Virus record (IMG/VR): IMGVR_UViG_3300042991_000497 | Coordinates: 1 to 58,854 of that record | Length of the DNA: 58,854 nt | Direction: 5' to 3' (one strand) | DNA from: a virus | Lineage: Duplodnaviria > Caudoviricetes | In this document: positions 1 to 58,854 of the stretch, one piece after another | Layout: each line of letters starts with the position of its first letter | How positions within the stretch are numbered: position 1 is the first letter of the stretch | Program-made: the position numbers and the translations under genes | Notes under the pieces: generated by a model | What the model saw: the letters and a program-made list of their open reading frames with translations, nothing else | What the model was told of the DNA's origin: nothing | Databases searched by the model: none

Positions 1-850
1 CGACGCAACGGACGCCGCAACGGCCAACGCAACGGCTGCCGCAACGCGCGCCGCAACGGACGGCGCAACGCGCGCCGCAACGATCGACGCAACGCGCGCC
101 GCAACGGCCGACGCAACGGACGACGCAACGTTCGGCGCAACGATCGACGCAACGCACGCCGCAACGCGCGCCGCAACGGTCGCAGCAACGCGCGCCGCAA
201 CGATCGCCGCAACGGACGCCGCAACGTTCAACGCAACGTACGGCGCAGCGCTCAACGCAACGGCTGCCGCAACGGACGCAGCAACGCGCGCCGCAACGGA
301 CGGCGCAACGTACGGCGCAGCGCTCAACGCAACGGCTGCCGCAACGCACGCCGCAACGCGCGACGCAACGCACGCCGCAACGCGCGCCGCGACACACGTC
401 GCAACGATCGCCGCAACGACCGACGCAACGGCCGACGCAACGATCGCCGCAACGACCGACGCAACGGCCGACGCAACGATCGCCGCAACGCGCGTCGCAA
501 CGTTCGGCGCAACGGCCGCGGCAACGCACGCCGCAACGCGCGCCGCAACGGACGCCGCAACGGACGACGCAACGGACGCCGCAACGATCGCCGCAACGAT
601 CGCCGCAACGCGCGCCGCAACGATCGCCGCAACGTACGCCGCAACGGACGCCGCAACGCGCGCCGCAACGCGCGCCGCAACGGTCGGTGCAACGGACGAC
701 GCAACGCGCGCCGCAACGGACGACGCAACGGACGCCGCAACGGACGACGCAACGGACGACGCAACGGACGGCGCAACGGCCGCGGCAACGGACGCCGCAA
801 CGCGCGCAGCAACGCGCGCCGCAACGGACGCCGCAACGGACGCCGCAACG
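1..850 (+). repeat. 12-bp imperfect tandem repeat NNC-NNC-GCA-ACG (about 70 units)
   Basis: gcaacg recurs every 12 nt, with two variable codons between copies. Confidence 0.95.
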
Positions 851-1543
851 GCACAGCAACTTGGTCTCATGTTCGGGGTTGACCCTGCTTTTATGTTGGG
901 TTGCAGCAGAGAATGGCAGCGCATGCACCAAGGAGGAAACATGTGGGTGCCTTGGGCTTGCTATCTGTCAGCGTATCGCGATGTGCTTGGGCTAGACCTG
1001 CCAGCGCACAAAAAATACAGGGCGTGGGAAGCATGCGCGGTAGAGGGTGGTTTCCGGGTCATGCACCCGGAGTTCTGCATCGTCAGCGATCGGCCGGAAC
1101 TACTCAAGGTTGATGACCAGAACCGGCCGCACTGCGAGACGGGACCATCGCATCGTTGGCGCGATGGTTGGAGTCTCTACCATTGGCACGGCGTGAGCAT
1201 CCCCGGCGAATGGGTGACCGGCCGCCCACCATCAGCCGCGGAAGCCTTGACTTGGGAGAACGTCGAGCAGCGCCGTGTCGCGTGTGAGATTGTTGGTTGG
1301 GCGAAGGTGCTCGACCAGCTCAAAGCGAAGACCATCGACGAAGATGGCGACCCGGAAATCGGATCTTTGCTTGAGGTTCATCTCCCGGATGCCGGCAGGG
1401 AACGATTCTTGAAGGTTCGCTGCGGGACCGGCCGCACGTTCGCATTGCCTGTCCCCAACACCGTGAAAACAGTAATCGAAGCCCAAGCGTGGACGTGGGG
1501 CATCGAAGTGAAAGATTTTCAACGTCCCGAAATCCGCACCTAA
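2..1543 (+). CDS. DUF6745-like protein, 3' part: about 70 x-x-A-T tetrapeptide repeats, then the conserved C-terminal domain (5' part at window end)
   Basis: The frame starting at base 2 reads DATDAATANATAAATRAAT... with no stop and is in frame with ORF 869..1543. The C-terminus (CIVSDRP..DDQNRPHCETGP..WRDGWSLYHWHGV..NVEQRRVACEIVGW..LKVRCGTGRTF) is typical of DUF6745. Confidence 0.8.
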   Translation, partial: DATDAATANATAAATRAATDGATRAATIDATRAATADATDDATFGATIDATHAATRAATVAATRAATIAATDAATFNATYGAALNATAAATDAATRAATDGATYGAALNATAAATHAATRDATHAATRAATHVATIAATTDATADATIAATTDATADATIAATRVATFGATAAATHAATRAATDAATDDATDAATIAATIAATRAATIAATYAATDAATRAATRAATVGATDDATRAATDDATDAATDDATDDATDGATAAATDAATRAATRAATDAATDAATAQQLGLMFGVDPAFMLGCSREWQRMHQGGNMWVPWACYLSAYRDVLGLDLPAHKKYRAWEACAVEGGFRVMHPEFCIVSDRPELLKVDDQNRPHCETGPSHRWRDGWSLYHWHGVSIPGEWVTGRPPSAAEALTWENVEQRRVACEIVGWAKVLDQLKAKTIDEDGDPEIGSLLEVHLPDAGRERFLKVRCGTGRTFALPVPNTVKTVIEAQAWTWGIEVKDFQRPEIRT

Positions 1544-1547
1544 AGGA

Positions 1548-1913
1548 ATGAACATGAAGAAATGGACCACCGAACGCCCCGCCGCTCAAGGCGACCTCTT
1601 TCTGCGCCGCATCGACAAGCTGCCCGCGGATGCAAAGCTGATGCCGACCGAGAAAGGCGCATTCGTTGTCGCGCACAGCGAAACAGGGCACAACCACATC
1701 ATCAAGGAGCGCCCCGGCGTCAAGGTCTACACGACCGACAACCCGATGGTGAGCTATCTTGAAGTGATTGACGCCACCGAGAAAACCGAGGCGCTGCTGG
1801 AGCACCTACGCGGCCACGACACGCACGAAACCCTGGCAATCCCTCCAGGCATCTTTGAGCTGCGCCGCCAGCGCGAGCACACGCCGGAAGGTTGGCGCCG
1901 CGTCGCCGACTGA
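1548..1913 (+). CDS. Small His-rich protein of the type usually paired with DUF6745
   Basis: Motifs QGDL, HSETGHNH, LEH..HDTH, PPG..ELRRQRE; SD aagga upstream. Confidence 0.7.
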   Translation: MNMKKWTTERPAAQGDLFLRRIDKLPADAKLMPTEKGAFVVAHSETGHNHIIKERPGVKVYTTDNPMVSYLEVIDATEKTEALLEHLRGHDTHETLAIPPGIFELRRQREHTPEGWRRVAD

Positions 1914-1953
1914 TCCACACCGATTCCCAACCCGCCAATCCGAAAGGCACAAC

Positions 1954-2553
1954 ATGGCTCTTCTTCCTAACCAAATCATTCTCAAAAACGTTCGCAGCGC
2001 GTTCCTCGTCCTGGAAGACCCGCAGGACTATTTGGACAACAAGCAGTTCCGTTGGTCGGCGACTGCCCTGATCCCCTACAACTCCCCGATGGTGAAAGAG
2101 GTTGAAGCAAAAATGCTCGCCGTCGCCGAGTTGAAGTGGGGCAAGAAAGGAAAGGCAGTCCACGACGCGGTGATCCTCGACAAGCAGACCACCTGCTTCC
2201 TGGACGGCAAACGCAAACCCGAGTACGACGGCTACGAAGGCCACTGGGCGCTCACGGCGCACCGGCCGCAGAAGTCGGGGCGCCCCATGGTCATCGACAC
2301 GGACACCCAACCGATCTACGACGGCAAAGGCATGTTCATGGAGGGCAAAGCCGGCCGCATCTACAGCGGTTCGTTCATCAATCTGAAGGTCGGCTTTTGG
2401 TGCCAGGACAACGCCAACGGCAAGGCCATTCGCGCCGAACTGCTGACAGTGCAATCTCTGTTCCGGGGCGACGCATTCGGTGGCGGCGCCAAGCCGACCA
2501 CTGATGAGTTTGAAGTCGTGGCCGACGGCGCGGACGACGGCGACTTGGGTTGA
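1954..2553 (+). CDS. ssDNA-binding protein (DUF2815 / T7 gp2.5-like)
   Basis: IILKNVRSAF, FLDG, IYSGS, GKAIRAEL..VQ..GDAFGG and an acidic tail; SD gaaagg precedes ATG 1954. Confidence 0.85.
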   Translation: MALLPNQIILKNVRSAFLVLEDPQDYLDNKQFRWSATALIPYNSPMVKEVEAKMLAVAELKWGKKGKAVHDAVILDKQTTCFLDGKRKPEYDGYEGHWALTAHRPQKSGRPMVIDTDTQPIYDGKGMFMEGKAGRIYSGSFINLKVGFWCQDNANGKAIRAELLTVQSLFRGDAFGGGAKPTTDEFEVVADGADDGDLG

Positions 2554-2556
2554 GCG

Positions 2557-2583
2557 AAGCCTCACCTTCGGGTGGGGCTTTTT
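2557..2583 (+). terminator. Rho-independent terminator after the SSB gene
   Basis: aagcctcacc-TTCG-ggtggggctt followed by a T run. Confidence 0.8.
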
Positions 2584-2586
2584 GGA

Positions 2587-2689
2587 GGGGCTTGCTGGCC
2601 CGGCGGCCGGGGGAAGTCCGAGACACGCTAACGCGTGGAGTAGGCGTCCAAAATGCCCCGACTGAGTTCGACTCTCAGGGGCCCCTCCA
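2587..2689 (+). ncRNA. tRNA-like structured RNA (acceptor stem, D arm, T arm, CCA; no canonical anticodon arm)
   Basis: GGGGCTT/GGGCCCC stem plus TCCA; CTGGCC-CGGC-GGCCGG hairpin; perfect CTGAG-TTCGACT-CTCAG T arm. Confidence 0.55.
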
Positions 2690-2701
2690 AAGAGCAAACA
2701 C

Positions 2702-5050
2702 ATGCGCGACACATACCACGATCTGGAAACATTCAGCCGCGTCAACCTCAAGACGGCGGGCTCACACAAATACGCTCGCGACTGCGATGTGATGTTGTGG
2801 GCCTTCGCCGACGGCGACGGTGATATTTACGTGTGGGACCGCGTGTACGGCGATCTGTGGTCCCAGGACGGTCTGAGCGGTGTGTGGGCGCGACACACAA
2901 CACGCGGCACGCCGAGCGAAATGAGCGCGCTGCTCAACGACGATCAAGCGCTAGTTTGGTTCCACAATGGCGGTCAGTTTGACTTTCCGGTTCTAGACAC
3001 CCAGCTGCCGCACCTCGCGCCCCCGTTCGCGCGCCGCCGTGACACGATGGTGCAGGCTTTTGCGCACGCCCTGCCTGGGGCGCTAGAGAAGCTCGGGGAT
3101 ATTTTGGGCCTAGCCGAAGACAAAAAGAAACTCAAGGACGGTAAGGCGCTTGTGCGCTTGTTTTGCCTCCCGCAGAACGAAGCATTCCAGAAGCGATTCG
3201 GAACCGACCGCGCAACGCGCGACACGCACCCAGCTGAGTGGATGCGGTTCATCGAGTACGCAGGTGGCGATATCGCGACGATGCGTGCGGCACGCCGAGT
3301 ATTGCCGCGCTGGAACTACAGCACCGACAAGCAGGTCGGGCTGTGCTTGCTTGACTGGAAGATCAACGCGCGGGGGTTCCTGGTTGATGTAGCGCTGGCA
3401 CAAGGGGCCGTGGAGGGGTCTGGCAGGGCCAAGGCACTGCTGGCCGAGCAGAGTAGGGGGCTTACCGGCGATCAGGTGGGCGCGACGACCCAGCGCGATG
3501 TATTGCTGGCGTACATCCTGGCCGAACACAGCATCGAGCTACCAGACATGCGTGCCGACACGATCGAACGGCGGATCGACGATCCCGCACTGCCCGATGC
3601 CGTGCGCGAGCTGTTGAAGAACCGACTGCAGGCGTCCATGAACTCAGTATCGAAGTTCAAGACTCTGCTCAACATGGTGTGCGACGACGGCCGCATGCGA
3701 GGCTGCATGCAATTCCGTGGCGCCGGGCGCACTGGTCGGTGGGCCCACCGCGGCTTCCAACCTGGCAACCTGCCTCGTCCGACGCTGCCGCAGCGCTTGA
3801 TTGACTTGGCTATTCTGGCGCTCAAGAACGACGATGTGGAGCTGATCGACTTGGTGATGGGCAACGTCATGTCGGCCATCAGCAATACCATCCGCGGCGC
3901 GATCATCGCGCCTCCCAGGAAAAAGCTCGTCATCGCGGACTTGGCGAACATCGAGGGGCGCATGGCCGCCTGGTTGGCCGGGGAAGAGTGGAAGCTGCAA
4001 GCCTTTCGCGACTACGACACTATCACTGGCTACGACGCCAAGGGCAAGGCGGTCCGCAAAGGACTAGACCTCTACATCCTTGCCTACGCCAACTCGTTCA
4101 ACGTGCCACCCGAGTCGGTGCCGCCGAAAGGCAACGAGCGCCAGATCGGCAAGGTCGAGGAGTTGATGTTTCAGTACGGTGGCGGTGTCGGTGCGTGGAT
4201 CACAGGGGCCGCAACCTACGGCATTGACCTCGACGCGATGGCCGAAGCGGTGCACGGCACCGTACCGCAATGGGCCCTCGACGAAGCCGAAAAGTTCTTG
4301 GGGTGGATGCACGATCAGGTCGATGAGAAGTACGGAAAACGAGTCGCCGCACTTGCCAAGAAACACCCGGCCGACGTTCCGCAAGCCGAGCACGATGCAC
4401 TCTTGCAGCGGTGGCAAGAAGAGCGGCTCGCCAAGCGCTTCGGCTTGACCGAAAAGGTCTTCATCACGTGCGACGCGATCAAGCGCCTGTGGCGCAAGGC
4501 CCACCCTGAAATCTCGTCGTACTGGAAAGAGCTTGAATCTGCGGTGCGCTTCACCATCGAGAACCCTGGGGTTACCGTTGACTGCCGCAAGCTGAAGGTG
4601 CGCCGCAAGGGTGGATGGCTACGCATCGGGTTGCCATCTGGCCGCGCGCTGTGTTACCCGGAGCCCAGGATCGAGCCTGACAAGATCCCAAGCGCGCAGA
4701 ACCCGAGCACGATGGTGAAGAACCCACACGCCGGCAAGATCTCGTTCGTTGGGCTTAACCAATACACCCGCCAATGGGGCCGGGTCTTCACCTACGGCGG
4801 GAAACTATTCGAGAACGTTGTCCAGGCTGCGTCATGCGATCAGTTCGCCGAGCCGATGCCGAGCATCGAAGCCGCCGGATTCGAGTTGATATTGGGCATA
4901 CACGACGAGCACATCGCGGAGGCCGATGCCTCCCGCGACGATCTGAACGCCAAACTACTCGGCGATCTGATGTGCATGGACCTCAGCTGGAATGTTGGTT
5001 TGCCGCTCTCAGCGGCAGGGTTTGAAAGCGCACGTTACAGAAAGGAGTGA
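2702..5050 (+). CDS. Phage DNA polymerase, family A, with 3'-5' exonuclease
   Basis: Exo I DLETFS; GAGRTGRWA; QPGNLPR; motif A DLANIEGR; motif B RQIGKVEELMFQYGGG; TYGGKLFENVVQA; motif C IHDE. Confidence 0.95.
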   Translation: MRDTYHDLETFSRVNLKTAGSHKYARDCDVMLWAFADGDGDIYVWDRVYGDLWSQDGLSGVWARHTTRGTPSEMSALLNDDQALVWFHNGGQFDFPVLDTQLPHLAPPFARRRDTMVQAFAHALPGALEKLGDILGLAEDKKKLKDGKALVRLFCLPQNEAFQKRFGTDRATRDTHPAEWMRFIEYAGGDIATMRAARRVLPRWNYSTDKQVGLCLLDWKINARGFLVDVALAQGAVEGSGRAKALLAEQSRGLTGDQVGATTQRDVLLAYILAEHSIELPDMRADTIERRIDDPALPDAVRELLKNRLQASMNSVSKFKTLLNMVCDDGRMRGCMQFRGAGRTGRWAHRGFQPGNLPRPTLPQRLIDLAILALKNDDVELIDLVMGNVMSAISNTIRGAIIAPPRKKLVIADLANIEGRMAAWLAGEEWKLQAFRDYDTITGYDAKGKAVRKGLDLYILAYANSFNVPPESVPPKGNERQIGKVEELMFQYGGGVGAWITGAATYGIDLDAMAEAVHGTVPQWALDEAEKFLGWMHDQVDEKYGKRVAALAKKHPADVPQAEHDALLQRWQEERLAKRFGLTEKVFITCDAIKRLWRKAHPEISSYWKELESAVRFTIENPGVTVDCRKLKVRRKGGWLRIGLPSGRALCYPEPRIEPDKIPSAQNPSTMVKNPHAGKISFVGLNQYTRQWGRVFTYGGKLFENVVQAASCDQFAEPMPSIEAAGFELILGIHDEHIAEADASRDDLNAKLLGDLMCMDLSWNVGLPLSAAGFESARYRKE

Positions 5051-5262
5051 TCGTGAAGAAAGACACCTATGACGACCTTTTCGACAGGCCCGACGGAGAG
5101 GAGGGAGACCGAATGCATACGGTTTCCTGTTCGCGCTGCGGCAACACCGATGTACGGTGGAGGCTACAGGGCGGCAGATGGACGTTGTTCAGCAGCAAGC
5201 CCGGCGTTGAGCACGCGTGCGTGCCGACCACCGATGGATTTTCAACCGAAGAAGGAGATTGA
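5047..5262 (+). CDS. Small hypothetical protein with CxxC
   Basis: GTGA overlap with the polymerase stop, SD aaggag; CSRCG. Confidence 0.6.
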   Translation: MIVKKDTYDDLFDRPDGEEGDRMHTVSCSRCGNTDVRWRLQGGRWTLFSSKPGVEHACVPTTDGFSTEEGD

Positions 5263-5265
5263 ATC

Positions 5266-5517
5266 ATGACTGGCGAATCAGTGAGCATCAAACGGCACCC
5301 CCGCACACTGCAAGAGGCCTTCGGGCCCCACACATCGCGGGAGGTACACGCGCCCTCGCCCGGCAGCTCGGTGCTTGCGAGATGGGGCTACGGGATATTG
5401 GTCGCCGTCTCGCTGGCCAGCGCTGCGGTCATGCTGTCAGGGTGCTCGCCGTATGACAGCAGCCCGGGCAAGAAAGACGGGAACGGCGCCACGCTCTCTT
5501 GCGTGAAAGTGGGGTGA
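5266..5517 (+). CDS. Hypothetical membrane protein
   Basis: SD aaggag; RHPRTLQEAFG followed by a hydrophobic segment ending LSGC. Confidence 0.6.
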   Translation: MTGESVSIKRHPRTLQEAFGPHTSREVHAPSPGSSVLARWGYGILVAVSLASAAVMLSGCSPYDSSPGKKDGNGATLSCVKVG

Positions 5518-5520
5518 CGC

Positions 5521-5835
5521 GTGAAGTGTCCGAAGTGCGGTGCCGACAGCAGCGTGACCGAAACGCGGTCCTACAAGGCCGTGTTTCTGCGCCGCCGCCG
5601 TAAGTGCTTCAATGCTCACATCTTCGCAACCTACGAGGTACATGCGGGCAACCTTGACCGCAGCACGCTCGCCGGCGCCAAACGAGGCGCCGCCAAGGGC
5701 GCGAAGGCCCGGCAGCGCAAAGAGTACGTCCGCAAAAACCACGGCGTCCCATCGCTGGAACTCGCCGTCGAGTTGGGTATCACCGACGCTCGCGTGCGTC
5801 AGATTCGCAAGGAGTTGAGCGATGCCAGAACGTGA
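5521..5835 (+). CDS. NrdR-like Zn-ribbon plus HTH protein
   Basis: MKCPKCG..VTETR..RRRRKCFNAHIFATYE; C-terminal LAVELGITDARVRQIR. Confidence 0.75.
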   Translation: MKCPKCGADSSVTETRSYKAVFLRRRRKCFNAHIFATYEVHAGNLDRSTLAGAKRGAAKGAKARQRKEYVRKNHGVPSLELAVELGITDARVRQIRKELSDART

Positions 5836-6112
5836 CATTCGCAAAGCGCTGAAGCAGCGCGTCGAAGCCAATGGCGGCGAGATTCGCGCCGTGTCGTGGC
5901 TGGGCCGCAAACATGCGCCAGATGTGCTTTGCTTATTCCCTGAAGGAGCGTACCGGGGCCGCAGTGCGCACTTCTTCGTCGAGACGAAGGCGCCCGGGGG
6001 TACACCTACTCAAGGGCAGGAGCGCGAACACGAGCGCTTGCGCAACGCGGCATGCGTGGTGTTGGTCATCAGCACCCTCGGGCAGCTCGACGAGTGGTTG
6101 CCCTTGCCGTGA
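5822..6112 (+). CDS. VRR-NUC domain nuclease
   Basis: ERDI..L, APDVL, FFVETKAPGG..Q..EHERLR. Confidence 0.85.
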   Translation: MPERDIRKALKQRVEANGGEIRAVSWLGRKHAPDVLCLFPEGAYRGRSAHFFVETKAPGGTPTQGQEREHERLRNAACVVLVISTLGQLDEWLPLP

Positions 6113-7647
6113 GAGATTTCAACCCACACCCCTACCAGTCCCTGATGATCGCCTTCGCAATCAAGGTACTGCGCTGCGCCATGTGGGCGGGTATGGGGAT
6201 GGGCAAGACGAGTTCCGTGCTGGCGGTGATTGACGCTCTACTTCTAGCGGGCTCGGTGAACAAGGTGATCGTGTTCGCGCCATTGCGGGTGGCCCGCGAC
6301 ACCTGGCCTGCGGAAGCACTGAAGTGGCGACAGTTCGCCGCGATGCGCATCAAGTTCATCGGCGAGTGGCTACCGGCCGAGCGTGAATTCCTCCGAGCAA
6401 GAACGCAATTCTTGAAGTTGGCTTTGCGTGACCCGAAGCACAAGGAGCAAACAACCAAAGACGCCAAGGCGCTAGCGCTCAAGTTGCGCCCCCTGGCCGC
6501 CGCCGCGCGCTTGGAGTGGTTGCGTGACGTAGACGTGATGTGCGCGAACTACGATGTAATCCAGCAGCTGGTCGCGATCCTCGACGATGGCAAGTGGCCG
6601 TTCGATATGGTGGTAGCTGACGAAGCAACGCGGCTCAAGAGTCTGCGCACGAGGCAAGGCGGCAAGCGCGCGCAAGCACTGATGAAAATTGCCTTTGACA
6701 AAGTGACCCGGTGGATCAATCTCACCGGCACACCGTCGCCCAACGGCCTCGTCGACCTGTACGGGCAGACCTGGTTTCTTGATCGAGGCCATCGGCTTGG
6801 CAGTTCGTTCGACGCGTTTCAGAACCGGTGGTTCGGTTTCAAGCGAGCGGCCGACGCCATCGGCTACAAGCCCGGTGTCGAGCGCGTTGTATTTCCGCAC
6901 GCTCAGGCGGAAATACAAAATCTGCTGCGCGACTGTTGTCTCACAATGGACCCAAAGGACTGGTTCAACCTCGATGAACCGATAGTAAATACTATTTACA
7001 TCGACCTACCACCGAGCGCGCAGCGCCACTACAAGGAGATGGCCAAGGTGATGTTCACGGAGATCCAAGGCAACGCCATCGAGGCGTTCGCTGCCGCGGC
7101 CAAAACCATGAAGTTGATTCAGCTCTGCAACGGCGCGGCATACATCGACGGCGGCAACGTGGCGTGGACCGTGGTACACGACGAGAAGCTCGACGCGCTG
7201 GAGTCAATCGTCGAGGAAGCTGCGGGCATACCGGTGCTCACTGCATACCACTTCAAGTCGGACCTCGCACGGCTCAAGAAGCGCTTTCCGAGTGGGCTCG
7301 ACTTGGCCACAAAGGATGGCATGAAACGCGCCATGGCCGGCGAAGGTAGGGTGTGGTTCGGCCACCCGGCAGGCATGGGCCACGGCGTCGACGGTCTGCA
7401 ATACCACTCGAACATCATCGCGTTCTTCGGCCACAACTGGAACCTCGAAGAACGCTTGCAGATCATCGAACGCATCGGCCCGATGCGCCAGAAACAAGCG
7501 GGCAAAGAGCGCCCGGTCTTCATCTACAACATCGTCGCTCGCGGCACAGTCGATGCGCTGGTTCTGAAGCGCGTCGAGACAAAGCGCTCGGTGCAGGACA
7601 TTTTGCTGGAAGCCATGAAACACCAGAACGAGTTGGGGCACACATGA
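6109..7647 (+). CDS. SNF2-family helicase
   Basis: MGMGKT, APLRVA..TW, VADEAT, LTGTPSPNG..DLYGQ, GHGVDGLQ, ERIG..RQ; GTGA start overlaps the VRR-NUC stop. Confidence 0.9.
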   Translation: MRDFNPHPYQSLMIAFAIKVLRCAMWAGMGMGKTSSVLAVIDALLLAGSVNKVIVFAPLRVARDTWPAEALKWRQFAAMRIKFIGEWLPAEREFLRARTQFLKLALRDPKHKEQTTKDAKALALKLRPLAAAARLEWLRDVDVMCANYDVIQQLVAILDDGKWPFDMVVADEATRLKSLRTRQGGKRAQALMKIAFDKVTRWINLTGTPSPNGLVDLYGQTWFLDRGHRLGSSFDAFQNRWFGFKRAADAIGYKPGVERVVFPHAQAEIQNLLRDCCLTMDPKDWFNLDEPIVNTIYIDLPPSAQRHYKEMAKVMFTEIQGNAIEAFAAAAKTMKLIQLCNGAAYIDGGNVAWTVVHDEKLDALESIVEEAAGIPVLTAYHFKSDLARLKKRFPSGLDLATKDGMKRAMAGEGRVWFGHPAGMGHGVDGLQYHSNIIAFFGHNWNLEERLQIIERIGPMRQKQAGKERPVFIYNIVARGTVDALVLKRVETKRSVQDILLEAMKHQNELGHT

Positions 7648-7988
7648 GCCCTGAAGACGTGAAACGCGCAGACCAACTTCTTCAGCAACACACTGAGAGA
7701 CAACACATGAATTGCGACTACCCACAGATTATCAGGGCCCTCAGCAGGCAGGAGGGCGGTGCGCACTACAAGAACCGCGCCATTCAGCCCATCGAATACA
7801 TCCACGCAAATGACCTACCTTTCATTGAGGGCTCGGTAGTGAAGTACATCACCCGGTGGCGCGACAAAGGGGGCGTCGAGGACCTCAAGAAAATCAAGCA
7901 CTACATCGACCTGTTGATTGAGCTGGAGGCATGCAAAACCGCGCGCGTTGACGCCTCTGTGCAACACGAGATACACTCCAAGACATGA
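7644..7988 (+). CDS. DUF3310 (SaV / T7 gp1.7-like) protein
   Basis: QEGGAHYK..IQPIEYI..F..G.VVKYITRWRDKGGVEDLKK..YIDLLIE; ATGA overlap. Confidence 0.85.
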   Translation: MSPEDVKRADQLLQQHTERQHMNCDYPQIIRALSRQEGGAHYKNRAIQPIEYIHANDLPFIEGSVVKYITRWRDKGGVEDLKKIKHYIDLLIELEACKTARVDASVQHEIHSKT

Positions 7989-9100
7989 GCAAGTGCAGCG
8001 TCGAGATCCGGGCCAACTCCATCCGCTTGCGGTTCACTCTTGACGGGGTGCCACAACGACCAACGTTGCGCGACGACGAGACAGGTAGACCACTCACGCC
8101 CGATGCAGGCAACGTCAAGTACGCCACCCGCCTGGCCGCCGAGATAGAACGCAAGATGGCGGCTGGCGTGCTCAACATCAGCGAATACTTCCCTGAAATG
8201 TCGAGCGAGACCACGCTGGCCGAACATCTTGATGTGTGGTTCGCCACTGCCCAACGGCTCGCCCCATCGACGCTCAAGTCCTATTGCAGCGCGATCAATT
8301 TTTGGAAGTCTGAGTTGGGCGATCAGGCGCTGCGCGGGCTCACGGTCACCGGCATTCGCACCGCACTCGCGTCGAGAGCCGGGCTCAACGGCAAGACGGT
8401 CAACAACTACGTCTCGGTGCTGAATACAGCGCTGGCACTGGCGCTGGAAGAAGGCCTCGTTGACGCCAACAAAGCGGCCGAGATTGGCTACGAGAAGTGG
8501 CAGCGCAAGCCCCCCGACCCGTTCAGCAAAGTTGAGGTCGAGGCCATCGTCAACTATGCGCGTGAGCACTGGCCGGGGCCGATCCACAGCATGGTTGAAG
8601 CGTGGTTCTTCACGGGGCTGCGCACCGGGGAGGTCTTCGGGATGCGCTGGATCAGTGTCGATCTTGTGAGCGGCTATGCCGAAGTTTCTGAATCAACGGT
8701 GCTTGGTGAGCACCAAGAGTCTACAAAGACAGGCATCACGCGAAACGTCATGCTCAATAGCCGCGCACTGGCCGCTTTCAAACGCCAGTCGGACCACCGC
8801 AGCGGCGTTGAGTTTGTGTGGTTCGACCCACGCAGCGGCGCCCCCTGGGTGGATGAACGCGCTTTCCGCCGCATCTACTGGGAGCCGATGCTGGATGCCT
8901 TGGGCATCCGCTACCGCCGCCCGTACTGCATGCGGCACACCTACGCCACGATGATGCTCATGGCGGGCCGCACACCGGCCTGGTGTGCCAAGCAGCTTGG
9001 GCATTCGATTGAGATGTTCCTGGGCACCTACTCGAAATGGCTTGAAGGCGACCAGGACGCGCGCGAGGTCGCAGGGCTTGAAAGGTGGTTGGCGGCATGA
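7985..9100 (+). CDS. int: Tyrosine recombinase / integrase with N-terminal arm-binding domain
   Basis: TGLRTGE, TKT, YCMRHTYAT, QLGHS..M....Y.KW; N-terminal SIRLRF. Confidence 0.9.
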   Translation: MSKCSVEIRANSIRLRFTLDGVPQRPTLRDDETGRPLTPDAGNVKYATRLAAEIERKMAAGVLNISEYFPEMSSETTLAEHLDVWFATAQRLAPSTLKSYCSAINFWKSELGDQALRGLTVTGIRTALASRAGLNGKTVNNYVSVLNTALALALEEGLVDANKAAEIGYEKWQRKPPDPFSKVEVEAIVNYAREHWPGPIHSMVEAWFFTGLRTGEVFGMRWISVDLVSGYAEVSESTVLGEHQESTKTGITRNVMLNSRALAAFKRQSDHRSGVEFVWFDPRSGAPWVDERAFRRIYWEPMLDALGIRYRRPYCMRHTYATMMLMAGRTPAWCAKQLGHSIEMFLGTYSKWLEGDQDAREVAGLERWLAA

Positions 9101-9711
9101 ACGCAAGTCCTCTCCTTGCTTGGTGCGGTCAAACCGCAGTGATTTTGGCCAGCGGGCCGAGTCTCACCGAAGCTCAGGTGGCTCAAACCGTTCCAACAGC
9201 AGCTGATGCGCCCGTGAGGGTGATTGCGACCAATTCGACCGCGCTGTCTCTTGGCAAGCACGCCGATGTGGTCTACGCGAGCGACATACTTTGGTGGAAG
9301 ACGAACTACCGCGCCATCGACGCGAAACGCGCCTGGACATGTGACCGCGGCGCAGCCGAGCGCTACGGTCTGAACTGGGTCAAGGGCGTGAACCGCCTTG
9401 GCCTGAGCAAAGAGCGGTGGATTCACACGAACGGGAATTCGGGCGCATCGGCCATCAACCTCGCGTACCTCTTCGGTGCTCGGCGTATCCTGCTGCTGGG
9501 CTTCGACATGAAGCTCGGGCCCAAGGGCGAGAAGCATCATCACCCCGATCACCCCTCGCCGATGGTGCAATCGCAGACCTTCGATGATTGGATTCACAAG
9601 TTCGACTTTCTGGCGCGCGATTTGAAAGCCGCTGGGTGCGAAGTCATCAACTGCACAGTGGACACCGCGTTGACGTGCTTCCCCCGCTCAACAGTCGAAA
9701 AGGAAATGTAG
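9097..9711 (+). CDS. Sialyltransferase / Maf(DUF115)-like glycosyltransferase
   Basis: VILASGPSL, VIATN, NSG..AINLAYLFGARRILLLGFD. Confidence 0.65.
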   Translation: MNASPLLAWCGQTAVILASGPSLTEAQVAQTVPTAADAPVRVIATNSTALSLGKHADVVYASDILWWKTNYRAIDAKRAWTCDRGAAERYGLNWVKGVNRLGLSKERWIHTNGNSGASAINLAYLFGARRILLLGFDMKLGPKGEKHHHPDHPSPMVQSQTFDDWIHKFDFLARDLKAAGCEVINCTVDTALTCFPRSTVEKEM

Positions 9712-10040
9712 TGCTCATCGACGAGAAAGGCCAAGAACTGCTCCGCGCTGACCACGACGATCAGGGGGGCACGTTGCCGCCCGGCATGGCAGACCGTGCG
9801 TGCCTTGTAGGGGCCTTTCGGCTGCTCGAAGAGATCGCGCGCAAAGACGACAACTCGCACTATCGCCAAGCCGCGCGCAAGCAGGCCGACGCGCTGAAGA
9901 AGATGCTCAAGCGCCTCGCAAGGGACCGCGACGCCGACCTCACCGACGCTGAACTTTTCAGCGGGCCTCTGCAGAAACTCATCGGCGGGCCCCGCGCCCT
10001 GCCGCCTCCCGACGACGTTCTAACCATCAACATGAAATGA
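9711..10040 (+). CDS. Hypothetical protein
   Basis: Fills the gap, with overlapping start and stop codons on both sides. Confidence 0.55.
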   Translation: MLIDEKGQELLRADHDDQGGTLPPGMADRACLVGAFRLLEEIARKDDNSHYRQAARKQADALKKMLKRLARDRDADLTDAELFSGPLQKLIGGPRALPPPDDVLTINMK

Positions 10041-10801
10041 CAAAACCCACCGCTATCATCACGCTCCGCCAGGAGCCCGCATACCGGCGCGAAGCCTTTG
10101 AGAAGGGGCTTACGCGACTCGGCTATAGGCTCGCCGACCGAGCTACCACGCCCGCTGGACCGCAAGACCTCTTGGTGATGTGGAACAAGAAAGCGGGTCG
10201 CGCCGAAGCCGACGCTGACCTTTGGGAGAAGTGCGGGGGCACGGTCATCGTGGCCGAGAACGCCTACTTGCAGAAGGTCGACAAGACGGCCTATGCCATC
10301 AGCACCCACGGCCACAACGGCTCGGGGTGGTTCCCAACAAACGACGAAGATCGCTTCTCGAAGCTGGGCTTTGAGGTCAAGCCGATGCAAACCCCAGCCG
10401 CCGGGCACATCTTGGTGTGCGGGCAACGTGGCATCGGCAGCAAACTCATGGCCAGCCCTCCACAGTGGGCCGAGAAGTTCGCGAAGAAGTACGTCGCCAA
10501 CGGGGCGCCAGTGCGCATTCGCCTCCACCCCGGCAATTTCGCGCCGGGGGTGCCTTTACTACAGGATCTCGCTGGCGCGCACCGCTGCATGCTCTGGTCG
10601 AGCAGCGCCGGTGTTCGGGCATTGGTCGAAGGCATCGCTACGCGGCACCACGCTCCCCATTGGATCTGCGAAGGGTGGGCGCCCAACCGCGGAACCGCGC
10701 TGAACAAGATGGCCCACGGCCAGTGGTCAGTGGCCGAGATCGAATCGGGCGAGCCCTTCGCTCGCATGCAAGCAGAGAATTGGGGGCCGCGATGGGTCTG
10801 A
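10037..10801 (+). CDS. Capsule-synthesis (KpsS/KpsC-like) GT-B glycosyltransferase
   Basis: ILVCGQ, RIRLHP, WSSSAGVRALVEGI, QWSVAEIESG. Confidence 0.55.
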   Translation: MTKPTAIITLRQEPAYRREAFEKGLTRLGYRLADRATTPAGPQDLLVMWNKKAGRAEADADLWEKCGGTVIVAENAYLQKVDKTAYAISTHGHNGSGWFPTNDEDRFSKLGFEVKPMQTPAAGHILVCGQRGIGSKLMASPPQWAEKFAKKYVANGAPVRIRLHPGNFAPGVPLLQDLAGAHRCMLWSSSAGVRALVEGIATRHHAPHWICEGWAPNRGTALNKMAHGQWSVAEIESGEPFARMQAENWGPRWV

Positions 10802-11505
10802 TAGCGCGACCGGTCGCCGGCAAAAAGAAATCCGAACTCATTTGCCAAGCGTTCATTGATGGGGCGCCGAGCCACGCCCACGGCGAAGTTTTCTACGGTG
10901 TTGACGCGAGCAACATCAAGCACTGGAATCGAGTGCTACGCGCGAGGGCCCCGTATTACTACTGCGACAACTCCTACTTCGATAGCGTGCGGGGAACCCA
11001 GTTCCGGGTCACCAAGAACGCAATGCAAGTCGACACCCGCAAGTACCAGTCGGACGGCTGCCGTTTTGACGCCTTGGACTTGCCCATTGCTCCGGCACAG
11101 TGCAACGCCGATGGGCACTGGGTTCTGATCGAGCAATCCCCCTGGTTCATGTCTCTGATCGGCGAACCTGAATGGTTCAGCGAAACCGGCAAATGGGCCG
11201 CAGGGACCGGGCGCAAAGTGGTCGCGCGCCGTTGGGACGCCGATAAACTGAAGATACAGGCCACTCTATCGGCCGACCTGGTGGGGGCCTGGGGGCTGCT
11301 GACTCACTCATCGGCGGCGGCGGTCACAGCGCTGTTGGCGGGCATCCCTGTTCGCACTGACCGCGCGCACGCTATTGCCTACGTGCGCGTCTCGTCAGAC
11401 AATTCAGTGGACGGCAGGCAACAGGCTTTTGGCGTACTCGCCGACCACCAATTCACCCTCGCCGAAATGAAAGAAGGACTCGCATGGGCAAAGGTTGGTT
11501 CGTAA
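10792..11505 (+). CDS. Second capsule-synthesis-like glycosyltransferase
   Basis: YYCDNSYF, RFDAL, THSSAAAVTALLAGIPV, QFTLAEMKEG; resembles the previous gene. Confidence 0.55.
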   Translation: MGLIARPVAGKKKSELICQAFIDGAPSHAHGEVFYGVDASNIKHWNRVLRARAPYYYCDNSYFDSVRGTQFRVTKNAMQVDTRKYQSDGCRFDALDLPIAPAQCNADGHWVLIEQSPWFMSLIGEPEWFSETGKWAAGTGRKVVARRWDADKLKIQATLSADLVGAWGLLTHSSAAAVTALLAGIPVRTDRAHAIAYVRVSSDNSVDGRQQAFGVLADHQFTLAEMKEGLAWAKVGS

Positions 11506-12032
11506 CAGTCGGCCGCCACGGTGACCGAACGCTCGCGCAGCAGATGCTGGGGCTCGACGAACTGTTTGAATCTTGCAAAGGCAAAACAGTGCTCGACGTG
11601 GGTTGCGCAGAAGGGCTCATTTCGACGGCGCTGGCACGCACCGGCGCCACCGCTGTCCATGGGGTGGAGATCGTCGAAGATCACGTAAAGGTTGGCACTA
11701 AACTGCGAGGGGATCTGCCAGTCACCCTTGAAGTCGGCGATCTGAACACTTGGCGGCCGAAGCGCACCTACGATATCGTCATCGCTCTTGCGCTACTCCA
11801 CAAACTCAAGAACCCAACCGAGGTATGCGCCGCCCTCGCGGCATGCTGCCTGGAGTTGATGGTGCTGCGCTTGCCCCCTGTGCACGCGCCAACCATCGTC
11901 GACGACCGGTCGGGGGGTAACCCACACCACATTGGAGTGACGATGGTGAAAGCAGGCTTTGAACCGGTGTCTAGTGCCTACGACGGGCCGTTCGGTGAAT
12001 GGGTCGGCGTCTACCGCCGGGTGCGAGCATGA
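11484..12032 (+). CDS. Class I SAM-dependent methyltransferase
   Basis: KTVLDVGCAEG, VHGVE, YDIVIALALLHKL. Confidence 0.85.
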   Translation: MGKGWFVTVGRHGDRTLAQQMLGLDELFESCKGKTVLDVGCAEGLISTALARTGATAVHGVEIVEDHVKVGTKLRGDLPVTLEVGDLNTWRPKRTYDIVIALALLHKLKNPTEVCAALAACCLELMVLRLPPVHAPTIVDDRSGGNPHHIGVTMVKAGFEPVSSAYDGPFGEWVGVYRRVRA

Positions 12033-12544
12033 CCGATCGGTTGATCCCTGGCTACCGCGCGATGGTGCAGGCAAACAGTACAAATTTCAATGGTCTGAGC
12101 ATCCTCCAGCACACGAAGCAGATCGGCCGGCTCGCGCGGCTTGTCGGCGCCAAAACCATGCTCGATTTTGGCTGCGGGCGCGGCGACGCTTACCGCTCAC
12201 CGTACAAGGTCCACCACCAGTGGGGCATCTCTCGTTCGGACGTCACGCTGTACGACCCGGCTTTCAACCGGGGCTGTAATCTGCCGCGGGGGCGTTACGA
12301 CCTGGTGGTGTGCAGCGACGTGCTTGAGCACATCCCGGAAGATGAGGTAGACGCGTTTGTCCAGCGGCTATTCAGCTACGCCAAACACGCTGTGTGGGCG
12401 TCGGTGTGCTGTCGAGAAGCGAAGAAGTTCTTTCTCGACGGCGTGACGAACTTGCACGTCACGGTTAGGCCGCGTGGGTGGTGGCTCGACACGCTCGCGA
12501 AACACGCGAACGGCACGCCGTTCGAGTTGGCTGAGACGCTCTGA
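12029..12544 (+). CDS. Class I SAM-dependent methyltransferase
   Basis: MLDFGCGRG, LYDP, YDLVVCSDVLEHIPE. Confidence 0.85.
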   Translation: MTDRLIPGYRAMVQANSTNFNGLSILQHTKQIGRLARLVGAKTMLDFGCGRGDAYRSPYKVHHQWGISRSDVTLYDPAFNRGCNLPRGRYDLVVCSDVLEHIPEDEVDAFVQRLFSYAKHAVWASVCCREAKKFFLDGVTNLHVTVRPRGWWLDTLAKHANGTPFELAETL

Positions 12545-12546
12545 CC

Positions 12547-13299
12547 GTGGGCTTCGGGGACATCCTCATGAGCATCGGTGAGGCCAAGCGGCTTCACCAG
12601 AAGACAGGTGGCCAGAAAGTACTCATCGCGGGGCGCGATGGGCGGCCCGTGAAGTCTGACCTGCTGAACGGCATCCCGTACCTGGTGACTTCACAGCCTG
12701 GCGCGTCGCGGGGCCCTTTCCAACGGCTTGCCGGCGGGCGCCCCTACATCGTGGGCAAAACGAATGAAAGGTGGACGTGGCGCAAGTACCGGCCTCTCCC
12801 CGGCGAGATCGTCTTCACCCAAAGCGAGCTGGAGTTCGCGCAACGCTACCGCGGGCGGGTGATGATCGAACCCCGCACCAAGCCCATTGGGCACGACAAC
12901 AAGGCGTGGCTAGCGCCGCGGTGGCGCGAGCTGGCGCAGGCCCTGGACGCCGAAGGCATCCCCACCATTCAGTGCGCGCCGGACGGCGTGGTGCCGGTTA
13001 CCGATACCAGCGCACTGACCCCCTCGTTCCGCTACGCATGCGCCGTGCTGTCGGTCAGCAAGGCCTTCATCGGCACGGAGGGTGGCCTCATGCACGCGGC
13101 TGCTGCTGTCGGGGTGCCTGGGGTCATCTTGTGGTCGCATTTCATCGCCCCAGAGGTCACAGGGTACAGCATGCACCGCAACATTCGGCACGCCGAAGGA
13201 TGGTGCGGCATGCGCACGAAATGCCCACAATGTGCTGAGTCCATGGCACGAATCACGACCACCGAAGTGGTGGCCAACCTGAAGGAGATCCTCAAGTGA
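12547..13299 (+). CDS. GT9 (ADP-heptosyltransferase-like) glycosyltransferase
   Basis: N-terminal GFGDILM; K.W...W; FIGTEGGLMHAAAAVGVPGVILW; C-terminal Cys cluster. Confidence 0.8.
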   Translation: MGFGDILMSIGEAKRLHQKTGGQKVLIAGRDGRPVKSDLLNGIPYLVTSQPGASRGPFQRLAGGRPYIVGKTNERWTWRKYRPLPGEIVFTQSELEFAQRYRGRVMIEPRTKPIGHDNKAWLAPRWRELAQALDAEGIPTIQCAPDGVVPVTDTSALTPSFRYACAVLSVSKAFIGTEGGLMHAAAAVGVPGVILWSHFIAPEVTGYSMHRNIRHAEGWCGMRTKCPQCAESMARITTTEVVANLKEILK

Positions 13300-13955
13300 A
13301 ACAATTCCAAGGCGTTTGGTTCCCCGCCCACGAAGCCCATCTGCCTGTGTGGATGGAAAAGTCGGGCGAAATCGTCGATGGCCGAGGCACGTACCAGGTC
13401 AACAAGCTGCGCGCCGCTGTGGCCCAGTGCAAGCAGAAGCGCACCGCCATCGACATTGGTGGGCATGTTGGATTGTGGTCGATGCAACTGGCCAAGATAT
13501 TCAACCGCGTCGAGGCATTCGAGCCGGTGGCCGCCCACCGCGACTGCTACATCAAGAACGTGTTGGACGGCGCCACGAAGCGGGTCAACGTGACGCTCCA
13601 CCCATTCGCGCTCGGCAAAGAGGAAGGCCGCGTGGCCATCCACACCACCAAGTTCAGCTCCGGCGATTCGTGGGTGAAGGGCGATGGCGACATTCCGATG
13701 AAGACCCTCGACAGCTTCAACTTCGAGCACGTCGACTTCATCAAGGTGGACACCGAAGGCTACGAGGAGAACATCTTGCGGGGTGGCACCGAGTTGCTTG
13801 TGCGCTGCCGGCCGGTGGTCATCGTCGAGCAAAAGCGCGACATGGCCACGGCCAGGTTCGGCCTGCCGCCGCGCGGCGCCGTGACCTTCCTGGAGAACCT
13901 GGGCTACAAGTTGGTCGAGGAAATGTCTGGCGACTACGTGATGGTGCCGCGATGA
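13296..13955 (+). CDS. FkbM-family methyltransferase
   Basis: IDIGGHVGLWS, VEAFEP, TLDSF..VDFIKVDTEGYE..ILRG..RPVVIVE. Confidence 0.9.
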   Translation: MKQFQGVWFPAHEAHLPVWMEKSGEIVDGRGTYQVNKLRAAVAQCKQKRTAIDIGGHVGLWSMQLAKIFNRVEAFEPVAAHRDCYIKNVLDGATKRVNVTLHPFALGKEEGRVAIHTTKFSSGDSWVKGDGDIPMKTLDSFNFEHVDFIKVDTEGYEENILRGGTELLVRCRPVVIVEQKRDMATARFGLPPRGAVTFLENLGYKLVEEMSGDYVMVPR

Positions 13956-14638
13956 AAATCTATATCGGGTACGACGAAAGGGAGCAGCGAGCCGTCGAGG
14001 TGGCGATCAAGAGTCTGCGCACGGTGGCGCCGGATCTTGAGCCCGAGCTGCTGTGCGCCGCCAAGCTCACCGACCAAGGACTGTTGACGCGCATCGCCGA
14101 CCACCGGGGTGGTCAAGACTACGACCTGGTGAGCAACGCGTTGAAGAGCACGCGCTTCGCGATCTCGCGCTTCTTGACGCCCCTGCTGCATCAAGAGGGC
14201 TACGCTCTCTTCACCGACTGCGACATGGTGTTCATGGAAGACCCCCGCGCCATGCTGCAGGAGGTACGGGCCGACCACGCTGTAAGTGTCGTCAAGCACG
14301 ACTACGTGCCGTCCGCCCAGTGGAAAATGGTGACCCAACGCAATCAGCCGTACCTGCGCAAGAACTGGTCAAGCGTGATGATCTTCAACTGCGATCACCC
14401 GGGAAATCGCCGTCTATCGCTACGTGATGTCAACGAGCGTCCCGGGCGCGATCTGCACAGGTTCTACTGGCTGCATGACGACGAGATCGGCGCGCTCGAC
14501 ACGCGCTGGAACTGGCTCGTTGGGGAGCAACCGAAACCCGACCGAATCGGTATCGCCCACTTCACTCTCGGCGGCCCTTGGTTCGAGGCGTGGCACGGCG
14601 CCGAACACGACGATATCTGGCTGGAGGCAGCAAAATGA
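13952..14638 (+). CDS. GT-A fold glycosyltransferase (GT8-like)
   Basis: KIYIGYDERE, ST.F..SRFLTP, ALFTDCDMVF (DxD), KNWSSVMIFN, WNWLVG, HFTLGGPW. Confidence 0.8.
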   Translation: MKIYIGYDEREQRAVEVAIKSLRTVAPDLEPELLCAAKLTDQGLLTRIADHRGGQDYDLVSNALKSTRFAISRFLTPLLHQEGYALFTDCDMVFMEDPRAMLQEVRADHAVSVVKHDYVPSAQWKMVTQRNQPYLRKNWSSVMIFNCDHPGNRRLSLRDVNERPGRDLHRFYWLHDDEIGALDTRWNWLVGEQPKPDRIGIAHFTLGGPWFEAWHGAEHDDIWLEAAK

Positions 14639-14659
14639 CTGTGGTCGACTCGCTGACGC

Positions 14660-15184
14660 TTACCTGAGCGCTTCAGCTTTCGCGAGCATCTCAGTCTTGA
14701 CCTCGCTGGCGCGCGTGGTGCCGAACCAAAACGCCATCACCATGCCCCAGGCCGTGCCCAGCGATCCCAGCATGATTAGCAAGGCCTGCGAGTCGGCGAT
14801 CTGAAACACCTTGGTCATCATGCCGATCAGTACGCTGAAGTACCCTACCGTGACCATTACGGACAACAAGGCGGGGATGAAACTGCGGGTGGTCTTCTGC
14901 ATGTCGCGCGCACTGGAGCGATCCCCGGCGGCGATGTTCTCAAGGTCGGCCGCCTGCTTGAACCCGAGCGATTGCATCTGCAATGCGAAGGCGTGATCGG
15001 CGTTCTTGAGCGCGAGCAGTTGTTCGGGTGTGGCGCCGCTGATCGCCTGTCGCACCGCGTCGGTGGTCTTCTCGCTGACCCCCAAGGCGCCGGCCACAGC
15101 TTCGACAGCAAGGCCCCCAAGAGGCCCGCCAAGTGCCGTCCCGATCCAAGGTGCAACGGTCTTCACAATCGTCCGCCAATCCAT
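14660..15184 (-). CDS. Holin-like membrane protein (3TM/GTA-type)
   Basis: APWIGTALGGPLGG, DRSSARDMQ, two C-terminal hydrophobic helices ending FWFG; adjacent to the endolysin. Confidence 0.7.
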   Translation of the reverse strand: MDWRTIVKTVAPWIGTALGGPLGGLAVEAVAGALGVSEKTTDAVRQAISGATPEQLLALKNADHAFALQMQSLGFKQAADLENIAAGDRSSARDMQKTTRSFIPALLSVMVTVGYFSVLIGMMTKVFQIADSQALLIMLGSLGTAWGMVMAFWFGTTRASEVKTEMLAKAEALR

Positions 15185-15185
15185 A

Positions 15186-15674
15186 TCAACCTCCTGTTGG
15201 GGCTACCAAAGCCACGGCGCGGGCGTAGTTCTCAGGCCACTTCTCAGGGTGTGGCTTACCTGGCCGCCAATTGCGCTCGTAGTAGAGCCAACTGCCCTGT
15301 GTGTCACCCAATTCAGGTAGTGGCTTTGGGTCGGTGAACAGCAGCAGGCGCGCGAATGCTGCGGCCAGAATGTCATCCGTTGCGAGCTGCGTCCAAATCG
15401 CTCGGGGCTCGAAGCCGCAGTCACGTGCCCGGCACATGAGCCGCGCCTGTTCCGCCGAGGCAGAGTGACGCCACACTCCCCTGACGCCGCCGTTTTCCTC
15501 GAACTGCCAGAACCCGCGCGCGGGCCCCCCGCCGTGCTGCACCCTCGCGGTGAATTCACTTTCTTGCAGGCCTATTGCCAACAGAAGCGCGCGGGCGCGT
15601 GGCGAGTCCAGCGGGAGCGGGAGCATTTTCAACGCTGGTACGACCGCGTTGTCGAGTGCGAATTTGAGTTGCAT
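15186..15674 (-). CDS. Endolysin (lysozyme-like fold)
   Basis: LLAIGLQES..RVQ..GPARGFWQFE..W.YY...WRPGKPHP..W. Confidence 0.75.
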   Translation of the reverse strand: MQLKFALDNAVVPALKMLPLPLDSPRARALLLAIGLQESEFTARVQHGGGPARGFWQFEENGGVRGVWRHSASAEQARLMCRARDCGFEPRAIWTQLATDDILAAAFARLLLFTDPKPLPELGDTQGSWLYYERNWRPGKPHPEKWPENYARAVALVAPTGG

Positions 15675-15755
15675 CTCTCGCTCCTTCAGGTAACCGTAGC
15701 GCCAAACTTTTCAGACTGCGTGACCTCTTTGTACTACAGAATTGACCTGTTTTGG

Positions 15756-17588
15756 TCAGAACGGTGATGGGCGCCCCAACATTTCCCAGATGTAGGACGA
15801 AAGTGTGATGGGGTTCACGCCGTCAAGGCGGGCGCCCGCGGCGCAAAAACCACGAGTGGTGCTAGCGCACATCTGCTGCTTGATGCGCGCCTCGTTCGGC
15901 CAAGGCCACAGCTCAACGCTGGTGACCGTGTTGTAGCCTGGTTGGCCGAATCGTGACCCGTCAGCGCCGATGCGCTTGGTGATGTCCAGATTGAACCCGG
16001 CCGCTGCAAGCGCTGATCCGGCTTCAATGCGCGTCGGGTATAGCAGGCCAGAGGTCATCGGATTGCCAGAGAAGATATCCGTTGGCGTGGTCTGGTTGAA
16101 CGCCCCGCCCGACCAAGTGCCATCCACCGCTACGCGGTTCGCCACATAGGATGAGTTGATGCCGCGGGTTCCAGTGCCGGTCACGATCGCGTTGGACAGC
16201 GTGCCTGTGCGACCTGACGCGACCATTTCCGGCGCGACACGAATCCCGTCACCGGCTTTGACGTTGACCAGCACATTGTTGAGCACGTTCCCAGTGCCCT
16301 CACGCGCCAGATTGAATCCGCCACCCGCAGCGCCGACGGCCGCAATGTCGCGGACGCGCACAGTGGGCGCAAGCGTCTGGCCTACGTCGAGCTCAAAGTA
16401 GTACCCGGTGTCAGGCGCGTTCACCGAGATGGTGCCAAGCCACTCATTGCGGCCTGTGCGATCGGTGTCGCCTGCGAACCGCTCGTGCTGAGCATTGGCG
16501 AAGTCACCATATGGCCCGGCGCCTCCCAACAAAAGACGGTCGAGCACGACAACGTTTTGCAGGCTCACATCGTGGGAGTTGTAGACCGTGATGCCGACGT
16601 TCGGATTCCCGCTGCCCAAGCAAGCGCTGGCTGAGCACCCGTCACCGCGCACGACCACGCGGCGCCAGACATTGCGGTCTGCGCGGTAATTAGAGACGAT
16701 GATGCGCTGTTCGGCCGCCCAAACCCAAACATCTTCGATCAGGTTGTCGGTATTTCCATACTCGTGGTCGTTGGTGCCGATGCCGAGGCCGCCATGGAAC
16801 CCCGAGTCCTTTATCGTGACGAAGCTGGAGTTGTAGAGGGAGCCGCCGCCCTCGAACGTGATGCCTTTCACGGTGATGTAGCTGTCCTTGCGGGTGGAGC
16901 GGCCGATGAACAGCCCAGGCACAACAACATTCCCCGGGTTCTGCGCCCGAACTACCGTGGGCGTGCCAGCTGCGCCGCTTGGGATCTGCGCGCTGCCGGC
17001 GGGGCCCGTCCAACTGATCGCGGAGCTGTAAGTGCCGTCCTGTAGCACCAGCTCACCGCCAGACGGCAGCCGCGCGAAAGCATAGGCAAATGTCCTGCAA
17101 GGGGATGTCTTGCAATCGCCGCTGTCAGTGCCGGAAGGTGACATTAGCAGCGCGCCAGTGGGCGGCTGAGTTGGTTGGCATGCCGTGGCCGGCGCCGAGG
17201 TGGGCGACAACGTGGTTACCACAGTGCAGGCAGGGGGCGCGCTGACCGTTACTGTGGTGGTTTGCGGCCACGGAGGTTCCTTGCCGGCCTCGCACGCAAC
17301 CATAACCGTGCTTGTGCTCGGCTGCACGGTGCACGGTGGGTCTTCCGAGTACATCACCCGGAATGGTCGGATGTCGCTGCACGAATAGTTTGCACTCTTG
17401 TGCGCTACTTCAGCATGGGTGCGTGCTGCCGCGACACAAGCATCACGTGAAGAGTAGATCGGGTCGAGAGCTGTGGTGCCTCTCTTCAACGCCCAAGACT
17501 CGGCAGTCGGCATTGGTGTTGTAGTTGTAGCGGCGAGCGTGGCCGCCACACATGCGGACGTGAACATTCCGATCAAGATGTGCTTCAT
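15756..17588 (-). CDS. Signal-peptide-bearing right-handed beta-helix (pectate-lyase-like) protein
   Basis: MKH plus hydrophobic N-terminus; Cys/Pro/Thr-rich linker; SP.G.D..C..PC.T; L.DGTY; Asn/Val strand repeats. Confidence 0.65.
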   Translation of the reverse strand: MKHILIGMFTSACVAATLAATTTTPMPTAESWALKRGTTALDPIYSSRDACVAAARTHAEVAHKSANYSCSDIRPFRVMYSEDPPCTVQPSTSTVMVACEAGKEPPWPQTTTVTVSAPPACTVVTTLSPTSAPATACQPTQPPTGALLMSPSGTDSGDCKTSPCRTFAYAFARLPSGGELVLQDGTYSSAISWTGPAGSAQIPSGAAGTPTVVRAQNPGNVVVPGLFIGRSTRKDSYITVKGITFEGGGSLYNSSFVTIKDSGFHGGLGIGTNDHEYGNTDNLIEDVWVWAAEQRIIVSNYRADRNVWRRVVVRGDGCSASACLGSGNPNVGITVYNSHDVSLQNVVVLDRLLLGGAGPYGDFANAQHERFAGDTDRTGRNEWLGTISVNAPDTGYYFELDVGQTLAPTVRVRDIAAVGAAGGGFNLAREGTGNVLNNVLVNVKAGDGIRVAPEMVASGRTGTLSNAIVTGTGTRGINSSYVANRVAVDGTWSGGAFNQTTPTDIFSGNPMTSGLLYPTRIEAGSALAAAGFNLDITKRIGADGSRFGQPGYNTVTSVELWPWPNEARIKQQMCASTTRGFCAAGARLDGVNPITLSSYIWEMLGRPSPF

Positions 17589-17830
17589 GGTTGGGGCCCC
17601 AAAGTTTCAGTGATGAGTTGTACCTTCTCTGCGTCTGTGTAAACAGGCGCGAAGGCTACCGCCAACGCGATAGCCACCAGGTTTCTGTACGATTCCAGCT
17701 GCGCGTTCACGCCGTCCATTTCAGTTTGCATTTCAGCGGAGTCCGCCGGTTCCAACCCTGAAAGGATGGTCGACAGCTGAGTTTGCAGACCTGAGAGGAG
17801 GGAAAGTTGAGTGGTAGTCGCCACGGTCAA
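17585..17830 (-). CDS. Hypothetical protein
   Basis: Overlaps both neighbours by 4 nt. Confidence 0.5.
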   Translation of the reverse strand: MTVATTTQLSLLSGLQTQLSTILSGLEPADSAEMQTEMDGVNAQLESYRNLVAIALAVAFAPVYTDAEKVQLITETLGPQP

Positions 17831-18063
17831 GGTCCTACCGCATTGAGGGCGTCTAGCGTGCCCTGGGCCGCTAGGCGTGCGCTCTCGATCTTGGCGACGA
17901 AGGCCGCATTCTGCGCGGCCAGTAGTTGGATCTGCGCCAACGCCGCGTCAAGCGGTGCTTGTAGGGGGTTCGGGTCTGGTGTCGGTTCGATCTCACTCAA
18001 CAATTGCTGCTGGGTGGCGCTATTGGCGCGCAGAGTGTCGAGAATTTCTTGTGTCAACTGCAT
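17827..18063 (-). CDS. Hypothetical coiled-coil protein
   Basis: SD aggag, ATG start, helical Q/A/L pattern. Confidence 0.6.
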   Translation of the reverse strand: MQLTQEILDTLRANSATQQQLLSEIEPTPDPNPLQAPLDAALAQIQLLAAQNAAFVAKIESARLAAQGTLDALNAVGP

Positions 18064-18090
18064 TTCAAACTCCTGGTGGGTGGGTGGGTG

Positions 18091-18336
18091 TTACCGAGTA
18101 TCCTCGGCATCAACGGTCATGAAATCGGAAGCCCGTTTAAGCTGGCGCTTCAGAAAACCGAATCTCTCCAACAAGGGGCGGACGGCGCGCCTCCAAAGGA
18201 AATGCCCGATCAGAAGCAACGTGTAGACCGCGGCTCCTGCACTAGCTGCCTCGGCCCATGAGCTGATGCCAACGGCGGCCCAAGCAGTCCCCAAGCCAAT
18301 CGAACTCTCAACGGTGTCACGTTGTTGCGGCGTCAT
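18091..18336 (-). CDS. Putative holin
   Basis: 81 aa, two hydrophobic segments, basic C-terminus, in the lysis region. Confidence 0.55.
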   Translation of the reverse strand: MTPQQRDTVESSIGLGTAWAAVGISSWAEAASAGAAVYTLLLIGHFLWRRAVRPLLERFGFLKRQLKRASDFMTVDAEDTR

Positions 18337-21300
18337 CCTTCAGGCTCCTGTTGTCGTTTTCTCTCGCGCATGCGTTGGGCCAAGCTCGACGCAATCGCCG
18401 CCTGGCTCTCGGCCGTTTTCAATGTTGTGGGGGAACGGTCCACGCCCTTGTTGACCGCCACGTCAAGGAGGTCGTTCAGCGCTTTGAGAACGGCCGCGTC
18501 CGAACGCAAACCGACGGTACTCTTCACGTGCTCGATCATCTCTTTCAGCCAGCGCACCGCCTCTGCGCGCCAGGAATTGCGCCCGGTGAAGCGCTCATTG
18601 AGGATGCGCGAGGCGTTCACCGCCCAGAACTCGGAGGGGTTCGTCAAATGGTAGTGCTTGTCGCGATCCAGAACCCCGTCTTTGAACGCCTTCTTCATCG
18701 CCTCAAACGCTTCCTTTCCGCCACCTGCGATGCCGTCCTCAATGCTCTTCAACGCCGCGCGCACCTCGGGGGTAGCGGACTTCATCTCCGCTTCGAGCGC
18801 CCGCCGCCATTCGCGGCGGATGCCCCGTTGCACTTCGGGCGGCATCATCCTCTCACTGTGGTGGAGGATCTCGTGCGCCGCCCGGTCAGGGGTGCTTTCG
18901 CGGTTCTTGAAAATCTCGACGACACGTTCTGAGGTCTTATAGACCGCACGGGCAATGTCGCCCCCCGTGTTGCCGCTCACGGAGGTGCGCAACCCCCGCG
19001 CCAGGTTGGGGTTCTTGTCGAGGGCCCACAACGCGAGTGAGCCTTCGTCTTTGCTGAGCGAACCGTCCGCGATGCCTTTTTCGAGTGCCTTGCGCGTTTG
19101 CCGGCGGCCCCGCTCGACCTCGACGGGGGCGGGCGCCGGCTCAGCGCGGCGCTGGGCGCGCTGCTGGTGCTCGAAGAACGCTTCTTCGCTCCTCGGCGAA
19201 CCCAGATCGGCTAGGGTTTCGCCTTCCCCACCGGCGGCTTTGCCTTTCGCTTCACGCTGTACGCTATCGCCAGCGCCTGCTTCTGCGGCTTGCCCGCCTT
19301 CATCTCCTTCGCCACGTTTTTGCTGAAGGCCTTCTTGCTTGCTGACTTCACCAGGGGCATTTTCCAACTCCTTCGTTTTTCCGACTGGTATCTTTTTCGG
19401 CGCGGCCGGCTTGATCTCGGGTTGCCCTTCGGCCGTCTCGCCCACCGGAATAGCTTCGGCTTTCTCGATGGCCTTGGCCTTCTCGAAGAGGGCGGCCTTG
19501 ATCTCGGGGTCAGCGGTAAGTGCGGCCACCCGGCGCAGCTCGGCCGCGTCGTCTCGGCGTTGCTGGGCGTCGGCCTCTTCTTTCAGCTCCTTCTTGATCC
19601 TCACAGCGCGCTCTTCCAGGGCCTTCTTGGCGACGGGCGAATCTGTGGCCACCATGAGGCGCTCGACTTCGGTCAACCTGGGGCTGGTCTTCGGGGCTTC
19701 AGCTGGCTGGATCACTTCCGGCTTGATTTCGGTGGCTTCCCCCTTGGGCACTGGCGCGGCGCGCTCAGCGGCGGCTGCTTCGCCCGCACGCGCCGCGCGC
19801 TGCGACTGCATGGCTACCTGGGCGCCGGGCGCCAACGTAGCGGCGCCCATGGCCGGAGTGCCGGCAATCTCAGCCGGGGCGCCCGCAACCATCGTGTCCG
19901 GTAGATCAGGGCGGCCGGGCACGGCTGGGATATCGCTGCCTGGGTTGCGTCGCACCTGCGGGCCCGCCCGGGTCGGGTTGGGCTCGTCGACAGCGCGCAC
20001 CAGGCCCTCAGTCGGCACCACCTCCAGGGCCCCCGCTGGCGGTGCGGCGCCGGGTGTGGTCTCCCGCTCAGGCGTCAGATCACCCAAGGGGCCAGGCTGT
20101 GCCGGCCGCTCTGGAGCAATCGGGGCGCCAGCTTCGGCAAGCGTGAGTTCCGGGCGGGGTTGGGCTGCTTCTTCGGAAGCGCCAGCGCGTTTGTTCGCGC
20201 GGTCAACCATCCATTTCGCAACGCGCGGGCCCATCAGGTTGTAAGCCGCAGCGAACGGGTACAGCGAGACAGCTTTGGCGGCTGTGGCCGCATCTGTAGC
20301 CATCTTGTAGACAAGGTTGCGCTCGGCAGTGCCTGACGACGCCTGTTCTTTCAGGAACTCCTGGCCGATTTTCGCGTAGTCACCCATGTCGCCGCCACGT
20401 CCGCGCGCCATGCGGCGCTTGCCTGCACCTGTGGCAGTGGCGCGGCCCATCAATGCGGCCGGACTAATGTCGCCGGTGGTTGTTTTGGCCACCAGCGGTT
20501 CAAGTGCGATACCGATTGCGTAGCGTTTGCGGGCTTCCGCCAGTACCAGCATATCGCCTTCTGGTGCGTGCTCGGATAGGGCATCGTCGAGTTTCTTGAT
20601 GTACGACGCCAATGTGCGGCGCAGGTCGCCGTTGGCGGTGGTGCGCATCTGGCTGTTGGCTTCGGAGCGCAGCTTGCGCAGCTCTACCCCCGGGACCGCG
20701 CCGCCGTTCTCGTCGGCGATCTTGACCAGGTCGTCGGCGTACGTTTGAATCACGTTCTTCACGTCCGGTGTCTCGCGACGCGCTACGTCGGTCAGATTCC
20801 CGAACGCCTCGCGCGGCACATCAGTGCGTTCCGAGATCGCGCCGATCTCTTCGCCCGCCTTGGCCATGGCCCTGTCGTAGACTTCAGGAGTCAGCTTCTC
20901 GGCCTTACCCTCCGGGTCGATCATCCGGGCGACCGCAGCGTTGAACGCCTTCGTGCGCTGCTCTTTTCTGCCGCCTGAGAACGGCACTTGTTCAGCGGCT
21001 TCGCCGGCCATCTTCGCGAGTTTGCTGCTCGTGAGCATGTCGGGGCGCAGAGGAATACCCTCGTCGATGGCCTTGGTCGCCAACCCCAACTTGCCGGGGG
21101 CTATCGTCGGTGTAACAGCAGCTGCAGCATTGTCCGTGGCCGCGCGACGTACGTCGCCGACTGCCCGCGCGGCGTGGCCAGCACCACCGAGGACTGCACG
21201 TGGGTTGATAGCCACTGCACCCGTGGGCCCCAGCGCGCTCATTGCGTTGTTGATCTCGCGCATCACCGGCCCCGCGGCGATATCTCTGCCTTCTTCGGTG

Positions 21301-21731
21301 CGCGGGGCGTATGTGAACTCGGCTTGACCCCGCTCAAAAGCAGGCTCCACATCTGCCGCAAACTCACCGGCTAATTGGTCCTGACCAAATGTCTTGGCCA
21401 GTCCCGCCTTCATGAACTGACTTCCGCCCCCCAGCATACCTGCCACATAGCCCACCGGGCTGGTGATGGAGCTGATCGCCACTTCTGCGACGCCTAGCGC
21501 CTTGCGGATGGCCCCCATGACGCCGCCCTCACTCTCCTGGACCTCTTGCTCCTTGGCGGCCTGCTGCTCGGCCCACGCACGGTGCTCCGCTGGGCCGATG
21601 GCGGTTTTGGTAGGTACGCGCATGAGTTCCGCCACGCGGCCTGTTGGGGGCGGCCCGACAGGCGCGGTGGAAACAACGTCCCACTCAGAGACGGGTGCTT
21701 CGCTGACCACATCCCATTCGTTTGCCATCAC
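18333..21731 (-). CDS. Large internal virion / DNA ejection protein
   Basis: 1132 aa, helical and Ala/Glu-rich; last of the ejection cluster; C-terminal HEILH zincin-like motif with SEFWA. Confidence 0.65.
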   Translation of the reverse strand: MMANEWDVVSEAPVSEWDVVSTAPVGPPPTGRVAELMRVPTKTAIGPAEHRAWAEQQAAKEQEVQESEGGVMGAIRKALGVAEVAISSITSPVGYVAGMLGGGSQFMKAGLAKTFGQDQLAGEFAADVEPAFERGQAEFTYAPRTEEGRDIAAGPVMREINNAMSALGPTGAVAINPRAVLGGAGHAARAVGDVRRAATDNAAAAVTPTIAPGKLGLATKAIDEGIPLRPDMLTSSKLAKMAGEAAEQVPFSGGRKEQRTKAFNAAVARMIDPEGKAEKLTPEVYDRAMAKAGEEIGAISERTDVPREAFGNLTDVARRETPDVKNVIQTYADDLVKIADENGGAVPGVELRKLRSEANSQMRTTANGDLRRTLASYIKKLDDALSEHAPEGDMLVLAEARKRYAIGIALEPLVAKTTTGDISPAALMGRATATGAGKRRMARGRGGDMGDYAKIGQEFLKEQASSGTAERNLVYKMATDAATAAKAVSLYPFAAAYNLMGPRVAKWMVDRANKRAGASEEAAQPRPELTLAEAGAPIAPERPAQPGPLGDLTPERETTPGAAPPAGALEVVPTEGLVRAVDEPNPTRAGPQVRRNPGSDIPAVPGRPDLPDTMVAGAPAEIAGTPAMGAATLAPGAQVAMQSQRAARAGEAAAAERAAPVPKGEATEIKPEVIQPAEAPKTSPRLTEVERLMVATDSPVAKKALEERAVRIKKELKEEADAQQRRDDAAELRRVAALTADPEIKAALFEKAKAIEKAEAIPVGETAEGQPEIKPAAPKKIPVGKTKELENAPGEVSKQEGLQQKRGEGDEGGQAAEAGAGDSVQREAKGKAAGGEGETLADLGSPRSEEAFFEHQQRAQRRAEPAPAPVEVERGRRQTRKALEKGIADGSLSKDEGSLALWALDKNPNLARGLRTSVSGNTGGDIARAVYKTSERVVEIFKNRESTPDRAAHEILHHSERMMPPEVQRGIRREWRRALEAEMKSATPEVRAALKSIEDGIAGGGKEAFEAMKKAFKDGVLDRDKHYHLTNPSEFWAVNASRILNERFTGRNSWRAEAVRWLKEMIEHVKSTVGLRSDAAVLKALNDLLDVAVNKGVDRSPTTLKTAESQAAIASSLAQRMRERKRQQEPEG

Positions 21732-23761
21732 TTCACCTCGACGGGTTGGCCGTTCTGCAACGTCCAGCGCGTGCCGTTGCGGAAGGTGGTCACTTGCCCC
21801 TCCTTCAGCGCGCCAGCGGGCGGCGTTCTACCCGGTGCCTGCACCTGGCCCGGCGCCGACGTGAGAGGAGTACCTGGCGCGCGCGCGCCGCCAAGCCCGC
21901 GTAGCTGGGTTGCGATGCGGTCCTCTGCCTCGCGCGCGGCGGTGCGGGCGTTACCCATCTCTGTACGCATCAGTGCCATGACCGCGCGGGCTTGTTTCGG
22001 TGTCATGTCGCCGTTAATGAGCTTCTTGGCGTCTTCCAGCGCACCAGCGTGCAGTTGCGCCACTGACAGCGCACCACCACCGATCAGGCGCTCGTACTCG
22101 ACGCCGACCTGTTTGGCCGCCAAGTCGAGACGCTGAATGGCGCCATCTGACGTGAACTCTCGGCGCAGGTAGTTGATCGGTTTGTTGAGAGCCAGCGGGC
22201 CGCTTCCGGCGGACTTCAACTCCGCATCAAGCGTGCCCATGTCTTTCTCAACCTTGCTGGCGAACAGCTCCACGGCGGCGCTACGCTTGGTCAACTCCTT
22301 CAGGGTGGCCCCCAAGGCGGCTTGTTGCGCGCGGGTGGTGCCCATGTCCTGTGGCGTGAGCCCCATTTCGGTGGCCAACGCGGGGACACGACGTTTCACT
22401 TTTTCGATCAGCTCCGCGCCCGACTTGCTGCGCCCAAGGCCGATCTGCCATTCACGGTCCCCTGCGATGACGGCGCGCGCCCAAAAGTCCACCGCGGCGT
22501 TTCCGGCGCCGTCAGGTGCGACAGCACCACCCAGGGCTCCCGACACGCCCGTACTCCCGCCTGCGGCCTTTCCCGCCACCTTCTGAGGGATGAGCCCTGT
22601 GGTCTTGCCCCCGGCGCCTAGCGTAACGTCGCGCTTGAGCCTCGTTTTCTCGTCTTCCGATACGTTCAGCTTGTCGATCTCGGCAGTCTTCTGACCCAAC
22701 GCGCCCAGACCCGCAAGGACGCCCATGCTCTGAAGTTGTTTCGCAGCGTCTTCGAGCGAGAGGTTGTTCTTCTTGGCGTGACGTTCGATCAGCTCAAGCC
22801 TCTCAGCTGGCGCACCCTTGGCCTTCGGGCGGCCGATCACGGTCAGGCTGTCGAGATGCGCCTTCAACTTTGGCCCGACTTCCTTCTCGCCGGCATCGAG
22901 CTTGGCCGCCACGTCGGGGCGTTGGATGGCCGCGGCCAGGGTGCCTAGATTGCCCATCCAATCCATCGAGTTCTCCACGTCGATGATCGCCACGTGGGCG
23001 CCGCCTTCGGCTGAGCCGTCCTCGGTCATCGGGGCATCGTAATAGATGTCCCTGCCGCCAGCGGCGGGGTGTGCCACATACACACGCAAGCGAAGCATGA
23101 ACTTGCCGGGCAGCGGAGCCCTCTCGTTGTCAACGGCAGGGTCCATGCCGATGATCTCTTTGCGGGTGATGATCCCTCCGTACGGACTCTCGGTGCCAAC
23201 GCCACGGCGCAACTCCGGTGCAAAAAGGCCGTTGGCTCCTTGTACGAGCAAGCCTATGTTGTTCGTTTGGAGCCCCGCTTGCACGTCGGCGATGTACTTG
23301 GGCACTTTACGCAGTTCTTTGAGGGGGCGCCCAGTGGCCGCAATCGTGTTGGTGTACAGCTCGGCGGGCGACGACTGGAGTGGGTCAAGTTGGCCTGTTG
23401 CGGCGCGTGAGAAGTAGTCGAGCGCGCGCTGGCGCAAACCAGTGAGCTGCTCGCCAAGTTCGCCGTACTCTTCGGAGAGCACAGGATCGACGGATTCACC
23501 TGCGGTCTGGGCGGCCGTGCTGAGCGCCTCCAGCTCGCCGCGGCGGCCGACGATCATCTTCTGCTGGCGCTCCAGCAAGTCGATGTTCTCCATGACCCCC
23601 TTGCGGCGCTCGGCGCGGTCTTCCCGCGCACCGCGCGCGCTGGCTTCTTCGATGGCGCGTGTCTCCGCGCGCTTGCGCATCGCGGCTTCATCGGCCCGAA
23701 GGCCCCTGCCGAACCCGGATTCGAGACCTTGCGCGATGGCGCTTCCGACGTCGGTGGCCAT
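21728..23761 (-). CDS. Internal virion / ejection protein
   Basis: Starts MATDVG at a TAATG overlap; helical; podovirus gene order. Confidence 0.6.
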   Translation of the reverse strand: MATDVGSAIAQGLESGFGRGLRADEAAMRKRAETRAIEEASARGAREDRAERRKGVMENIDLLERQQKMIVGRRGELEALSTAAQTAGESVDPVLSEEYGELGEQLTGLRQRALDYFSRAATGQLDPLQSSPAELYTNTIAATGRPLKELRKVPKYIADVQAGLQTNNIGLLVQGANGLFAPELRRGVGTESPYGGIITRKEIIGMDPAVDNERAPLPGKFMLRLRVYVAHPAAGGRDIYYDAPMTEDGSAEGGAHVAIIDVENSMDWMGNLGTLAAAIQRPDVAAKLDAGEKEVGPKLKAHLDSLTVIGRPKAKGAPAERLELIERHAKKNNLSLEDAAKQLQSMGVLAGLGALGQKTAEIDKLNVSEDEKTRLKRDVTLGAGGKTTGLIPQKVAGKAAGGSTGVSGALGGAVAPDGAGNAAVDFWARAVIAGDREWQIGLGRSKSGAELIEKVKRRVPALATEMGLTPQDMGTTRAQQAALGATLKELTKRSAAVELFASKVEKDMGTLDAELKSAGSGPLALNKPINYLRREFTSDGAIQRLDLAAKQVGVEYERLIGGGALSVAQLHAGALEDAKKLINGDMTPKQARAVMALMRTEMGNARTAAREAEDRIATQLRGLGGARAPGTPLTSAPGQVQAPGRTPPAGALKEGQVTTFRNGTRWTLQNGQPVEVK

Positions 23762-24042
23762 TAAAAAAGGCCCCCTGCTACCGCACCTACCGCGGCGCCG
23801 ACCAACGCGCCCCAAGGCCCGCCCGCTGACCCGTAGCTGGCCCCGATGGCCATGCCGGCTGTTGCGCCAACCGTGGCCCCAAGCTGCTTGTTGCCTGCCT
23901 TGCGCTGTTGTTCAAGCTGCTTGTTCATCTGCTCGCGCTTCTCGTCTTGCTCAGCCACGCGACTGAGTGCCTCGAACGCCTCGTTCTTTTGCGACATGCC
24001 AAGAGAAGCCAAGGAAGCACCTACACCGTATCCGCGCGCCAT
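23761..24042 (-). CDS. Small ejection protein with glycine-zipper tail
   Basis: GATVGATAGMAIGA..GPWGALVGAAVGAVAGGLF. Confidence 0.65.
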   Translation of the reverse strand: MARGYGVGASLASLGMSQKNEAFEALSRVAEQDEKREQMNKQLEQQRKAGNKQLGATVGATAGMAIGASYGSAGGPWGALVGAAVGAVAGGLF

Positions 24043-24043
24043 G

Positions 24044-24481
24044 TCAGCCTCCCACCATCGCTTGCCCAGCGCGCACAACATCGGGCGCTGGGTTGCCAAG
24101 AATTTGTTGCTGCCGCGAGATCGTCGCATCGCGCGCCAGATTCTGGCCCTGCACGTCCGCGACGCTCCTCGACAGCGATGTAGCCCGACCGCTGGCCGCG
24201 CTTTCGTCCCCGCTCAGCGTGAGCCCAAGCCCCTGCAGCCGACGGCCGAGCATGCCTTCGCGCGCATCGTAGGCGGCGTTGACGTTCGCGCTGGCGCCGG
24301 CCATGGCGTTGCTGACCGTGTTCGGGTTGGTCGCGTAGTCGATGAGCTGGTTTTCGATTGGGACGAATGTCTTCACGTAGTCGGCCCACCGCTCCCGCGT
24401 GAGCGCTGCGAACGTGTCGCTGGCGTACGTTTTGGAGCTGCGATCAAACCCAACACTTTTCGCGATAGCGGCGCCCATCAC
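24044..24481 (-). CDS. Internal virion protein
   Basis: TRERWADYVKTFVPIENQL resembles the upstream gene; operon position. Confidence 0.6.
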   Translation of the reverse strand: MMGAAIAKSVGFDRSSKTYASDTFAALTRERWADYVKTFVPIENQLIDYATNPNTVSNAMAGASANVNAAYDAREGMLGRRLQGLGLTLSGDESAASGRATSLSRSVADVQGQNLARDATISRQQQILGNPAPDVVRAGQAMVGG

Positions 24482-25155
24482 GGACCTCCGATCTTCGGCA
24501 GGATGTAGCCGCCGGACATGCCGGGATCACCCGTACTGCCGCCGACGTTGGTGGCGGTGAGGTAGCCGCCCGGAGGCCCACCGCTACTCGTGCCGAACCG
24601 ACCCATGCCTTGCTGCAGCCCGAGCCCCGCGACTTCCCCGACCATCTGCGCGTTGCCGGCTCGGTTCTGCAGCGCCATTTCGGCGTCGGCAGCGGCTTGT
24701 TGCGCACTCGTCTCGGCTTGCCGGGCGAGCGAGTTGCCAACTGCCTGGCGTTCCCCCCGGCCGGTTGCCGCGAGCGCGCCCAGCGCCTCGGTGTACGCGT
24801 CGTCGACCTGCTGACTGGCCATGGTGGCACCCAGGCCGGATGATTTGGCCTTGTCATCCGCCAGGCCAGTGATGGCCAGCTTCGAGCGCGAAGACCCCAG
24901 GTTGACGTTGTTCGCCATCGCTTTTTCGAGCGCGCCCTGGGCTTGGTCGAATTTGATCGCTGTGTCTGTTGACGCTCGCCCTAGAGCACGGCCTCGCACC
25001 GACGAGTCACTCTTGCCCATCTCCTGGATCTGCGCGGCGAGGTTCTCATGAACCGGCAGCCAACGCTGCTTGTAGTCGGCCCACTGGGCGGCGGCGTAGT
25101 CGGCCAACGCCCGCTGCTGCGAGGTCTCCTTGACTTCATTCTTTTTGCCGCTCAT
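24478..25155 (-). CDS. Internal virion protein
   Basis: MSGKKNEVKET..QWADYKQRWLP.E; Ala/Gln-rich. Confidence 0.6.
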   Translation of the reverse strand: MSGKKNEVKETSQQRALADYAAAQWADYKQRWLPVHENLAAQIQEMGKSDSSVRGRALGRASTDTAIKFDQAQGALEKAMANNVNLGSSRSKLAITGLADDKAKSSGLGATMASQQVDDAYTEALGALAATGRGERQAVGNSLARQAETSAQQAAADAEMALQNRAGNAQMVGEVAGLGLQQGMGRFGTSSGGPPGGYLTATNVGGSTGDPGMSGGYILPKIGGP

Positions 25156-25541
25156 TGGACCTGCCTCACGAACTCGTCGGTGCCGCGGAGGGACCACTCT
25201 GGCCCCAACCGTCTCGCCCATCCTCTACGCCTTGACTTAAAAGCGAGGGTGTTGGCACCAAGTTCGCTTGCTATGGCTAGCAATGCACTGAGTTGTCGCG
25301 CGAATGCGCCGTGTCTAGAAGCCACGGCCAACCGCACAAACAACTCCAAGGTCGTGTCCAGCGCGCTCAGCTCAATGGCAACGATGCCATCTTCGCAACT
25401 GAGGCACATGACCTTGCCTAGTTCGCATTCTGCCCGAATCTCCGCAATCTCGAAAGCGCCGGCGATGGCCTCCGGGAGATGCGCGCAGCTGTCAACCAAC
25501 GCGCTCGGGCTGGCGATCATGAAACCGGTACCGGAGATCAC
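25152..25541 (-). CDS. GNAT-like protein preceding the ejection genes
   Basis: Length and position typical; F.S.R.GW.R motif. Confidence 0.45.
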   Translation of the reverse strand: MISGTGFMIASPSALVDSCAHLPEAIAGAFEIAEIRAECELGKVMCLSCEDGIVAIELSALDTTLELFVRLAVASRHGAFARQLSALLAIASELGANTLAFKSRRRGWARRLGPEWSLRGTDEFVRQVQ

Positions 25542-26344
25542 GAGATCGTCGGGTTGCCGAACACCCCGTCCCCGTCGTACACGTTGAGCCCACTGCCGCT
25601 TGGCGTCACGATCTCGCGCGTAATCAGCTGGTCGCCGACTTTCACCACGATCCCGTCAGGTTGACCGAAGATCGACTCGACGAAGGCAAGCGTGTTCTCT
25701 ACCAACGACAGCGCCACCGGCATGTACTGTTCGTACCCTCCGGCGTACATCGGCAGTTCAAGTAGCGTCGGCCAGGCCCCTCTCACGTCCATCGTTTCAC
25801 TGGCTGTGGCCACCCCGACTGGTATGGCCACGGTGTCGTAGTTCGGAGTCTGTGTGAGCCCACTACCAGACTGGGCGTACACCGCGCGGCCCGCCTCGAA
25901 CCCCGCGCCGGTCACCGAGAGCTGCCCCGCCCGTCGGACGGTGATGTTGCCATTCAGCGAGGCGTTGGTGGTCGCGATGCCGACCACCGCGAAGATGGCT
26001 GTCGGGTCTTGCGTGTCGACAGGCGACACACCGCCGTCCGAAGTCGAGAACACCGGGTCGTTCACGCTAATGGCTGCGTCCGCCCGGTAGGTAGCCAAGG
26101 GGGCTAGCGAACCGGCCGCCAGGACGGCCACAGCCTCGGTCAGCTGTGCAACCTGCTGCTGGAGCAACGCCAGCGCGCCACCACTGCTGTTCGCGTTCAG
26201 CGCGTTCTGTCCCGCCTTTAGGCCGATCTGGTTCACCGCGCCGTTGAGCGTGATTAGCTGTTGCCGGATGGCGTTTAGCGCGTTGTTGATCTCACGAACA
26301 TCTGCCGATCGGATGTTCGGGACCGATGGCTGCCCCGTGGCCAT
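25538..26344 (-). CDS. Tail or capsid fibre-like protein
   Basis: N-terminal coiled coil, then a cement-like domain (ADAAISVNDPV..AVVGIAT..ITVRRAG); TGATG overlap. Confidence 0.55.
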   Translation of the reverse strand: MATGQPSVPNIRSADVREINNALNAIRQQLITLNGAVNQIGLKAGQNALNANSSGGALALLQQQVAQLTEAVAVLAAGSLAPLATYRADAAISVNDPVFSTSDGGVSPVDTQDPTAIFAVVGIATTNASLNGNITVRRAGQLSVTGAGFEAGRAVYAQSGSGLTQTPNYDTVAIPVGVATASETMDVRGAWPTLLELPMYAGGYEQYMPVALSLVENTLAFVESIFGQPDGIVVKVGDQLITREIVTPSGSGLNVYDGDGVFGNPTIS

Positions 26345-26835
26345 CAGTCGAACTCCTCGATGCCTTCTGCGATCTGCACGGCGTAGACGCGTGATGTTCC
26401 TACCAACTCGATCTCGGCGCGGTTGTAGCTGTCGAGCAAAGGTAGCGTGCCAGGTTCCTGGCTCGTGATTGCCTGCTCGAAAATCAAGTCGCCGTCCGCG
26501 TAGATCCGCATCACCAGGTTGTCGAAGTCTTCGGCTCGCACCTGAAAGAAGTTGAAGGATGCGGAGTACGGCAACAAGTTGAGTTTGCCCTTCCACTGGT
26601 ACGCCATGTGGCCGTCACCGTCTTCCGCGTTGAACGTGTAGATGGTCAAGCCGTCAACGACGGGCGCAGTGCTCGGAAGTGGCAGGTACACCACGGCCGG
26701 CTCGTCATCTTCGTCGAGCACCAAGTACAGGTTGTCCGTCAACGGGTTGGCATGCACCGCCGTGGCGTGGTAGGCGGCCGGAACCGCCCCGAAGCCGTCG
26801 GGTTTCATGTCGAGCATGTAGCCGGCTTTTGCCAT
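26344..26835 (-). CDS. C-terminal part of tail nozzle / stabilisation protein (separate ORF)
   Basis: D.LYL..YQWKGK..QV.A..IYADG..LP..EIEL.G..V..V.IA..EE pattern of nozzle C-termini. Confidence 0.6.
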   Translation of the reverse strand: MAKAGYMLDMKPDGFGAVPAAYHATAVHANPLTDNLYLVLDEDDEPAVVYLPLPSTAPVVDGLTIYTFNAEDGDGHMAYQWKGKLNLLPYSASFNFFQVRAEDFDNLVMRIYADGDLIFEQAITSQEPGTLPLLDSYNRAEIELVGTSRVYAVQIAEGIEEFD

Positions 26836-26839
26836 TGGA

Positions 26840-29128
26840 TTAGAAGGCGACGAGGCGCAAATTGAGCGAATGGGTGATGCTGGCTGTAGCCGGTGTCGGA
26901 TCACTACCGCCCGCGGATAACGAGAACTGGATGCCAAGCAGGTACGACCCGCCGCCTTGGTTTACGTCATCGAGCCGCCACGTCCGGTTGGTGGTGAGCG
27001 AGAGCCACGTGTCGATGGCATCACCACCAAACGTAACGTTACCCGGGTTGGCGGTCGATAGCACGGTCGCCCGCACCCACACGGGAACCGGCGGCGTCAC
27101 TGCTCCGACAGTCCAAGCGCCTTGGGACTCAGATGGAGAACTGAGGCTTTCACCCACAATGTCGCCGGCGGTGAACACCAGGCCAATTTCAGCCCATCCA
27201 CCGTTTTGGGCCGCGCCATCGTAGATTATTTCAAACGGAGCGATGAAATCCATGGCTGGGGCCGGATCGTTGTCGTAGAAGAAGTGGTACACGTCATCGT
27301 GCGCCACCCCGACAATCGACTCGGGCACCAGGGCCTGCCACTGGTCGCGCGTGAACAGCGCGCTGGTGAGATTGCGGACGCTGCCGTTGCCCGCGACGGC
27401 GATCAACCCGTCGGGTGAAGCGAAGACCACGCCGATACCGATGAGGTACGCCAACGAGCGCTTCGACACACATGCCTGTGGCACTTCCAGCTTCGTCATG
27501 CTGTAGGCAGCCGGGTCTGTGCCGATGGCGAGGTAGACGAAGTTCTCGGTGCAGATCACCACCGTGGTGTCGATGTTGCCGATGGCCACGATATCGGTGT
27601 CCACGGTCAGGCGGTACTCCACCGGCCAGGCGTGCGGGTGGTTCTGCGCCGACAGGCACAGCTGGTTCTTGTTGAAGCCGGCCATGACCCCGTTGGGCAG
27701 CGCGAGCATGCCCCGCATGTCAGCCGGGGGGAGGGCCCACAGTTCCGACTCCAGTACCTCGCCCAGTTCCGTGTCGGGGATCGCGTCTACGTAATCTGCC
27801 TGTGCCAGCGGAATCTCGGCCACGAAGCGGAACGCCGTGCCAGTGGCGCCGGTAACAGCGCGGTAAATACGTTTCGTGGCGACGCCATACCCCGCGCTGA
27901 CACCGGTCGGAATGTCTGTTGGGGTAGTGACCGTGATCGCAATGCCGTCTGGCCGCAGTATCGTGGCACTGGCGAAGCTCGGCGCCGACTCTTCACCGAG
28001 GCTGTTGACGAAGGTGTAGACGTAGCTGGTGGCAGTGTTGGTAGGGTTGTAGCCTGTCGAGCCCGCAGCCTGCACGTGGATGTTGTCGAACTGGGCGAGA
28101 GACGTGCTCCCGAGTTGATCGAAGCCGGCGCCGAAGCCACAGTAGTCGCCTCGCGTGGCGCCCATCGTCGTTGTGAGCGTAATCAGGTCGGCATCTGCGG
28201 TGGTACGCGCCGCGGCCGATACCGTCACCGTGCCGTCAGTGTTGGTCGTCGATGTGACTGTCAACCTGAACCACGTATCTGCGGCCAGTGTGGTCACCGC
28301 CGCGCTCGTCTTGAGCTGGTTTTGGTTCTGACCTTGCCCCCAACCACTGCCGGTGCCAATCGCCATCACCCACTGGCCGCTCGATACCTGATTGATGTAC
28401 GCGCTGACGCCGTTACCTGCCTCGTCGCGTTGCACACCCATCCAGAAAAACGACCTCCCGGAAACGGAGTTGACGTAGAAGTCACAGGTCATCGTGACCG
28501 TATTGGCCTTGGCTATGCCGAAATTGCGGTACAGGTACGTGCCCGTCTCGTAATCTCTCCAAGCCATTTTGTAGCTCGGCGCGGGGTTTCCGTTTACCGT
28601 GTCTTGGGTCACGTTGCTGTTGAACGTGGCTTGATTCACCGGCGGCGATGTGACCCAGCTGGTAGCCAACTCGTCGCCTTTATCGAGAATGTCGATAGAG
28701 AACGAACTGGGGGTTGGGTCAACTCCTGCGGCCACTGTAGGCGTGCTGTCGGGAGCCGGCACGCCCAGCGGGTTTGTGGCCGCCGGGTATGGTTCTGCAC
28801 CTGTGGTGGCTAGGGCGTAATTCGTCCACCGCGGCTCGGTGTATTCGTCGGGCCCCGTCAGAAAGACACGGAAAGTCGTGTCACCCGCAATCGCGCCCCG
28901 GGCCACGTCAACGTCGGCGCCCCACGCGAGCCAAGCACCATTCAAGTCGTAGATGGTCAACACCGGGCCGGTGTTGGCCAGCGCATGCTCAAGCGCGAAC
29001 TGGCGCCACGCCTCCAGATCGCCAGTGAGCAGGCGGGCGTTCGTGGCCTGCTGGGCGGCGTTGGGCGGCAGCGCCCGGGGGGTCATCCGGGGCGACTCAC
29101 CTCGGAACGAGTCGACGCCAATGCGCAT
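26840..29128 (-). CDS. Tail nozzle / stabilisation protein, N-terminal part with inserted domains
   Basis: F.GE.PR..PR.LP..AAQ.A.N, LGVPAP, YVYTFVNSLGEESAPS, RIYR, PP..M.G..LPNG.MAGF, PHAWP..Y, ACVSKRS, ASPDGL, FTRDQWQ. Confidence 0.75.
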   Translation of the reverse strand: MRIGVDSFRGESPRMTPRALPPNAAQQATNARLLTGDLEAWRQFALEHALANTGPVLTIYDLNGAWLAWGADVDVARGAIAGDTTFRVFLTGPDEYTEPRWTNYALATTGAEPYPAATNPLGVPAPDSTPTVAAGVDPTPSSFSIDILDKGDELATSWVTSPPVNQATFNSNVTQDTVNGNPAPSYKMAWRDYETGTYLYRNFGIAKANTVTMTCDFYVNSVSGRSFFWMGVQRDEAGNGVSAYINQVSSGQWVMAIGTGSGWGQGQNQNQLKTSAAVTTLAADTWFRLTVTSTTNTDGTVTVSAAARTTADADLITLTTTMGATRGDYCGFGAGFDQLGSTSLAQFDNIHVQAAGSTGYNPTNTATSYVYTFVNSLGEESAPSFASATILRPDGIAITVTTPTDIPTGVSAGYGVATKRIYRAVTGATGTAFRFVAEIPLAQADYVDAIPDTELGEVLESELWALPPADMRGMLALPNGVMAGFNKNQLCLSAQNHPHAWPVEYRLTVDTDIVAIGNIDTTVVICTENFVYLAIGTDPAAYSMTKLEVPQACVSKRSLAYLIGIGVVFASPDGLIAVAGNGSVRNLTSALFTRDQWQALVPESIVGVAHDDVYHFFYDNDPAPAMDFIAPFEIIYDGAAQNGGWAEIGLVFTAGDIVGESLSSPSESQGAWTVGAVTPPVPVWVRATVLSTANPGNVTFGGDAIDTWLSLTTNRTWRLDDVNQGGGSYLLGIQFSLSAGGSDPTPATASITHSLNLRLVAF

Positions 29129-29132
29129 GTCG

Positions 29133-29348
29133 TCACACCACCGGGATGACGAGCGTCACCACGCCCGCGTATTCCCCGACGCCCCGGGTGAAGGAAAAGG
29201 GTTGCCCGGAGCCGCCCGCGACCACGTTGAACGTGGTCACGTCAGGCCCGCCAAGGTCCACACCGTCGAGCTGGAACTGCAAGCCTTGGGGAAAGTCATC
29301 GGAAGCCGGGGGAGGAAACCCCGCGGTTGGTGTCATGCCAAAAGCCAT
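29133..29348 (-). CDS. Small hypothetical tail protein
   Basis: Fills the gap between adaptor and nozzle. Confidence 0.55.
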   Translation of the reverse strand: MAFGMTPTAGFPPPASDDFPQGLQFQLDGVDLGGPDVTTFNVVAGGSGQPFSFTRGVGEYAGVVTLVIPVV

Positions 29349-29349
29349 G

Positions 29350-30024
29350 TCAGTACCCCAAACGATTGAACGCGTTGCGCGCCACGCCGAATGGGCGTGC
29401 GACGGCGCGTTGAGAACCCGTATTGAACTTGCGCGCCACCTCGGCTTTGCCGTTCGAGATGTAGGCGCCATACACCCGCATCTGTCCGGCAGCTTCTTGC
29501 GGGTTGAACCAAGGGGTGTCCTTCATGGCGAGAAGGTAGGCCAACGCGCCCGCTTCAAAGCCCGTGCTGTATTTCTTGAGGGGCTCGGCCGGGATCTGCG
29601 TCACCCCTTCCTTGGGCTGCACGATAGCGGTGTAGGTGATGCCGTAGACGCCGTCAGGCGTCGGATTGAGGGCCATCTGGCCCTCAGGTACGTAGGCATA
29701 CCGTAGCGGCCGGCCCGTGCTGATCGCCGGGTTCCAGTTCGCAGGATCGCTCGGCCCCAGCGGCCACTGTTGTGCAGGCGTGAACGCGTTGTCCTGCCCG
29801 CTCATGGCGTACAGGCCGATGATCTCGACGTAGTTGTCGCTCCCCAGGTCATACAGCGCCTGGTCGGCGACAGTCGCACCGGTAGCATTGACCCGCAGCC
29901 ATTGCGTTTGCGCGCACCAGTCGCGCATGGCAGTCACGTAGGCCCGCCGCAAGGTGGGCGTCGGGCAGCCGCGCGCCATCTGGGCCACGTTCGCGCATTG
30001 GTCGAACACATCGACGTAGCTCAT
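29350..30024 (-). CDS. Head-tail adaptor protein
   Basis: GCP...L..A...WC..T.W, L.PTPD, GALAYL..M..PW.N..A. Confidence 0.7.
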   Translation of the reverse strand: MSYVDVFDQCANVAQMARGCPTPTLRRAYVTAMRDWCAQTQWLRVNATGATVADQALYDLGSDNYVEIIGLYAMSGQDNAFTPAQQWPLGPSDPANWNPAISTGRPLRYAYVPEGQMALNPTPDGVYGITYTAIVQPKEGVTQIPAEPLKKYSTGFEAGALAYLLAMKDTPWFNPQEAAGQMRVYGAYISNGKAEVARKFNTGSQRAVARPFGVARNAFNRLGY

Positions 30025-30668
30025 GAAGCTTCCCCAACATCCGCGACCTTGGGCGCCACTACGAACTGCCCTTTGGTCTTCAGGCCCAACTGCTGCCTGA
30101 ACTGCATCATGTAGCCGTTGTACTTCACGAGGTCTTGCTTCTTGCTGCTCACGCCATAGCACTTGGCCAGGACGTAGGCCACCAGCGGGCCCTCGTACAC
30201 GTCGGACACCACCAGCTCATCGGTGGTGGCGGTGATCTCCGGCGGCACAGCACCGTAGATGATCTGCACGCCACCCGCGCCATCGTTCGGGGGGAAGACC
30301 TTGAAGTCTCTTGGCGTCCGGGGGTCGAAGGTGTAGTGCTCAACCTCGGTCTGCCGCGTACCTCGGGGCCAGAAGCGGCTCGCTTCTGCCAGCAATTCGC
30401 GTTGCACCAGCGTGACGACTCGACCGCCATTGGCGACTGTGTTGCTGGTCACGTCGAGTAGCGACACACCGTCGTCGGGCAGTGTCTGGTTCTCACCGGT
30501 CACGAGGGCCATCCCTGTCGTGACGGTGTAGAAGTCCGGCTTCTCCCCCGCTGCTGAGCGCTGAGCTTCGTTCAGAAACCGAATTAGATCGGCGTTGGAG
30601 TACGCGTTCGCCGCGCTATCGAGCGTGGTTTTACGGACAGTAGCGATGATCCCCGACGCGATCAGCAT
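30021..30668 (-). CDS. Adaptor protein (DUF6682-like)
   Basis: D....L..FLNEAQ....KPD, G..Q.LP.DG..LLDV..N, Y.FDPR.P..F.VFPP. Confidence 0.7.
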   Translation of the reverse strand: MLIASGIIATVRKTTLDSAANAYSNADLIRFLNEAQRSAAGEKPDFYTVTTGMALVTGENQTLPDDGVSLLDVTSNTVANGGRVVTLVQRELLAEASRFWPRGTRQTEVEHYTFDPRTPRDFKVFPPNDGAGGVQIIYGAVPPEITATTDELVVSDVYEGPLVAYVLAKCYGVSSKKQDLVKYNGYMMQFRQQLGLKTKGQFVVAPKVADVGEAS

Positions 30669-30675
30669 GGCCTGC

Positions 30676-31149
30676 TCAGTTCAGCTTTTCTTCCTTGACC
30701 GCCCCCGCTTTGCGTGCGGCTGCGGCTACGGCGTTGCGCGCCGCGCGGATGCCCGCACCCTTGTCGATTTCCAGGCCGTACTCATCCTTGGCGAACTGCG
30801 CCAGCTCATCGAGCGTGGCCAGGCCAATGTCGAAGGGCTCAGGGTCTGCCAGCACTACCTCGCGCCGGGTCGGCGCCACACCGAGGGTCTCAAGCCACTT
30901 CATGCGCTCTTCCAACGATGCTTTCGGGCTGCCGGTGTAGGGACGCAGGTCCGGGTGAGGCTTCTTGGCCGGGATCGTCTTGCCGTCCGGCGTCGTCTCC
31001 GCGGGGTGCCCGGCCAGGGCGGGCACGTTGGGTAGAAGGCGGCCGTCCTTGATGTTGATGAGGAGCGGAACTTTCAGGTTCTGCTTGTTGCGTGCTGCGC
31101 GCGCTGAGATCATCTTCGATTCTTGCGCTTCACTGATCCCGAGGGCCAT
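30676..31149 (-). CDS. Hypothetical protein
   Basis: SD aggag plus ATG; in the structural operon. Confidence 0.65.
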   Translation of the reverse strand: MALGISEAQESKMISARAARNKQNLKVPLLINIKDGRLLPNVPALAGHPAETTPDGKTIPAKKPHPDLRPYTGSPKASLEERMKWLETLGVAPTRREVVLADPEPFDIGLATLDELAQFAKDEYGLEIDKGAGIRAARNAVAAAARKAGAVKEEKLN

Positions 31150-31167
31150 GAACGTCTCCTAGGATTG

Positions 31168-31196
31168 AAAGGAAAACCGGCGCCTTCGGGCGCCGG
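31168..31196 (-). terminator. Terminator downstream of the capsid genes
   Basis: ccggcgcc-cgaa-ggcgccgg followed by ttttcctttc on the - strand. Confidence 0.75.
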
Positions 31197-31209
31197 GTAC
31201 GGTGCTGGT

Positions 31210-31410
31210 TTAGGAACCAGTGGGGCTGGAGCCGGGCGTCAGAGCGCGCTTGAACGAACCGCTCGTCTTGCCGCCACCGCCGGGCTGGTTGGTGATGTGG
31301 CCGCTCGGGTAGGTGGCCTTGGCCTTGCCCCCGTCCTTGCTGAGTTCGCTCGAAACAGTCTCGGGCGTCATCTTCACGGGCATGGAGGTGTAAGGGTTGC
31401 TGATTTTCAT
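31210..31410 (-). CDS. Small hypothetical protein after the capsid gene
   Basis: SD aaagga plus ATG; 66 aa. Confidence 0.6.
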   Translation of the reverse strand: MKISNPYTSMPVKMTPETVSSELSKDGGKAKATYPSGHITNQPGGGGKTSGSFKRALTPGSSPTGS

Positions 31411-31462
31411 GACAATTCCTTTCAGGTTACGTGGGATTCAGGAGGGGGCGAACCCCCGCTTG

Positions 31463-32392
31463 TTAGCCGCGGCGAACGACGGCGGTCCCCAGGTAGTTCG
31501 GACCGATGACTTCGTAGCCGAACACCATCAGGCCGCGGATCACGTAGCCAAAATCGTTCGGGTTGTCGATCATCTGGCACTCGACGATCTGCGCCGCGAA
31601 CGTCAGGCCGGCGCTGTGGCCGAACATCAGGTACGTGGCGGGGCCGGGGCTGGTTTGGCGCAACAGGTTGCGCGACTGGTACAGCGTGAAGCGGTCGATC
31701 TCGCCGATCTTGCCATTGCGGACAATGGAGACGCTATCGCCCGTGAGCGAAGCAATCTTCAGATCGGATTGCTTGATGAGCGCCATGAACCAAGGCGGTG
31801 CCACAAGCCAGCGGTCCTCGTCGGGGACGTTCTGCTCGTCCATCACAGTGCCCATGTCGACGATGAAATCGACAACGCTGGTCTTGGTGACGGAAACCGG
31901 AGTTGTCGAGTCGCCCAAGTTAATGCTGTTCGAGTCGGCGCCCGCGGTGGTGCCGCTATTGTCGACGGACACGTCGGCCGGGATGGTTTCCAGCATGTCG
32001 GCGTCCGCCGCGATGCGCAGCTGAACCGAACCGTCGTTGGCGAAAATGTCGGCCATGTCCACGTCGGCTTGACGCATGTCGACGAGGCTCAGCGCGACGG
32101 CAAACGACTTCGCCTGGTCGATTGACAGCGTAACCGAGTTGGAACTTGGGTATTGCGCCGACAGCCCCGCGCCAACGACGTATTCGTTGACGGTCACATC
32201 CGGCACGGTGCGGATGATGACGTTCGAGCCGAAGCCAGCGATCTCGCCCTCGTACGCGGTCGTGGCGATTTCACCGAAGACGGTGGACTTGTAGAACTTT
32301 TCGACCAACTTCCCGGAGTAAACCTCCGGGATGTAGTCGATGGTGCCCGCGGGACCGTAGTCGGGCAAGCCAGAGGCGTGAGGGATAGGCAT
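31463..32392 (-). CDS. Major capsid protein
   Basis: IPEVYSGKL..FY..TV...I....YEGEI...G..V.I, L.IDQ, MDEQNVP..DRW.V.PP, NG.IG.ID.F..Y.S, F...IRGL.VFG..V; follows the scaffold gene. Confidence 0.9.
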   Translation of the reverse strand: MPIPHASGLPDYGPAGTIDYIPEVYSGKLVEKFYKSTVFGEIATTAYEGEIAGFGSNVIIRTVPDVTVNEYVVGAGLSAQYPSSNSVTLSIDQAKSFAVALSLVDMRQADVDMADIFANDGSVQLRIAADADMLETIPADVSVDNSGTTAGADSNSINLGDSTTPVSVTKTSVVDFIVDMGTVMDEQNVPDEDRWLVAPPWFMALIKQSDLKIASLTGDSVSIVRNGKIGEIDRFTLYQSRNLLRQTSPGPATYLMFGHSAGLTFAAQIVECQMIDNPNDFGYVIRGLMVFGYEVIGPNYLGTAVVRRG

Positions 32393-32435
32393 GGTGACTC
32401 CTGATTCGTTGAGGGTGTTTTCGCACCCGCGGGCA

Positions 32436-33416
32436 TCACTGCCTGCGAGTGCTGAGCTTCAACCTCTTCTCGAATGCAAGTGCCTCTTGATCCGTGACGT
32501 ATCCGGGTTCGCCTTTGCGTAGAGTGGCTTTTCTCTTGAAAAAGTCCTTCGTCTCTTGCGCTGTCGGCGCGGTGAGCCCAGCATCGGGCTTGGCCTGCGG
32601 CATGCCGCTAGGGCCTGCGCCACTTCCGTTGGGCGCCACCGGTGGAGCTGGCGGTCGGGTTCGCGTCGCCTTGAAAGCGTTGAACATCTTGACCACCCCG
32701 GCGGCGTTTGCGCGGCCGATGTGAGTGTCCATTGCTTCTTGGCGGGGCAACCCTGTGTTCGCATCCTCGTCCGCAAGCCAGGCGTGGAAGTCGGGTAGTT
32801 GGTCGATCTCCGCGAAGTCCGGCACCGCTCTCTCAAGCGCGGCCAAGAACTTCTGCTTCATTTCCTCTTGGTTGCCAACGCTTTGGGCCGTCTGTGCGTC
32901 GCGAAGAGGTTTTATCTCCCTCTCGACCAGTTGGGCCACTTGCTGTTGCGCACCTTTCAGGACTGTGGTGACGATCAACTCGGCTTCTTCCTTGCCCAGC
33001 AGCTGAATCTGGTCTTCAGTGAGAAACTCACTGACGTTGACCGGGGCTGCTGGCACCTGTGCTTCCAGAGTTCGGATCTGCTCCTTCAACTCGGAAATCT
33101 GCTGAGTTAGCACACTTGTGTTTTGCTGGTACGCATCCTTCTGGCTGCTCAAGCGACCTTCCATCGTTTTGGAGCGTTGGCGCCAATACTCGATGTCGTT
33201 CCCTCGCGGGTCAGTAGGTTTGACCGGGTTCACAGGTGCCGTGTCGGCAGTTGTCATGTCCCCGTTGGCGCCGGTTGTGCCCGGAGCGGCCTGCGGATCC
33301 ATGGGATCTGTCTTCAAGCCAGTTTTCTTGGCGTCGAGGTGCGCCTGGACGGCTGCACTCCTTCGCAAAATTTGCTGGGGAAGGGGTTTTTCATTCGGGT
33401 TCGTTGAAACCTGCAT
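32436..33416 (-). CDS. Capsid scaffolding protein
   Basis: Coiled coil, W.QR.K...G, VPDF..I...F..WL; directly upstream of the capsid gene. Confidence 0.75.
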   Translation of the reverse strand: MQVSTNPNEKPLPQQILRRSAAVQAHLDAKKTGLKTDPMDPQAAPGTTGANGDMTTADTAPVNPVKPTDPRGNDIEYWRQRSKTMEGRLSSQKDAYQQNTSVLTQQISELKEQIRTLEAQVPAAPVNVSEFLTEDQIQLLGKEEAELIVTTVLKGAQQQVAQLVEREIKPLRDAQTAQSVGNQEEMKQKFLAALERAVPDFAEIDQLPDFHAWLADEDANTGLPRQEAMDTHIGRANAAGVVKMFNAFKATRTRPPAPPVAPNGSGAGPSGMPQAKPDAGLTAPTAQETKDFFKRKATLRKGEPGYVTDQEALAFEKRLKLSTRRQ

Positions 33417-33489
33417 CTAGTTCTCTCCACGAGCCAGTGCTCACGCCTGGTATTCGGTTTCCAGGAGGCGGTGAACCGCACATCCCAGC

Positions 33490-33756
33490 TTAATCCCCGC
33501 CAAACCCCGAGACAGCGCGTGGCCGCGCCGTGAGGGGGGCGGGGTTGGCTTTTTGCCCTGCGTTCGTGATGCGCCCGATCATCTCTTCGAGCTGCTGCGC
33601 GCGTCCTTGGGCTTGGTAGATGGCCTCGCCCGTGGCCTTGCGCAGCTTCACATCAATCTCGCGAAGCTCAGCCTCATACATGCCTGCCAGGAACTTGCCT
33701 TCTGGGGACTTCGAGAAGCGTGCCAGAAATGCAACTTGTTCCGCGGTGAGCGTCAT
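33490..33756 (-). CDS. Small head-region protein
   Basis: IYQAQGRAQ.L motif typical of the small gene between portal and scaffold. Confidence 0.65.
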   Translation of the reverse strand: MTLTAEQVAFLARFSKSPEGKFLAGMYEAELREIDVKLRKATGEAIYQAQGRAQQLEEMIGRITNAGQKANPAPLTARPRAVSGFGGD

Positions 33757-33792
33757 GGGCGCATTGTAGGACTGACCGTTGCTTTTGCGCAA
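33757..33792 (-). promoter_or_regulatory. Sigma70-like promoter, probably leaderless
   Basis: TTGCGC-N18-TACAAT-N6-ATG. Confidence 0.5.
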
Positions 33793-33795
33793 CAG

Positions 33796-34638
33796 CTAGC
33801 TGTCGAGGAGTCTTCTCGTGACCTCTTCGGCTTTCTTTCTGTTGCGCGTCCGCCGTGCTTCCTCAACGTCAAACATCTTGTCTCTGGCCTGCTGTTGCTG
33901 CCGTACCTCGGTCTGTAGCGCCGCCAGGGAGGCGATCACAGCATGCGCTTCGGTGAGCTGCTTCGAGATGGCCGCCACCTGATCCAGCGTCATTTGGTTG
34001 GCCTTCTTCATCTCCTCGGCCAGGGCCTGAACTGCCTCGACGGCCTCACGAGAGGTTGGCATTGCCAGGGAGACCGCAACGGGGCTGGGGGCCGGTGCGC
34101 CGATGGGGGGCGCGGCCGTCGGAGCTGACACCTTCGGCGTTGGGTGTGGCTCCGAAGCTGACACCTTCGGCGTTGGGTGTGGTTCAGGAGCCGGTGTTGG
34201 CTTAGGCAGCAATCCAAGGTCTACCCCCCGGCCCCTGACCGCAGCCTTCACCTCAGCAGGTGTTGGCGGGTCGAGAACCTCGGGGACAAAGTCCGATTCA
34301 GGTTTCTTCAGGGGCCTGAATTGGACGTTCTTGCGCCGAGTGCCGTGCAAAAGCGGATTCACCGTGGGCAAGTCGCCTGTGGACACCACGATGGTGACGG
34401 TGGAGCCCGCGGTCGCCATCGCCCCACCCACTGGTTCTTGGCTGATGACGTGCCCGACAGGCACCGTGCTGCTGGCGGCCGTGGTGGCGGCGACAACGAA
34501 CCCGGCCGCCTCAAGTGCCGTGGTGGCGTCAGCCTGCGACAGCCCAACAACGTTGGGAACCTCGACCGGCGCACCTTCGGCCCAGGCGGTTCCCGCCCAG
34601 GCTCCGGCCCTCCAGGCGCCGAGGGCCCACGCGCTCAC
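33796..34638 (-). CDS. PASTA-domain protein with Pro-rich linker and coiled coil
   Basis: VEVPNVVGLSQADATTALEAAGF..SSTVPVGHVISQEP..G....GSTVTIVVSTG. Confidence 0.8.
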   Translation of the reverse strand: MSAWALGAWRAGAWAGTAWAEGAPVEVPNVVGLSQADATTALEAAGFVVAATTAASSTVPVGHVISQEPVGGAMATAGSTVTIVVSTGDLPTVNPLLHGTRRKNVQFRPLKKPESDFVPEVLDPPTPAEVKAAVRGRGVDLGLLPKPTPAPEPHPTPKVSASEPHPTPKVSAPTAAPPIGAPAPSPVAVSLAMPTSREAVEAVQALAEEMKKANQMTLDQVAAISKQLTEAHAVIASLAALQTEVRQQQQARDKMFDVEEARRTRNRKKAEEVTRRLLDS

Positions 34639-36719
34639 GGCGCCCCACCCCAGTTCGTCGCGGTGCTACCGTTCTGTTGGATCGGGTCCGCGATCACGTG
34701 CGTGATGTTCGCGTCCGCCTTGCCGGCGACCGTGAACGTCAAGCTGTCGGTTTTGGCCTTGATCGCGTTGGCGGTGCCGTTAACTGTTGACAGGTTGGCC
34801 GCCGACGCAAGCGCGGTCAGGCCCGCGCCGGCGGTGCCAATTTCTGCTGTGTCCGCCAAAATGGCGGTCACGTCGCCCTGCGCGGTAGCAAGTGCGGCGG
34901 CCGTGGCCAAGCCCGTTTGGATCTCGGTGGTGAAGTCAGCCGCCGTAGCTGCGGCGGTGAGCACGTTCGCGGCCATCGCGCCGACTGAGGCATCCATCCG
35001 CCCGCTGACGAGCGCCGCCGGCAGCCGGGCCTGAATGTCGTTGGTGTCCGATTGGACCGCCGACACTTGCGCGTCGAGGTTCGTCCCGATGATGTACCCG
35101 GCCTGCCCCGCAACGTAGGCGCCCGGCAGCGTCGTGATCCAAGGATCGCCTGCTGCGCCAGCGGCATTGAGCGCGGCTCCTGTGGACCCTGCCGTCAAGT
35201 GCCCAGCGAGTGCCTCGTCCCACACCTTATCCGCGATCTGCGAAAGCGGGTGCACATGGCTGACCCGTACGGTGATTCGGTCCCCTGACGCGGGGATCGT
35301 GACAAAGGCCTCATCGAATGCCGCTGTCCGCGTCGCCCCCGTGTACGAAAGGATCGGTCGCACTTGGCCCGCCCCGGTGCCCGACGCGATGTACAGCAGT
35401 TGATCGTTGTAGAAATTGTCAATCGTCGCCCCAGCCGTGAGCTGGATCGTCGTGCTTGTCGGCGTGCCGGTCGCTACCGTGTCGATGATGACCGCGCCAC
35501 CGGATTGAAGCTCAAAGCCTGCGGTTCCCGCCGTGCTGTGCCCCGAGGTCACCTCGTCCCACACGGCATCAGCAATTTCCGCGCCGAAGTCGGCCGCCGT
35601 AGCTGCAGCGGTGAGCACATTGGATGCCATGGCCCCGACAGAGGCGTCCATCCGCCCTCCAACGAGTGCCGCCGGCAAGCGGGCCTGAATGTCGTTGGTG
35701 TCTGCCAGGATGGTGGTCACATCGCTCTGCACAGTCGCAAGCGCTGCGGCCGTGGCCAAGCCCGTTTGGATCTCGGTGGTGAAGTCAGCTGCCGTAGCCG
35801 CCGCGGTGAGCACGTTCGCCGCCATGGCGCCGACAGTCACAGAAGCTGTGACGCTGGCTACCGATCCAACCACGTTCCCGCCAACGTTGCCGGTGACGCT
35901 GCCGACGGCGCCAGTAACGCTGCCGACGGCGCCAGTAACGCTGCCGACGGCGCCGGTGACGCTGCCGACGGCGCCGGTGACGCTTGCGACGACCTGATCG
36001 GCATCAATGTTCGTGCCCGACAGGTTGACCGCGGTGGTCGGCGCCCCGATGTTCGCCCAGTCCAATCCCGCCTCACCCGTCAGGCTCACATCGAGCGTTC
36101 GGCCCGCCACGGTAGGAACGAGTGGCAGCGCCACAGTGGTGAGATTGTTCCACGTCGAAACGTTCACGTTCGGCACGCCGGCGACGGGTGGAGTGGCCAC
36201 CGCAGTGTTGAGCCAGCGCGCCACGTTGATGTCGACCTGGCCGTTTGCGCTCTGATTGAGTTGGCCCGCGCCAGAACCGCGGGTGTACAGACCGCCAGCG
36301 GCCTCGGCGGCTGCGTTTGGCAGCGCTGTGAGCCCCGAACGCACAGTGTCTTGTTGGTCAACCGCTTTCAATTCAAACTCGATGACACACGACTCCATGT
36401 TCGTCGCCCCTTTGAGCATCACGACAGCACTGTTCACGCCGGTGGCGAATACGGCATCTGGCACGTCTAGCCGGTAAATGCCGGGCATGTTCGTGGCGTC
36501 AACCTCTACAAACCCTCCGCTCGAAAACGCACCAGTCGTGGTTTGCGTCGCCAGGGTGATCGCTACTCGGGCCGCGGCCGGTCGCACATAGCTCGCGACA
36601 AGACTGGCACTATTGAACGCCAACCCGGTCAAGCCGGCGCCCGTGGTGGCGCTGCTGTCCCGGATGAACACATAGACGATCTGGCTCGTCGCGCCTTTGG
36701 TGACCGCTTGTTTGCTCAC
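34635..36719 (-). CDS. Ala/Thr/Gly-rich repetitive virion (fibre or decoration-like) protein
   Basis: VTGAVGS heptad repeats, duplicated DTNDIQARLPAALV.GRMDASVGAMA blocks, IADAVWDE motifs. Confidence 0.6.
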   Translation of the reverse strand: MSKQAVTKGATSQIVYVFIRDSSATTGAGLTGLAFNSASLVASYVRPAAARVAITLATQTTTGAFSSGGFVEVDATNMPGIYRLDVPDAVFATGVNSAVVMLKGATNMESCVIEFELKAVDQQDTVRSGLTALPNAAAEAAGGLYTRGSGAGQLNQSANGQVDINVARWLNTAVATPPVAGVPNVNVSTWNNLTTVALPLVPTVAGRTLDVSLTGEAGLDWANIGAPTTAVNLSGTNIDADQVVASVTGAVGSVTGAVGSVTGAVGSVTGAVGSVTGNVGGNVVGSVASVTASVTVGAMAANVLTAAATAADFTTEIQTGLATAAALATVQSDVTTILADTNDIQARLPAALVGGRMDASVGAMASNVLTAAATAADFGAEIADAVWDEVTSGHSTAGTAGFELQSGGAVIIDTVATGTPTSTTIQLTAGATIDNFYNDQLLYIASGTGAGQVRPILSYTGATRTAAFDEAFVTIPASGDRITVRVSHVHPLSQIADKVWDEALAGHLTAGSTGAALNAAGAAGDPWITTLPGAYVAGQAGYIIGTNLDAQVSAVQSDTNDIQARLPAALVSGRMDASVGAMAANVLTAAATAADFTTEIQTGLATAAALATAQGDVTAILADTAEIGTAGAGLTALASAANLSTVNGTANAIKAKTDSLTFTVAGKADANITHVIADPIQQNGSTATNWGGAP
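35890..35985 (-). repeat. 21-bp tandem repeat encoding (SVTGAVG)n
   Basis: acgctgccgacggcgccRgtR repeated 4-5 times. Confidence 0.85.
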
Positions 36720-37426
36720 GACATACCCCCTGAAAGATCACGCATTCCACCCGTCATTTGGGGCGGCCACCGTTTGATTGCTGCTGTTGTGGTTTCCGAC
36801 CAGAACTCGGCAAGCCCCCACATCCCATCTGTTGATGCTGGCACGGTGGCCGTCTTTGAACCCGTGGCACCCGCCGTCGCTTGAATCGCATCGGCCTCCT
36901 CCACCCCGTAGGTCGCGTTGTCGCTGCGCTCGGTAAGGCTAGCGTCCGGCGTGCATGCCTGCGCGACCCCTTGCGCCACGTACATCGCGACCAGTGCGTT
37001 GTCCTTGGTCGTTGTAATCGACGATGCGACGACCGATGTGCCTGTCCAGCTGTTGAAGCTTACCTGTCCAAAAGGTGCGGCAGTGTCTGGATTGTCGTGG
37101 GTGACTCGGGTCCATGCGTGCGCACTGTTTGCGCTTGACGTGAGGGTGGCGCTCCCAGGACTTGACGGCTCAATCCGGTAGAACAGCGTGACGCGGCCGT
37201 TGATGAGCCCTCCCGCCATGCCGTTGAAGACGAACGTCCCCCCGGCAGTCCAACCGCTCGGTGTCGTGTGCGTCGGGGCGGCCGTTGGCGCAAGGGCTGC
37301 GGAGGTATACCAGATTACGCCCAGGTCATCCTGCACCGTGCCAGTCGGTAGCGTAGCTGTGACTGACGACACCGAAAAGGTGTTGTCGCCACCGCTCGCA
37401 GCAGCTCGGAACGCTAGATTAGCCAT
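36716..37426 (-). CDS. Ser/Thr-rich beta-sandwich-like protein, probably virion-associated
   Basis: T.P.GT...DL, TPSGWT, ATGSKTAT; ATGA overlap. Confidence 0.55.
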   Translation of the reverse strand: MANLAFRAAASGGDNTFSVSSVTATLPTGTVQDDLGVIWYTSAALAPTAAPTHTTPSGWTAGGTFVFNGMAGGLINGRVTLFYRIEPSSPGSATLTSSANSAHAWTRVTHDNPDTAAPFGQVSFNSWTGTSVVASSITTTKDNALVAMYVAQGVAQACTPDASLTERSDNATYGVEEADAIQATAGATGSKTATVPASTDGMWGLAEFWSETTTAAIKRWPPQMTGGMRDLSGGMS

Positions 37427-37700
37427 GCGCGATCAACCACGCGGCGCTGCGGTCCTTCAGCTTTTGGTGCACCGTTGAATCAATGCACGCCTGATGAACG
37501 CGCGGCAGCATCTGAGCTATCGTGGCGCCCCCAAACGCTGTATTTTTGAGCAACTCGACAATGTCGCGCGCATCAGCAGCCGCAAGCATCGCGTTCCTGC
37601 GCCCTAGCTTGCCACCACCAAATGCCATTTCAGAAACGAATGTCGACCCAGCGCCGAGCATATCGCCAGAGCCATCACAAACGGACAGTAGAGAGATCAC
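37419..37700 (-). CDS. Hypothetical protein (start uncertain)
   Basis: Fills the gap in the operon; GTG start assumed. Confidence 0.35.
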   Translation of the reverse strand: MISLLSVCDGSGDMLGAGSTFVSEMAFGGGKLGRRNAMLAAADARDIVELLKNTAFGGATIAQMLPRVHQACIDSTVHQKLKDRSAAWLIAHG

Positions 37701-37704
37701 TTCT

Positions 37705-38499
37705 CTACCCTTGAGAGATACCCAGCTGAGCAAATATGCCTGGCGCCGTTGTCACGCTCGGTAGCCACAGCATGAAGGGAACTGTGTTATCCGCCAGTTT
37801 GGGGAAATTCAGTTGTAGCGCGTTGAGTGTCGCATTGCCGGTAGCTGGCACGGCAATCATCGCCAGCACACGATAGGCCACAAGGTGGAACGTCCCACTA
37901 GTCATAGTCGCTGACAACTGGATCGACTGGACCGACTTGCACCCAACGTCGCCCGCGGCGAGCGCTAACGGAATGAACGAGCCTGCCGCCATCGTTGCCG
38001 GGAGCGCAGCACTGACCACAGTCCGCCCGGTTACGTTGGCAGTGTTGGTGTAGACAATCGTGAAGGTCGGCGTGCCCGCCCCCATGGTGCCCGAGACTTC
38101 AATGCCACATTGGATGCCGGCTCCGTTAATCGTCTCGTTCTTGTCGCGCGCAGGCAGGGCAACAGAGTTCACAGTCTGCGAAGTCGTGAGCGTTGGGCTC
38201 AGTCCTGAGTTGTGCCAGAGCCGGTCGCAAAGGAGCAGCGCGCCGCTAACATTCGCCGCGGCAGTCATCCCCGACAGCCGAGTCTCCCCGCTGACTGGAT
38301 TCGTGAACGGAATTTGGCCGGCGTAGCTTGTCAGAGCGGCGCCACCGACACCTGGTGTTGGCGCGACGGCGGCGCCAGGCATGCCTGCAGCGTAGAACAG
38401 ACTTTGCAACCGCCCGACGACTGCGGTGGCACCATTCTTCTGGATCGGCTCAAGCGGGCGCATGCCCGCGAGGATGCTTTCTGAGTCTGTGAGCGCCAT
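37705..38499 (-). CDS. Hypothetical beta-rich virion-region protein
   Basis: SD gagg plus ATG; LLLCDRLWHNSG, LPARD, YTN...GRT, LAAGDVG. Confidence 0.65.
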   Translation of the reverse strand: MALTDSESILAGMRPLEPIQKNGATAVVGRLQSLFYAAGMPGAAVAPTPGVGGAALTSYAGQIPFTNPVSGETRLSGMTAAANVSGALLLCDRLWHNSGLSPTLTTSQTVNSVALPARDKNETINGAGIQCGIEVSGTMGAGTPTFTIVYTNTANVTGRTVVSAALPATMAAGSFIPLALAAGDVGCKSVQSIQLSATMTSGTFHLVAYRVLAMIAVPATGNATLNALQLNFPKLADNTVPFMLWLPSVTTAPGIFAQLGISQG

Positions 38500-38530
38500 T
38501 GTTCTACCTCTAGGGGGTTACCGGCGTGGG

Positions 38531-40798
38531 CTATTCTTCTTCAGCGCCGACGAGTTCGCCGGACTGGTCGTACTGGAATTTGACTTTCTTCTTGCCGCCC
38601 TTGGCCTGCTCTTGACTGCGGGCCATGGCCGAGTCGACCGCGGTCTTCACAACATCGGCGAGCATCTTATTCTTCTGCGAGGAGTCTTCGCGCGCAGCGA
38701 TGGCCGCCTCCTTCTCCATGTCGAGTTTGTGCTCAAGCTGGATGCGGCCGACTTCCAGCTCGACGGCCTGGGCTTGTTGCTTCTCCATCGCCTGTTGCTG
38801 GGCCTGCTGGCTGGCCTCAAGCTCCTCGTCCGACGGCACCGCTTCGGTGGGTAGTTCCATCGCCGCTGCGGTATCGCGCAGCACCACGGCGCGGTGGCGC
38901 GGCGTGATGATGGCGGCGTCTATCGGGTTGGCCGTCAAGCTCAAGAAGTTCAGGCGGCGGGTCTGCGCGGCCTCGCGGATCAAAATCGCAGCGGCGCCGC
39001 GCGGCACCACGATGCAATCGCCCTTGATCGACTTGTCCGGGTTGTAGATCATCTCGTTCGCGAAACAATCCCCGATCGTGGGGCTGAGCACGTTCAAGTC
39101 GCAATTGCTGATTGCGCGGCGCAGCCCCTTGGCCGCGTTTTGCATCAGCATACCCAACCCCGTGGCCGTATCGGCGCTGCCGCCGGCTCGCTCGTTGCCG
39201 TAGGCGTATCTCGGGATGCCGGTGGCGTCATCCGCCTTTAGTTCCCACTTCTCGTAGTTGCCCATCAGGCTCGCCGAATTGTCGGAGGCCTGGAAGAAAC
39301 CGATGCCTGGCGCGGCCTGGCCGGCGGCCTGCGGGTCGCTCTTGAGCTGCCAAATCTTCCACGGGAAGATCTCCATGCTGTTCTCGCCGTCCGCAAACCG
39401 ATCGGCATGTACCCACACCATCGGGCCACTGGACATTGCCATGTTGTCGGCCATGGCGCTGGCGATGGCGTTGCACATGCGCTGGCTCACCGACGCGAGG
39501 TCGGGGATCGAGTTGCCCCAGAAAGCGCCCGGAATCTCGTCGTAGCAAGCCTTGCGATACGGGCGCTGCCCCAGCTTATCTGGGTTCAGCGCCGCGTAGA
39601 GCACGTATCGGCCGCACAGCAGCACGTTGCATTCGTACTCGGCGGTAGGATCGAGATCGTCCTTGACGCCCCACATGGCGAGTTTCCAACCCGGCACACG
39701 GCCCCAGTAGTTCAGCGCATCAATCACCCCTTGCGGGGAAAGCCACATGTACATGGTTTCCTGTTCGAGCTTTTGGCGCTCGGCTTCGGTCCACATCCAG
39801 TTTTCTATCCGCCCCTCGGCGTAGTCCATCAGGGCGTTGTCGATCTGCTCGTCTTGGTAGCCGGGAAGGCCCTTCAGATCGTAGAGTTCTTCGCGGTGAA
39901 AACGCATGCGCTCGATGAACTCGCCCTTCTGAGGAGACGTGGTGTTCGACGATGGGTAGGCGTCGAACGGGCTCACCCGGTCCCACCACTGCACTGGGTC
40001 GTTGGTAACCTTCGGGGTGAAGCCCTCGCCCCACGCCAACACCTTGTGCCTCTTGTACGTCGGGCCTTTCAAAATCGCGGCGGGGTACGTTACGAAGTCC
40101 TCGATGAAGCTGTCCATGGCCTGCGTGTAGTTGCCCTGCGCGAGGCGGTCGGCGATGACCTTCTCCATGCGTTTGGCGCGCGATTTGGCGGCCTTCCTGA
40201 ACTCGACTTCGGCCTCGGTGCGAAACTTCTCGCCCAAGTCGGCCGCGAGCTGCCGGAACTCTTCTGTGGGCATCACCCCGCCCCCGGCCTCCTGGGCCTG
40301 CAACATGACTTGCTGGGCTTTCTTGAGGGCCTTCTGGACAACCTGCTCTTTGACCGGACGCGGTAAGTCAGGCAACGGTGTTGGATCGACCCCCCATGGC
40401 TGTTCACCCACGGGCAGAAGGATCTCCCGCACCCACGCGCTGCCGGCGCGGCATTTCGTCTCTGTGAGGTCAGTGAACACCAGGTTCATGCCCGAGCCGC
40501 TGGCGGCCATCTGCTGCACCTCGGCGGGGCTGTAGACCCGGCGGCGCGCGCGCAGACAGGCCAGCAGTTTGCGGTCGATTGCCTCCTTGGCCGTCTTGTT
40601 GCGCTGCCAAGCGAGGCGCACGTGGCCCACGAGTTCTGGCACGTCATCCTCGATGACGAACATCGGTTCAGGCAGTTTCGCTTGGTCGCGCTGCTCAACA
40701 TCCTTGAGGTTCAGCCGGCGGACGAATGGGTTCGTACCGCCTGGACGTGTCTGAGACGGAGCTTGGGGTGCGAGGGCTGATCCAATGACTGCGGCCAT
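38531..40798 (-). CDS. Portal protein
   Basis: 755 aa between TerL and scaffold; LKGP, VSPFD.YP, PG.FWG.SIPD, D..TGIP.Y, TATGL.MLM; coiled-coil tail. Confidence 0.9.
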   Translation of the reverse strand: MAAVIGSALAPQAPSQTRPGGTNPFVRRLNLKDVEQRDQAKLPEPMFVIEDDVPELVGHVRLAWQRNKTAKEAIDRKLLACLRARRRVYSPAEVQQMAASGSGMNLVFTDLTETKCRAGSAWVREILLPVGEQPWGVDPTPLPDLPRPVKEQVVQKALKKAQQVMLQAQEAGGGVMPTEEFRQLAADLGEKFRTEAEVEFRKAAKSRAKRMEKVIADRLAQGNYTQAMDSFIEDFVTYPAAILKGPTYKRHKVLAWGEGFTPKVTNDPVQWWDRVSPFDAYPSSNTTSPQKGEFIERMRFHREELYDLKGLPGYQDEQIDNALMDYAEGRIENWMWTEAERQKLEQETMYMWLSPQGVIDALNYWGRVPGWKLAMWGVKDDLDPTAEYECNVLLCGRYVLYAALNPDKLGQRPYRKACYDEIPGAFWGNSIPDLASVSQRMCNAIASAMADNMAMSSGPMVWVHADRFADGENSMEIFPWKIWQLKSDPQAAGQAAPGIGFFQASDNSASLMGNYEKWELKADDATGIPRYAYGNERAGGSADTATGLGMLMQNAAKGLRRAISNCDLNVLSPTIGDCFANEMIYNPDKSIKGDCIVVPRGAAAILIREAAQTRRLNFLSLTANPIDAAIITPRHRAVVLRDTAAAMELPTEAVPSDEELEASQQAQQQAMEKQQAQAVELEVGRIQLEHKLDMEKEAAIAAREDSSQKNKMLADVVKTAVDSAMARSQEQAKGGKKKVKFQYDQSGELVGAEEE

Positions 40799-40834
40799 GA
40801 GGGTAAATTATGCCCGAGTGTCGCGTAGAGGCAA
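40799..40834 (-). promoter_or_regulatory. Sigma70-like promoter for portal, probably leaderless
   Basis: TTGCCT-N16-CATAAT-N8-ATG, no SD. Confidence 0.5.
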
Positions 40835-40848
40835 CACCGCCGCCAGAA

Positions 40849-40891
40849 ATACAAAAGCCCCCACCGTGACGGGCCCGGATGGTGGGGGCTT
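40849..40891 (-). terminator. Terminator after terL
   Basis: aagcccccacc..ggtgggggctt stem followed by ttgtattt on the - strand. Confidence 0.6.
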
Positions 40892-41063
40892 AGGGCCCAC
40901 ACATCTCGATTGGTAGCAGGCGTGCCAGCATACCAAATGCAAGAAGCCCACACAAGGTGGGCTTCAGGGCCGCGACCTGCACATTGGTCGAAGCCTCGCG
41001 ACCGGCTTCCGGAGAAATCAATCCCGCTTCAGCGGGTCCGCATGTGCAATGCGAAGGGCGAAC

Positions 41064-42779
41064 TCAAGTAGACCGATTCCAGACCACGGTGCGCCGCTGG
41101 ACGGGGCGCACCTTGGCGGACGTGACTTTGCGGTCAATAAGTTCAGGGATGAAGGTCAGCGCGAGCGAGTCGGCCCTGTCTGGCGACTTGCCTCCGTTCT
41201 TCTTGATGTCCTTCTTGCTCTGCAGCTGAACGCGGAACTTGGCGTCGTTGCCGTAGTCGAGCGAGGTCAGCTCGTTGGCAAGCTCGTCGCTGTCTGGAAT
41301 CTGGCCATTCTCAAGCCAATCCCGCATCTTGCCCCAGCACTCCGACCGCTGGTTGAAATACTGCTTGTCGTCTTTCGCCGGCTGGCCCCATTGCACCGGG
41401 ATCAGGTGCGGCAACCCATGTATGCGGCGCAGCGCCGAGTCCAAGTCGGCGCCGTTGCCGATGGCGTCGTACGCAATGCACGAGATGCCTGGCTCCTTGC
41501 GGCAGATCTCGAATATGCGGCCGGCGAGGTCCACGCCGTCGAAGCCGCCCAGGGCTACCTGGTAATGCACCTTCATGCCTTGGCGCAGCGTGATGACGCT
41601 GAAGTCGTCGCCAAAGCGCGCTGGGTCGACCGCCAGGAACTTCGGAAACGCCTGGTACGTCGTGAGGCCGAGAACCCGGCGCTGGGCCTGGTACACAAGT
41701 TCGGGGCTGATGAAGTTCGCGTAGCCAGCGCGCGGGAACTTGCCCAGCACGCGCACACGCACGAAGTCGCTGTCGATGCCGTACTCGTCGATCCATGCCT
41801 GAATCTGCTTCTTGTTCGAGAAGCTCACCGCCCGGCTGTCCACTTCCGTGAACACGTTCGAGCGCGTCGGGTGCGCCCGGGTAATCCCTTGGCCAACCCG
41901 ATTCACAAAGCCGGGCTGCGAGCACTTCTTGAAGAAGAACCCGCTGGTCTTCGTCGGGTTGCCGTAGCGCAGCCAGATGATCTCAGTGTTCGCGTCCGTG
42001 AGCGCACCCTCGGCCACTTCCGAGATGATGTCGTCAATGGCCGATGCCTCGTCGAACAGCAGCAGGATGCGCGAGCCTTGGTTGTGCAGGCCGGCGAACG
42101 CTTCCGAGTTCTCCTTCGACCAGGGCACCGCGTCGACGCGCCAGCGCATCTCGCGCTCTGGGTCGTTGTCAATCGACAGCCGCGTGGCAGTGAGCTTGAA
42201 CAACGACTTGGCGATGAACATGCCGTGCCACTTGCTGAGTTCAGCCCATGTCTTCGTCTTGAGCTGGCCATCCGTGCCGGCGGTGACGACGCCGCGGGTG
42301 TCTGCGCACGTGCTGGTGGCCCACAGGATCATCCACGCGACCTGGGCCGACTTGCCAATGCCGTGGCCGCTGGCTGTGTCTTCCTGGATCACGTCGCCGG
42401 CCGCGGCGGCGCCGGCGCGTAGGCGCGTGCCAATACGGTCAAGCTGCTCGCGTTGCCACTCCTCCGGTCCATCCATATCTGCCAACGGCGTGCCCGCCTC
42501 GCCCCAAGGAAACGCCCACATCACAAACCCCAGGGGGTCGTGCCGATACCGGGCCAGGCCGTCCAACAACTCATCGAGTGGGGTGTTCTTGACTTCAGCC
42601 ACCATGAGTTCTGACCCCTTCACCGGCACCCGGTACTCCTCGCGGAATCCCGGCGGCCGGCCCCGTTGCTTCGGCGTTGCGTTCTTGTAGAGACCCAGAA
42701 AACGAGGGTCCGCAATGCCCCCCGGCTGCGACGCCTCGCTTCGGATCATGCTCCAACGCCCGGGCTTGTGCTGCGCCAT
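41064..42779 (-). CDS. terL: Terminase large subunit
   Basis: Walker A SGHGIGKS, Walker B LLLFDEAS, GNPT..SG.F, RVRVLGKFP, nuclease AVDPARFGDD, SPDRADSLALTF. Confidence 0.95.
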   Translation of the reverse strand: MAQHKPGRWSMIRSEASQPGGIADPRFLGLYKNATPKQRGRPPGFREEYRVPVKGSELMVAEVKNTPLDELLDGLARYRHDPLGFVMWAFPWGEAGTPLADMDGPEEWQREQLDRIGTRLRAGAAAAGDVIQEDTASGHGIGKSAQVAWMILWATSTCADTRGVVTAGTDGQLKTKTWAELSKWHGMFIAKSLFKLTATRLSIDNDPEREMRWRVDAVPWSKENSEAFAGLHNQGSRILLLFDEASAIDDIISEVAEGALTDANTEIIWLRYGNPTKTSGFFFKKCSQPGFVNRVGQGITRAHPTRSNVFTEVDSRAVSFSNKKQIQAWIDEYGIDSDFVRVRVLGKFPRAGYANFISPELVYQAQRRVLGLTTYQAFPKFLAVDPARFGDDFSVITLRQGMKVHYQVALGGFDGVDLAGRIFEICRKEPGISCIAYDAIGNGADLDSALRRIHGLPHLIPVQWGQPAKDDKQYFNQRSECWGKMRDWLENGQIPDSDELANELTSLDYGNDAKFRVQLQSKKDIKKNGGKSPDRADSLALTFIPELIDRKVTSAKVRPVQRRTVVWNRST

Positions 42780-43498
42780 CAGAACAATTGCTCATCTTCC
42801 TCGGCATCCAGTTGGTCGAAGAAGCATTCAGGCGGCGTCTCGGGCGTCTCGCTTTCTAGCGGCAGCCGGGCGGCGCGTACCTCGCGGTGGGCTACGTCCT
42901 CGACTTCTCGCACCGCCGGTACGCGGGTTTTGGCCGCGTTCAGCCGATCGGCCAGCATGCTTGCGATAGCGTTCACGCCGTCGCCGTCGTCGTTGATGAG
43001 TTTGAAGTGTTTGGCCAGCAGACCCAAGGCGTCCATCTTGCTGGCGAACCGGATCTTGATTACGTCGACGTGCTCTGGTTCTTTCGCGGTGCCGATGTTC
43101 TTGCGCTGCACCGTGATGCTGGTGATGGCCGCGGCCGTGTCATCGTCGATTTCGTGGACGGGTAGTAGACGCCCCTCCGCGTCGAAAATCTTGCGCACGT
43201 CGGCGTAGGCCACCCGGGCGATCTCGCGTTTCGTGCGCTCCGCGGTGACCCCGGCGGCCGATAGGCGCATGGCCACCAACTCTTGAATCCGCTTCACTAC
43301 CCGCGGTTCTTTGGCCAGGTGCCAGTACATCGTCGACTTGTGGTTCACCCCCATTGACCGCAGTGTGGCGGCCACGGTGTTGCCGTTCGCGATGCCTTGG
43401 CAGAACTCTTCCTCGAAAGCAGGCTTAACAGCCACAAGGTGTTCGGCGTTCATGTAGGGCACATACGCCGATCTGAACCCCGATTTTGGCGCCACCAT
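42779..43498 (-). CDS. terS: Terminase small subunit
   Basis: Upstream of terL; E.FC, L...P.V...I, EIARVAYAD, K..AL.LL.KH. Confidence 0.85.
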   Translation of the reverse strand: MVAPKSGFRSAYVPYMNAEHLVAVKPAFEEEFCQGIANGNTVAATLRSMGVNHKSTMYWHLAKEPRVVKRIQELVAMRLSAAGVTAERTKREIARVAYADVRKIFDAEGRLLPVHEIDDDTAAAITSITVQRKNIGTAKEPEHVDVIKIRFASKMDALGLLAKHFKLINDDGDGVNAIASMLADRLNAAKTRVPAVREVEDVAHREVRAARLPLESETPETPPECFFDQLDAEEDEQLF

Positions 43499-43548
43499 TT
43501 GGTCCTCGCGTTAGCGGGCGATTTTCAAAAATCACCCGCAAAAAATTT

Positions 43549-43654
43549 CAGATTCCGATTCGGAGATTTCAGCTCAGGCCGCGGCGTCCAGACTCCGATT
43601 TGGAGATTTCAGCTCGGGATTGCAGGTCCCAGACTCCAGATTCCGATTTGGAGA
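43549..43654. repeat. Three direct repeats CAGAYTCCGATTYGGAGA(TTTCAGCTC) upstream of terS
   Basis: Copies at 43549, 43589 (40-bp period) and 43637. Confidence 0.8.
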
Positions 43655-44047
43655 CTGGGACTTAGGATGCCATAGACCTAGGAGGGGGTGTGCCCCCTCT
43701 CTCAAAAGCGGGGGCGCCGCCCCTCCCCCACCCCCTCTCTCGCGCACGTCAATACTCTTCGCTGTCCGCGCTGTGCTGCGTGCCCATACCTCCGCTCAGA
43801 TCGTAGCCTTGGGCCGGCGCGACGGCGCGCTTGGCCTTGGCGGGCATAGCCGCGACGACTCGGGCGGCACGCATCGCCCCTTGCTCCGCGCTCTCCCTGA
43901 TGCAAGGGCTGCAACCCGTCGCTTGGGCACGGAAGCGCTGGGCGGGGATCGCGTCGGCCGGGCCGGTTGTATTCGGTGCTCGATTCATGGTGCTTTTCCT
44001 TGCTTTTCCTTGCTTTGGGTTATGCACCCAACGCCTCACGCGGGGCG

Positions 44048-44374
44048 TTAGTGCTCGGGGGAAGAATCTAGGGCGTGCAGCGCTGCGCGTCGGCGTTCGT
44101 TGAAGTCCAAGACGAACCGCTGAATTGCTGCGGTAAGGCTGGGCCAGTTAGTGCGGTTTGCGTCATCGTTCTTGCTTTCTTCGAGCAGCTGTGCTAGCAA
44201 GCCGGCTGCGAATTCTTTAGCCGCCTTGAGCGTATCGGGGGCGGGGACTGTCGACCGCCAGATGACCTCCTTCTTGAGCCCGCTTGGGAAGGTGGCTAGA
44301 AAGCCCCCAATCTTGGGGTCCGTGTCGTGAGTGAGCGCTCGCAATTGAGTCATGACTGTCCGAAAAGTAGACAC
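44048..44374 (-). CDS. Hypothetical protein
   Basis: 108-aa ORF preceded by TTGCCT-N17-TAGACT on the - strand. Confidence 0.55.
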   Translation of the reverse strand: MSTFRTVMTQLRALTHDTDPKIGGFLATFPSGLKKEVIWRSTVPAPDTLKAAKEFAAGLLAQLLEESKNDDANRTNWPSLTAAIQRFVLDFNERRRAALHALDSSPEH

Positions 44375-44558
44375 ACTGCCCGATAGTCTAACACCTGCCT
44401 ATTTTTTAGGCAATTCCGATGTTTTTTCGCTGTTTTCGCTGTCTCTTATGACTTTTGGTTATATAGACGCACCTTAATGGTGCGTGGCGGCTGAAACCAG
44501 CCGGCCCGCATCTATATGTGTAACAGTTGTAAGCGCGACCTGCAAAACTTTGCGTGTG

Positions 44559-44591
44559 TGCTATAGTGCTCTTACTGCAACACTTGTTGCA
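44559..44591 (+). promoter_or_regulatory. Extended -10 promoter and 16-bp operator heading the repeat-gene array
   Basis: TG-C-TATAGT at 44559-44567; TGCAACACTTGTTGCA at 44576-44591. Confidence 0.6.
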
Positions 44592-44626
44592 CCCGCCACA
44601 GCCTTCAACTCACTGGAGACCCAATC

Positions 44627-44974
44627 GTGAAGCTCCCCACTCTCAAAATGCTCGTGAAAGCCTGCGCAGACCAGCGCGCCGGATTCAAGCGTCTCTTCGG
44701 CGAGTCCGTCGGGATCACCGAGGCCCTCTGCGTCGAGCACGCGCACTACAAAGCCACCGGGCCCGCCCGGGACGCACTTGACGAGGCCACCGCGCTGGTC
44801 TGGGCCGCGCACTACAAAGCCATCGCGCCGGCCCGGGACCCACTTGACGAGGCCTGCGCGACGGACCAAGTCGCTGCGTACCGCAGAGCCCTCGCTGCGG
44901 CTCAGGGCGCGTACCTCGAAGCCCACGCACGTGCGGTCGCTCAAGTCTTCGGCTCAACGGAGAACCAATCGTGA
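44627..44974 (+). CDS. 11-aa-repeat paralogue 1 (internally deleted)
   Basis: Shares N-cap and C-cap with the family but lacks QVFDWxxAAEHLLAPAAR. Confidence 0.8.
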   Translation: MKLPTLKMLVKACADQRAGFKRLFGESVGITEALCVEHAHYKATGPARDALDEATALVWAAHYKAIAPARDPLDEACATDQVAAYRRALAAAQGAYLEAHARAVAQVFGSTENQS

Positions 44975-45474
44975 AGCTCCTCACTCTCAAAATGCTCGTG
45001 AAAGCCGGCGCAGACCAGCGCGCCGAATTCGAGCGTCTCTTCGGCGAGTCCGTCGAAGTCACCGAGGCCCTCTGCGTCGAGCACGCGCAGGTCTTTGACT
45101 GGGCTTGGGCCGCCGAGCATCTGCTCGCCCCTGCGGCCCGGGACGCGTATGACGAGGCCATCGCGCCGGTCTGGGGCGCACTTGATGAGGCCACCGCGAC
45201 GGCCCGGATCGCATATGACGAGGCCATCGCGACGGCCTGGGCCGTGTATGGCGGGGCCATCGCACCGGCCCGGGACGCGTATCACGAAGCCACCGCGCCG
45301 ACCTGGGCCGCGTACCAAGCAGCCATCGCGCCGGCCCGGATCGCGCTCAACGAAGCCACCGCGACGGCCCGGGCCGCGCGCGACGAAGCCACCGCGACGG
45401 CCCAGGGCGCGTTCAGCGAAGCCCTCGCCCGCGCGTTCGCACAAGCCTTCAACTCAACGGAGAACCAATCGTGA
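44971..45474 (+). CDS. 11-aa-repeat paralogue 2 (8 repeats)
   Basis: 57 + 8x11 + 22 = 167 aa. Confidence 0.9.
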   Translation: MKLLTLKMLVKAGADQRAEFERLFGESVEVTEALCVEHAQVFDWAWAAEHLLAPAARDAYDEAIAPVWGALDEATATARIAYDEAIATAWAVYGGAIAPARDAYHEATAPTWAAYQAAIAPARIALNEATATARAARDEATATAQGAFSEALARAFAQAFNSTENQS

Positions 45475-46040
45475 AGCTCCTCCCTCTCATCGTGCTCACG
45501 AAAGCCCGCGCAGACCAGCGCGCCGGATTCAAGCGTCTCTTCGGCAAGTCCGTCGAAGTCACCGAAGCCATCTGCGTCGAGCACGCGCAGGTCTTCGACT
45601 GGGGTGGGGCCGCCGAGCACCTGCTCGCCCCTGCGGCCCGGGCCATGTATGACGAGGCCATCGCGCCGGCCTGGGGCGCACTTGATGAGGCCACCGCGAC
45701 GGCCCGGATCGCGTACCGCAAAGCCATCGCGCCGGCCCGGGCCGCGCTCAACAAAGCCACCGCGATGGCCTGGGCCACGTATCTCGAAGCCACCGCACCG
45801 GCCTGGGCCGCGCTCAACAAAGCCACCGCGCCGACCCGGGCCGCGTACCGCAAAGCCACCGCGCCGACCTGGGCCGCGTACCGCGCAGCCATCGCGCCGG
45901 CCCGGGCCGCGCTCAACGAAGCCACCGCGACGGCCCGGGCCGCGCTCAACAAAGCCACCGCGACGGCCCAGGGCGCGTTCAGCGAAGCCCTCGCCCGCGC
46001 GTTCGCACAAGCCTTCAACTCGACGGAGAACCAATTATGA
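45471..46040 (+). CDS. 11-aa-repeat paralogue 3 (10 repeats)
   Basis: 57 + 10x11 + 22 = 189 aa. Confidence 0.9.
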   Translation: MKLLPLIVLTKARADQRAGFKRLFGKSVEVTEAICVEHAQVFDWGGAAEHLLAPAARAMYDEAIAPAWGALDEATATARIAYRKAIAPARAALNKATAMAWATYLEATAPAWAALNKATAPTRAAYRKATAPTWAAYRAAIAPARAALNEATATARAALNKATATAQGAFSEALARAFAQAFNSTENQL

Positions 46041-46474
46041 AAACCCTCACTCTCAAAATGCTCGTGAAAGCCGGCGCGGGCCAGCGCGCCGAATTCAAGC
46101 GTCTCTTCGGTGAGTCCGTCGAGATCACCGAAGCCATCTGCGTCGAGCACGCGCAAGCTTTCTACTGGGGTGGGGCCGCCGAGCACCTGCTCGCCCCTGC
46201 GGCCCGGGCCACGTATCGCGGAGCCACCGCACCGGCCCGGGCCACGTATCGCGAAGCCACCGCACCGGCCTGGGCCACGTATCGCGAAGCCACCGCGACG
46301 GCCTGGGCCGTGTATGGCGATGCCATCGCGCCGGCCCGGGCCGCGTGTCTCGAAGCCACCGCGCCGGCCTGGGCCACGTATCTCGAAGCCACCGCGCCGG
46401 CCCGTGCTGCGTATAGCGAAGCCCTCGCCCGCGCGTTCGCGCAAGCCTTCAACTCGACGGAGAACCAATCATGA
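46037..46474 (+). CDS. 11-aa-repeat paralogue 4 (6 repeats)
   Basis: 57 + 6x11 + 22 = 145 aa. Confidence 0.9.
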   Translation: MKTLTLKMLVKAGAGQRAEFKRLFGESVEITEAICVEHAQAFYWGGAAEHLLAPAARATYRGATAPARATYREATAPAWATYREATATAWAVYGDAIAPARAACLEATAPAWATYLEATAPARAAYSEALARAFAQAFNSTENQS

Positions 46475-47079
46475 AAACCCTCACTCTCAAAATGCTCGTG
46501 AAAGCCGGCGCGGGCCAGTGCGCCGAATTCGAGCGTCTCTTCGGCAAGTCCGTCGAAGTCACCGAGGCCCTCTGCGTCGAGCACGCGCAAGCTTTCTACT
46601 GGGGTGGGGCCGCCGAACACCTGCTCACGCCTGCGGCCCGGGCCACGTATCGCGAAGCCATCGCGCCGGCCTGGGCCACGTATCGCGAAGCCACCGCGCC
46701 GGCCTGGGCCGCGTATCTCGCAGCCATCGCGCCGGCCCGGGCCGTGTATGACGAGGCCACCGCGACGGGCTGGGCCGCGTTCAACGAAGCCATCGCGCCG
46801 GCCCGGGCCGCGCTCAACGAAGCCACCGCGACGGCCCGGGCTGCGTTCAACAAAGCCACCGCGACGGCCCGGGCTGCGTTCAACAAAGCCATCGCGCCGG
46901 CCCGGGCCGCGCTCAACGAAGCCATCGCGCAGGCCTGGGCCGCGTATGACGAGGCCATCGCGCCGGCCCGGGCCGCATTTGACGAGGCCCAAGCCCGCGC
47001 GTTCGCTCGCGCTTACGCCCTAACCCCTAACCCCAAACGTAAAGGAACCGACACCACCATGAAAGCCGTGATTAGCTGA
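46471..47079 (+). CDS. 11-aa-repeat paralogue 5 (10 repeats, altered tail)
   Basis: 57 + 10x11 + 35 = 202 aa. Confidence 0.9.
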   Translation: MKTLTLKMLVKAGAGQCAEFERLFGKSVEVTEALCVEHAQAFYWGGAAEHLLTPAARATYREAIAPAWATYREATAPAWAAYLAAIAPARAVYDEATATGWAAFNEAIAPARAALNEATATARAAFNKATATARAAFNKAIAPARAALNEAIAQAWAAYDEAIAPARAAFDEAQARAFARAYALTPNPKRKGTDTTMKAVIS

Positions 47080-47198
47080 CCCCACAGCCGCGCGAGAGAC
47101 CTTGACGGGGGCGCGCCATTGCCGTCGCAGCGGGCGCCCTTGACGATTCTGACTTGATCGAAGCCTGACCCTCTAACCTCAACCGTAAAGGCCACAAA

Positions 47199-47588
47199 AT
47201 GAACTTCCCCTCAATCAACATCGGCGACGAGCTGACCTGCGCCGAAACAGGAAAGCAATTCATCGCCGCACCGCAAGGCTGCACATTCAACTACGCGCGC
47301 ACACTCGCGGGCGAAATACTCAGTGATGATGGCGCGAGCATTCGCGAGAAACGCGCCCTTCTCGACCGCGCTTCGCCTTTTTACTGCTATGTATCCGGCG
47401 ACGCCCTGCACGTCACGGATTGGAAAGGCAACACGCTGGGGCGGGTATCTGAATACCGCGAGAGTCGAAATGGGTTTCACCGCTCGACGATCGCCAGGTT
47501 CCGTGTACGCGACGTGCACGGGCAACTGTGGTCTGGCCGCGGTCCGGGCCGCAGTATGTGTTGTGTTTTGCGTGCCATGAAGGGGTAA
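47199..47588 (+). CDS. Hypothetical protein inserted in the array
   Basis: SD aaagg; non-repetitive 129 aa; ends RAMKG. Confidence 0.75.
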   Translation: MNFPSINIGDELTCAETGKQFIAAPQGCTFNYARTLAGEILSDDGASIREKRALLDRASPFYCYVSGDALHVTDWKGNTLGRVSEYRESRNGFHRSTIARFRVRDVHGQLWSGRGPGRSMCCVLRAMKG

Positions 47589-47594
47589 CCAATC

Positions 47595-48089
47595 ATGAAA
47601 ACCCTCACTCTCAAAATGCTCGTGAAAGCGGAAGCCCGCGCGGGCCAGCGCCGCGCATTTGTCCGCCTTTTCGGCGAGTCCGTCGATGTCACCGAGGCCC
47701 TCTGCGTCGAGCACGCACGGGTTTTTGACTGGGACGGGGCCGCCGAGCATCTGCTCGCCCCTGCGGCCCGGGCCGCGTACAACGCAGCCACCGCGAGGGC
47801 CTGGGCCGCGCTCAAAAAAGCCACCGCGCCGGCCCGGGCCGCGTATGGCGAGGCCACCGCGCCGGCCTGGGCCGTGTACAGCGCAGCCACCGCGAGGGCC
47901 CGGATCGCGCATGACGAGGCCACCGCGACGGTCCGGGCCGCACTTGACGAGGCCATCGCGCTGGCCTGGGCCGCGCTCACCGAAGCCATCGCGACGGCCC
48001 GGGCCGCGTACCGCGCAGCCATCGCGCCGGCCCGGGCCGCGTACCTCGAAGCCCAAGCCCGCACGTTCGCACAAGCATTCAACCTCTAA
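47595..48089 (+). CDS. 11-aa-repeat paralogue 6 (8 repeats)
   Basis: 59 + 8x11 + 17 = 164 aa. Confidence 0.9.
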   Translation: MKTLTLKMLVKAEARAGQRRAFVRLFGESVDVTEALCVEHARVFDWDGAAEHLLAPAARAAYNAATARAWAALKKATAPARAAYGEATAPAWAVYSAATARARIAHDEATATVRAALDEAIALAWAALTEAIATARAAYRAAIAPARAAYLEAQARTFAQAFNL

Positions 48090-48146
48090 CCTCTAACCTC
48101 TAACCTCTAACCTCTAACCTCTAACCTCTAACCTCTAACCTCTAAC
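48081..48146. repeat. Perfect heptamer repeat (TAACCTC)x8 plus partial copies
   Basis: Full copies from 48087 to 48142. Confidence 0.95.
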
Positions 48147-48165
48147 GCTCCCTAACACCCACGCC

Positions 48166-48636
48166 ATGAGCACCCCCACCATGAACACCCCCACCATGAA
48201 CACCCCCACCATGAACACCCCGAAGACAGAAACGGAACAATTCGAGCACCACGCAGCACGCGCGTTTTTCGCGAGCGCCTGGGCCGACGCGTGCGAAGAA
48301 GCCGGGAGCGGGGATATCCTTTCGGGGCAAAAAATAATGAACATCATGCCTGTCACTATCGACCCCGCGGCTACCCATGCCGCCCGCATTCTGCGAATGG
48401 ATATCGAGCGCGTCAATGGCCAGACCATCCCTCAGTTGTTGGCTTTCGTGGCGTCGGCTGCCGCAGGCGACCGCGCACCGACGGCCGAATTCTTTGGCCA
48501 CTACGCCGCGATGCGAGCAATGGGGCATGGTGTCGGTCTGCGAGACGCATTCGGTGCCGAAGTCGACGCGGCTATCTCTGTGCCCTCCGTCGAGTTCGGT
48601 TCGCACTCACTGCAGCGCGACTACTTCGTTCTCTAA
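48166..48636 (+). CDS. Hypothetical protein with (MNTPT)n N-terminus
   Basis: 156-aa ORF; FGHY.AM.AMGHGVG motif. Confidence 0.75.
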   Translation: MSTPTMNTPTMNTPTMNTPKTETEQFEHHAARAFFASAWADACEEAGSGDILSGQKIMNIMPVTIDPAATHAARILRMDIERVNGQTIPQLLAFVASAAAGDRAPTAEFFGHYAAMRAMGHGVGLRDAFGAEVDAAISVPSVEFGSHSLQRDYFVL

Positions 48637-48662
48637 CCCCTAACCTCAAACATCAACCCGCT

Positions 48663-48809
48663 ATGTCCTACCATCAATTTGCCGCCGCTTACTTCCACGC
48701 CGGCCGTGCCTGGGCTATCGCCTGTGCAATCGAGTTCGGTGTACCCCTCTTCACCACACTGTGCTACGTGCGCAAAATATGCGCGACCGAGCGTGCCATG
48801 AAGGGGTAA
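48663..48809 (+). CDS. Small hypothetical protein (48 aa)
   Basis: MSYHQFAAAY..RAMKG*, the 3' part of ORF 48291..48809. Confidence 0.5.
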   Translation: MSYHQFAAAYFHAGRAWAIACAIEFGVPLFTTLCYVRKICATERAMKG

Positions 48810-48815
48810 CCAATC

Positions 48816-49256
48816 ATGAAAATCACCCACCCAATGCTCGTGAAAGCGAAAGCCTGCGCGGGCCCGCGCGCCGAATTCAAGCGTCTCTTCGGCAAGTCCG
48901 TCGAAGTCACCGAGGCCCTCTGCGTCGAGCACGTGCAAGTTTTTGACTGGGGTGGGGCCGCCGAGCACCTGCTCGCCCCTGCGGCCCGGGCCGCGTATGA
49001 CGAGGCCACCGCGACGGCCTGGGCCACGTACAACGCAGCCATCGCGCCGGCCCGGGCCGCGTACAACGCAGCCACCGCGACGGCCCGTGCTGCGCTCAAC
49101 AAAGCCACCGCGATGGCCTGGGCCGCGTATCTCAAAGCCACCGCACCGGCCTGGGCCACGTATCTCGAAGCCACCGCACCGGCCTGGGCCACGTATCGCG
49201 AAGCCCGCGCACGTGCGTTCGCCCAAGCCTTCAACTCGACGGAGAACCAATCATGA
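48816..49256 (+). CDS. 11-aa-repeat paralogue 7 (6 repeats)
   Basis: 58 + 6x11 + 22 = 146 aa. Confidence 0.9.
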   Translation: MKITHPMLVKAKACAGPRAEFKRLFGKSVEVTEALCVEHVQVFDWGGAAEHLLAPAARAAYDEATATAWATYNAAIAPARAAYNAATATARAALNKATAMAWAAYLKATAPAWATYLEATAPAWATYREARARAFAQAFNSTENQS

Positions 49257-50281
49257 AAACCCTCACTCTCAAAATGCTCGTGAAAGCGAAAGCCCGCGCA
49301 GACCAGCGCGCCGAATTCGAGCGCCTCTTCGGCAAGTCCGTCGAAGTCACCGAGGCCCTCTGCGTCGAGCACGCGCAGGTCTTTGACTGGGCTTGGGCCG
49401 CCGAACACCTGCTCGCCCCTGCGGCCCGGGACGCACTTGACGAGGCCTGCGCGACGGCCTGTGCCGCGTACAACGCAGCCATCGCGCCGGCCCGGGCCGC
49501 GTGTGGCGAGGCCATCGCGCCGGCCCGGGCCGCGTATGACGAGGCCACCGCGACGGCCTGGGCCACGTGCACCGCAGCCACCGCACCGGCCTGGGCCGCG
49601 TTCAGCGAAGCCACCGCGGCGGCCCGGGACGCACTTGACGAGGCCACCGCGACGGCCGGGGGCGCACTTGACGAGGCCTGCGCGACGGCCCGGGCCGCGT
49701 ATGACGAGGCCTGCGCGACGGCCCGGGGCGCGCTCAACGAAGCCACCGCGCCGGCCCGGGCCGCATTTGACGAGGCCCTCTGCGCCGAGCACGTGCCGGT
49801 CTTCGACTGGGCTTGGGCCGCCGAACACCTGCTCGCCCCTGCGGCCCGGGACGCACTTGACGAGGCCACCGCGACGGCCCGGGCCGCGTTCAGCGAAGCC
49901 ATCGCGCCGGCCCGGGCCGCGCTCAACGAAGCCACCGCGACGGCCTGGATCGCGTATGACGAGGCCACCGCACCGGCCCGGGCCGCGCATGGCGAGGCCA
50001 CCGCGACGGCCCGGGCCGTGTATGACGAGGCCACCGCGACGGCCCGGGCCGCACTTGACGAGGCCACCGCGACGGCCTGGGCCGCACTTGACGAGGCCTG
50101 CGCGCCGGCCCAGGCCTCGTATGGCGAGGCCATCGCGACGGCCCGGGCCGCGTACACCGCAGCCACCGCGACGGCCCGGGCCGCATATGACGAAGTCATC
50201 GTGCCGGCCCTGGCCACGTACAGCACAGCCCTCGCCCGCGCGTTCGCACAAGCATTCAACTCAACGGAGACCCAATCATGA
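49253..50281 (+). CDS. 11-aa-repeat paralogue 8 (fusion of two units, 10 + 11 repeats)
   Basis: 59 + 110 + 30 (internal partial N-cap) + 121 + 22 = 342 aa. Confidence 0.9.
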   Translation: MKTLTLKMLVKAKARADQRAEFERLFGKSVEVTEALCVEHAQVFDWAWAAEHLLAPAARDALDEACATACAAYNAAIAPARAACGEAIAPARAAYDEATATAWATCTAATAPAWAAFSEATAAARDALDEATATAGGALDEACATARAAYDEACATARGALNEATAPARAAFDEALCAEHVPVFDWAWAAEHLLAPAARDALDEATATARAAFSEAIAPARAALNEATATAWIAYDEATAPARAAHGEATATARAVYDEATATARAALDEATATAWAALDEACAPAQASYGEAIATARAAYTAATATARAAYDEVIVPALATYSTALARAFAQAFNSTETQS

Positions 50282-50853
50282 ACACCCTCACTCTCAGTGT
50301 GCTCCCGAAAACGAAAGCCTGCGCGGGCCAGCGGGCCAAATTCGCCCGACTTTTCGGCGAGTCCGTCGAGATCACCGAAGCCATCTGCGTCGAGCACGCG
50401 CAGGTCTTCGACTGGCCGGGGGCGGCCGACTATCTACTCACGCCTGCGGCCCAGGCCGTGTATGGCGAAGCCAGCGCGCCGGCCTGGGCCACGTATCGCG
50501 AAGCCACCGCGACGGCCCGGATCACGGACCGCAAAGCCATCGCGGCTGCCTGGGTCGCGCACGGCGTAGCCACCGGGCCGGCCTGGGCCACGTACCGCAA
50601 AGCCTGCGCGGCGGCGCGGGCCGCGTACCTTGAAGCCACCGGGCCGGCCTGGGCCACGTACCGCAAAGCCACCGCGCCGGCCCGGGCCGCGCTCAACGAA
50701 GCCACCGCGACGGCCCGGGCTGCGTTCAACAAAACCACCGCGACGGCCCGGGCTGCGTTCAACAAAACCACCGCGCCGGCCCGGGCCGCGCTCAACGAAG
50801 TCCGCGCACGTGCGTTCGCTCAAGCCTTCAACTCACTGGAAAACCAATCATGA
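50278..50853 (+). CDS. 11-aa-repeat paralogue 9 (10 repeats)
   Basis: 59 + 10x11 + 22 = 191 aa. Confidence 0.9.
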   Translation: MNTLTLSVLPKTKACAGQRAKFARLFGESVEITEAICVEHAQVFDWPGAADYLLTPAAQAVYGEASAPAWATYREATATARITDRKAIAAAWVAHGVATGPAWATYRKACAAARAAYLEATGPAWATYRKATAPARAALNEATATARAAFNKTTATARAAFNKTTAPARAALNEVRARAFAQAFNSLENQS

Positions 50854-51014
50854 AGAAGCCCCAAAAGCAACACCGCCCCACAACACGCGCGCCACACGGA
50901 GAGCAACGATTTCCGACGCGCATCGCGGCATGTGTGACCCCCGAGCAGAAACGCAAGTTCCATCGGCGTGGTGGGAGTGCCTGGCTGCGCGGATTGATTC
51001 AGGCAGCCCCCTAA
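50850..51014 (+). CDS. Small basic ribbon-helix-helix-like protein (54 aa, absent from the ORF track)
   Basis: ATGA overlap; MKKPQKQHRP..RIAACVTPEQKRKFHRRGGSAWLRGLIQAAP*. Confidence 0.6.
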   Translation: MKKPQKQHRPTTRAPHGEQRFPTRIAACVTPEQKRKFHRRGGSAWLRGLIQAAP

Positions 51015-51044
51015 CCTTTCACCCTAACCCCAAGGAGAAACCCC

Positions 51045-51368
51045 ATGAATGAACTCCGCCTACTCCACCTACTCGCGGCTTGCAAAGCGCTGTTGCGCGT
51101 CCATCCCTTCGGCCGCGAGGCCGAGGAAGTCAAAGAGGCCGTGCGCCAAATAGAGAATCCGCGTGTGTCTGAAAGGATCGAAGCCTTGTTGTCCTGCACG
51201 AACATCTCGGCCCCTGACCGCTCCCTGTGCGTGGAGTGGGCCGAACAAGCCAAAAATACCGAAACCGCGCTACTGACACTGCTGGACTGCCCAGACTTGC
51301 ACATGGACAACCTCGAAAAGGAAACCCGCAGCGCAATCGAGCGGGCCCGAAAAGTGCTCGGCATCTAG
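51045..51368 (+). CDS. Hypothetical protein
   Basis: SD aaggag plus ATG. Confidence 0.7.
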   Translation: MNELRLLHLLAACKALLRVHPFGREAEEVKEAVRQIENPRVSERIEALLSCTNISAPDRSLCVEWAEQAKNTETALLTLLDCPDLHMDNLEKETRSAIERARKVLGI

Positions 51369-51709
51369 CATGCAACTTTTTACGTGTTGTATTTACTAAG
51401 GGTTAACCCTTAGATTCGGCACGTAATTCCTTGCAATTCTGCCTCTTTTTTAAGCACTGTCACCCCTGTCACCCCTTGGCACCCCTGTTTCCTATAAAGG
51501 CACGGACGCACACGCGCTCACCGCGCCGGCGCATCGCGCACGCGCCTTCTCTATAACTTTATTTTTTAATTAGGATAAGTATAAGAACAGGGGTGACAGG
51601 GGTGACAGCACCGTAACCTGTTGATTTTGAACAGAAATATGCTGTCACCCCTCCCGGCTACTCAGGGGTGACAGGGGTGACAGGGGTGACAGGGGTGACA
51701 GGGGTGGCA
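51369..51709. other. Putative replication origin
   Basis: AT-rich tracts, 18-bp palindrome CTAAGGGTTAACCCTTAG (51396-51413), and 9-bp CAGGGGTGA iterons in both orientations at the end of the primase-helicase gene. Confidence 0.6.
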
Positions 51710-53619
51710 AGGGCTGTGCGCTCCCAGCGCCACGCCCGTTTGCCGTCTACGCGCCGCTGCCCGCTGCGCTCATACCCCAACGCGCGCAGCACCGCCCCGG
51801 CGCGCATTTGCACCCGCGCATCCATGTCCTTCGCCGCAACCCCGAGAGCACCCATGAGTACATCGGCAACCGTGAAAGGTGATTCGTCCCTCGCCCTCCC
51901 CCTCCCCCTGGACACGTCACCCGCCCGCCCCAATCCGTCACACCCGCCCAGCCATTCGGCGAATGGCCCTTCCCACTCATCGTGCCGTGTGTAGCCCCCA
52001 TGCTCGGCCTTGGCCAGCTCTTCGGCGCGCTGCCATGCCACACCCCCTACCCAATCCCCGCCTTCGGGGCCGTGCCCGGGGTCGACGGGCTTAACCGCGC
52101 CACGGAACAGCGCCGCGCCTTCGGCCCACAGTTGTTCACGCAAGCGCGCCACCTCGTCGGACTTCGCCCAGCGCACGTGTAGTGGCAGCCACCGACGATT
52201 GCCAGTCTCGTCGCTTAGCAGGTCGGTGCGGTTGGTCGTACCAACGAGCAAGCAACGCCGAGGGAACGTCGTCGCGAATTCCTTGAACTTCGGCACCCAC
52301 TTTTCGTGCGTCCGTGAAACCCACGCCTTGATCGACTCTTGATCTTTCGTGTGCAAGCCGCGCAACTCGTTGATTTCACCAACAAGCACCCCGCGCAGCG
52401 TTCGCGCAAGCGTGTCGTCGTCCTTGTTGAGATCGACTTCGGCGTAAAACAGCGGGTCTGGCACCATTGCCTTCAGGCTTTTCGTTTTACCCTCACCTTG
52501 GCCCCCTTCCAGGATCACGGCCATATCGGCCTGCACCCCCGGCTGTATGACCCGCCCGGCGAGCGCAGTCCAGATGTAGAGGCTGACAGCGCGTGCATAG
52601 GGGGTGTCAGCCGCGCCGAAGAGGTCGGTCAAGAAACGTTCGACCCGGCGCGCACCATCCCAGCTCGCTTCGACTTCCGCAAGCCACAGCTGGGCGCTGT
52701 CGAACTGGTTCTCCTCTGCGACCAGAATCGCCGCATCGCGGGCCAGCTCTTTCGGCGCGCTCTTGAACTTGCGTTTTTCGATCTCGATGCGCAAGCGCAC
52801 AAGATCCGCATCGCGCATCGGGCGCCATTGCTGCACCGCGCCAGCGGGCTGCACCATCATCTCGTCGCGGAACGTGTCATGCCCGATCTGCATGCCGGCT
52901 TCCCACTCGTCACTGAACGCGCGCACCACGTTCTCGACCGTCGGCGCTACGTAACCCTGCTTGTCGCGGGGGTGGTACGCCGGGGGCTCATATGTGGCCG
53001 GCCGCTCGCGGCCGCCGACGCCAGAAGCGGCGCCAGAAGCGCCAACAGCACCCCGCGCGGGGGCAGTAGCCACCCAGCCAGAAAAATCGCCTGTAGGCCC
53101 GGTTTGGGGGGTTGGCAAGGCCACAGACTGAGGGCCCGCCGCTCGCCCGCGCGCAGCTGCGGCCCCTTCCAACTCAAAGCCATCCACGTCCGGCACGCCC
53201 GCCGTCGCCGGGTTGGCCCAACCGGCCGCGCCTGCGGCTTTGAACAGCGTCGCGGCCGTGATGCCCCCGGCCCGGTTCTGGTCGGCGTAGACCCAAACTT
53301 TCTCTTCGGCGTAACCCGGCACGTGTTTTGAGCTGCGCTCGCTCCACGCCTCGAACTTGGCCAGCCCCTCCGCGCTCCCGCCCGTAGCCCAGTGCACGGC
53401 GTAAGCCAGATCACGCCAACTGTCGTAGCCCACCTCCTCGCCGGTGTTGGGGATCGCGTCCAGCGCGGCCCACAACGTCGGTAGCTCGGTGTCCGGTAGA
53501 CCCGGCGCCCGCGCCGCGTGCTCGACCACGGGCCGCGCGGCACGCGGCACGCCGGGAGACACGCGCCAGAAGCCGGGGGCGAGGATGGCTTCGCGAGGGA
53601 GAACGTGGAGTGTCACCAT
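51658..53619 (-). CDS. PriCT-2 plus VirE/VapE-like helicase
   Basis: GYDSWRDL..A....G...F..WS..S (PriCT-2); ALAGRV..PG..D...ILEGGQGEGKT; EINEL; FPRRC..VGTTN...L.DETGNRRWLP. Confidence 0.9.
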   Translation of the reverse strand: MVTLHVLPREAILAPGFWRVSPGVPRAARPVVEHAARAPGLPDTELPTLWAALDAIPNTGEEVGYDSWRDLAYAVHWATGGSAEGLAKFEAWSERSSKHVPGYAEEKVWVYADQNRAGGITAATLFKAAGAAGWANPATAGVPDVDGFELEGAAAARGRAAGPQSVALPTPQTGPTGDFSGWVATAPARGAVGASGAASGVGGRERPATYEPPAYHPRDKQGYVAPTVENVVRAFSDEWEAGMQIGHDTFRDEMMVQPAGAVQQWRPMRDADLVRLRIEIEKRKFKSAPKELARDAAILVAEENQFDSAQLWLAEVEASWDGARRVERFLTDLFGAADTPYARAVSLYIWTALAGRVIQPGVQADMAVILEGGQGEGKTKSLKAMVPDPLFYAEVDLNKDDDTLARTLRGVLVGEINELRGLHTKDQESIKAWVSRTHEKWVPKFKEFATTFPRRCLLVGTTNRTDLLSDETGNRRWLPLHVRWAKSDEVARLREQLWAEGAALFRGAVKPVDPGHGPEGGDWVGGVAWQRAEELAKAEHGGYTRHDEWEGPFAEWLGGCDGLGRAGDVSRGRGRARDESPFTVADVLMGALGVAAKDMDARVQMRAGAVLRALGYERSGQRRVDGKRAWRWERTALATPVTPVTPVTPVTPE

Positions 53620-54209
53620 AGCTGTTCCTCTTCGTTTTCACCCGGCTCACTCAAAGCCAAGGGCGTGCTCTGGCCGGCCAGCGGCAGGATGAACATGGAC
53701 CCGTGCCGGCCGAGGGCAACCTCGTCTTGCTTCGGGAACACTTCGACAGTGCCGGCCACCACCCCGCTCGTGCCGTCGCGCAACCCGCACGAGGCCAGCA
53801 CCCGCCGCAGGAACTCGCGCACGCTGTAGCAGTCCTGGGGCTCATCCCAGAGCAAGATAAGGTGCACCCCCCGTCCGCCCGAGCTGCGGAAAAGCATCGG
53901 CGCCATCCCCCACACGAACTCCAGCTCGTCGACGACTTTGGCCACGGCCGCGCTCATGCCCGCCCAGTCCGTTTCGCCTTTGTGCGAGTCGAAGTCGAGC
54001 AGACCAACGAGCGTGACGCTCTCCCCCGCGCGTATAGGGCACACGCCACGGGCGGGACCGCCGTTGAGGTGCCGGGCGACGCGCTCGGCAGTCAGCGGCT
54101 GCGCGGTCCACGTGGGGGCTTCACCGAGCCGGCGCACCGCTGTCACATCGACGCGCACGCGGTCGGTGAGGGGCCTCAAGCCACGGATCAAGGGATCGTT
54201 GGGGTTCAT
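53613..54209 (-). CDS. Archaeo-eukaryotic-type primase catalytic domain (separate ORF)
   Basis: HLNG, GLLDFDSH (DxD), RSSGGRGVHL, VEVFPKQ..G...LPL. Confidence 0.8.
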   Translation of the reverse strand: MNPNDPLIRGLRPLTDRVRVDVTAVRRLGEAPTWTAQPLTAERVARHLNGGPARGVCPIRAGESVTLVGLLDFDSHKGETDWAGMSAAVAKVVDELEFVWGMAPMLFRSSGGRGVHLILLWDEPQDCYSVREFLRRVLASCGLRDGTSGVVAGTVEVFPKQDEVALGRHGSMFILPLAGQSTPLALSEPGENEEEQLW

Positions 54210-54376
54210 GCCGACCCCCTACGCGGCCCGCGGGCGGGGCGGAATGCCACCCCGCGGCGCCTGAGAATCTGGTGCATTGCTTGGCGGCTCACGCCGTGGG
54301 CCAATGCAACTTGCGCGATAGAGTACCCTTGTCGGTACTGCCTCACCGCTGTGCGGTAGTCTTTTCGTGGGGCCAT
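54206..54376 (-). CDS. Small HTH protein
   Basis: YRQGYSIAQVALAHGVSRQAMHQILRRRGV. Confidence 0.75.
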   Translation of the reverse strand: MAPRKDYRTAVRQYRQGYSIAQVALAHGVSRQAMHQILRRRGVAFRPARGPRRGSA

Positions 54377-54445
54377 GATCGAGGCGAATGGTTGGCAGGG
54401 TGCCAACTATACGCCCGCAGCGGCCGCGGGGACAACCGCCCTACG

Positions 54446-54700
54446 TCACCACCCCATCCACCACACCACAGCGGCTACGACCCACGAGGGGATGGCACCG
54501 ACCACCACATCCATCACCTCGGCTACACCGTTGCCGCGTCGCTGTTGGTACACCTCGACGCCGAGTAGCAGCCCCCCGGCCCCGCCGACTATCGCCCAAG
54601 CGTGGGCCCCACTCGCGGCCACCCACACCAGCAAGGCCACCCAGCCCGCGACCAGAAGGCCGCCTTTGAAATGCTCAATCTTGTCTTTCGGGATTTTCAT
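54446..54700 (-). CDS. Small membrane protein
   Basis: DKIEHF..G and three hydrophobic segments; SD gagga. Confidence 0.7.
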   Translation of the reverse strand: MKIPKDKIEHFKGGLLVAGWVALLVWVAASGAHAWAIVGGAGGLLLGVEVYQQRRGNGVAEVMDVVVGAIPSWVVAAVVWWMGW

Positions 54701-54814
54701 GGCTTTGTCTCCTCGTAACGGTGTAGCCCCCGACTTTCACACCAAGCACTTCGCGCGCCAAGAACTCGCGGACAGCGCGATCCACGTCGGCGATGTTGAG
54801 GGTGAGACGTGCTT

Positions 54815-55087
54815 TCACGTTGCGCCTGCCTTTCTGCACGCCCGCGCGAACTCGCACCCCGAGCACCCCGCGGCGTGCGACTCGCGGGGCAAGTTGAGGT
54901 CGAGCTTACGGCCAGCGATCTCGACGCGTACCGCCATGGCCGACGACATTCGGCGCCGCCCGTCTTGGTACGCGCGTAGGCTGTCTTTTGTCGTCTTGAC
55001 GAGGGGCGCCAACGCCACCAGGTCGGCGTGCGTTAGGTCGCTTATGTGTAGCGGTTTGGGTTTGGGTTTGGGTTTGGGTTTGTCCAC
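54815..55087 (-). CDS. Cro/repressor-like HTH regulator
   Basis: LAPLVKTTKDSLRAYQDGRRRMSSAMAVRVE; C-terminal CSGC...C; divergent from the replication operon. Confidence 0.6.
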   Translation of the reverse strand: MDKPKPKPKPKPLHISDLTHADLVALAPLVKTTKDSLRAYQDGRRRMSSAMAVRVEIAGRKLDLNLPRESHAAGCSGCEFARACRKAGAT

Positions 55088-55247
55088 CGCACCAGTGTAG
55101 CAATTGCCCCAAACTGCCGCAAGTGCCGCGCAAATGCAACTTGCGCTACACCACCAAAGTGGATTAGGCTTCGCATCCCGGGCGCAGCAACTATTTTTCA
55201 AACACGCGAATTTCTACTTGACAGGCGTATGCAACACGTGCTACATT
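55088..55247. promoter_or_regulatory. Divergent promoters with two 16-bp operators
   Basis: Leftward TTGCGG-N17-TACACT (55122-55094); rightward TTGACA-N18-TACATT (55218-55247); TGCAAC-N4-GCTACA at 55135 and 55230. Confidence 0.7.
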
Positions 55248-55275
55248 TTCAACACCAAGTAGCGAGGGCTGTCGA

Positions 55276-55527
55276 ATGTTCGTGCCGGTCAGGTGGTTCA
55301 AACAGATGTTGTTGTGGGTGCGCATCGCCTACGCCGAAGGGATGCTCGCAGAGGCGACCGACGAGCGCGACGTGATCCTCCAGGAGCGGTGGGTCGCGCT
55401 TGACACGCAGGACAGCGCCGCCTACGTGATGCTGACCCGCATGCACTTGGAAGCGGGGCATGAAATAGAAAGAATCCAAACCCGGCGCGATGACCTCGCG
55501 CTACAACTTGAAAGATTACGCAAATGA
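55276..55527 (+). CDS. Hypothetical protein
   Basis: First ORF after the rightward promoter; SD gaggg. Confidence 0.6.
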   Translation: MFVPVRWFKQMLLWVRIAYAEGMLAEATDERDVILQERWVALDTQDSAAYVMLTRMHLEAGHEIERIQTRRDDLALQLERLRK

Positions 55528-56123
55528 CGGTGAAAATCACAATGCAACTGCCCGTTCGCGGCATGGCATGCACAATCGAAGCCTACTCGGTCGAAGACAT
55601 GGTCGCAACGGTGCGCAGCATGCAAGAGTTAACCGAGCAGATGCCCACCGATGCCACAGCCCCGGCCCCAGGCGCGGCGTACGCGACCTGGACCGCCGCG
55701 GTCGCTTCGCGGGCCGCCACAGCCCCCGCCCCCGCCCCCGCCCCGGCCCCAGAAGCGCCGAAAGCAAAAAAGTCTGTCGGGACGGGGAAGCCTGCCGCTA
55801 CCATGCCGCTGGTTGCCGCACCATGGGAGGCAACAACTGCATCCTCGACGCCGTCCCCTACCCCCGCCCCTGCCCCCCAGGCCGCACCCGCAGCTGCGTC
55901 GCAGGAGCCGGCGAAGACCTACCTCCAAACGGGCATCCCTGAAGCGATTGCGCAGTACCTTGGCGCGAAGGACTCACCCGGCTACGCCGACCGCCGCGCA
56001 GCCATGGTGGCGCTGTTGGGGCAGTTCAAGGTCGCGAAGGGCCCGGAACTCCAACCCGAGCAGTTCGTCGACTTCCAGCTCGCACTGGCCGCGCTCACGT
56101 CGCAGCCAAACGACCCGCAGTAG
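55524..56123 (+). CDS. Pro/Ala-rich protein with small C-terminal helical domain
   Basis: ALLGQFKVAK..EL.PEQF tail, the type usually upstream of DUF2800. Confidence 0.7.
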   Translation: MTVKITMQLPVRGMACTIEAYSVEDMVATVRSMQELTEQMPTDATAPAPGAAYATWTAAVASRAATAPAPAPAPAPEAPKAKKSVGTGKPAATMPLVAAPWEATTASSTPSPTPAPAPQAAPAAASQEPAKTYLQTGIPEAIAQYLGAKDSPGYADRRAAMVALLGQFKVAKGPELQPEQFVDFQLALAALTSQPNDPQ

Positions 56124-56195
56124 CTGCGCGCCGGTCCACCACACCGAAAGGAATGAAACAAATGAAGCACCTACTGCCAACCAGGAGAACCTGAA

Positions 56196-56435
56196 ATGAA
56201 AACTCTCGTGCGTGAAGGGCCGACGCTGTTGCTTGGCGCGTTCATCGTCCTCGCGGCGTTGAAGGTGCTGGGCTATACCGACTGGTCGTGGTTGGCGGTA
56301 TGTGCACCACTGTTGCTTCCTACCGTGCCCGCTTCGGTGTTGGTTGTTTTCGTCGTCTTCAGGTTTGCGTACTGGGTATCGGTGGGGGCTGTCGAGATCA
56401 CATTCAACGAACTTTCAGATTGGCTCAAAAAATGA
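56196..56435 (+). CDS. Small membrane protein
   Basis: SD aggag; F..LKVLGY.DWSW..V..PL. Confidence 0.75.
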   Translation: MKTLVREGPTLLLGAFIVLAALKVLGYTDWSWLAVCAPLLLPTVPASVLVVFVVFRFAYWVSVGAVEITFNELSDWLKK

Positions 56436-57241
56436 CTCTCATGCAAACGTCAACGCCCGTCGTACTGCACGAAGACGCGCACGCGCGGCTGAGCCCGAGC
56501 GGGTCGAAGAAATGGTTCGCGTGCCCGGGGTCGTTGACCTTGGAAGAACCGATCCCGAACGAAGCCAGCAGCTATTCGGACGCAGGCACAGCGATGCACG
56601 ATATCGCAGCCCGCTGTCTCACCGAGCATCGCCGGGCGGCTCACTATGTCGGCGGGTACGTCGTCGTGAGCCCGCCGCACGAGATCGAACAGCGCAAAGT
56701 CGAGTTCGACGCCGAGATGGCTGAGCTGGCACAGGGCTACGTCGACGCGATGCGATTCCAGGCCCTCGGCGCCACCGCACACTGGGTCGAGCAGCGCGTC
56801 GACTTCTCCGAGTTTTGCGGCGTGCCCAAGCAATTCGGCACGGCCGACTTCATCGTCTTGGATGAGCGAGGGGGCGCGGTGTGGGTGAGCGATCTGAAGA
56901 CTGGCTACAAGCCGGTCGATGTGCGCAAGAACACACAGCTGATGATCTACGCGCTGGGCGCGCTGGCCAAACTGCGCGATGAAGACATAGCCAACCTGCG
57001 GGAAGACGAAGACGAAGACGAAGCCAACCTGCGGGAAGACGAAACTGCCGAAGACGAAGACGAAGACGAAGACGAAGACGAAGACGAAGACGAAGACGAA
57101 GACGAAGACGAAGACGAAGACGAAGACGAAGACGAAGCCAACCTGCGGGAAGACGAAACTGCCGAAGACGAAGACGAAGACGAAGACGAAGCCAACCTGC
57201 GGGAAGACGAAATCGCCGAAGACGAAGAGGAATTGTTCTGA
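56432..57241 (+). CDS. DUF2800 / Cas4-like PD-(D/E)xK nuclease, N-terminal half with poly-acidic tail
   Basis: HARLSPS...W..CPGS, GTAMH, VEQRVDFS, FGTADF, DLKTG, NTQL.IYALGAL, then (ED)n; ATGA start. Confidence 0.85.
   Translation: MTLMQTSTPVVLHEDAHARLSPSGSKKWFACPGSLTLEEPIPNEASSYSDAGTAMHDIAARCLTEHRRAAHYVGGYVVVSPPHEIEQRKVEFDAEMAELAQGYVDAMRFQALGATAHWVEQRVDFSEFCGVPKQFGTADFIVLDERGGAVWVSDLKTGYKPVDVRKNTQLMIYALGALAKLRDEDIANLREDEDEDEANLREDETAEDEDEDEDEDEDEDEDEDEDEDEDEDEDEANLREDETAEDEDEDEDEANLREDEIAEDEEELF
56990..57230 (+). repeat. (GAAGAC)n microsatellite (longest run 14) interleaved with four ANLREDE units
   Basis: Directly visible in the sequence. Confidence 0.95.
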
Positions 57242-58080
57242 TGGGCGCCACAACGAAAGAAAACCCATTCACTTGGGCACGCCGCAAGGGCATCAAGACC
57301 ATCGTGCTGGGGGTGTACCAACCCAAAGCCGACGGCCACACCGAAGACGCTGTCAGCCTCGACGAGCTGGAGGCGTTTTCGGTCGAGTTGCGCGAGAAGG
57401 CCGCCAGGGTGGAAGCCGCCAAAGCGGATCGCGGCGTGATGCCGGACGAGAAGTGGGAGCGCATCTACCTCAACCCGACACCGAATGCAGAAGAGTGCGC
57501 GTTTTGCCGGGCCATGCCGACGTGCCCATCCGCGAATCGAACGCTGGGGGCATTCATGCTCGACGGCTTCGGCGCGGTGGAAGAAGGGAAAGCGCCGGCC
57601 CCCCGTGAGCTTGATTCCGTTGGGTTGCCGCTGCTGAACAGGCTAATGCACCAGGCGCCCTTCGTCGAGGACATGATTCTTGCGGTGCGCGCCGAAGTTG
57701 AGCGCCGGTTACTGGCCGGCGAAGAGTTGGCGGACTTCGGGCTGGATACAGGCCGACTCGGCGCTCGCAAGTTCAAGGACGCAGAGGAAGCTGAGCAACT
57801 TCTCAACAAACAAATGCGGCTCTCGAAAGACATGATTTACAACTTCAAGTTGAAGACCCCTACGCAGCTCGAAGAGCTGACCAAACCGGGCGAAGGTGGC
57901 GAGGCCCCCGTGCTTGGCGATACGCGGTGGAAACGCGTCTGCGCACTCGTGACGCGGAACGACCCGAAGCCGACGGTCAAGCTCAAAAGCAAGATCAAGA
58001 AGCCCTACGCCCTCCCGACACCAACGGCCGAGGGTTTCGAGGCGCACGCCACGCCACACCGAGCCGACGAGCTTTTTTGA
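57241..58080 (+). CDS. DUF2800 / Cas4-like nuclease, C-terminal half
   Basis: IKTIVLGVYQP, CAFCRAMPTC, G.LG.RKF.D, KLKTPTQLE; TGATG overlap. Confidence 0.85.
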   Translation: MGATTKENPFTWARRKGIKTIVLGVYQPKADGHTEDAVSLDELEAFSVELREKAARVEAAKADRGVMPDEKWERIYLNPTPNAEECAFCRAMPTCPSANRTLGAFMLDGFGAVEEGKAPAPRELDSVGLPLLNRLMHQAPFVEDMILAVRAEVERRLLAGEELADFGLDTGRLGARKFKDAEEAEQLLNKQMRLSKDMIYNFKLKTPTQLEELTKPGEGGEAPVLGDTRWKRVCALVTRNDPKPTVKLKSKIKKPYALPTPTAEGFEAHATPHRADELF

Positions 58081-58089
58081 AAGGCACAC

Positions 58090-58455
58090 ATGACCGACGA
58101 AATCAACCTACCGCCAGCAGGGTTGGCAGGCGACTACGCGCGTGACTGCCCCGCGTATGACGTGCACGACCTGAGAAATGCCATCCTTGCAGACCGAGCG
58201 CAGCAATCCCCCCAAGCCAAGGCACAGCTAGACGTTGATGAACTTTGGAGGTACGCGCAACTATATGCAGATGAGCACAGAGCCGAGGCTCATCCTCATG
58301 CGTCACTCGCGGGGATCGAAGGTGCAAAACGGCGCAAACTCACTCACGAAGTGGCATTGCGGCACGGCTTGCGGGCGTTGGCCGAAAAGGCAGCGCGACC
58401 AGTAGCGCCAGCACCAGCGCAGCCACCAGCGCAGGCAGCACCTGCACCCCGCTAA
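58090..58455 (+). CDS. Hypothetical protein
   Basis: SD aaagg plus ATG. Confidence 0.6.
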   Translation: MTDEINLPPAGLAGDYARDCPAYDVHDLRNAILADRAQQSPQAKAQLDVDELWRYAQLYADEHRAEAHPHASLAGIEGAKRRKLTHEVALRHGLRALAEKAARPVAPAPAQPPAQAAPAPR

Positions 58456-58475
58456 CCCAGCACCACGGAGAAGTC

Positions 58476-58854
58476 ATGTCGAAAATTGTACGTACAAAGA
58501 GCAGAGTCGCTGGCGGCATCACGCCGAAGGAGGAGATACTCCTCGCGGCCCACACCGCAAAATGGATTGCCACAGCAATGTCCACAGAACCGGTTGCACC
58601 CGAGCGCCTTGTGCCGGCCATCAAAGCGCTGTACGCTGCGGCATATCTGAAGGAGCCTCGCGTCGTCATCGTGCCTAGCCCGAAGGTCATGGCGTTTGCT
58701 GGTGGCTTCGCTGCGGCCATTTGGTGGCAGCGAGGCAACAACGCCGCAACGATCGACGCAACGATCGCCGCAACGGACGCCGCAACGGACGCCGCAACGA
58801 TCGCCGCAACGGACGCCGCAACGGACGCCGCAACGGACGCCGCAACGGCCGACG
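58476..58854 (+). CDS. DUF6745-like protein, 5' part (continues at window start)
   Basis: SD ggag; MSKIVRTKSRVAGGITP..W...AMSTEP..AIKALYAAA.L..PRVVIVPSP, then xxAT repeats to the edge. Confidence 0.8.
   Translation, partial: MSKIVRTKSRVAGGITPKEEILLAAHTAKWIATAMSTEPVAPERLVPAIKALYAAAYLKEPRVVIVPSPKVMAFAGGFAAAIWWQRGNNAATIDATIAATDAATDAATIAATDAATDAATDAATAD

What the first reader, a model, noticed from the sequence alone, without database searches (positions are those of the whole stretch)
2581..2691. tRNA-mimic RNA with no normal anticodon arm, between a terminator and the polymerase start
Seen: a 7-bp acceptor-like stem (2587-2593 / 2679-2685) with U-CCA, a perfect 5-bp/7-nt T arm (TTCGACT), and a 6-bp D-like stem with a 4-nt CGGC loop. 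The 51-nt centre holds two hairpins (CACGC-TAAC-GCGTG; GGCGT-CCAAA-ATGCC) and no 7-nt anticodon loop. The flank TTTGGA extends the terminal stem and would mask the CCA. Known: a 6-bp D stem with a 4-nt loop and a UUCGACU T loop are tRNA-Sec traits. Inference: a decoy for anticodon nucleases, an RNase P processing signal for the polymerase mRNA, or an attP related to a host tRNA 3' end.
Basis: partly seen in the sequence, partly recalled or inferred. Interest (0 to 1): 0.7.

Follow-up and report, generated by a model that had tools for sequence, protein, structure and literature searches.

The report
tRNA-shaped cap on intercistronic phage stem
Between the DNA-binding-protein gene and the DNA polymerase gene of this phage lies a long RNA stem, shared with related phages, that here carries a tRNA-shaped top with no anticodon loop; it most likely controls how the two messages are cut and translated and is not a working tRNA.

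Summary
The terminal stem is longer than reported: 17 pairs, 2577-2593/2679-2695. A T arm next to a 7-bp acceptor stem plus CCA occurred once in the window and in 0 of 300 shuffles.

It is not an ordinary tRNA. ARAGORN found 0 genes. Rfam gave no tRNA, tRNA-Sec or tmRNA match even at E<=10.

The new result is context. In related phages (polA 29-71% identical), a terminator-like hairpin is followed by a 15-25 bp stem. That stem uses the hairpin's U-tract and a downstream CAAAG. It ends -3 to +25 nt before the next start codon in 32 of 33 cases. Stem sequences differ but stay paired, with G·U favoured over A·C (29 vs 9), which points to RNA. The apical part varies from 4 to 171 nt. It is tRNA-like only in the window, L039 (Rfam tRNA, 45.6 bits), L144 and partly L013.

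Best reading: a cis-acting intercistronic processing and translation-control stem, probably cut by RNase III, capped by a tRNA-derived domain. A trans-acting mimic is not excluded. attP and anticodon-nuclease decoy are unsupported. No RNA data exist.

The parts
1948..2553 (+). Upstream gene: gp2.5/Enc34-type single-stranded-DNA-binding protein (201 aa from the internal ATG)
   Evidence: Pfam PF10991 Enc34_ssDNA-bd, E 6.5e-25, 88 bits; ORF list.
2558..2583 (+). Terminator-like hairpin hp1: 9 pairs 2558-2566/2571-2579, loop TTCG, then a T-run 2579-2583
   Evidence: Sequence. Partial Rfam matches of this hairpin to the terminal hairpins of sRNA models, all far below gathering. Identical 28-nt hairpin in many phage records, one annotated 'terminator'. 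Not listed by the simple terminator scan.
2577..2593 (+). 5' strand of the 17-bp terminal stem. 2577-2586 is the extension, which uses the T-run; 2587-2593 is the acceptor-like 5' strand.
   Evidence: The same architecture occurs in 32 other elements from relatives.
2595..2610 (+). D-like arm: 6-bp stem, loop CGGC
   Evidence: MFE and centroid.
2624..2637 (+). Central hairpin A: 5 bp, loop TAAC
2643..2657 (+). Central hairpin B: 5 bp, loop CCAAA. It stands where an anticodon or variable arm would be, 4 nt before the T arm.
2662..2678 (+). T arm: 5 bp, loop TTCGACT, directly abutting the 3' acceptor strand
2679..2695 (+). 3' strand of the terminal stem. 2679-2685 is the acceptor-like 3' strand; U2686 and CCA 2687-2689 follow; AAGAGC 2690-2695 pairs with the T-run and the foot of hp1. 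It contains the only Shine-Dalgarno-like purines ahead of polA.
2702..5050 (+). Downstream gene: family-A DNA polymerase. Its ATG lies 6 nt after the last paired base.
   Evidence: BLASTP against BPP-1 Bbp42: 48% identity, 373/782, E 0. Pfam DNA_pol_A only 24 bits, below its cut-off of 34.3. for the distance.

Best explanation
The element is a transcribed, cis-acting intercistronic RNA structure of the phage replication operon. The tRNA shape belongs only to its apical cap.

Proposed mechanism:
- Transcripts that stop at the weak terminator-like hairpin hp1 end in a protective hairpin and encode SSB only.
- Transcripts that read through make the downstream strand (…CCAAAGAGC). This strand pairs back onto the U-tract and the foot of hp1.
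- The result is a 17-bp duplex. In the window it stacks on the 5-bp T stem, giving about two helical turns.
- The duplex abuts or covers the ribosome-binding region of the next gene.
- I infer that a double-strand-specific nuclease (RNase III) cuts this duplex. The cut would uncouple the SSB and polymerase messages, leave hp1 as the 3' end of the SSB message, and free the polymerase start site.

The window's cap is a tRNA-derived cloverleaf that has lost its anticodon loop. After the first cut it could be trimmed by RNase P and 3' exonucleases to an RNA of about 103 nt ending in CCA. Whether that by-product has a function of its own is open.

Shown: the structure, its conservation with compensatory change, its strand bias, and its fixed position relative to hp1 and the next start codon.
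Inferred: transcription, cleavage and the enzymes involved.
For: 1. Same architecture in relatives. 33 elements (31 distinct stems) follow hp1 and use its U-tract. Stems are 15-25 pairs: 590 Watson-Crick, 34 G·U, 4 A·C, 13 other.

2. Covariation. Stem positions +1 to +10 each show at least four different standard pair types and are 94-100% paired.

3. A count that does not depend on how the elements were picked. In 124 unique regions after an SSB stop codon, the best stem within 330 nt has >=16 pairs in 36, against 7 of 124 control windows. For >=18 pairs the counts are 22 against 2.

4. Strand bias under a criterion that treats G·U and A·C alike. 29 G·U against 9 A·C in 31 stems; control coding windows gave 13 against 30. 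This favours RNA of the sense strand.

5. Position. The next ORF starts -3 to +25 nt after the last pair in 32 of 33. In L007 and L026 the ATG lies inside the stem. In the window the only purine-rich stretch before the ATG is paired.

6. Stability. Folds of 14 members have z from -3.2 to -7.3.

7. The apical part is not conserved: 4 to 171 nt, with simple hairpins in L011, L014, L057, L106, L148, L160 and L174.

8. Phylogeny. On a polA tree the window falls in a clade with support 0.999 in which 11 of 14 leaves carry the element. The tRNA-scoring L039 is on the sister branch.

9. The phage has no RNA polymerase gene among the ORFs scanned, so host transcription and host RNases apply.

10. Precedents, recalled and not from any call: lambda sib/tI, where only read-through transcripts complete an RNase III stem, and the T7 intercistronic RNase III sites.
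Against: - No RNA data of any kind. Transcription, read-through and cleavage are all inferred.
- hp1 has a short U-tract and fails the simple terminator rule, so it may not terminate at all.
- RNase III sites have no sequence signature I could test.
- A perfect 17-bp stem could equally act as a stabiliser, an insulator or a protein-binding site.
- The 33 elements were found by a filter that demands pairing, so the pair counts are partly circular. reduce this problem but do not remove it.
- About two thirds of the SSB-downstream regions lack such a stem, so it is not essential to the module.
- All five arms of the window's cap are intact. This is more than a decaying relic would be expected to keep, and it hints at selection on the cap itself.
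Confidence: 0.45

Rival explanations
1. A trans-acting tRNA mimic. The cloverleaf is released as a stable small RNA of about 103 nt with a CCA end. It acts on host factors that read the acceptor/T-arm or the elbow, for example as a decoy for tRNA-end-modifying or acceptor/T-loop-cutting defence toxins, or as a sponge for a tRNA-binding enzyme. The long stem is only its processing scaffold.
For: - The composite of T arm, acceptor stem and CCA is far from chance (0 of 300 shuffles).
- Every arm is intact, and the D-like loop has the GG needed for an elbow.
- Anticodon-less tRNA-like domains recur at this site in L039 and L144. Both keep canonical D and T loops but lack a 7-nt anticodon loop.
- L144 has A73 and a long extra arm, and ARAGORN labels it Leu-like.
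- RNase P is known to release tRNA-like RNAs from longer transcripts, such as mascRNA and the P1/P7 C4 precursor (PMC4919922, passages read).
Against: - Only 3-4 of the 33 elements counted (41 candidate members in all) are tRNA-like.
- The closest relative, L006 (71% polA identity), has an unrelated 36-nt cap.
- L123, sister of L039, has lost the 5' half.
- The three caps share no alignable sequence.
- CCA is not conserved in the family: UUCA, UGCA, CGCA and UGA occur at the same place.
- With no anticodon loop it cannot decoy anticodon nucleases.
- No RNA evidence.
Confidence: 0.2
2. A decaying tRNA gene or pseudogene with no function of its own. A phage tRNA gene once sat in this intergenic space, and its anticodon region has been scrambled. 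What is conserved is only a hairpin that happens to use the old acceptor stem.
For: - A bona fide tRNA-Tyr lies 10 nt after the stem in L053.
- L039 still scores as a tRNA.
- L123 shows outright decay of the 5' half.
- Caps range from tRNA-like to a 4-nt loop.
- The window's element fails ARAGORN and Rfam.
Against: - In the window all five helices are unbroken. The T arm is perfect and exactly abuts the acceptor strand.
- L039 and L123 differ by a compensatory C-G to U-A change in the T stem.
- This reading overlaps the best explanation. It differs only in denying any role for the cap.
Confidence: 0.2
3. A DNA-level site: a strand-specific single-stranded-DNA hairpin (a replication or priming signal inside the replication module) or a recombination site such as attP.
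For: - It lies between replication genes.
- The perfect long inverted repeat would also fold in single-stranded DNA, and G·T pairs are tolerated there.
- The phage is temperate: it has an integrase at 7985-9100.
Against: - The stem is welded to a terminator-like hairpin and its U-tract, in the sense orientation, and ends at the next ribosome-binding site in 32 of 33 cases. That is an mRNA logic.
- Another origin-like feature exists: perfect 9-nt iterons beside the primase/helicase gene.
- attP is unsupported. The integrase is 5.3 kb away. No tRNA gene matched the 3' part in the 401 genomes searched, nor in the 5 genomes that carry related prophages. The family member L174 lies unsplit in a complete chromosome.
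Confidence: 0.08

Closest known systems
Lambda sib/tI retroregulation site and the T7 intercistronic RNase III sites (recalled from the literature; no call)
   Same: A long duplex between cistrons of a phage operon. As in sib, the duplex is completed only when transcription passes a terminator hairpin, because its 3' strand lies downstream. An upstream hairpin is left as a 3' end.
   Different: Cleavage is not shown here. These stems are nearly perfect, unlike the T7 sites with their internal loops. The duplex is separate from hp1, not an extension of hp1 itself. Some members carry large multibranched or tRNA-like caps. There is no sequence similarity and no Rfam family.
tRNA-like RNase P substrates embedded in longer transcripts: P1/P7 C4 antisense RNA precursor, MALAT1/mascRNA, operon mRNAs (PMC4919922, passages and reference list read)
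   Same: An acceptor/T-stem stack with NCCA inside a longer transcript, placed where a cut would separate an upstream RNA from a downstream one.
   Different: Ten extra leader-trailer pairs bury the would-be RNase P site and the CCA. There was no match to the Rfam C4 model or to any other family. No target complementarity was found for the 13-nt single-stranded linker (2 matches at <=2 mismatches, 1.33 expected).
Canonical tRNA and bacterial tRNA-Sec
   Same: 7-bp acceptor stem, NCCA, 5-bp T stem with a TTCGACT loop, G53-C61, and GG in the D-like loop. The 6-bp D stem with a 4-nt loop resembles tRNA-Sec (that trait is recalled).
   Different: No 7-nt anticodon loop. One nucleotide, not two, between the acceptor and D stems. 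A 13-nt linker and an extra hairpin. Acceptor plus T stem is 12 pairs, not 13. ARAGORN found 0 genes. No RF00005 or RF01852 match at E<=10.
tRNA-like domains of tmRNA and of bacterial Y-RNA-like YrlA (recalled)
   Same: tRNA body without an anticodon arm. The window's 5' GGGGCU start resembles tmRNA.
   Different: - tmRNA: pair 3-70 is G-C, not G·U. The RNA is too short and has no tag frame. ARAGORN's tmRNA search found nothing, even relaxed.
- YrlA: there the RNA ends lie in the Ro-binding stem and the acceptor is closed, the opposite topology. No Ro/TROVE gene appeared among the 48 ORFs scanned.

Membership tests
tRNA (Rfam RF00005 / ARAGORN) | Scores as a tRNA with a covariance model or ARAGORN | tested here: not met
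   ARAGORN found 0 genes in the window. Rfam gave 0 at gathering and no tRNA row among the 6 matches at E<=10 on 2500-2760. Only ARAGORN with introns allowed and lowered thresholds forced a poor fit.
tRNA (Rfam RF00005 / ARAGORN) | Anticodon arm with a 7-nt loop | tested here: not met
   The central loops are 4 nt (TAAC) and 5 nt (CCAAA).
tRNA (Rfam RF00005 / ARAGORN) | Acceptor stem of 7 bp stacked on a 5-bp T stem with a T-loop, then NCCA | tested here: met
   2587-2593/2679-2685, 2662-2678, U2686 and CCA 2687-2689.
tRNA-Sec (RF01852) | 13 pairs in acceptor plus T stems (8/5 in bacteria), UCA anticodon, long variable arm (features recalled) | tested here: not met
   7+5 pairs and no UCA loop. 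No RF01852 match at E<=10. Only the 6-bp/4-nt D arm fits.
tmRNA | tRNA-Ala-like end with G3·U70, a tag reading frame, and detection by ARAGORN or Rfam | tested here: not met
   Pair 3-70 is G-C. ARAGORN's tmRNA search found none, including at a relaxed threshold. Rfam found none.
RNase III intercistronic processing stems (lambda sib, T7 R sites) | Duplex of roughly two helical turns between cistrons | tested here: met
   17 pairs plus the stacked 5-bp T stem in the window; 15-25 pairs in 33 elements.
RNase III intercistronic processing stems (lambda sib, T7 R sites) | Cleavage by RNase III in vivo or in vitro | not testable with these tools
   No RNA run holds the sequence.
RNase P non-tRNA substrates (C4 precursor, mascRNA type) | Acceptor/T minihelix with 3' NCCA and an accessible 5' leader; cleavage by RNase P | tested here: inconclusive
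   The minihelix and UCCA are present. The leader and the CCA are paired for 10 more bp. There was no match to the Rfam C4 model. Cleavage cannot be tested.
attP overlapping a host tRNA 3' end | Near-identity of a 3' tRNA segment with a host tRNA gene, next to the integrase gene, and split in the prophage state | tested here: not met
   8 of 401 genomes gave only 17-27-nt weak matches, and 0 of those 8 loci holds a tRNA. The integrase is at 7985-9100. Family member L174 is unsplit in a complete chromosome. The true host is unknown, so this is 'not found in those searched'.
New family proposed here: post-SSB terminator-coupled long stem | hp1 hairpin; then a stem whose 5' strand begins with the hp1 foot and U-tract (C-TTTG) and whose 3' strand ends CAAAG; next start codon within about 25 nt | tested here: met
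   Window 2558-2695 fits on every count. Only one such element occurs in the window.

The most novel reading that the evidence does not exclude
BPP-1-like phages carry an undescribed class of terminator-coupled RNA modules. In several lineages these modules release anticodon-less tRNA bodies: acceptor stem, T arm and elbow are intact, and the decoding arm is replaced. These RNAs would be made only from read-through transcripts of the replication operon. They would act in trans on tRNA-recognising host machinery. Examples: soaking up defence toxins that modify or cut the tRNA 3' end or T loop, or being charged without being decodable (L144 is Leu-like) to feed or block an aminoacyl-tRNA-dependent enzyme.
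Probability: 0.12. Interest if true: 0.8.

Novelty: new variant of a known kind. Interest (0 to 1): 0.5.

Why it matters
If the reading is right, this is a compact, conserved switch that sets the ratio of an abundant DNA-binding protein to a catalytic polymerase from a single operon. It would work on a logic known so far from lambda sib and the T7 processing sites, and it is absent from Rfam.

It also gives a natural series running from a true tRNA, through an anticodon-less tRNA body, to a bare hairpin, all at one genomic site. That series is useful for studying how tRNA genes are recruited into or lost from regulatory RNA.

It also flags candidate phage tRNA mimics that standard tRNA finders miss.

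One cultured phage, BPP-1, carries a family member (NC_005357 about 36134-36205). The hypothesis can therefore be tested directly.

Tried and rejected
- Misreading corrected: I first read the query-relative coordinates as window coordinates and thought the element matched inside polymerase genes. Searches showed those hits lie in polA (window about 3480-4250), not in the element.
- Sequence homologues of the element: none. The 181-nt region against cultured phages matched only the hp1 hairpin. A 22-nt exact pattern in viral contigs gave 0. Local BLAST against 82 loci gave only chance-level hits. The L039 and L144 elements have no match in cultured phages.
- Closer relatives: none above 71% polA identity in viral, metagenome or genome collections. 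Covariation inside the cap could therefore not be tested.
- SSB-based locus search: 2 loci, neither syntenic downstream.
- RNA evidence: no RNA holder listed. The only run is a DNA run that may be the source sample.
- Covariance model of the family: two MAFFT alignments (A3, A4) misplaced one arm in several rows because the caps differ in length. I did not build a model, and counted pairs in scripts instead.
- Hammerhead idea: prompted by GAUGAG in some stems, rejected because those bases are fully paired and no Rfam ribozyme matched.
- Antisense-target idea: the 13-nt linker has no better-than-chance complement in the window.
- attP next to the integrase: 7640-7990 is coding and matched 1 of 401 genomes weakly. 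This was uninformative.
- BcepC6B, vB_E332 and XapPhi1: no family member in the stretches fetched.
- Earlier findings of this scan: nothing on this genome, sequence or these words.
- Literature: three full-text searches listed nothing that describes this element. Listings only were seen, except for passages of PMC4919922.

Full report
**What is in the window**

The record is a whole 58,854-nt virus contig, 63% G+C. The finding lies between two genes:
- Upstream, a gp2.5/Enc34-type single-stranded-DNA-binding protein (1948-2553; Pfam PF10991, E 6.5e-25).
- Downstream, a family-A DNA polymerase (2702-5050; 48% identical over 782 residues to BPP-1 Bbp42).

Other genes include an SNF2 helicase, a tyrosine integrase (7985-9100), a primase/helicase (51658-53619, minus strand), an exonuclease and podovirus-type structural genes. 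No RNA polymerase and no tRNA-related enzyme appeared among the 48 ORFs scanned.

**The observation**

The minimum-energy fold reproduces them:
- Acceptor-like stem 2587-2593/2679-2685.
- U2686 and CCA 2687-2689.
- T arm 2662-2678 with loop TTCGACT.
- D-like arm 2595-2610 with loop CGGC.
- Two 5-bp hairpins with 4-nt and 5-nt loops.
- No 7-nt anticodon loop.

The terminal stem is longer than reported, at 17 contiguous pairs (2577-2593/2679-2695). Its 5' strand starts in the last two bases of the upstream hairpin (2558-2579, TTCG loop) and runs through that hairpin's T-run. Its 3' strand ends 6 nt before the polA ATG.

The 103-nt core is no more stable than shuffled sequence (z -0.14). The extended element is (z -3.50, 1 of 200 shuffles).

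A strict T-arm motif joined to a 7-bp acceptor partner and CCA occurs once in the window and in none of 300 shuffles. That motif was defined after the fact.

**It is not an ordinary tRNA**
- ARAGORN finds no tRNA or tmRNA in the window.
- Rfam finds nothing at gathering thresholds.
- At E<=10 on 2500-2760, Rfam gives six weak matches, none to tRNA, tRNA-Sec, tmRNA or C4. Five of the six overlap the upstream hairpin.
- Only ARAGORN with introns allowed and thresholds lowered forces a poor model.

**Relatives**

Searches with polA gave 80 viral, 80 metagenomic and 45 genomic loci. The nearest is 71% identical (L006, the same contig as L086). None has sequence similarity to the element.

Reading the DNA upstream of polA showed a shared architecture:
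- After the SSB stop comes a G+C-rich hairpin.
- Next comes a long stem. Its 5' strand begins with the foot of that hairpin and its T-run (C-TTTG…). Its 3' strand ends …CAAAG(A/C)G.
- Next comes a short A/C-rich leader and the next start codon.

A script scan collected 33 such elements, including BPP-1 itself (L001 514-585). They have 31 distinct stems of 15-25 pairs. Eight further candidates seen later (L019, L031, L053, L092, L145, L162, L176, L193) are not in those counts.

**Is the stem real and is it RNA?**
- The stems differ in sequence but remain paired. Positions +1 to +10 from the T-run each show at least four standard pair types at 94-100% pairing.
- Because those elements were selected for pairing, I made a count that is not. 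Among 124 unique regions following an SSB stop (155 of 206 loci had an SSB match), the best stem within 330 nt has >=16 pairs in 36 and >=18 pairs in 22. Control windows 900 nt further on gave 7 and 2.
- With G·U and A·C treated alike when stems are defined, 31 stems hold 29 G·U and 9 A·C. Control windows hold 13 and 30.
- That bias, the fixed sense orientation and the fusion to a U-tract all point to an RNA structure on the mRNA strand.
- All 14 members folded have the terminal stem in their MFE structure, with z from -3.2 to -7.3.
- The window holds one such element only.

**What is conserved and what is not**

The apical part ranges from a 4-nt loop to 171 nt. Seven members are plain hairpins. 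NCCA at the 3' side is common but not universal.

tRNA-like caps occur in four members:
- The window.
- L039. Rfam tRNA, 45.6 bits against a gathering score of 29, with 54 nt where the model expects 9 in the anticodon region.
- L144. ARAGORN at default calls a Leu-like tRNA with a 4-base 'anticodon', but the perfect 5-bp stem leaves a 5-nt loop.
- L013, partly. It has a T-loop with one stem mismatch.

A genuine tRNA-Tyr lies 10 nt after the stem in L053.

On a FastTree polA tree of 124 sequences, the window sits with L006, L007, L011, L092, L010 and L008/L009/L090. The pair L039+L123 is the sister branch (SH-like support 0.999). Of the 14 leaves in this clade, 11 carry the element.

L123 keeps only the T arm and the 3' strand. 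It differs from L039 by a compensatory C-G to U-A change in the T stem.

The simplest history is a tRNA gene or tRNA-like RNA at this site in the ancestor of that clade, eroded to different degrees while the extended stem was kept. Independent gains cannot be excluded. L144 lies in another clade.

**Position relative to translation**

In 32 of 33 elements the next ORF of at least 50 codons starts -3 to +25 nt after the last pair. In about half of the 33 that ORF is polA; in the rest it is a shorter ORF. In L007 and L026 the ATG is inside the stem. In the window the only purine-rich stretch ahead of the ATG is paired with the T-run.

**Mechanism proposed**

Transcripts ending at the hairpin encode SSB only and keep a 3' hairpin. 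Read-through transcripts complete the long duplex, which hides or abuts the next ribosome-binding site.

I infer cleavage by RNase III. This is by analogy with lambda sib/tI and the T7 intercistronic sites (recalled, not from a call). It would separate the messages and expose the polymerase start.

In the window the remaining cloverleaf, with short tails, could then be trimmed by RNase P and exonucleases. RNase P does release tRNA-like RNAs from longer transcripts and cuts the P1/P7 C4 precursor and operon mRNAs (PMC4919922, passages read).

No step after 'the structure exists and is conserved' is shown.

- Anticodon-nuclease decoy: unlikely without an anticodon loop.
- RNase P signal: possible only after the 10 extra pairs are removed.
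- attP: not supported. See, and L174. The host is unknown, and only 401 plus 5 genomes were searched.

**Limits**
- No RNA run holds the sequence.
- There are no close relatives, so the cap's arms could not be tested for covariation.
- My attempts to make an alignment fit for a covariance model failed.
- Three literature searches listed nothing describing this element. Subscription-only papers on BPP-1 were not searchable.

Noticed in passing
window 4-851 and 58741-58848: A 12-nt tandem repeat (about 71 copies at the left end, 9 at the right end). It evidently spans the record's ends, so the linear record is probably a circular or permuted genome broken inside the array. The left array is in frame with an ORF that ends in a DUF6745 domain (869-1543).
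   Followed up: partly
window 51455-51710: Direct and inverted copies of a 9-nt unit (CAGGGGTGA; 4.9 perfect tandem copies at 51663-51706, plus inverted copies near 51455). They flank an A+T-rich stretch at the 3' end of the primase/helicase gene. The arrangement looks like an iteron-type origin or operator.
   Followed up: no
window 44750-50850: Many arrays of a 33-nt repeat (11-residue period) spread over several ORFs on both strands. None of the ORFs has a PHROG match.
   Followed up: no
window 55053-55082 and 57049-57191: Short perfect repeats: (GGTTTG)x5, and a (CGAAGA)n array of about 23 copies.
   Followed up: no
window 2574-2580 and 2587-2593: The 7-mer that forms the acceptor-like 5' strand also occurs 13 nt upstream, as the 3' strand of the terminator-like hairpin. 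The 3' acceptor strand could therefore pair with either copy. This is why relaxed ARAGORN started its model at 2574.
   Followed up: partly
L017 2018-2109 and 2116-2228: Two family elements in tandem. The 3' strand of the first stem doubles as the 5' strand of the hairpin that precedes the second, which gives mutually exclusive pairings.
   Followed up: no
L053 1168-1260 and 1271-1356: A family-type stem followed 10 nt later by a standard tRNA-Tyr(GTA) gene. True tRNA genes do occupy this intergenic site in some relatives.
   Followed up: partly
L123 about 990-1030: A remnant of the L039-type tRNA-like element: the T arm and 3' strand are kept and the 5' half is lost. It carries one compensatory change in the T stem.
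   Followed up: partly
L051, L054, L056, L073, L085 about 843-919: Enterobacterial-type relatives lack the family stem. About 250 nt after the SSB gene they have a different 16-17-bp stem that ends in GCCA-CC and encloses about 43 nt. It was not examined.
   Followed up: no

What the first reader, a model, noticed from the sequence alone, without database searches (positions are those of the whole stretch)
44627..50853. Array of nine paralogous modular 11-aa-repeat proteins: a candidate new diversifying system
Seen: over 10% of the genome encodes one family. Each has a 57-59-aa N-cap (LTLKMLVKA..QRA.F.RLFG.SVE.TEA.CVEHA..FDW..AAEHLL.PAAR), then about 5, 8, 10, 6, 10, 8, 6, 10+11 and 10 repeats of 11 aa, then a C-cap (ARAFAQAFNSTENQS). 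The cap DNA (GGAGAACCAATC-RTGA) also supplies the next gene's SD and start. In each repeat, positions 6, 8 and 10 are nearly always Ala. Positions 7 (T/I/C), 9 (P/T) and 11 (R/W) toggle, and positions 3-5 vary (YDE, LDE, LNE, LNK, FNK, YRE, YRK, YLE, YNA, YGE). No two genes have the same repeat order and all frames are intact. Known: 11-residue periodicity gives 11/3 amphipathic helices or hendecad coiled coils. Inference: a recombination-shuffled early repertoire, TALE-like in logic though not in fold, binding variable host targets (defence proteins, membrane or nucleic acid) or co-assembling into heteropolymers. I do not recognise a described system matching it.
Basis: partly seen in the sequence, partly recalled or inferred. 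Interest (0 to 1): 0.9.

Follow-up and report, generated by a model that had tools for sequence, protein, structure and literature searches.

The report
Nine-gene phage helical-hairpin repeat family
A complete 59-kb phage genome carries nine tandem copies of a gene for a small protein predicted to be a globular head bearing a helical hairpin stalk built from 11-residue units; the family is widespread in uncultured phages, unnamed, and of unknown function.

Summary
Nine + strand paralogues (44627-50853) each have a ~57-aa N-cap, 11-aa Ala-rich units in perfect register, and a C-cap whose codons carry the next gene's Shine-Dalgarno and start.

It is not unique. The N-cap profile finds 808 cluster representatives in public metagenomes. 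Two other complete viral genomes carry 8 and 10 copies. No member matches Pfam, PHROGs, NCBIfam, PADLOC, PDB sequences or 50,697 GenBank phage records.

AlphaFold2 (pLDDT 94) predicts a small alpha/beta head and one long antiparallel helical hairpin. The hairpin lengthens with unit number (arms of 53/49 residues versus 63/63), so the C-cap ends beside the head.

Across the family the N-cap to C-cap spacing is quantised in 11-residue steps (55 of 89). In one lineage a Pro/Gly/Ser-rich insert sits mid-repeat.

I found no dedicated diversifying machinery and no reverse transcriptase. Variation fits unequal recombination among 33-bp units and paralogues: gene 8 is a fusion, and two relatives with identical flanks have 10 versus 5 units.

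Function is unknown. My best inference is early, cytoplasmic host-interaction proteins. This is a new, unnamed variant of helical repeat proteins, of moderate to high interest.

The parts
44375..44626 (+). Leader of the array. It is an AT-richer intergenic stretch that ends in a relic cap/junction (codes ..AFNSLETQS, then GAGACCCAATC-GTG), which supplies the SD and start of gene 1.
   Evidence: sequence and three-frame translation; junction motif at 44616-44630. That a promoter lies here is inference only: one search found no sigma-70-like site on the + strand.
44627..44974 (+). Paralogue 1 (115 aa). The N-cap is truncated (it lacks the FDW..AAEHLL part), the units are degenerate, and the cap is intact.
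44971..45474 (+). Paralogue 2 (167 aa, pI 4.6). It has an N-cap, 8 units and 2 cap units. It was modelled by AF2 as a head plus hairpin.
45471..46040 (+). Paralogue 3 (189 aa, pI 9.9). It has 10 units and 2 cap units. AF2 gives a longer hairpin.
46037..46474 (+). Paralogue 4 (145 aa). It has 6 units and 2 cap units.
46471..47079 (+). Paralogue 5 (202 aa). It has 11 units. Its C-cap tail is replaced from about 47008 by sequence holding CTAACCC heptamers.
47199..47588 (+). Unrelated inserted ORF (129 aa, no family hit). It ends in the 32-nt junction that precedes gene 6.
47595..48089 (+). Paralogue 6 (164 aa). It has 8 units. The C-cap is cut short (..AQAFNL*) by the heptamer tract.
48081..48146 (+). 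Perfect 7-bp tandem repeat AACCTCT x 9.4, at the left border of the second insertion.
48166..48636 (+). Unrelated inserted ORF (156 aa; phrog_15314, unknown function). Its N-terminus is coded by a 15-bp repeat.
48816..49256 (+). Paralogue 7 (146 aa). It has 6 units and 2 cap units, and keeps the family's conserved Cys of the 'AC' motif.
49253..50281 (+). Paralogue 8 (342 aa, pI 4.5), a fusion of two copies. Its layout is N-cap, 10 units, a partial second N-cap joined at an ..EAL|C.. microhomology, then 11 units and 2 cap units.
   Evidence: direct reading of the sequence.
50278..50853 (+). Paralogue 9 (191 aa). It has 10 units and 2 cap units. Its cap again supplies the SD and ATG for a 54-aa ORF (50850-51014).

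Best explanation
The locus is an in-genome tandem expansion of an unnamed, phage-borne gene family.

Structure (predicted). Each product is a small cytoplasmic protein. A ~57-aa alpha/beta head (the N-cap) is followed by one long antiparallel helical hairpin made of 11-residue (hendecad) Ala-rich units. The C-cap (..ARAFAQAF..) closes the second helix, so the chain ends beside the head. Stalk length is set by the number of units. In the two models the helices are 53 and 49 residues in gene 2, and 63 and 63 in gene 3.

Expression (inferred from the sequence). The genes form one + strand operon. Six junctions have 4-nt ATGA/GTGA overlaps, and the SD lies in the preceding cap codons, which suggests translational coupling.

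Evolution (shown by comparison). Diversity arises from ordinary homologous or unequal recombination among the 33-bp units and among paralogues. It does not come from a dedicated mutator.

Function (inference). These are early or accessory host-interaction proteins, for counter-defence or takeover. The conserved head gives the fold or a common partner. The stalk offers surfaces that differ in length and charge (pI 4.5-9.9).
For: Architecture and register.

AF2 models: gene 2 has pLDDT 94.3 and pTM 0.82, with helices 54-106 and 112-160. Gene 3 has pLDDT 94.4 and pTM 0.79, with helices 54-116 and 120-182.

Sequence-only support for a hairpin:
- N-cap to C-cap spacing falls in the same 11-residue register in 55 of 89 anchored family members, where 1/11 is expected (p~1e-34).
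- The G411/L032 paralogues carry a Pro/Gly/Ser-rich non-repeat insert in the middle of the repeats.
- The same unit type sits between unrelated N- and C-terminal segments in other proteins: P0012, P0029, P0033 with DUF7666, P0197, P0198.
- The rare non-Ala residues at positions 8 and 10 fall in the central units of genes 2, 3, 6 and 9, where AF2 puts the turn.

In-genome expansion: the 8 window N-caps form one group on a 93-row tree (1 change, SH-aLRT 80, 0 of 500 shuffles as low).

Recombination:
- Gene 8 is a fusion.
- Shared exact stretches of 61-70 nt occur between paralogues.
- L010 and L011 have 500 nt upstream that are 100% identical, an N-cap that is 93.6% identical, and 10 versus 5 units.

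Recurrence: 11 of 35 viral contigs have 2 or more copies within +/-2 kb. Other records hold 8, 10, 3 and 3 copies.

Context:
- In the window the array lies between terminase and primase/helicase.
- In G411 it heads the strand that continues into primase, DNA polymerase and exonuclease, divergent from TerL.
- It lies next to primase or helicase in L013, L011 and G410.

Selection: N-cap dN/dS is 0.10-0.76. Within units, pN/pS is low at positions 8, 5, 3 and 10, and high at 4, 7, 9 and 11.
Against: - No experiment or expression data exist. The one public run that holds the stretch is DNA.
- The hairpin rests on AF2, which favours compact monomers. Its confidence on repeats can be inflated, and the coordinates could not be inspected.
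- Pro sits at unit position 9 in 40 of 89 units, inside the predicted helices.
- Ala at position 8 is conserved (87/89) although by my hendecad assignment it faces away from the hairpin seam. This hints at a further interface (oligomers) that the model lacks.
- Six of the nine window paralogues lack the Cys of the 'AC' motif, which is at least 90% conserved in the family. Some copies may therefore be decaying rather than specialised.
- The per-position pN/pS treats non-independent units as samples and is not a formal test.
- The functional claim has no direct support. There are no hits in PADLOC or in any named family.
- In the window the downstream primase gene is on the opposite strand, so co-transcription with replication genes holds only in relatives.
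Confidence: 0.45

Rival explanations
1. A dedicated diversity-generating system actively rewrites the units at high frequency. Candidates are DGR-like mutagenic retrohoming, a shufflon or invertase, or programmed cassette exchange.
For: - No two genes share unit order, and 80 of 89 units are distinct.
- Close relatives with identical flanks differ in unit number.
- Conserved junction motifs bound every cassette.
- Heptamer tracts mark the borders of inserted ORFs.
Against: - No reverse transcriptase was found in the complete 58,854-bp record, while the control rang in 3 of 14 genomes.
- The only recombinase found is a tyrosine integrase with an arm-binding domain at 7985-9100, 36 kb away.
- All copies are in direct orientation.
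- The main codon toggles are ACC/ATC, CCG/ACG and CGG/TGG, which is not an adenine-directed pattern.
- N-cap dS of 0.10-0.62 between paralogues indicates old, gradually diverging copies.
Confidence: 0.05
2. The proteins do not fold as monomeric hairpins. They are extended helices that assemble into homo- or hetero-oligomeric coiled coils or filaments, so the array provides subunits of a co-assembly.
For: - Two Ala stripes per unit (positions 6/10 and 8/1) suggest more than one helix-helix interface.
- Translational coupling suggests co-expression of adjacent genes.
- Adjacent acidic/basic pairs occur: genes 2/3 have pI 4.6/9.9 and genes 8/9 have pI 4.5/9.8.
Against: - N-cap and C-cap co-occur, and their spacing is quantised.
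- A mid-repeat Pro/Gly/Ser insert occurs in one lineage.
- Many phages carry a single copy: 24 of 35 contigs within the DNA examined.
- AF2 monomers are confident.
Confidence: 0.15
3. They are virion or assembly proteins built from coiled coils, such as scaffold, decoration, fibre or ejection components.
For: - Weak, non-significant BFVD matches include tape-measure and internal virion proteins (best E 0.035).
- In three genomes the array abuts the terminase genes.
Against: - The array lies outside the structural module and on the opposite strand to it.
- In relatives it lies among replication and recombination genes.
- Copy number varies from 1 to 10, which is odd for a stoichiometric virion part.
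- There is no structural PHROG hit.
Confidence: 0.1
4. They are surface-active amphipathic 11-mer repeat proteins, either lipid- or membrane-binding like apolipoproteins, synucleins and LEA proteins, or ice-binding like Ala-rich type I antifreeze proteins.
For: - The 11-residue period, with Pro in about every second unit in many homologues.
- Ala content of 24-37%, and Thr at position 7 in 50 of 89 units.
- The holding run is labelled a cave metagenome.
Against: - The apolar face is mostly Ala, Thr and Tyr, with few large aliphatic residues.
- There is no signal peptide-like N-terminus.
- There are no Pfam hits to apolipoprotein, LEA or synuclein families among 58 members at E<=0.001.
- The conserved head and C-cap argue for a closed folded unit.
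Confidence: 0.05
5. The array is an assembly artefact or non-coding repeat DNA.
For: - Related contigs often end inside such genes, so repeats of this kind do break assemblies.
- Long antisense ORFs exist in the region.
Against: - No exact repeat of 77 nt or more occurs in the array, and only five of 61-70 nt.
- All nine frames are open with GC3 above GC2.
- N-caps are under purifying selection.
- Hundreds of homologues use the same frame.
- Arrays of 8 and 10 copies occur in independent assemblies.
Confidence: 0.02

Closest known systems
Other members of the same unnamed viral family (N-cap + 11-aa units + C-cap), e.g. P0047-P0196 and IMG/VR records G410 and G411
   Same: - Same N-cap, with E down to 1.7e-21 against the profile.
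- Same 11-residue register between the caps.
- Same tandem arrays with overlapping starts, of 8 and 10 copies.
- Same replication-side or early genomic context.
   Different: - Each lineage has its own unit consensus: AAYDEATAPAR here, AEYERVTAPAW or RAYDAATAEAR elsewhere.
- Most members have 2-9 unit totals, against 8-12 here.
- Six of the nine window copies lack the family's conserved Cys.
- None is named or characterised.
Long antiparallel coiled-coil hairpins of solved proteins (colicin E3/E2 receptor-binding domain, SMC/JetABC arms, YscO, ESCRT-III, AcrA hairpin)
   Same: The predicted shape is the same, two long antiparallel helices. These are the top rows of Foldseek and VIA-align.
   Different: None is significant. 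The best Foldseek E is 0.66. The best VIA Z is 8.9, below the roughly 13 that the tool's notes advise for long helices. There is no sequence similarity, no 11-residue Ala-rich unit and no small head closed by a C-cap.
Hyperactive Ala-rich type I antifreeze protein 'Maxi' of winter flounder (recalled from memory, not from a call)
   Same: An 11-residue periodicity, richness in Ala, and a fold into a long helical hairpin.
   Different: - It did not appear in the PDB sequence or fold searches.
- The window proteins have 24-37% Ala, aromatic residues in each unit, and a globular head.
- They are encoded by a phage and lack a signal peptide.
Apolipoprotein / alpha-synuclein / LEA-type 11-mer amphipathic repeats
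   Same: The 11/22-residue periodicity, with Pro punctuation in many homologues.
   Different: - There is no Pfam hit.
- The apolar face is weak.
- The caps are conserved and their spacing is quantised, which points to a closed fold.
TALE repeats
   Same: Tandem helical units with a few variable positions, and repeat number changing by recombination.
   Different: - The units are 11 aa rather than 33-35 aa.
- There is no two-residue code, and the variable positions are coupled.
- The predicted fold is a two-helix hairpin, not a superhelical solenoid.
DUF7666 (PF24703) phage proteins
   Same: One homologue of the repeat part (P0033) carries DUF7666 at its N-terminus (E 2.2e-9), so the repeat module is shared.
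   Different: The window proteins have no DUF7666 hit at E<=1. Their head is a different domain.

Membership tests
Diversity-generating retroelement (DGR) | A reverse transcriptase encoded near the variable gene | tested here: not met
   PF00078 found no match at E<=0.01 in the whole 58,854-bp record. The control rang in 3 of 14 genomes.
Diversity-generating retroelement (DGR) | A template/variable repeat pair that differs at adenines of the template | tested here: inconclusive
   No TR/VR search was run. The main codon toggles in the units (ACC/ATC, CCG/ACG, CGG/TGG) are not adenine-directed.
Hendecad (11/3) coiled coil | An 11-residue sequence periodicity without indels | tested here: met
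   a 33-nt period in every gene, and 89 canonical units in register.
Hendecad (11/3) coiled coil | Long alpha-helices packed against each other | tested here: met
   AF2 gives two helices of 53/49 and 63/63 residues with pLDDT 94. This is prediction only, and the coordinates and core positions were not inspected.
Hendecad (11/3) coiled coil | Apolar residues at the a, d, e and h positions | tested here: inconclusive
   My assignment a=3 (Y/L/F), d=6 (A), e=7 (T/I), h=10 (A) fits the counts. It is an inference from a helical wheel, not from a model.
TALE repeat proteins | Repeats of 33-35 residues with a hypervariable di-residue | tested here: not met
   The units are 11 aa. Variable positions 7/9 and 11/2' are coupled.
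Type I antifreeze proteins | Very high Ala content with Thr at i, i+11 (feature recalled, not from a call) | tested here: not met
   Ala is 24-37%, and Thr is at position 7 in 50 of 89 units. There is no PDB sequence hit to such proteins.
Pfam DUF7666 (PF24703) | A match to the family model above its 27-bit cut-off | tested here: not met
   None of the nine paralogues matches at E<=1. The homologue P0033 does (38.1 bits).
Imm5_like (PF21805) and YdhT_N (PF27195), leads from the protein atlas | A match of the N-cap to the family | tested here: inconclusive
   PF21805 found no match in the record at E<=10. PF27195 is not in the local library. hhalign of the N-cap profile against E. coli YdhT gave probability 0.05%.
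Known anti-phage defence or anti-defence families (PADLOC-DB) | A match to any model | tested here: not met
   No hit at E<=0.1 for the three paralogues scanned, out of nine, or for the two inserted ORFs.

The most novel reading that the evidence does not exclude
This would be a previously unrecognised, widespread phage protein architecture: a small head carrying a hendecad hairpin whose length changes in quantised 11-residue steps. Different phage lineages would repeatedly amplify it into arrays of 8-10 genes as a repertoire of counter-defence or host-targeting proteins. Repeat slippage and paralogue recombination would let the repertoire change quickly. That would be a phage counterpart of the repeat-based variable receptor or antigen families of cells.
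Probability: 0.2. Interest if true: 0.8.

Novelty: new variant of a known kind. Interest (0 to 1): 0.55.

Why it matters
If the reading holds, a large family has gone unnamed. It has 808 cluster representatives at 50% identity and is seen only in uncultured viruses.

It has an unusually simple, tunable design. Stalk length is set by the number of 11-residue units, and the surface by four or five variable positions.

Three independent phage lineages devote 8-10 genes to it. Repeated amplification in small genomes suggests selection for a set of variants, which is the signature expected of an arms-race interface. The family is therefore a good candidate for new phage-host interaction biology.

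It may also serve as a protein-engineering scaffold of adjustable length.

If instead it proves to be a mere structural filler, the finding is an ordinary lineage-specific gene expansion.

Tried and rejected
Nothing was laid, so there is no read-level check of the assembly.
- The look-up of sequencing runs: one DNA holder, possibly the source sample, and no RNA holder listed.
- Complex prediction (two copies of gene 2):
  - No result on oligomers.
- megablast of 44000-52000 against GenBank phages: no match.
- tblastn of gene 7, P0087 and P0106 against the same 50,697 records: no match.
- Genome-contig scan: 2 loci. One is a Hyphomicrobium MAG contig with a nearly repeat-less member, and one is spurious.
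- 401 genomes of that class: 2 with a match, one of them the centre itself.
- PDB sequence searches: nothing below E 0.01.
- Foldseek on PDB and BFVD: 0 hits at E<=0.001.
- VIA-align wide: only generic hairpins, Z<=8.9, and only residues 53-167 were effectively tested. The head's fold therefore remains unsearched.
- Atlas leads YdhT_N and Imm5_like: not supported.
- hhalign of the N-cap against the P0012-type N-domain: probability 21%, inconclusive.
- Rfam: 0 hits. tRNAs: 0.
- Parity of unit totals:
  - The totals are even, as I read, in 7 of 7 single-domain window genes, counting partial or divergent last units in genes 5 and 6.
  - In the family sample the split is only 34 even against 21 odd, which is not significant.
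  - The script printed totals one too high because of my formula. The figures given here are corrected.
- Literature searches:
  - 'DUF7666' gave 0 papers.
  - 'hendecad' + 'bacteriophage' gave 8, none relevant by title or abstract.
  - '11-residue repeat' / 'phage' / 'alanine-rich' gave 141, and the 15 listed were irrelevant.
  - The multigene-family and coiled-coil-hairpin terms gave 9.
  - The 11-mer and undecapeptide terms gave 11.
  - I saw search listings and abstract starts only, and read no paper.

Full report
**1. The observation**

The window is a complete IMG/VR virus record of 58,854 bp. Nine + strand ORFs between 44627 and 50853 are paralogues. A search of the record with gene 2 finds 18 matching stretches, all within 44630-50850.

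The N-cap is followed by 11-aa units that stay in perfect register. The protein ends with ..ARAFAQAFNSTENQS.

Tandem Repeats Finder reports period-33 arrays in every gene, with 65-86% matches.

Of 101 parsed units, 89 are canonical:

| Position | Residues |
|---|---|
| 6 | Ala 86/89 |
| 8 | Ala 87/89 |
| 10 | Ala 80/89 |
| 7 | T 50 / I 24 / C 6 |
| 9 | P 40 / T 31 / R 10 |
| 11 | R 45 / W 30 / F 8 |

The cap-derived junction (GAGAACCAATC-RTGA type) occurs 10 times in the window, only in the array, against 0.11 expected. It gives six 4-nt stop/start overlaps.

- The genes themselves make up 8.5% of the genome. Only the span makes up 10.6%.
- Gene 1 is degenerate.
- Genes 5 and 6 have lost the normal cap tail.
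- Gene 8 is a fusion of two copies at an ..EAL|C.. microhomology between a cap unit and an N-cap.
- The 'toggles' are coupled.

**2. Real genes, and probably a real assembly**

- GC3 exceeds GC2 in all nine frames.
- N-cap dN/dS is 0.10-0.76 in 28 pairs.
- Position 8 keeps Ala through synonymous changes.
- The long antisense ORFs are by-products of a stop-poor repeat.
- The array holds no exact repeat of 77 nt or more, and only five of 61-70 nt. Ordinary assemblers can therefore resolve it.

I could not check reads.

**3. What it belongs to**

None of the nine proteins matches Pfam (E<=1) or PHROGs (E<=0.01). The three paralogues scanned also have no hit in NCBIfam or PADLOC. Of 58 family members scanned, 0 hit Pfam at E<=0.001, and only six scattered single hits appear in PHROGs.

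Yet the family is large:
- The N-cap profile finds 808 representatives at E<=1e-3 and 112 at E<=1e-10 among 1.84 billion.
- The best 150 are mostly 60-200 aa with the N-cap at the N-terminus.
- 83 of those 150 show lag-11 or lag-22 self-identity of at least 0.3 downstream.
- The protein atlas places the nearest clusters in viruses (73-98% of members with a record).

The family seems confined to uncultured viruses:
- Three members found nothing in 50,697 GenBank phage records.
- Only 2 of 401 bacterial genomes of one class had a match, one of them the centre itself.

The 11-aa unit also occurs attached to other N- and C-terminal segments, including DUF7666.

**4. Predicted structure**

AlphaFold2 with a 58-sequence alignment gave two models:

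| Gene | pLDDT | pTM | Helix 1 | Helix 2 | Turn |
|---|---|---|---|---|---|
| 2 | 94.3 | 0.82 | 54-106 | 112-160 | 107-111 |
| 3 | 94.4 | 0.79 | 54-116 | 120-182 | 117-119 |

In both, residues 1-51 form a small alpha/beta head. The two long helices turn near the middle of the repeat region, so the stalk grows with unit number and the C-cap lies at the head end of the second helix.

Four sequence-only observations agree with a hairpin:
- (a) In 55 of 89 family members where both caps could be anchored, the spacing between caps has exactly the window's phase modulo 11 (p~1e-34).
- (b) In the G411 lineage a Pro/Gly/Ser-rich non-repeat segment sits in the middle of the repeats.
- (c) In unrelated proteins the repeat module is flanked by both N- and C-terminal non-repeat parts. 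This is as expected for an inserted protrusion.
- (d) The rare non-Ala residues at positions 8 and 10 fall in the central units of genes 2, 3, 6 and 9.

Fold searches return only generic hairpins without significance. The head's fold was not effectively searched.

My helical-wheel assignment is a=3 (Y/L/F), d=6 (A), e=7 (T/I), h=10 (A). It is inference. It leaves the conserved Ala at position 8 on the far side, so a further interface (oligomerisation) is possible. The complex predictor was unavailable.

**5. How the array arose and varies**

On a tree of 93 N-caps the eight full window N-caps form one group (SH-aLRT 80; 0 of 500 label shuffles as low). This indicates an in-genome expansion.

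Other lineages did the same. In a motif-based sample, 43 of 80 fetched loci (35 contigs by my count) hold the N-cap, and 11 contigs have 2 or more copies within +/-2 kb. Whole-record searches give:

| Record | Size and completeness | Copies |
|---|---|---|
| G410 | 48,099 bp, 99% complete | 8 |
| G411 | 40,050 bp, 100% complete, array across the ends | 10 |
| G412 | fragment | 3 |
| G413 | fragment | 3 |

Each lineage has its own unit consensus.

L010 and L011 share 500 identical bases upstream. They differ by 6.4% in the N-cap DNA and have 10 versus 5 units. The locus is therefore a hot spot.

I found no dedicated machinery. There is no reverse transcriptase, all copies are direct, and the only recombinase found is the integrase at 7985-9100. 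Unequal homologous recombination among 33-bp units and paralogues suffices to explain the variation.

**6. Context and likely role**

The phage encodes DNA polymerase, helicase, an SSB, an integrase, head, portal and terminase genes, and an AEP-primase/VapE helicase. Its TerL is at most 45.9% identical to that of any GenBank phage.

The array is a separate + strand block between TerS (42779-43498, - strand) and the primase/helicase (51658-53619, - strand).

In relatives:
- The family gene lies beside primase, helicase, exonuclease and pentapeptide-repeat genes.
- In G411 it heads the strand that continues into primase, DNA polymerase and exonuclease, divergent from TerL.

The paralogues differ strongly in charge (pI 4.5-9.9). 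Within units, pN/pS is high at positions 4, 7, 9 and 11 and low at 8, 5, 3 and 10. This is a rough measure on non-independent units.

From this I infer early, cytoplasmic host-interaction proteins, for counter-defence or takeover. This step has no direct evidence.

**7. Verdict**

The structural intuition (hendecad helices) and the claim that no described family matches both hold up. The 'diversifying system' and 'TALE-like' readings do not.

The locus is one of several large arrays of an unnamed, widespread viral family with a simple length-tunable hairpin design. That makes it a new variant of helical repeat proteins. It is worth experimental follow-up, but it is not categorically new.

Noticed in passing
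window 48081-48146; also 47020-47032 and 48633-48645: A perfect 7-bp tandem repeat AACCTCT x 9.4. The related motif CTAACCYCTAACC occurs 10 times in the window (0.02 expected), only at three places. Each place is the left border of a non-family ORF inserted in the array. These may be recombination or insertion scars, or a slippage-prone tract.
   Followed up: partly
window 47570-47601 and 48791-48822: An identical 32-nt junction (it ends ..GGGGTAACCAATCATGAAAA) precedes genes 6 and 7. The two inserted segments therefore share a right end but carry different cargo: ORF 47199-47588, versus ORF 48166-48636 plus a small ORF.
   Followed up: partly
window 48154-48221: A 15-bp repeat x 4.5 codes a reiterated NTPTM peptide at the N-terminus of ORF 48166-48636 (phrog_15314, unknown function).
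   Followed up: no
window 56288-57241 and 57241-58080: Two adjacent ORFs match the first half (positions 1-164) and second half (170-363) of Pfam DUF2800, and both match the exonuclease phrog_69. This looks like a split or frameshifted gene.
   Followed up: no
window 33796-34638 (- strand): An ORF inside the structural module carries a PASTA domain (PF03793, E 1.3e-16). That is a peptidoglycan-binding type of domain and is unusual in a phage virion region.
   Followed up: no
window 7985-13955: Next to the integrase lies a block of sugar- and methyl-transferase-like genes: sialyltransferase-like phrog_4603, a GT9 heptosyltransferase-like domain, and three methyltransferases. This may be a surface-modifying conversion module.
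   Followed up: no
window N-caps (about codons 12-16 of each gene): The Cys of the 'AC' motif is at least 90% conserved across the family. Here it is kept only in genes 1, 7 and 9. Gene 5 has a Cys three residues later.
   Followed up: partly
L011:6738-7460 and L013:6507-7115: In related phages a pentapeptide-repeat protein (phrog_7713) lies just upstream of the family gene.
   Followed up: no
P0059 (314 aa): One family member is fused, or was called together with, an N-terminal HNH homing-endonuclease-like domain (PADLOC HEase, E 2.2e-5).
   Followed up: no
window 53613-54209 (- strand): The small primase-like ORF matches the AEP domain of the TOTE conflict system (PF22548, E 3.7e-11), next to the VapE/PriCT-2 helicase-primase.
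   Followed up: no
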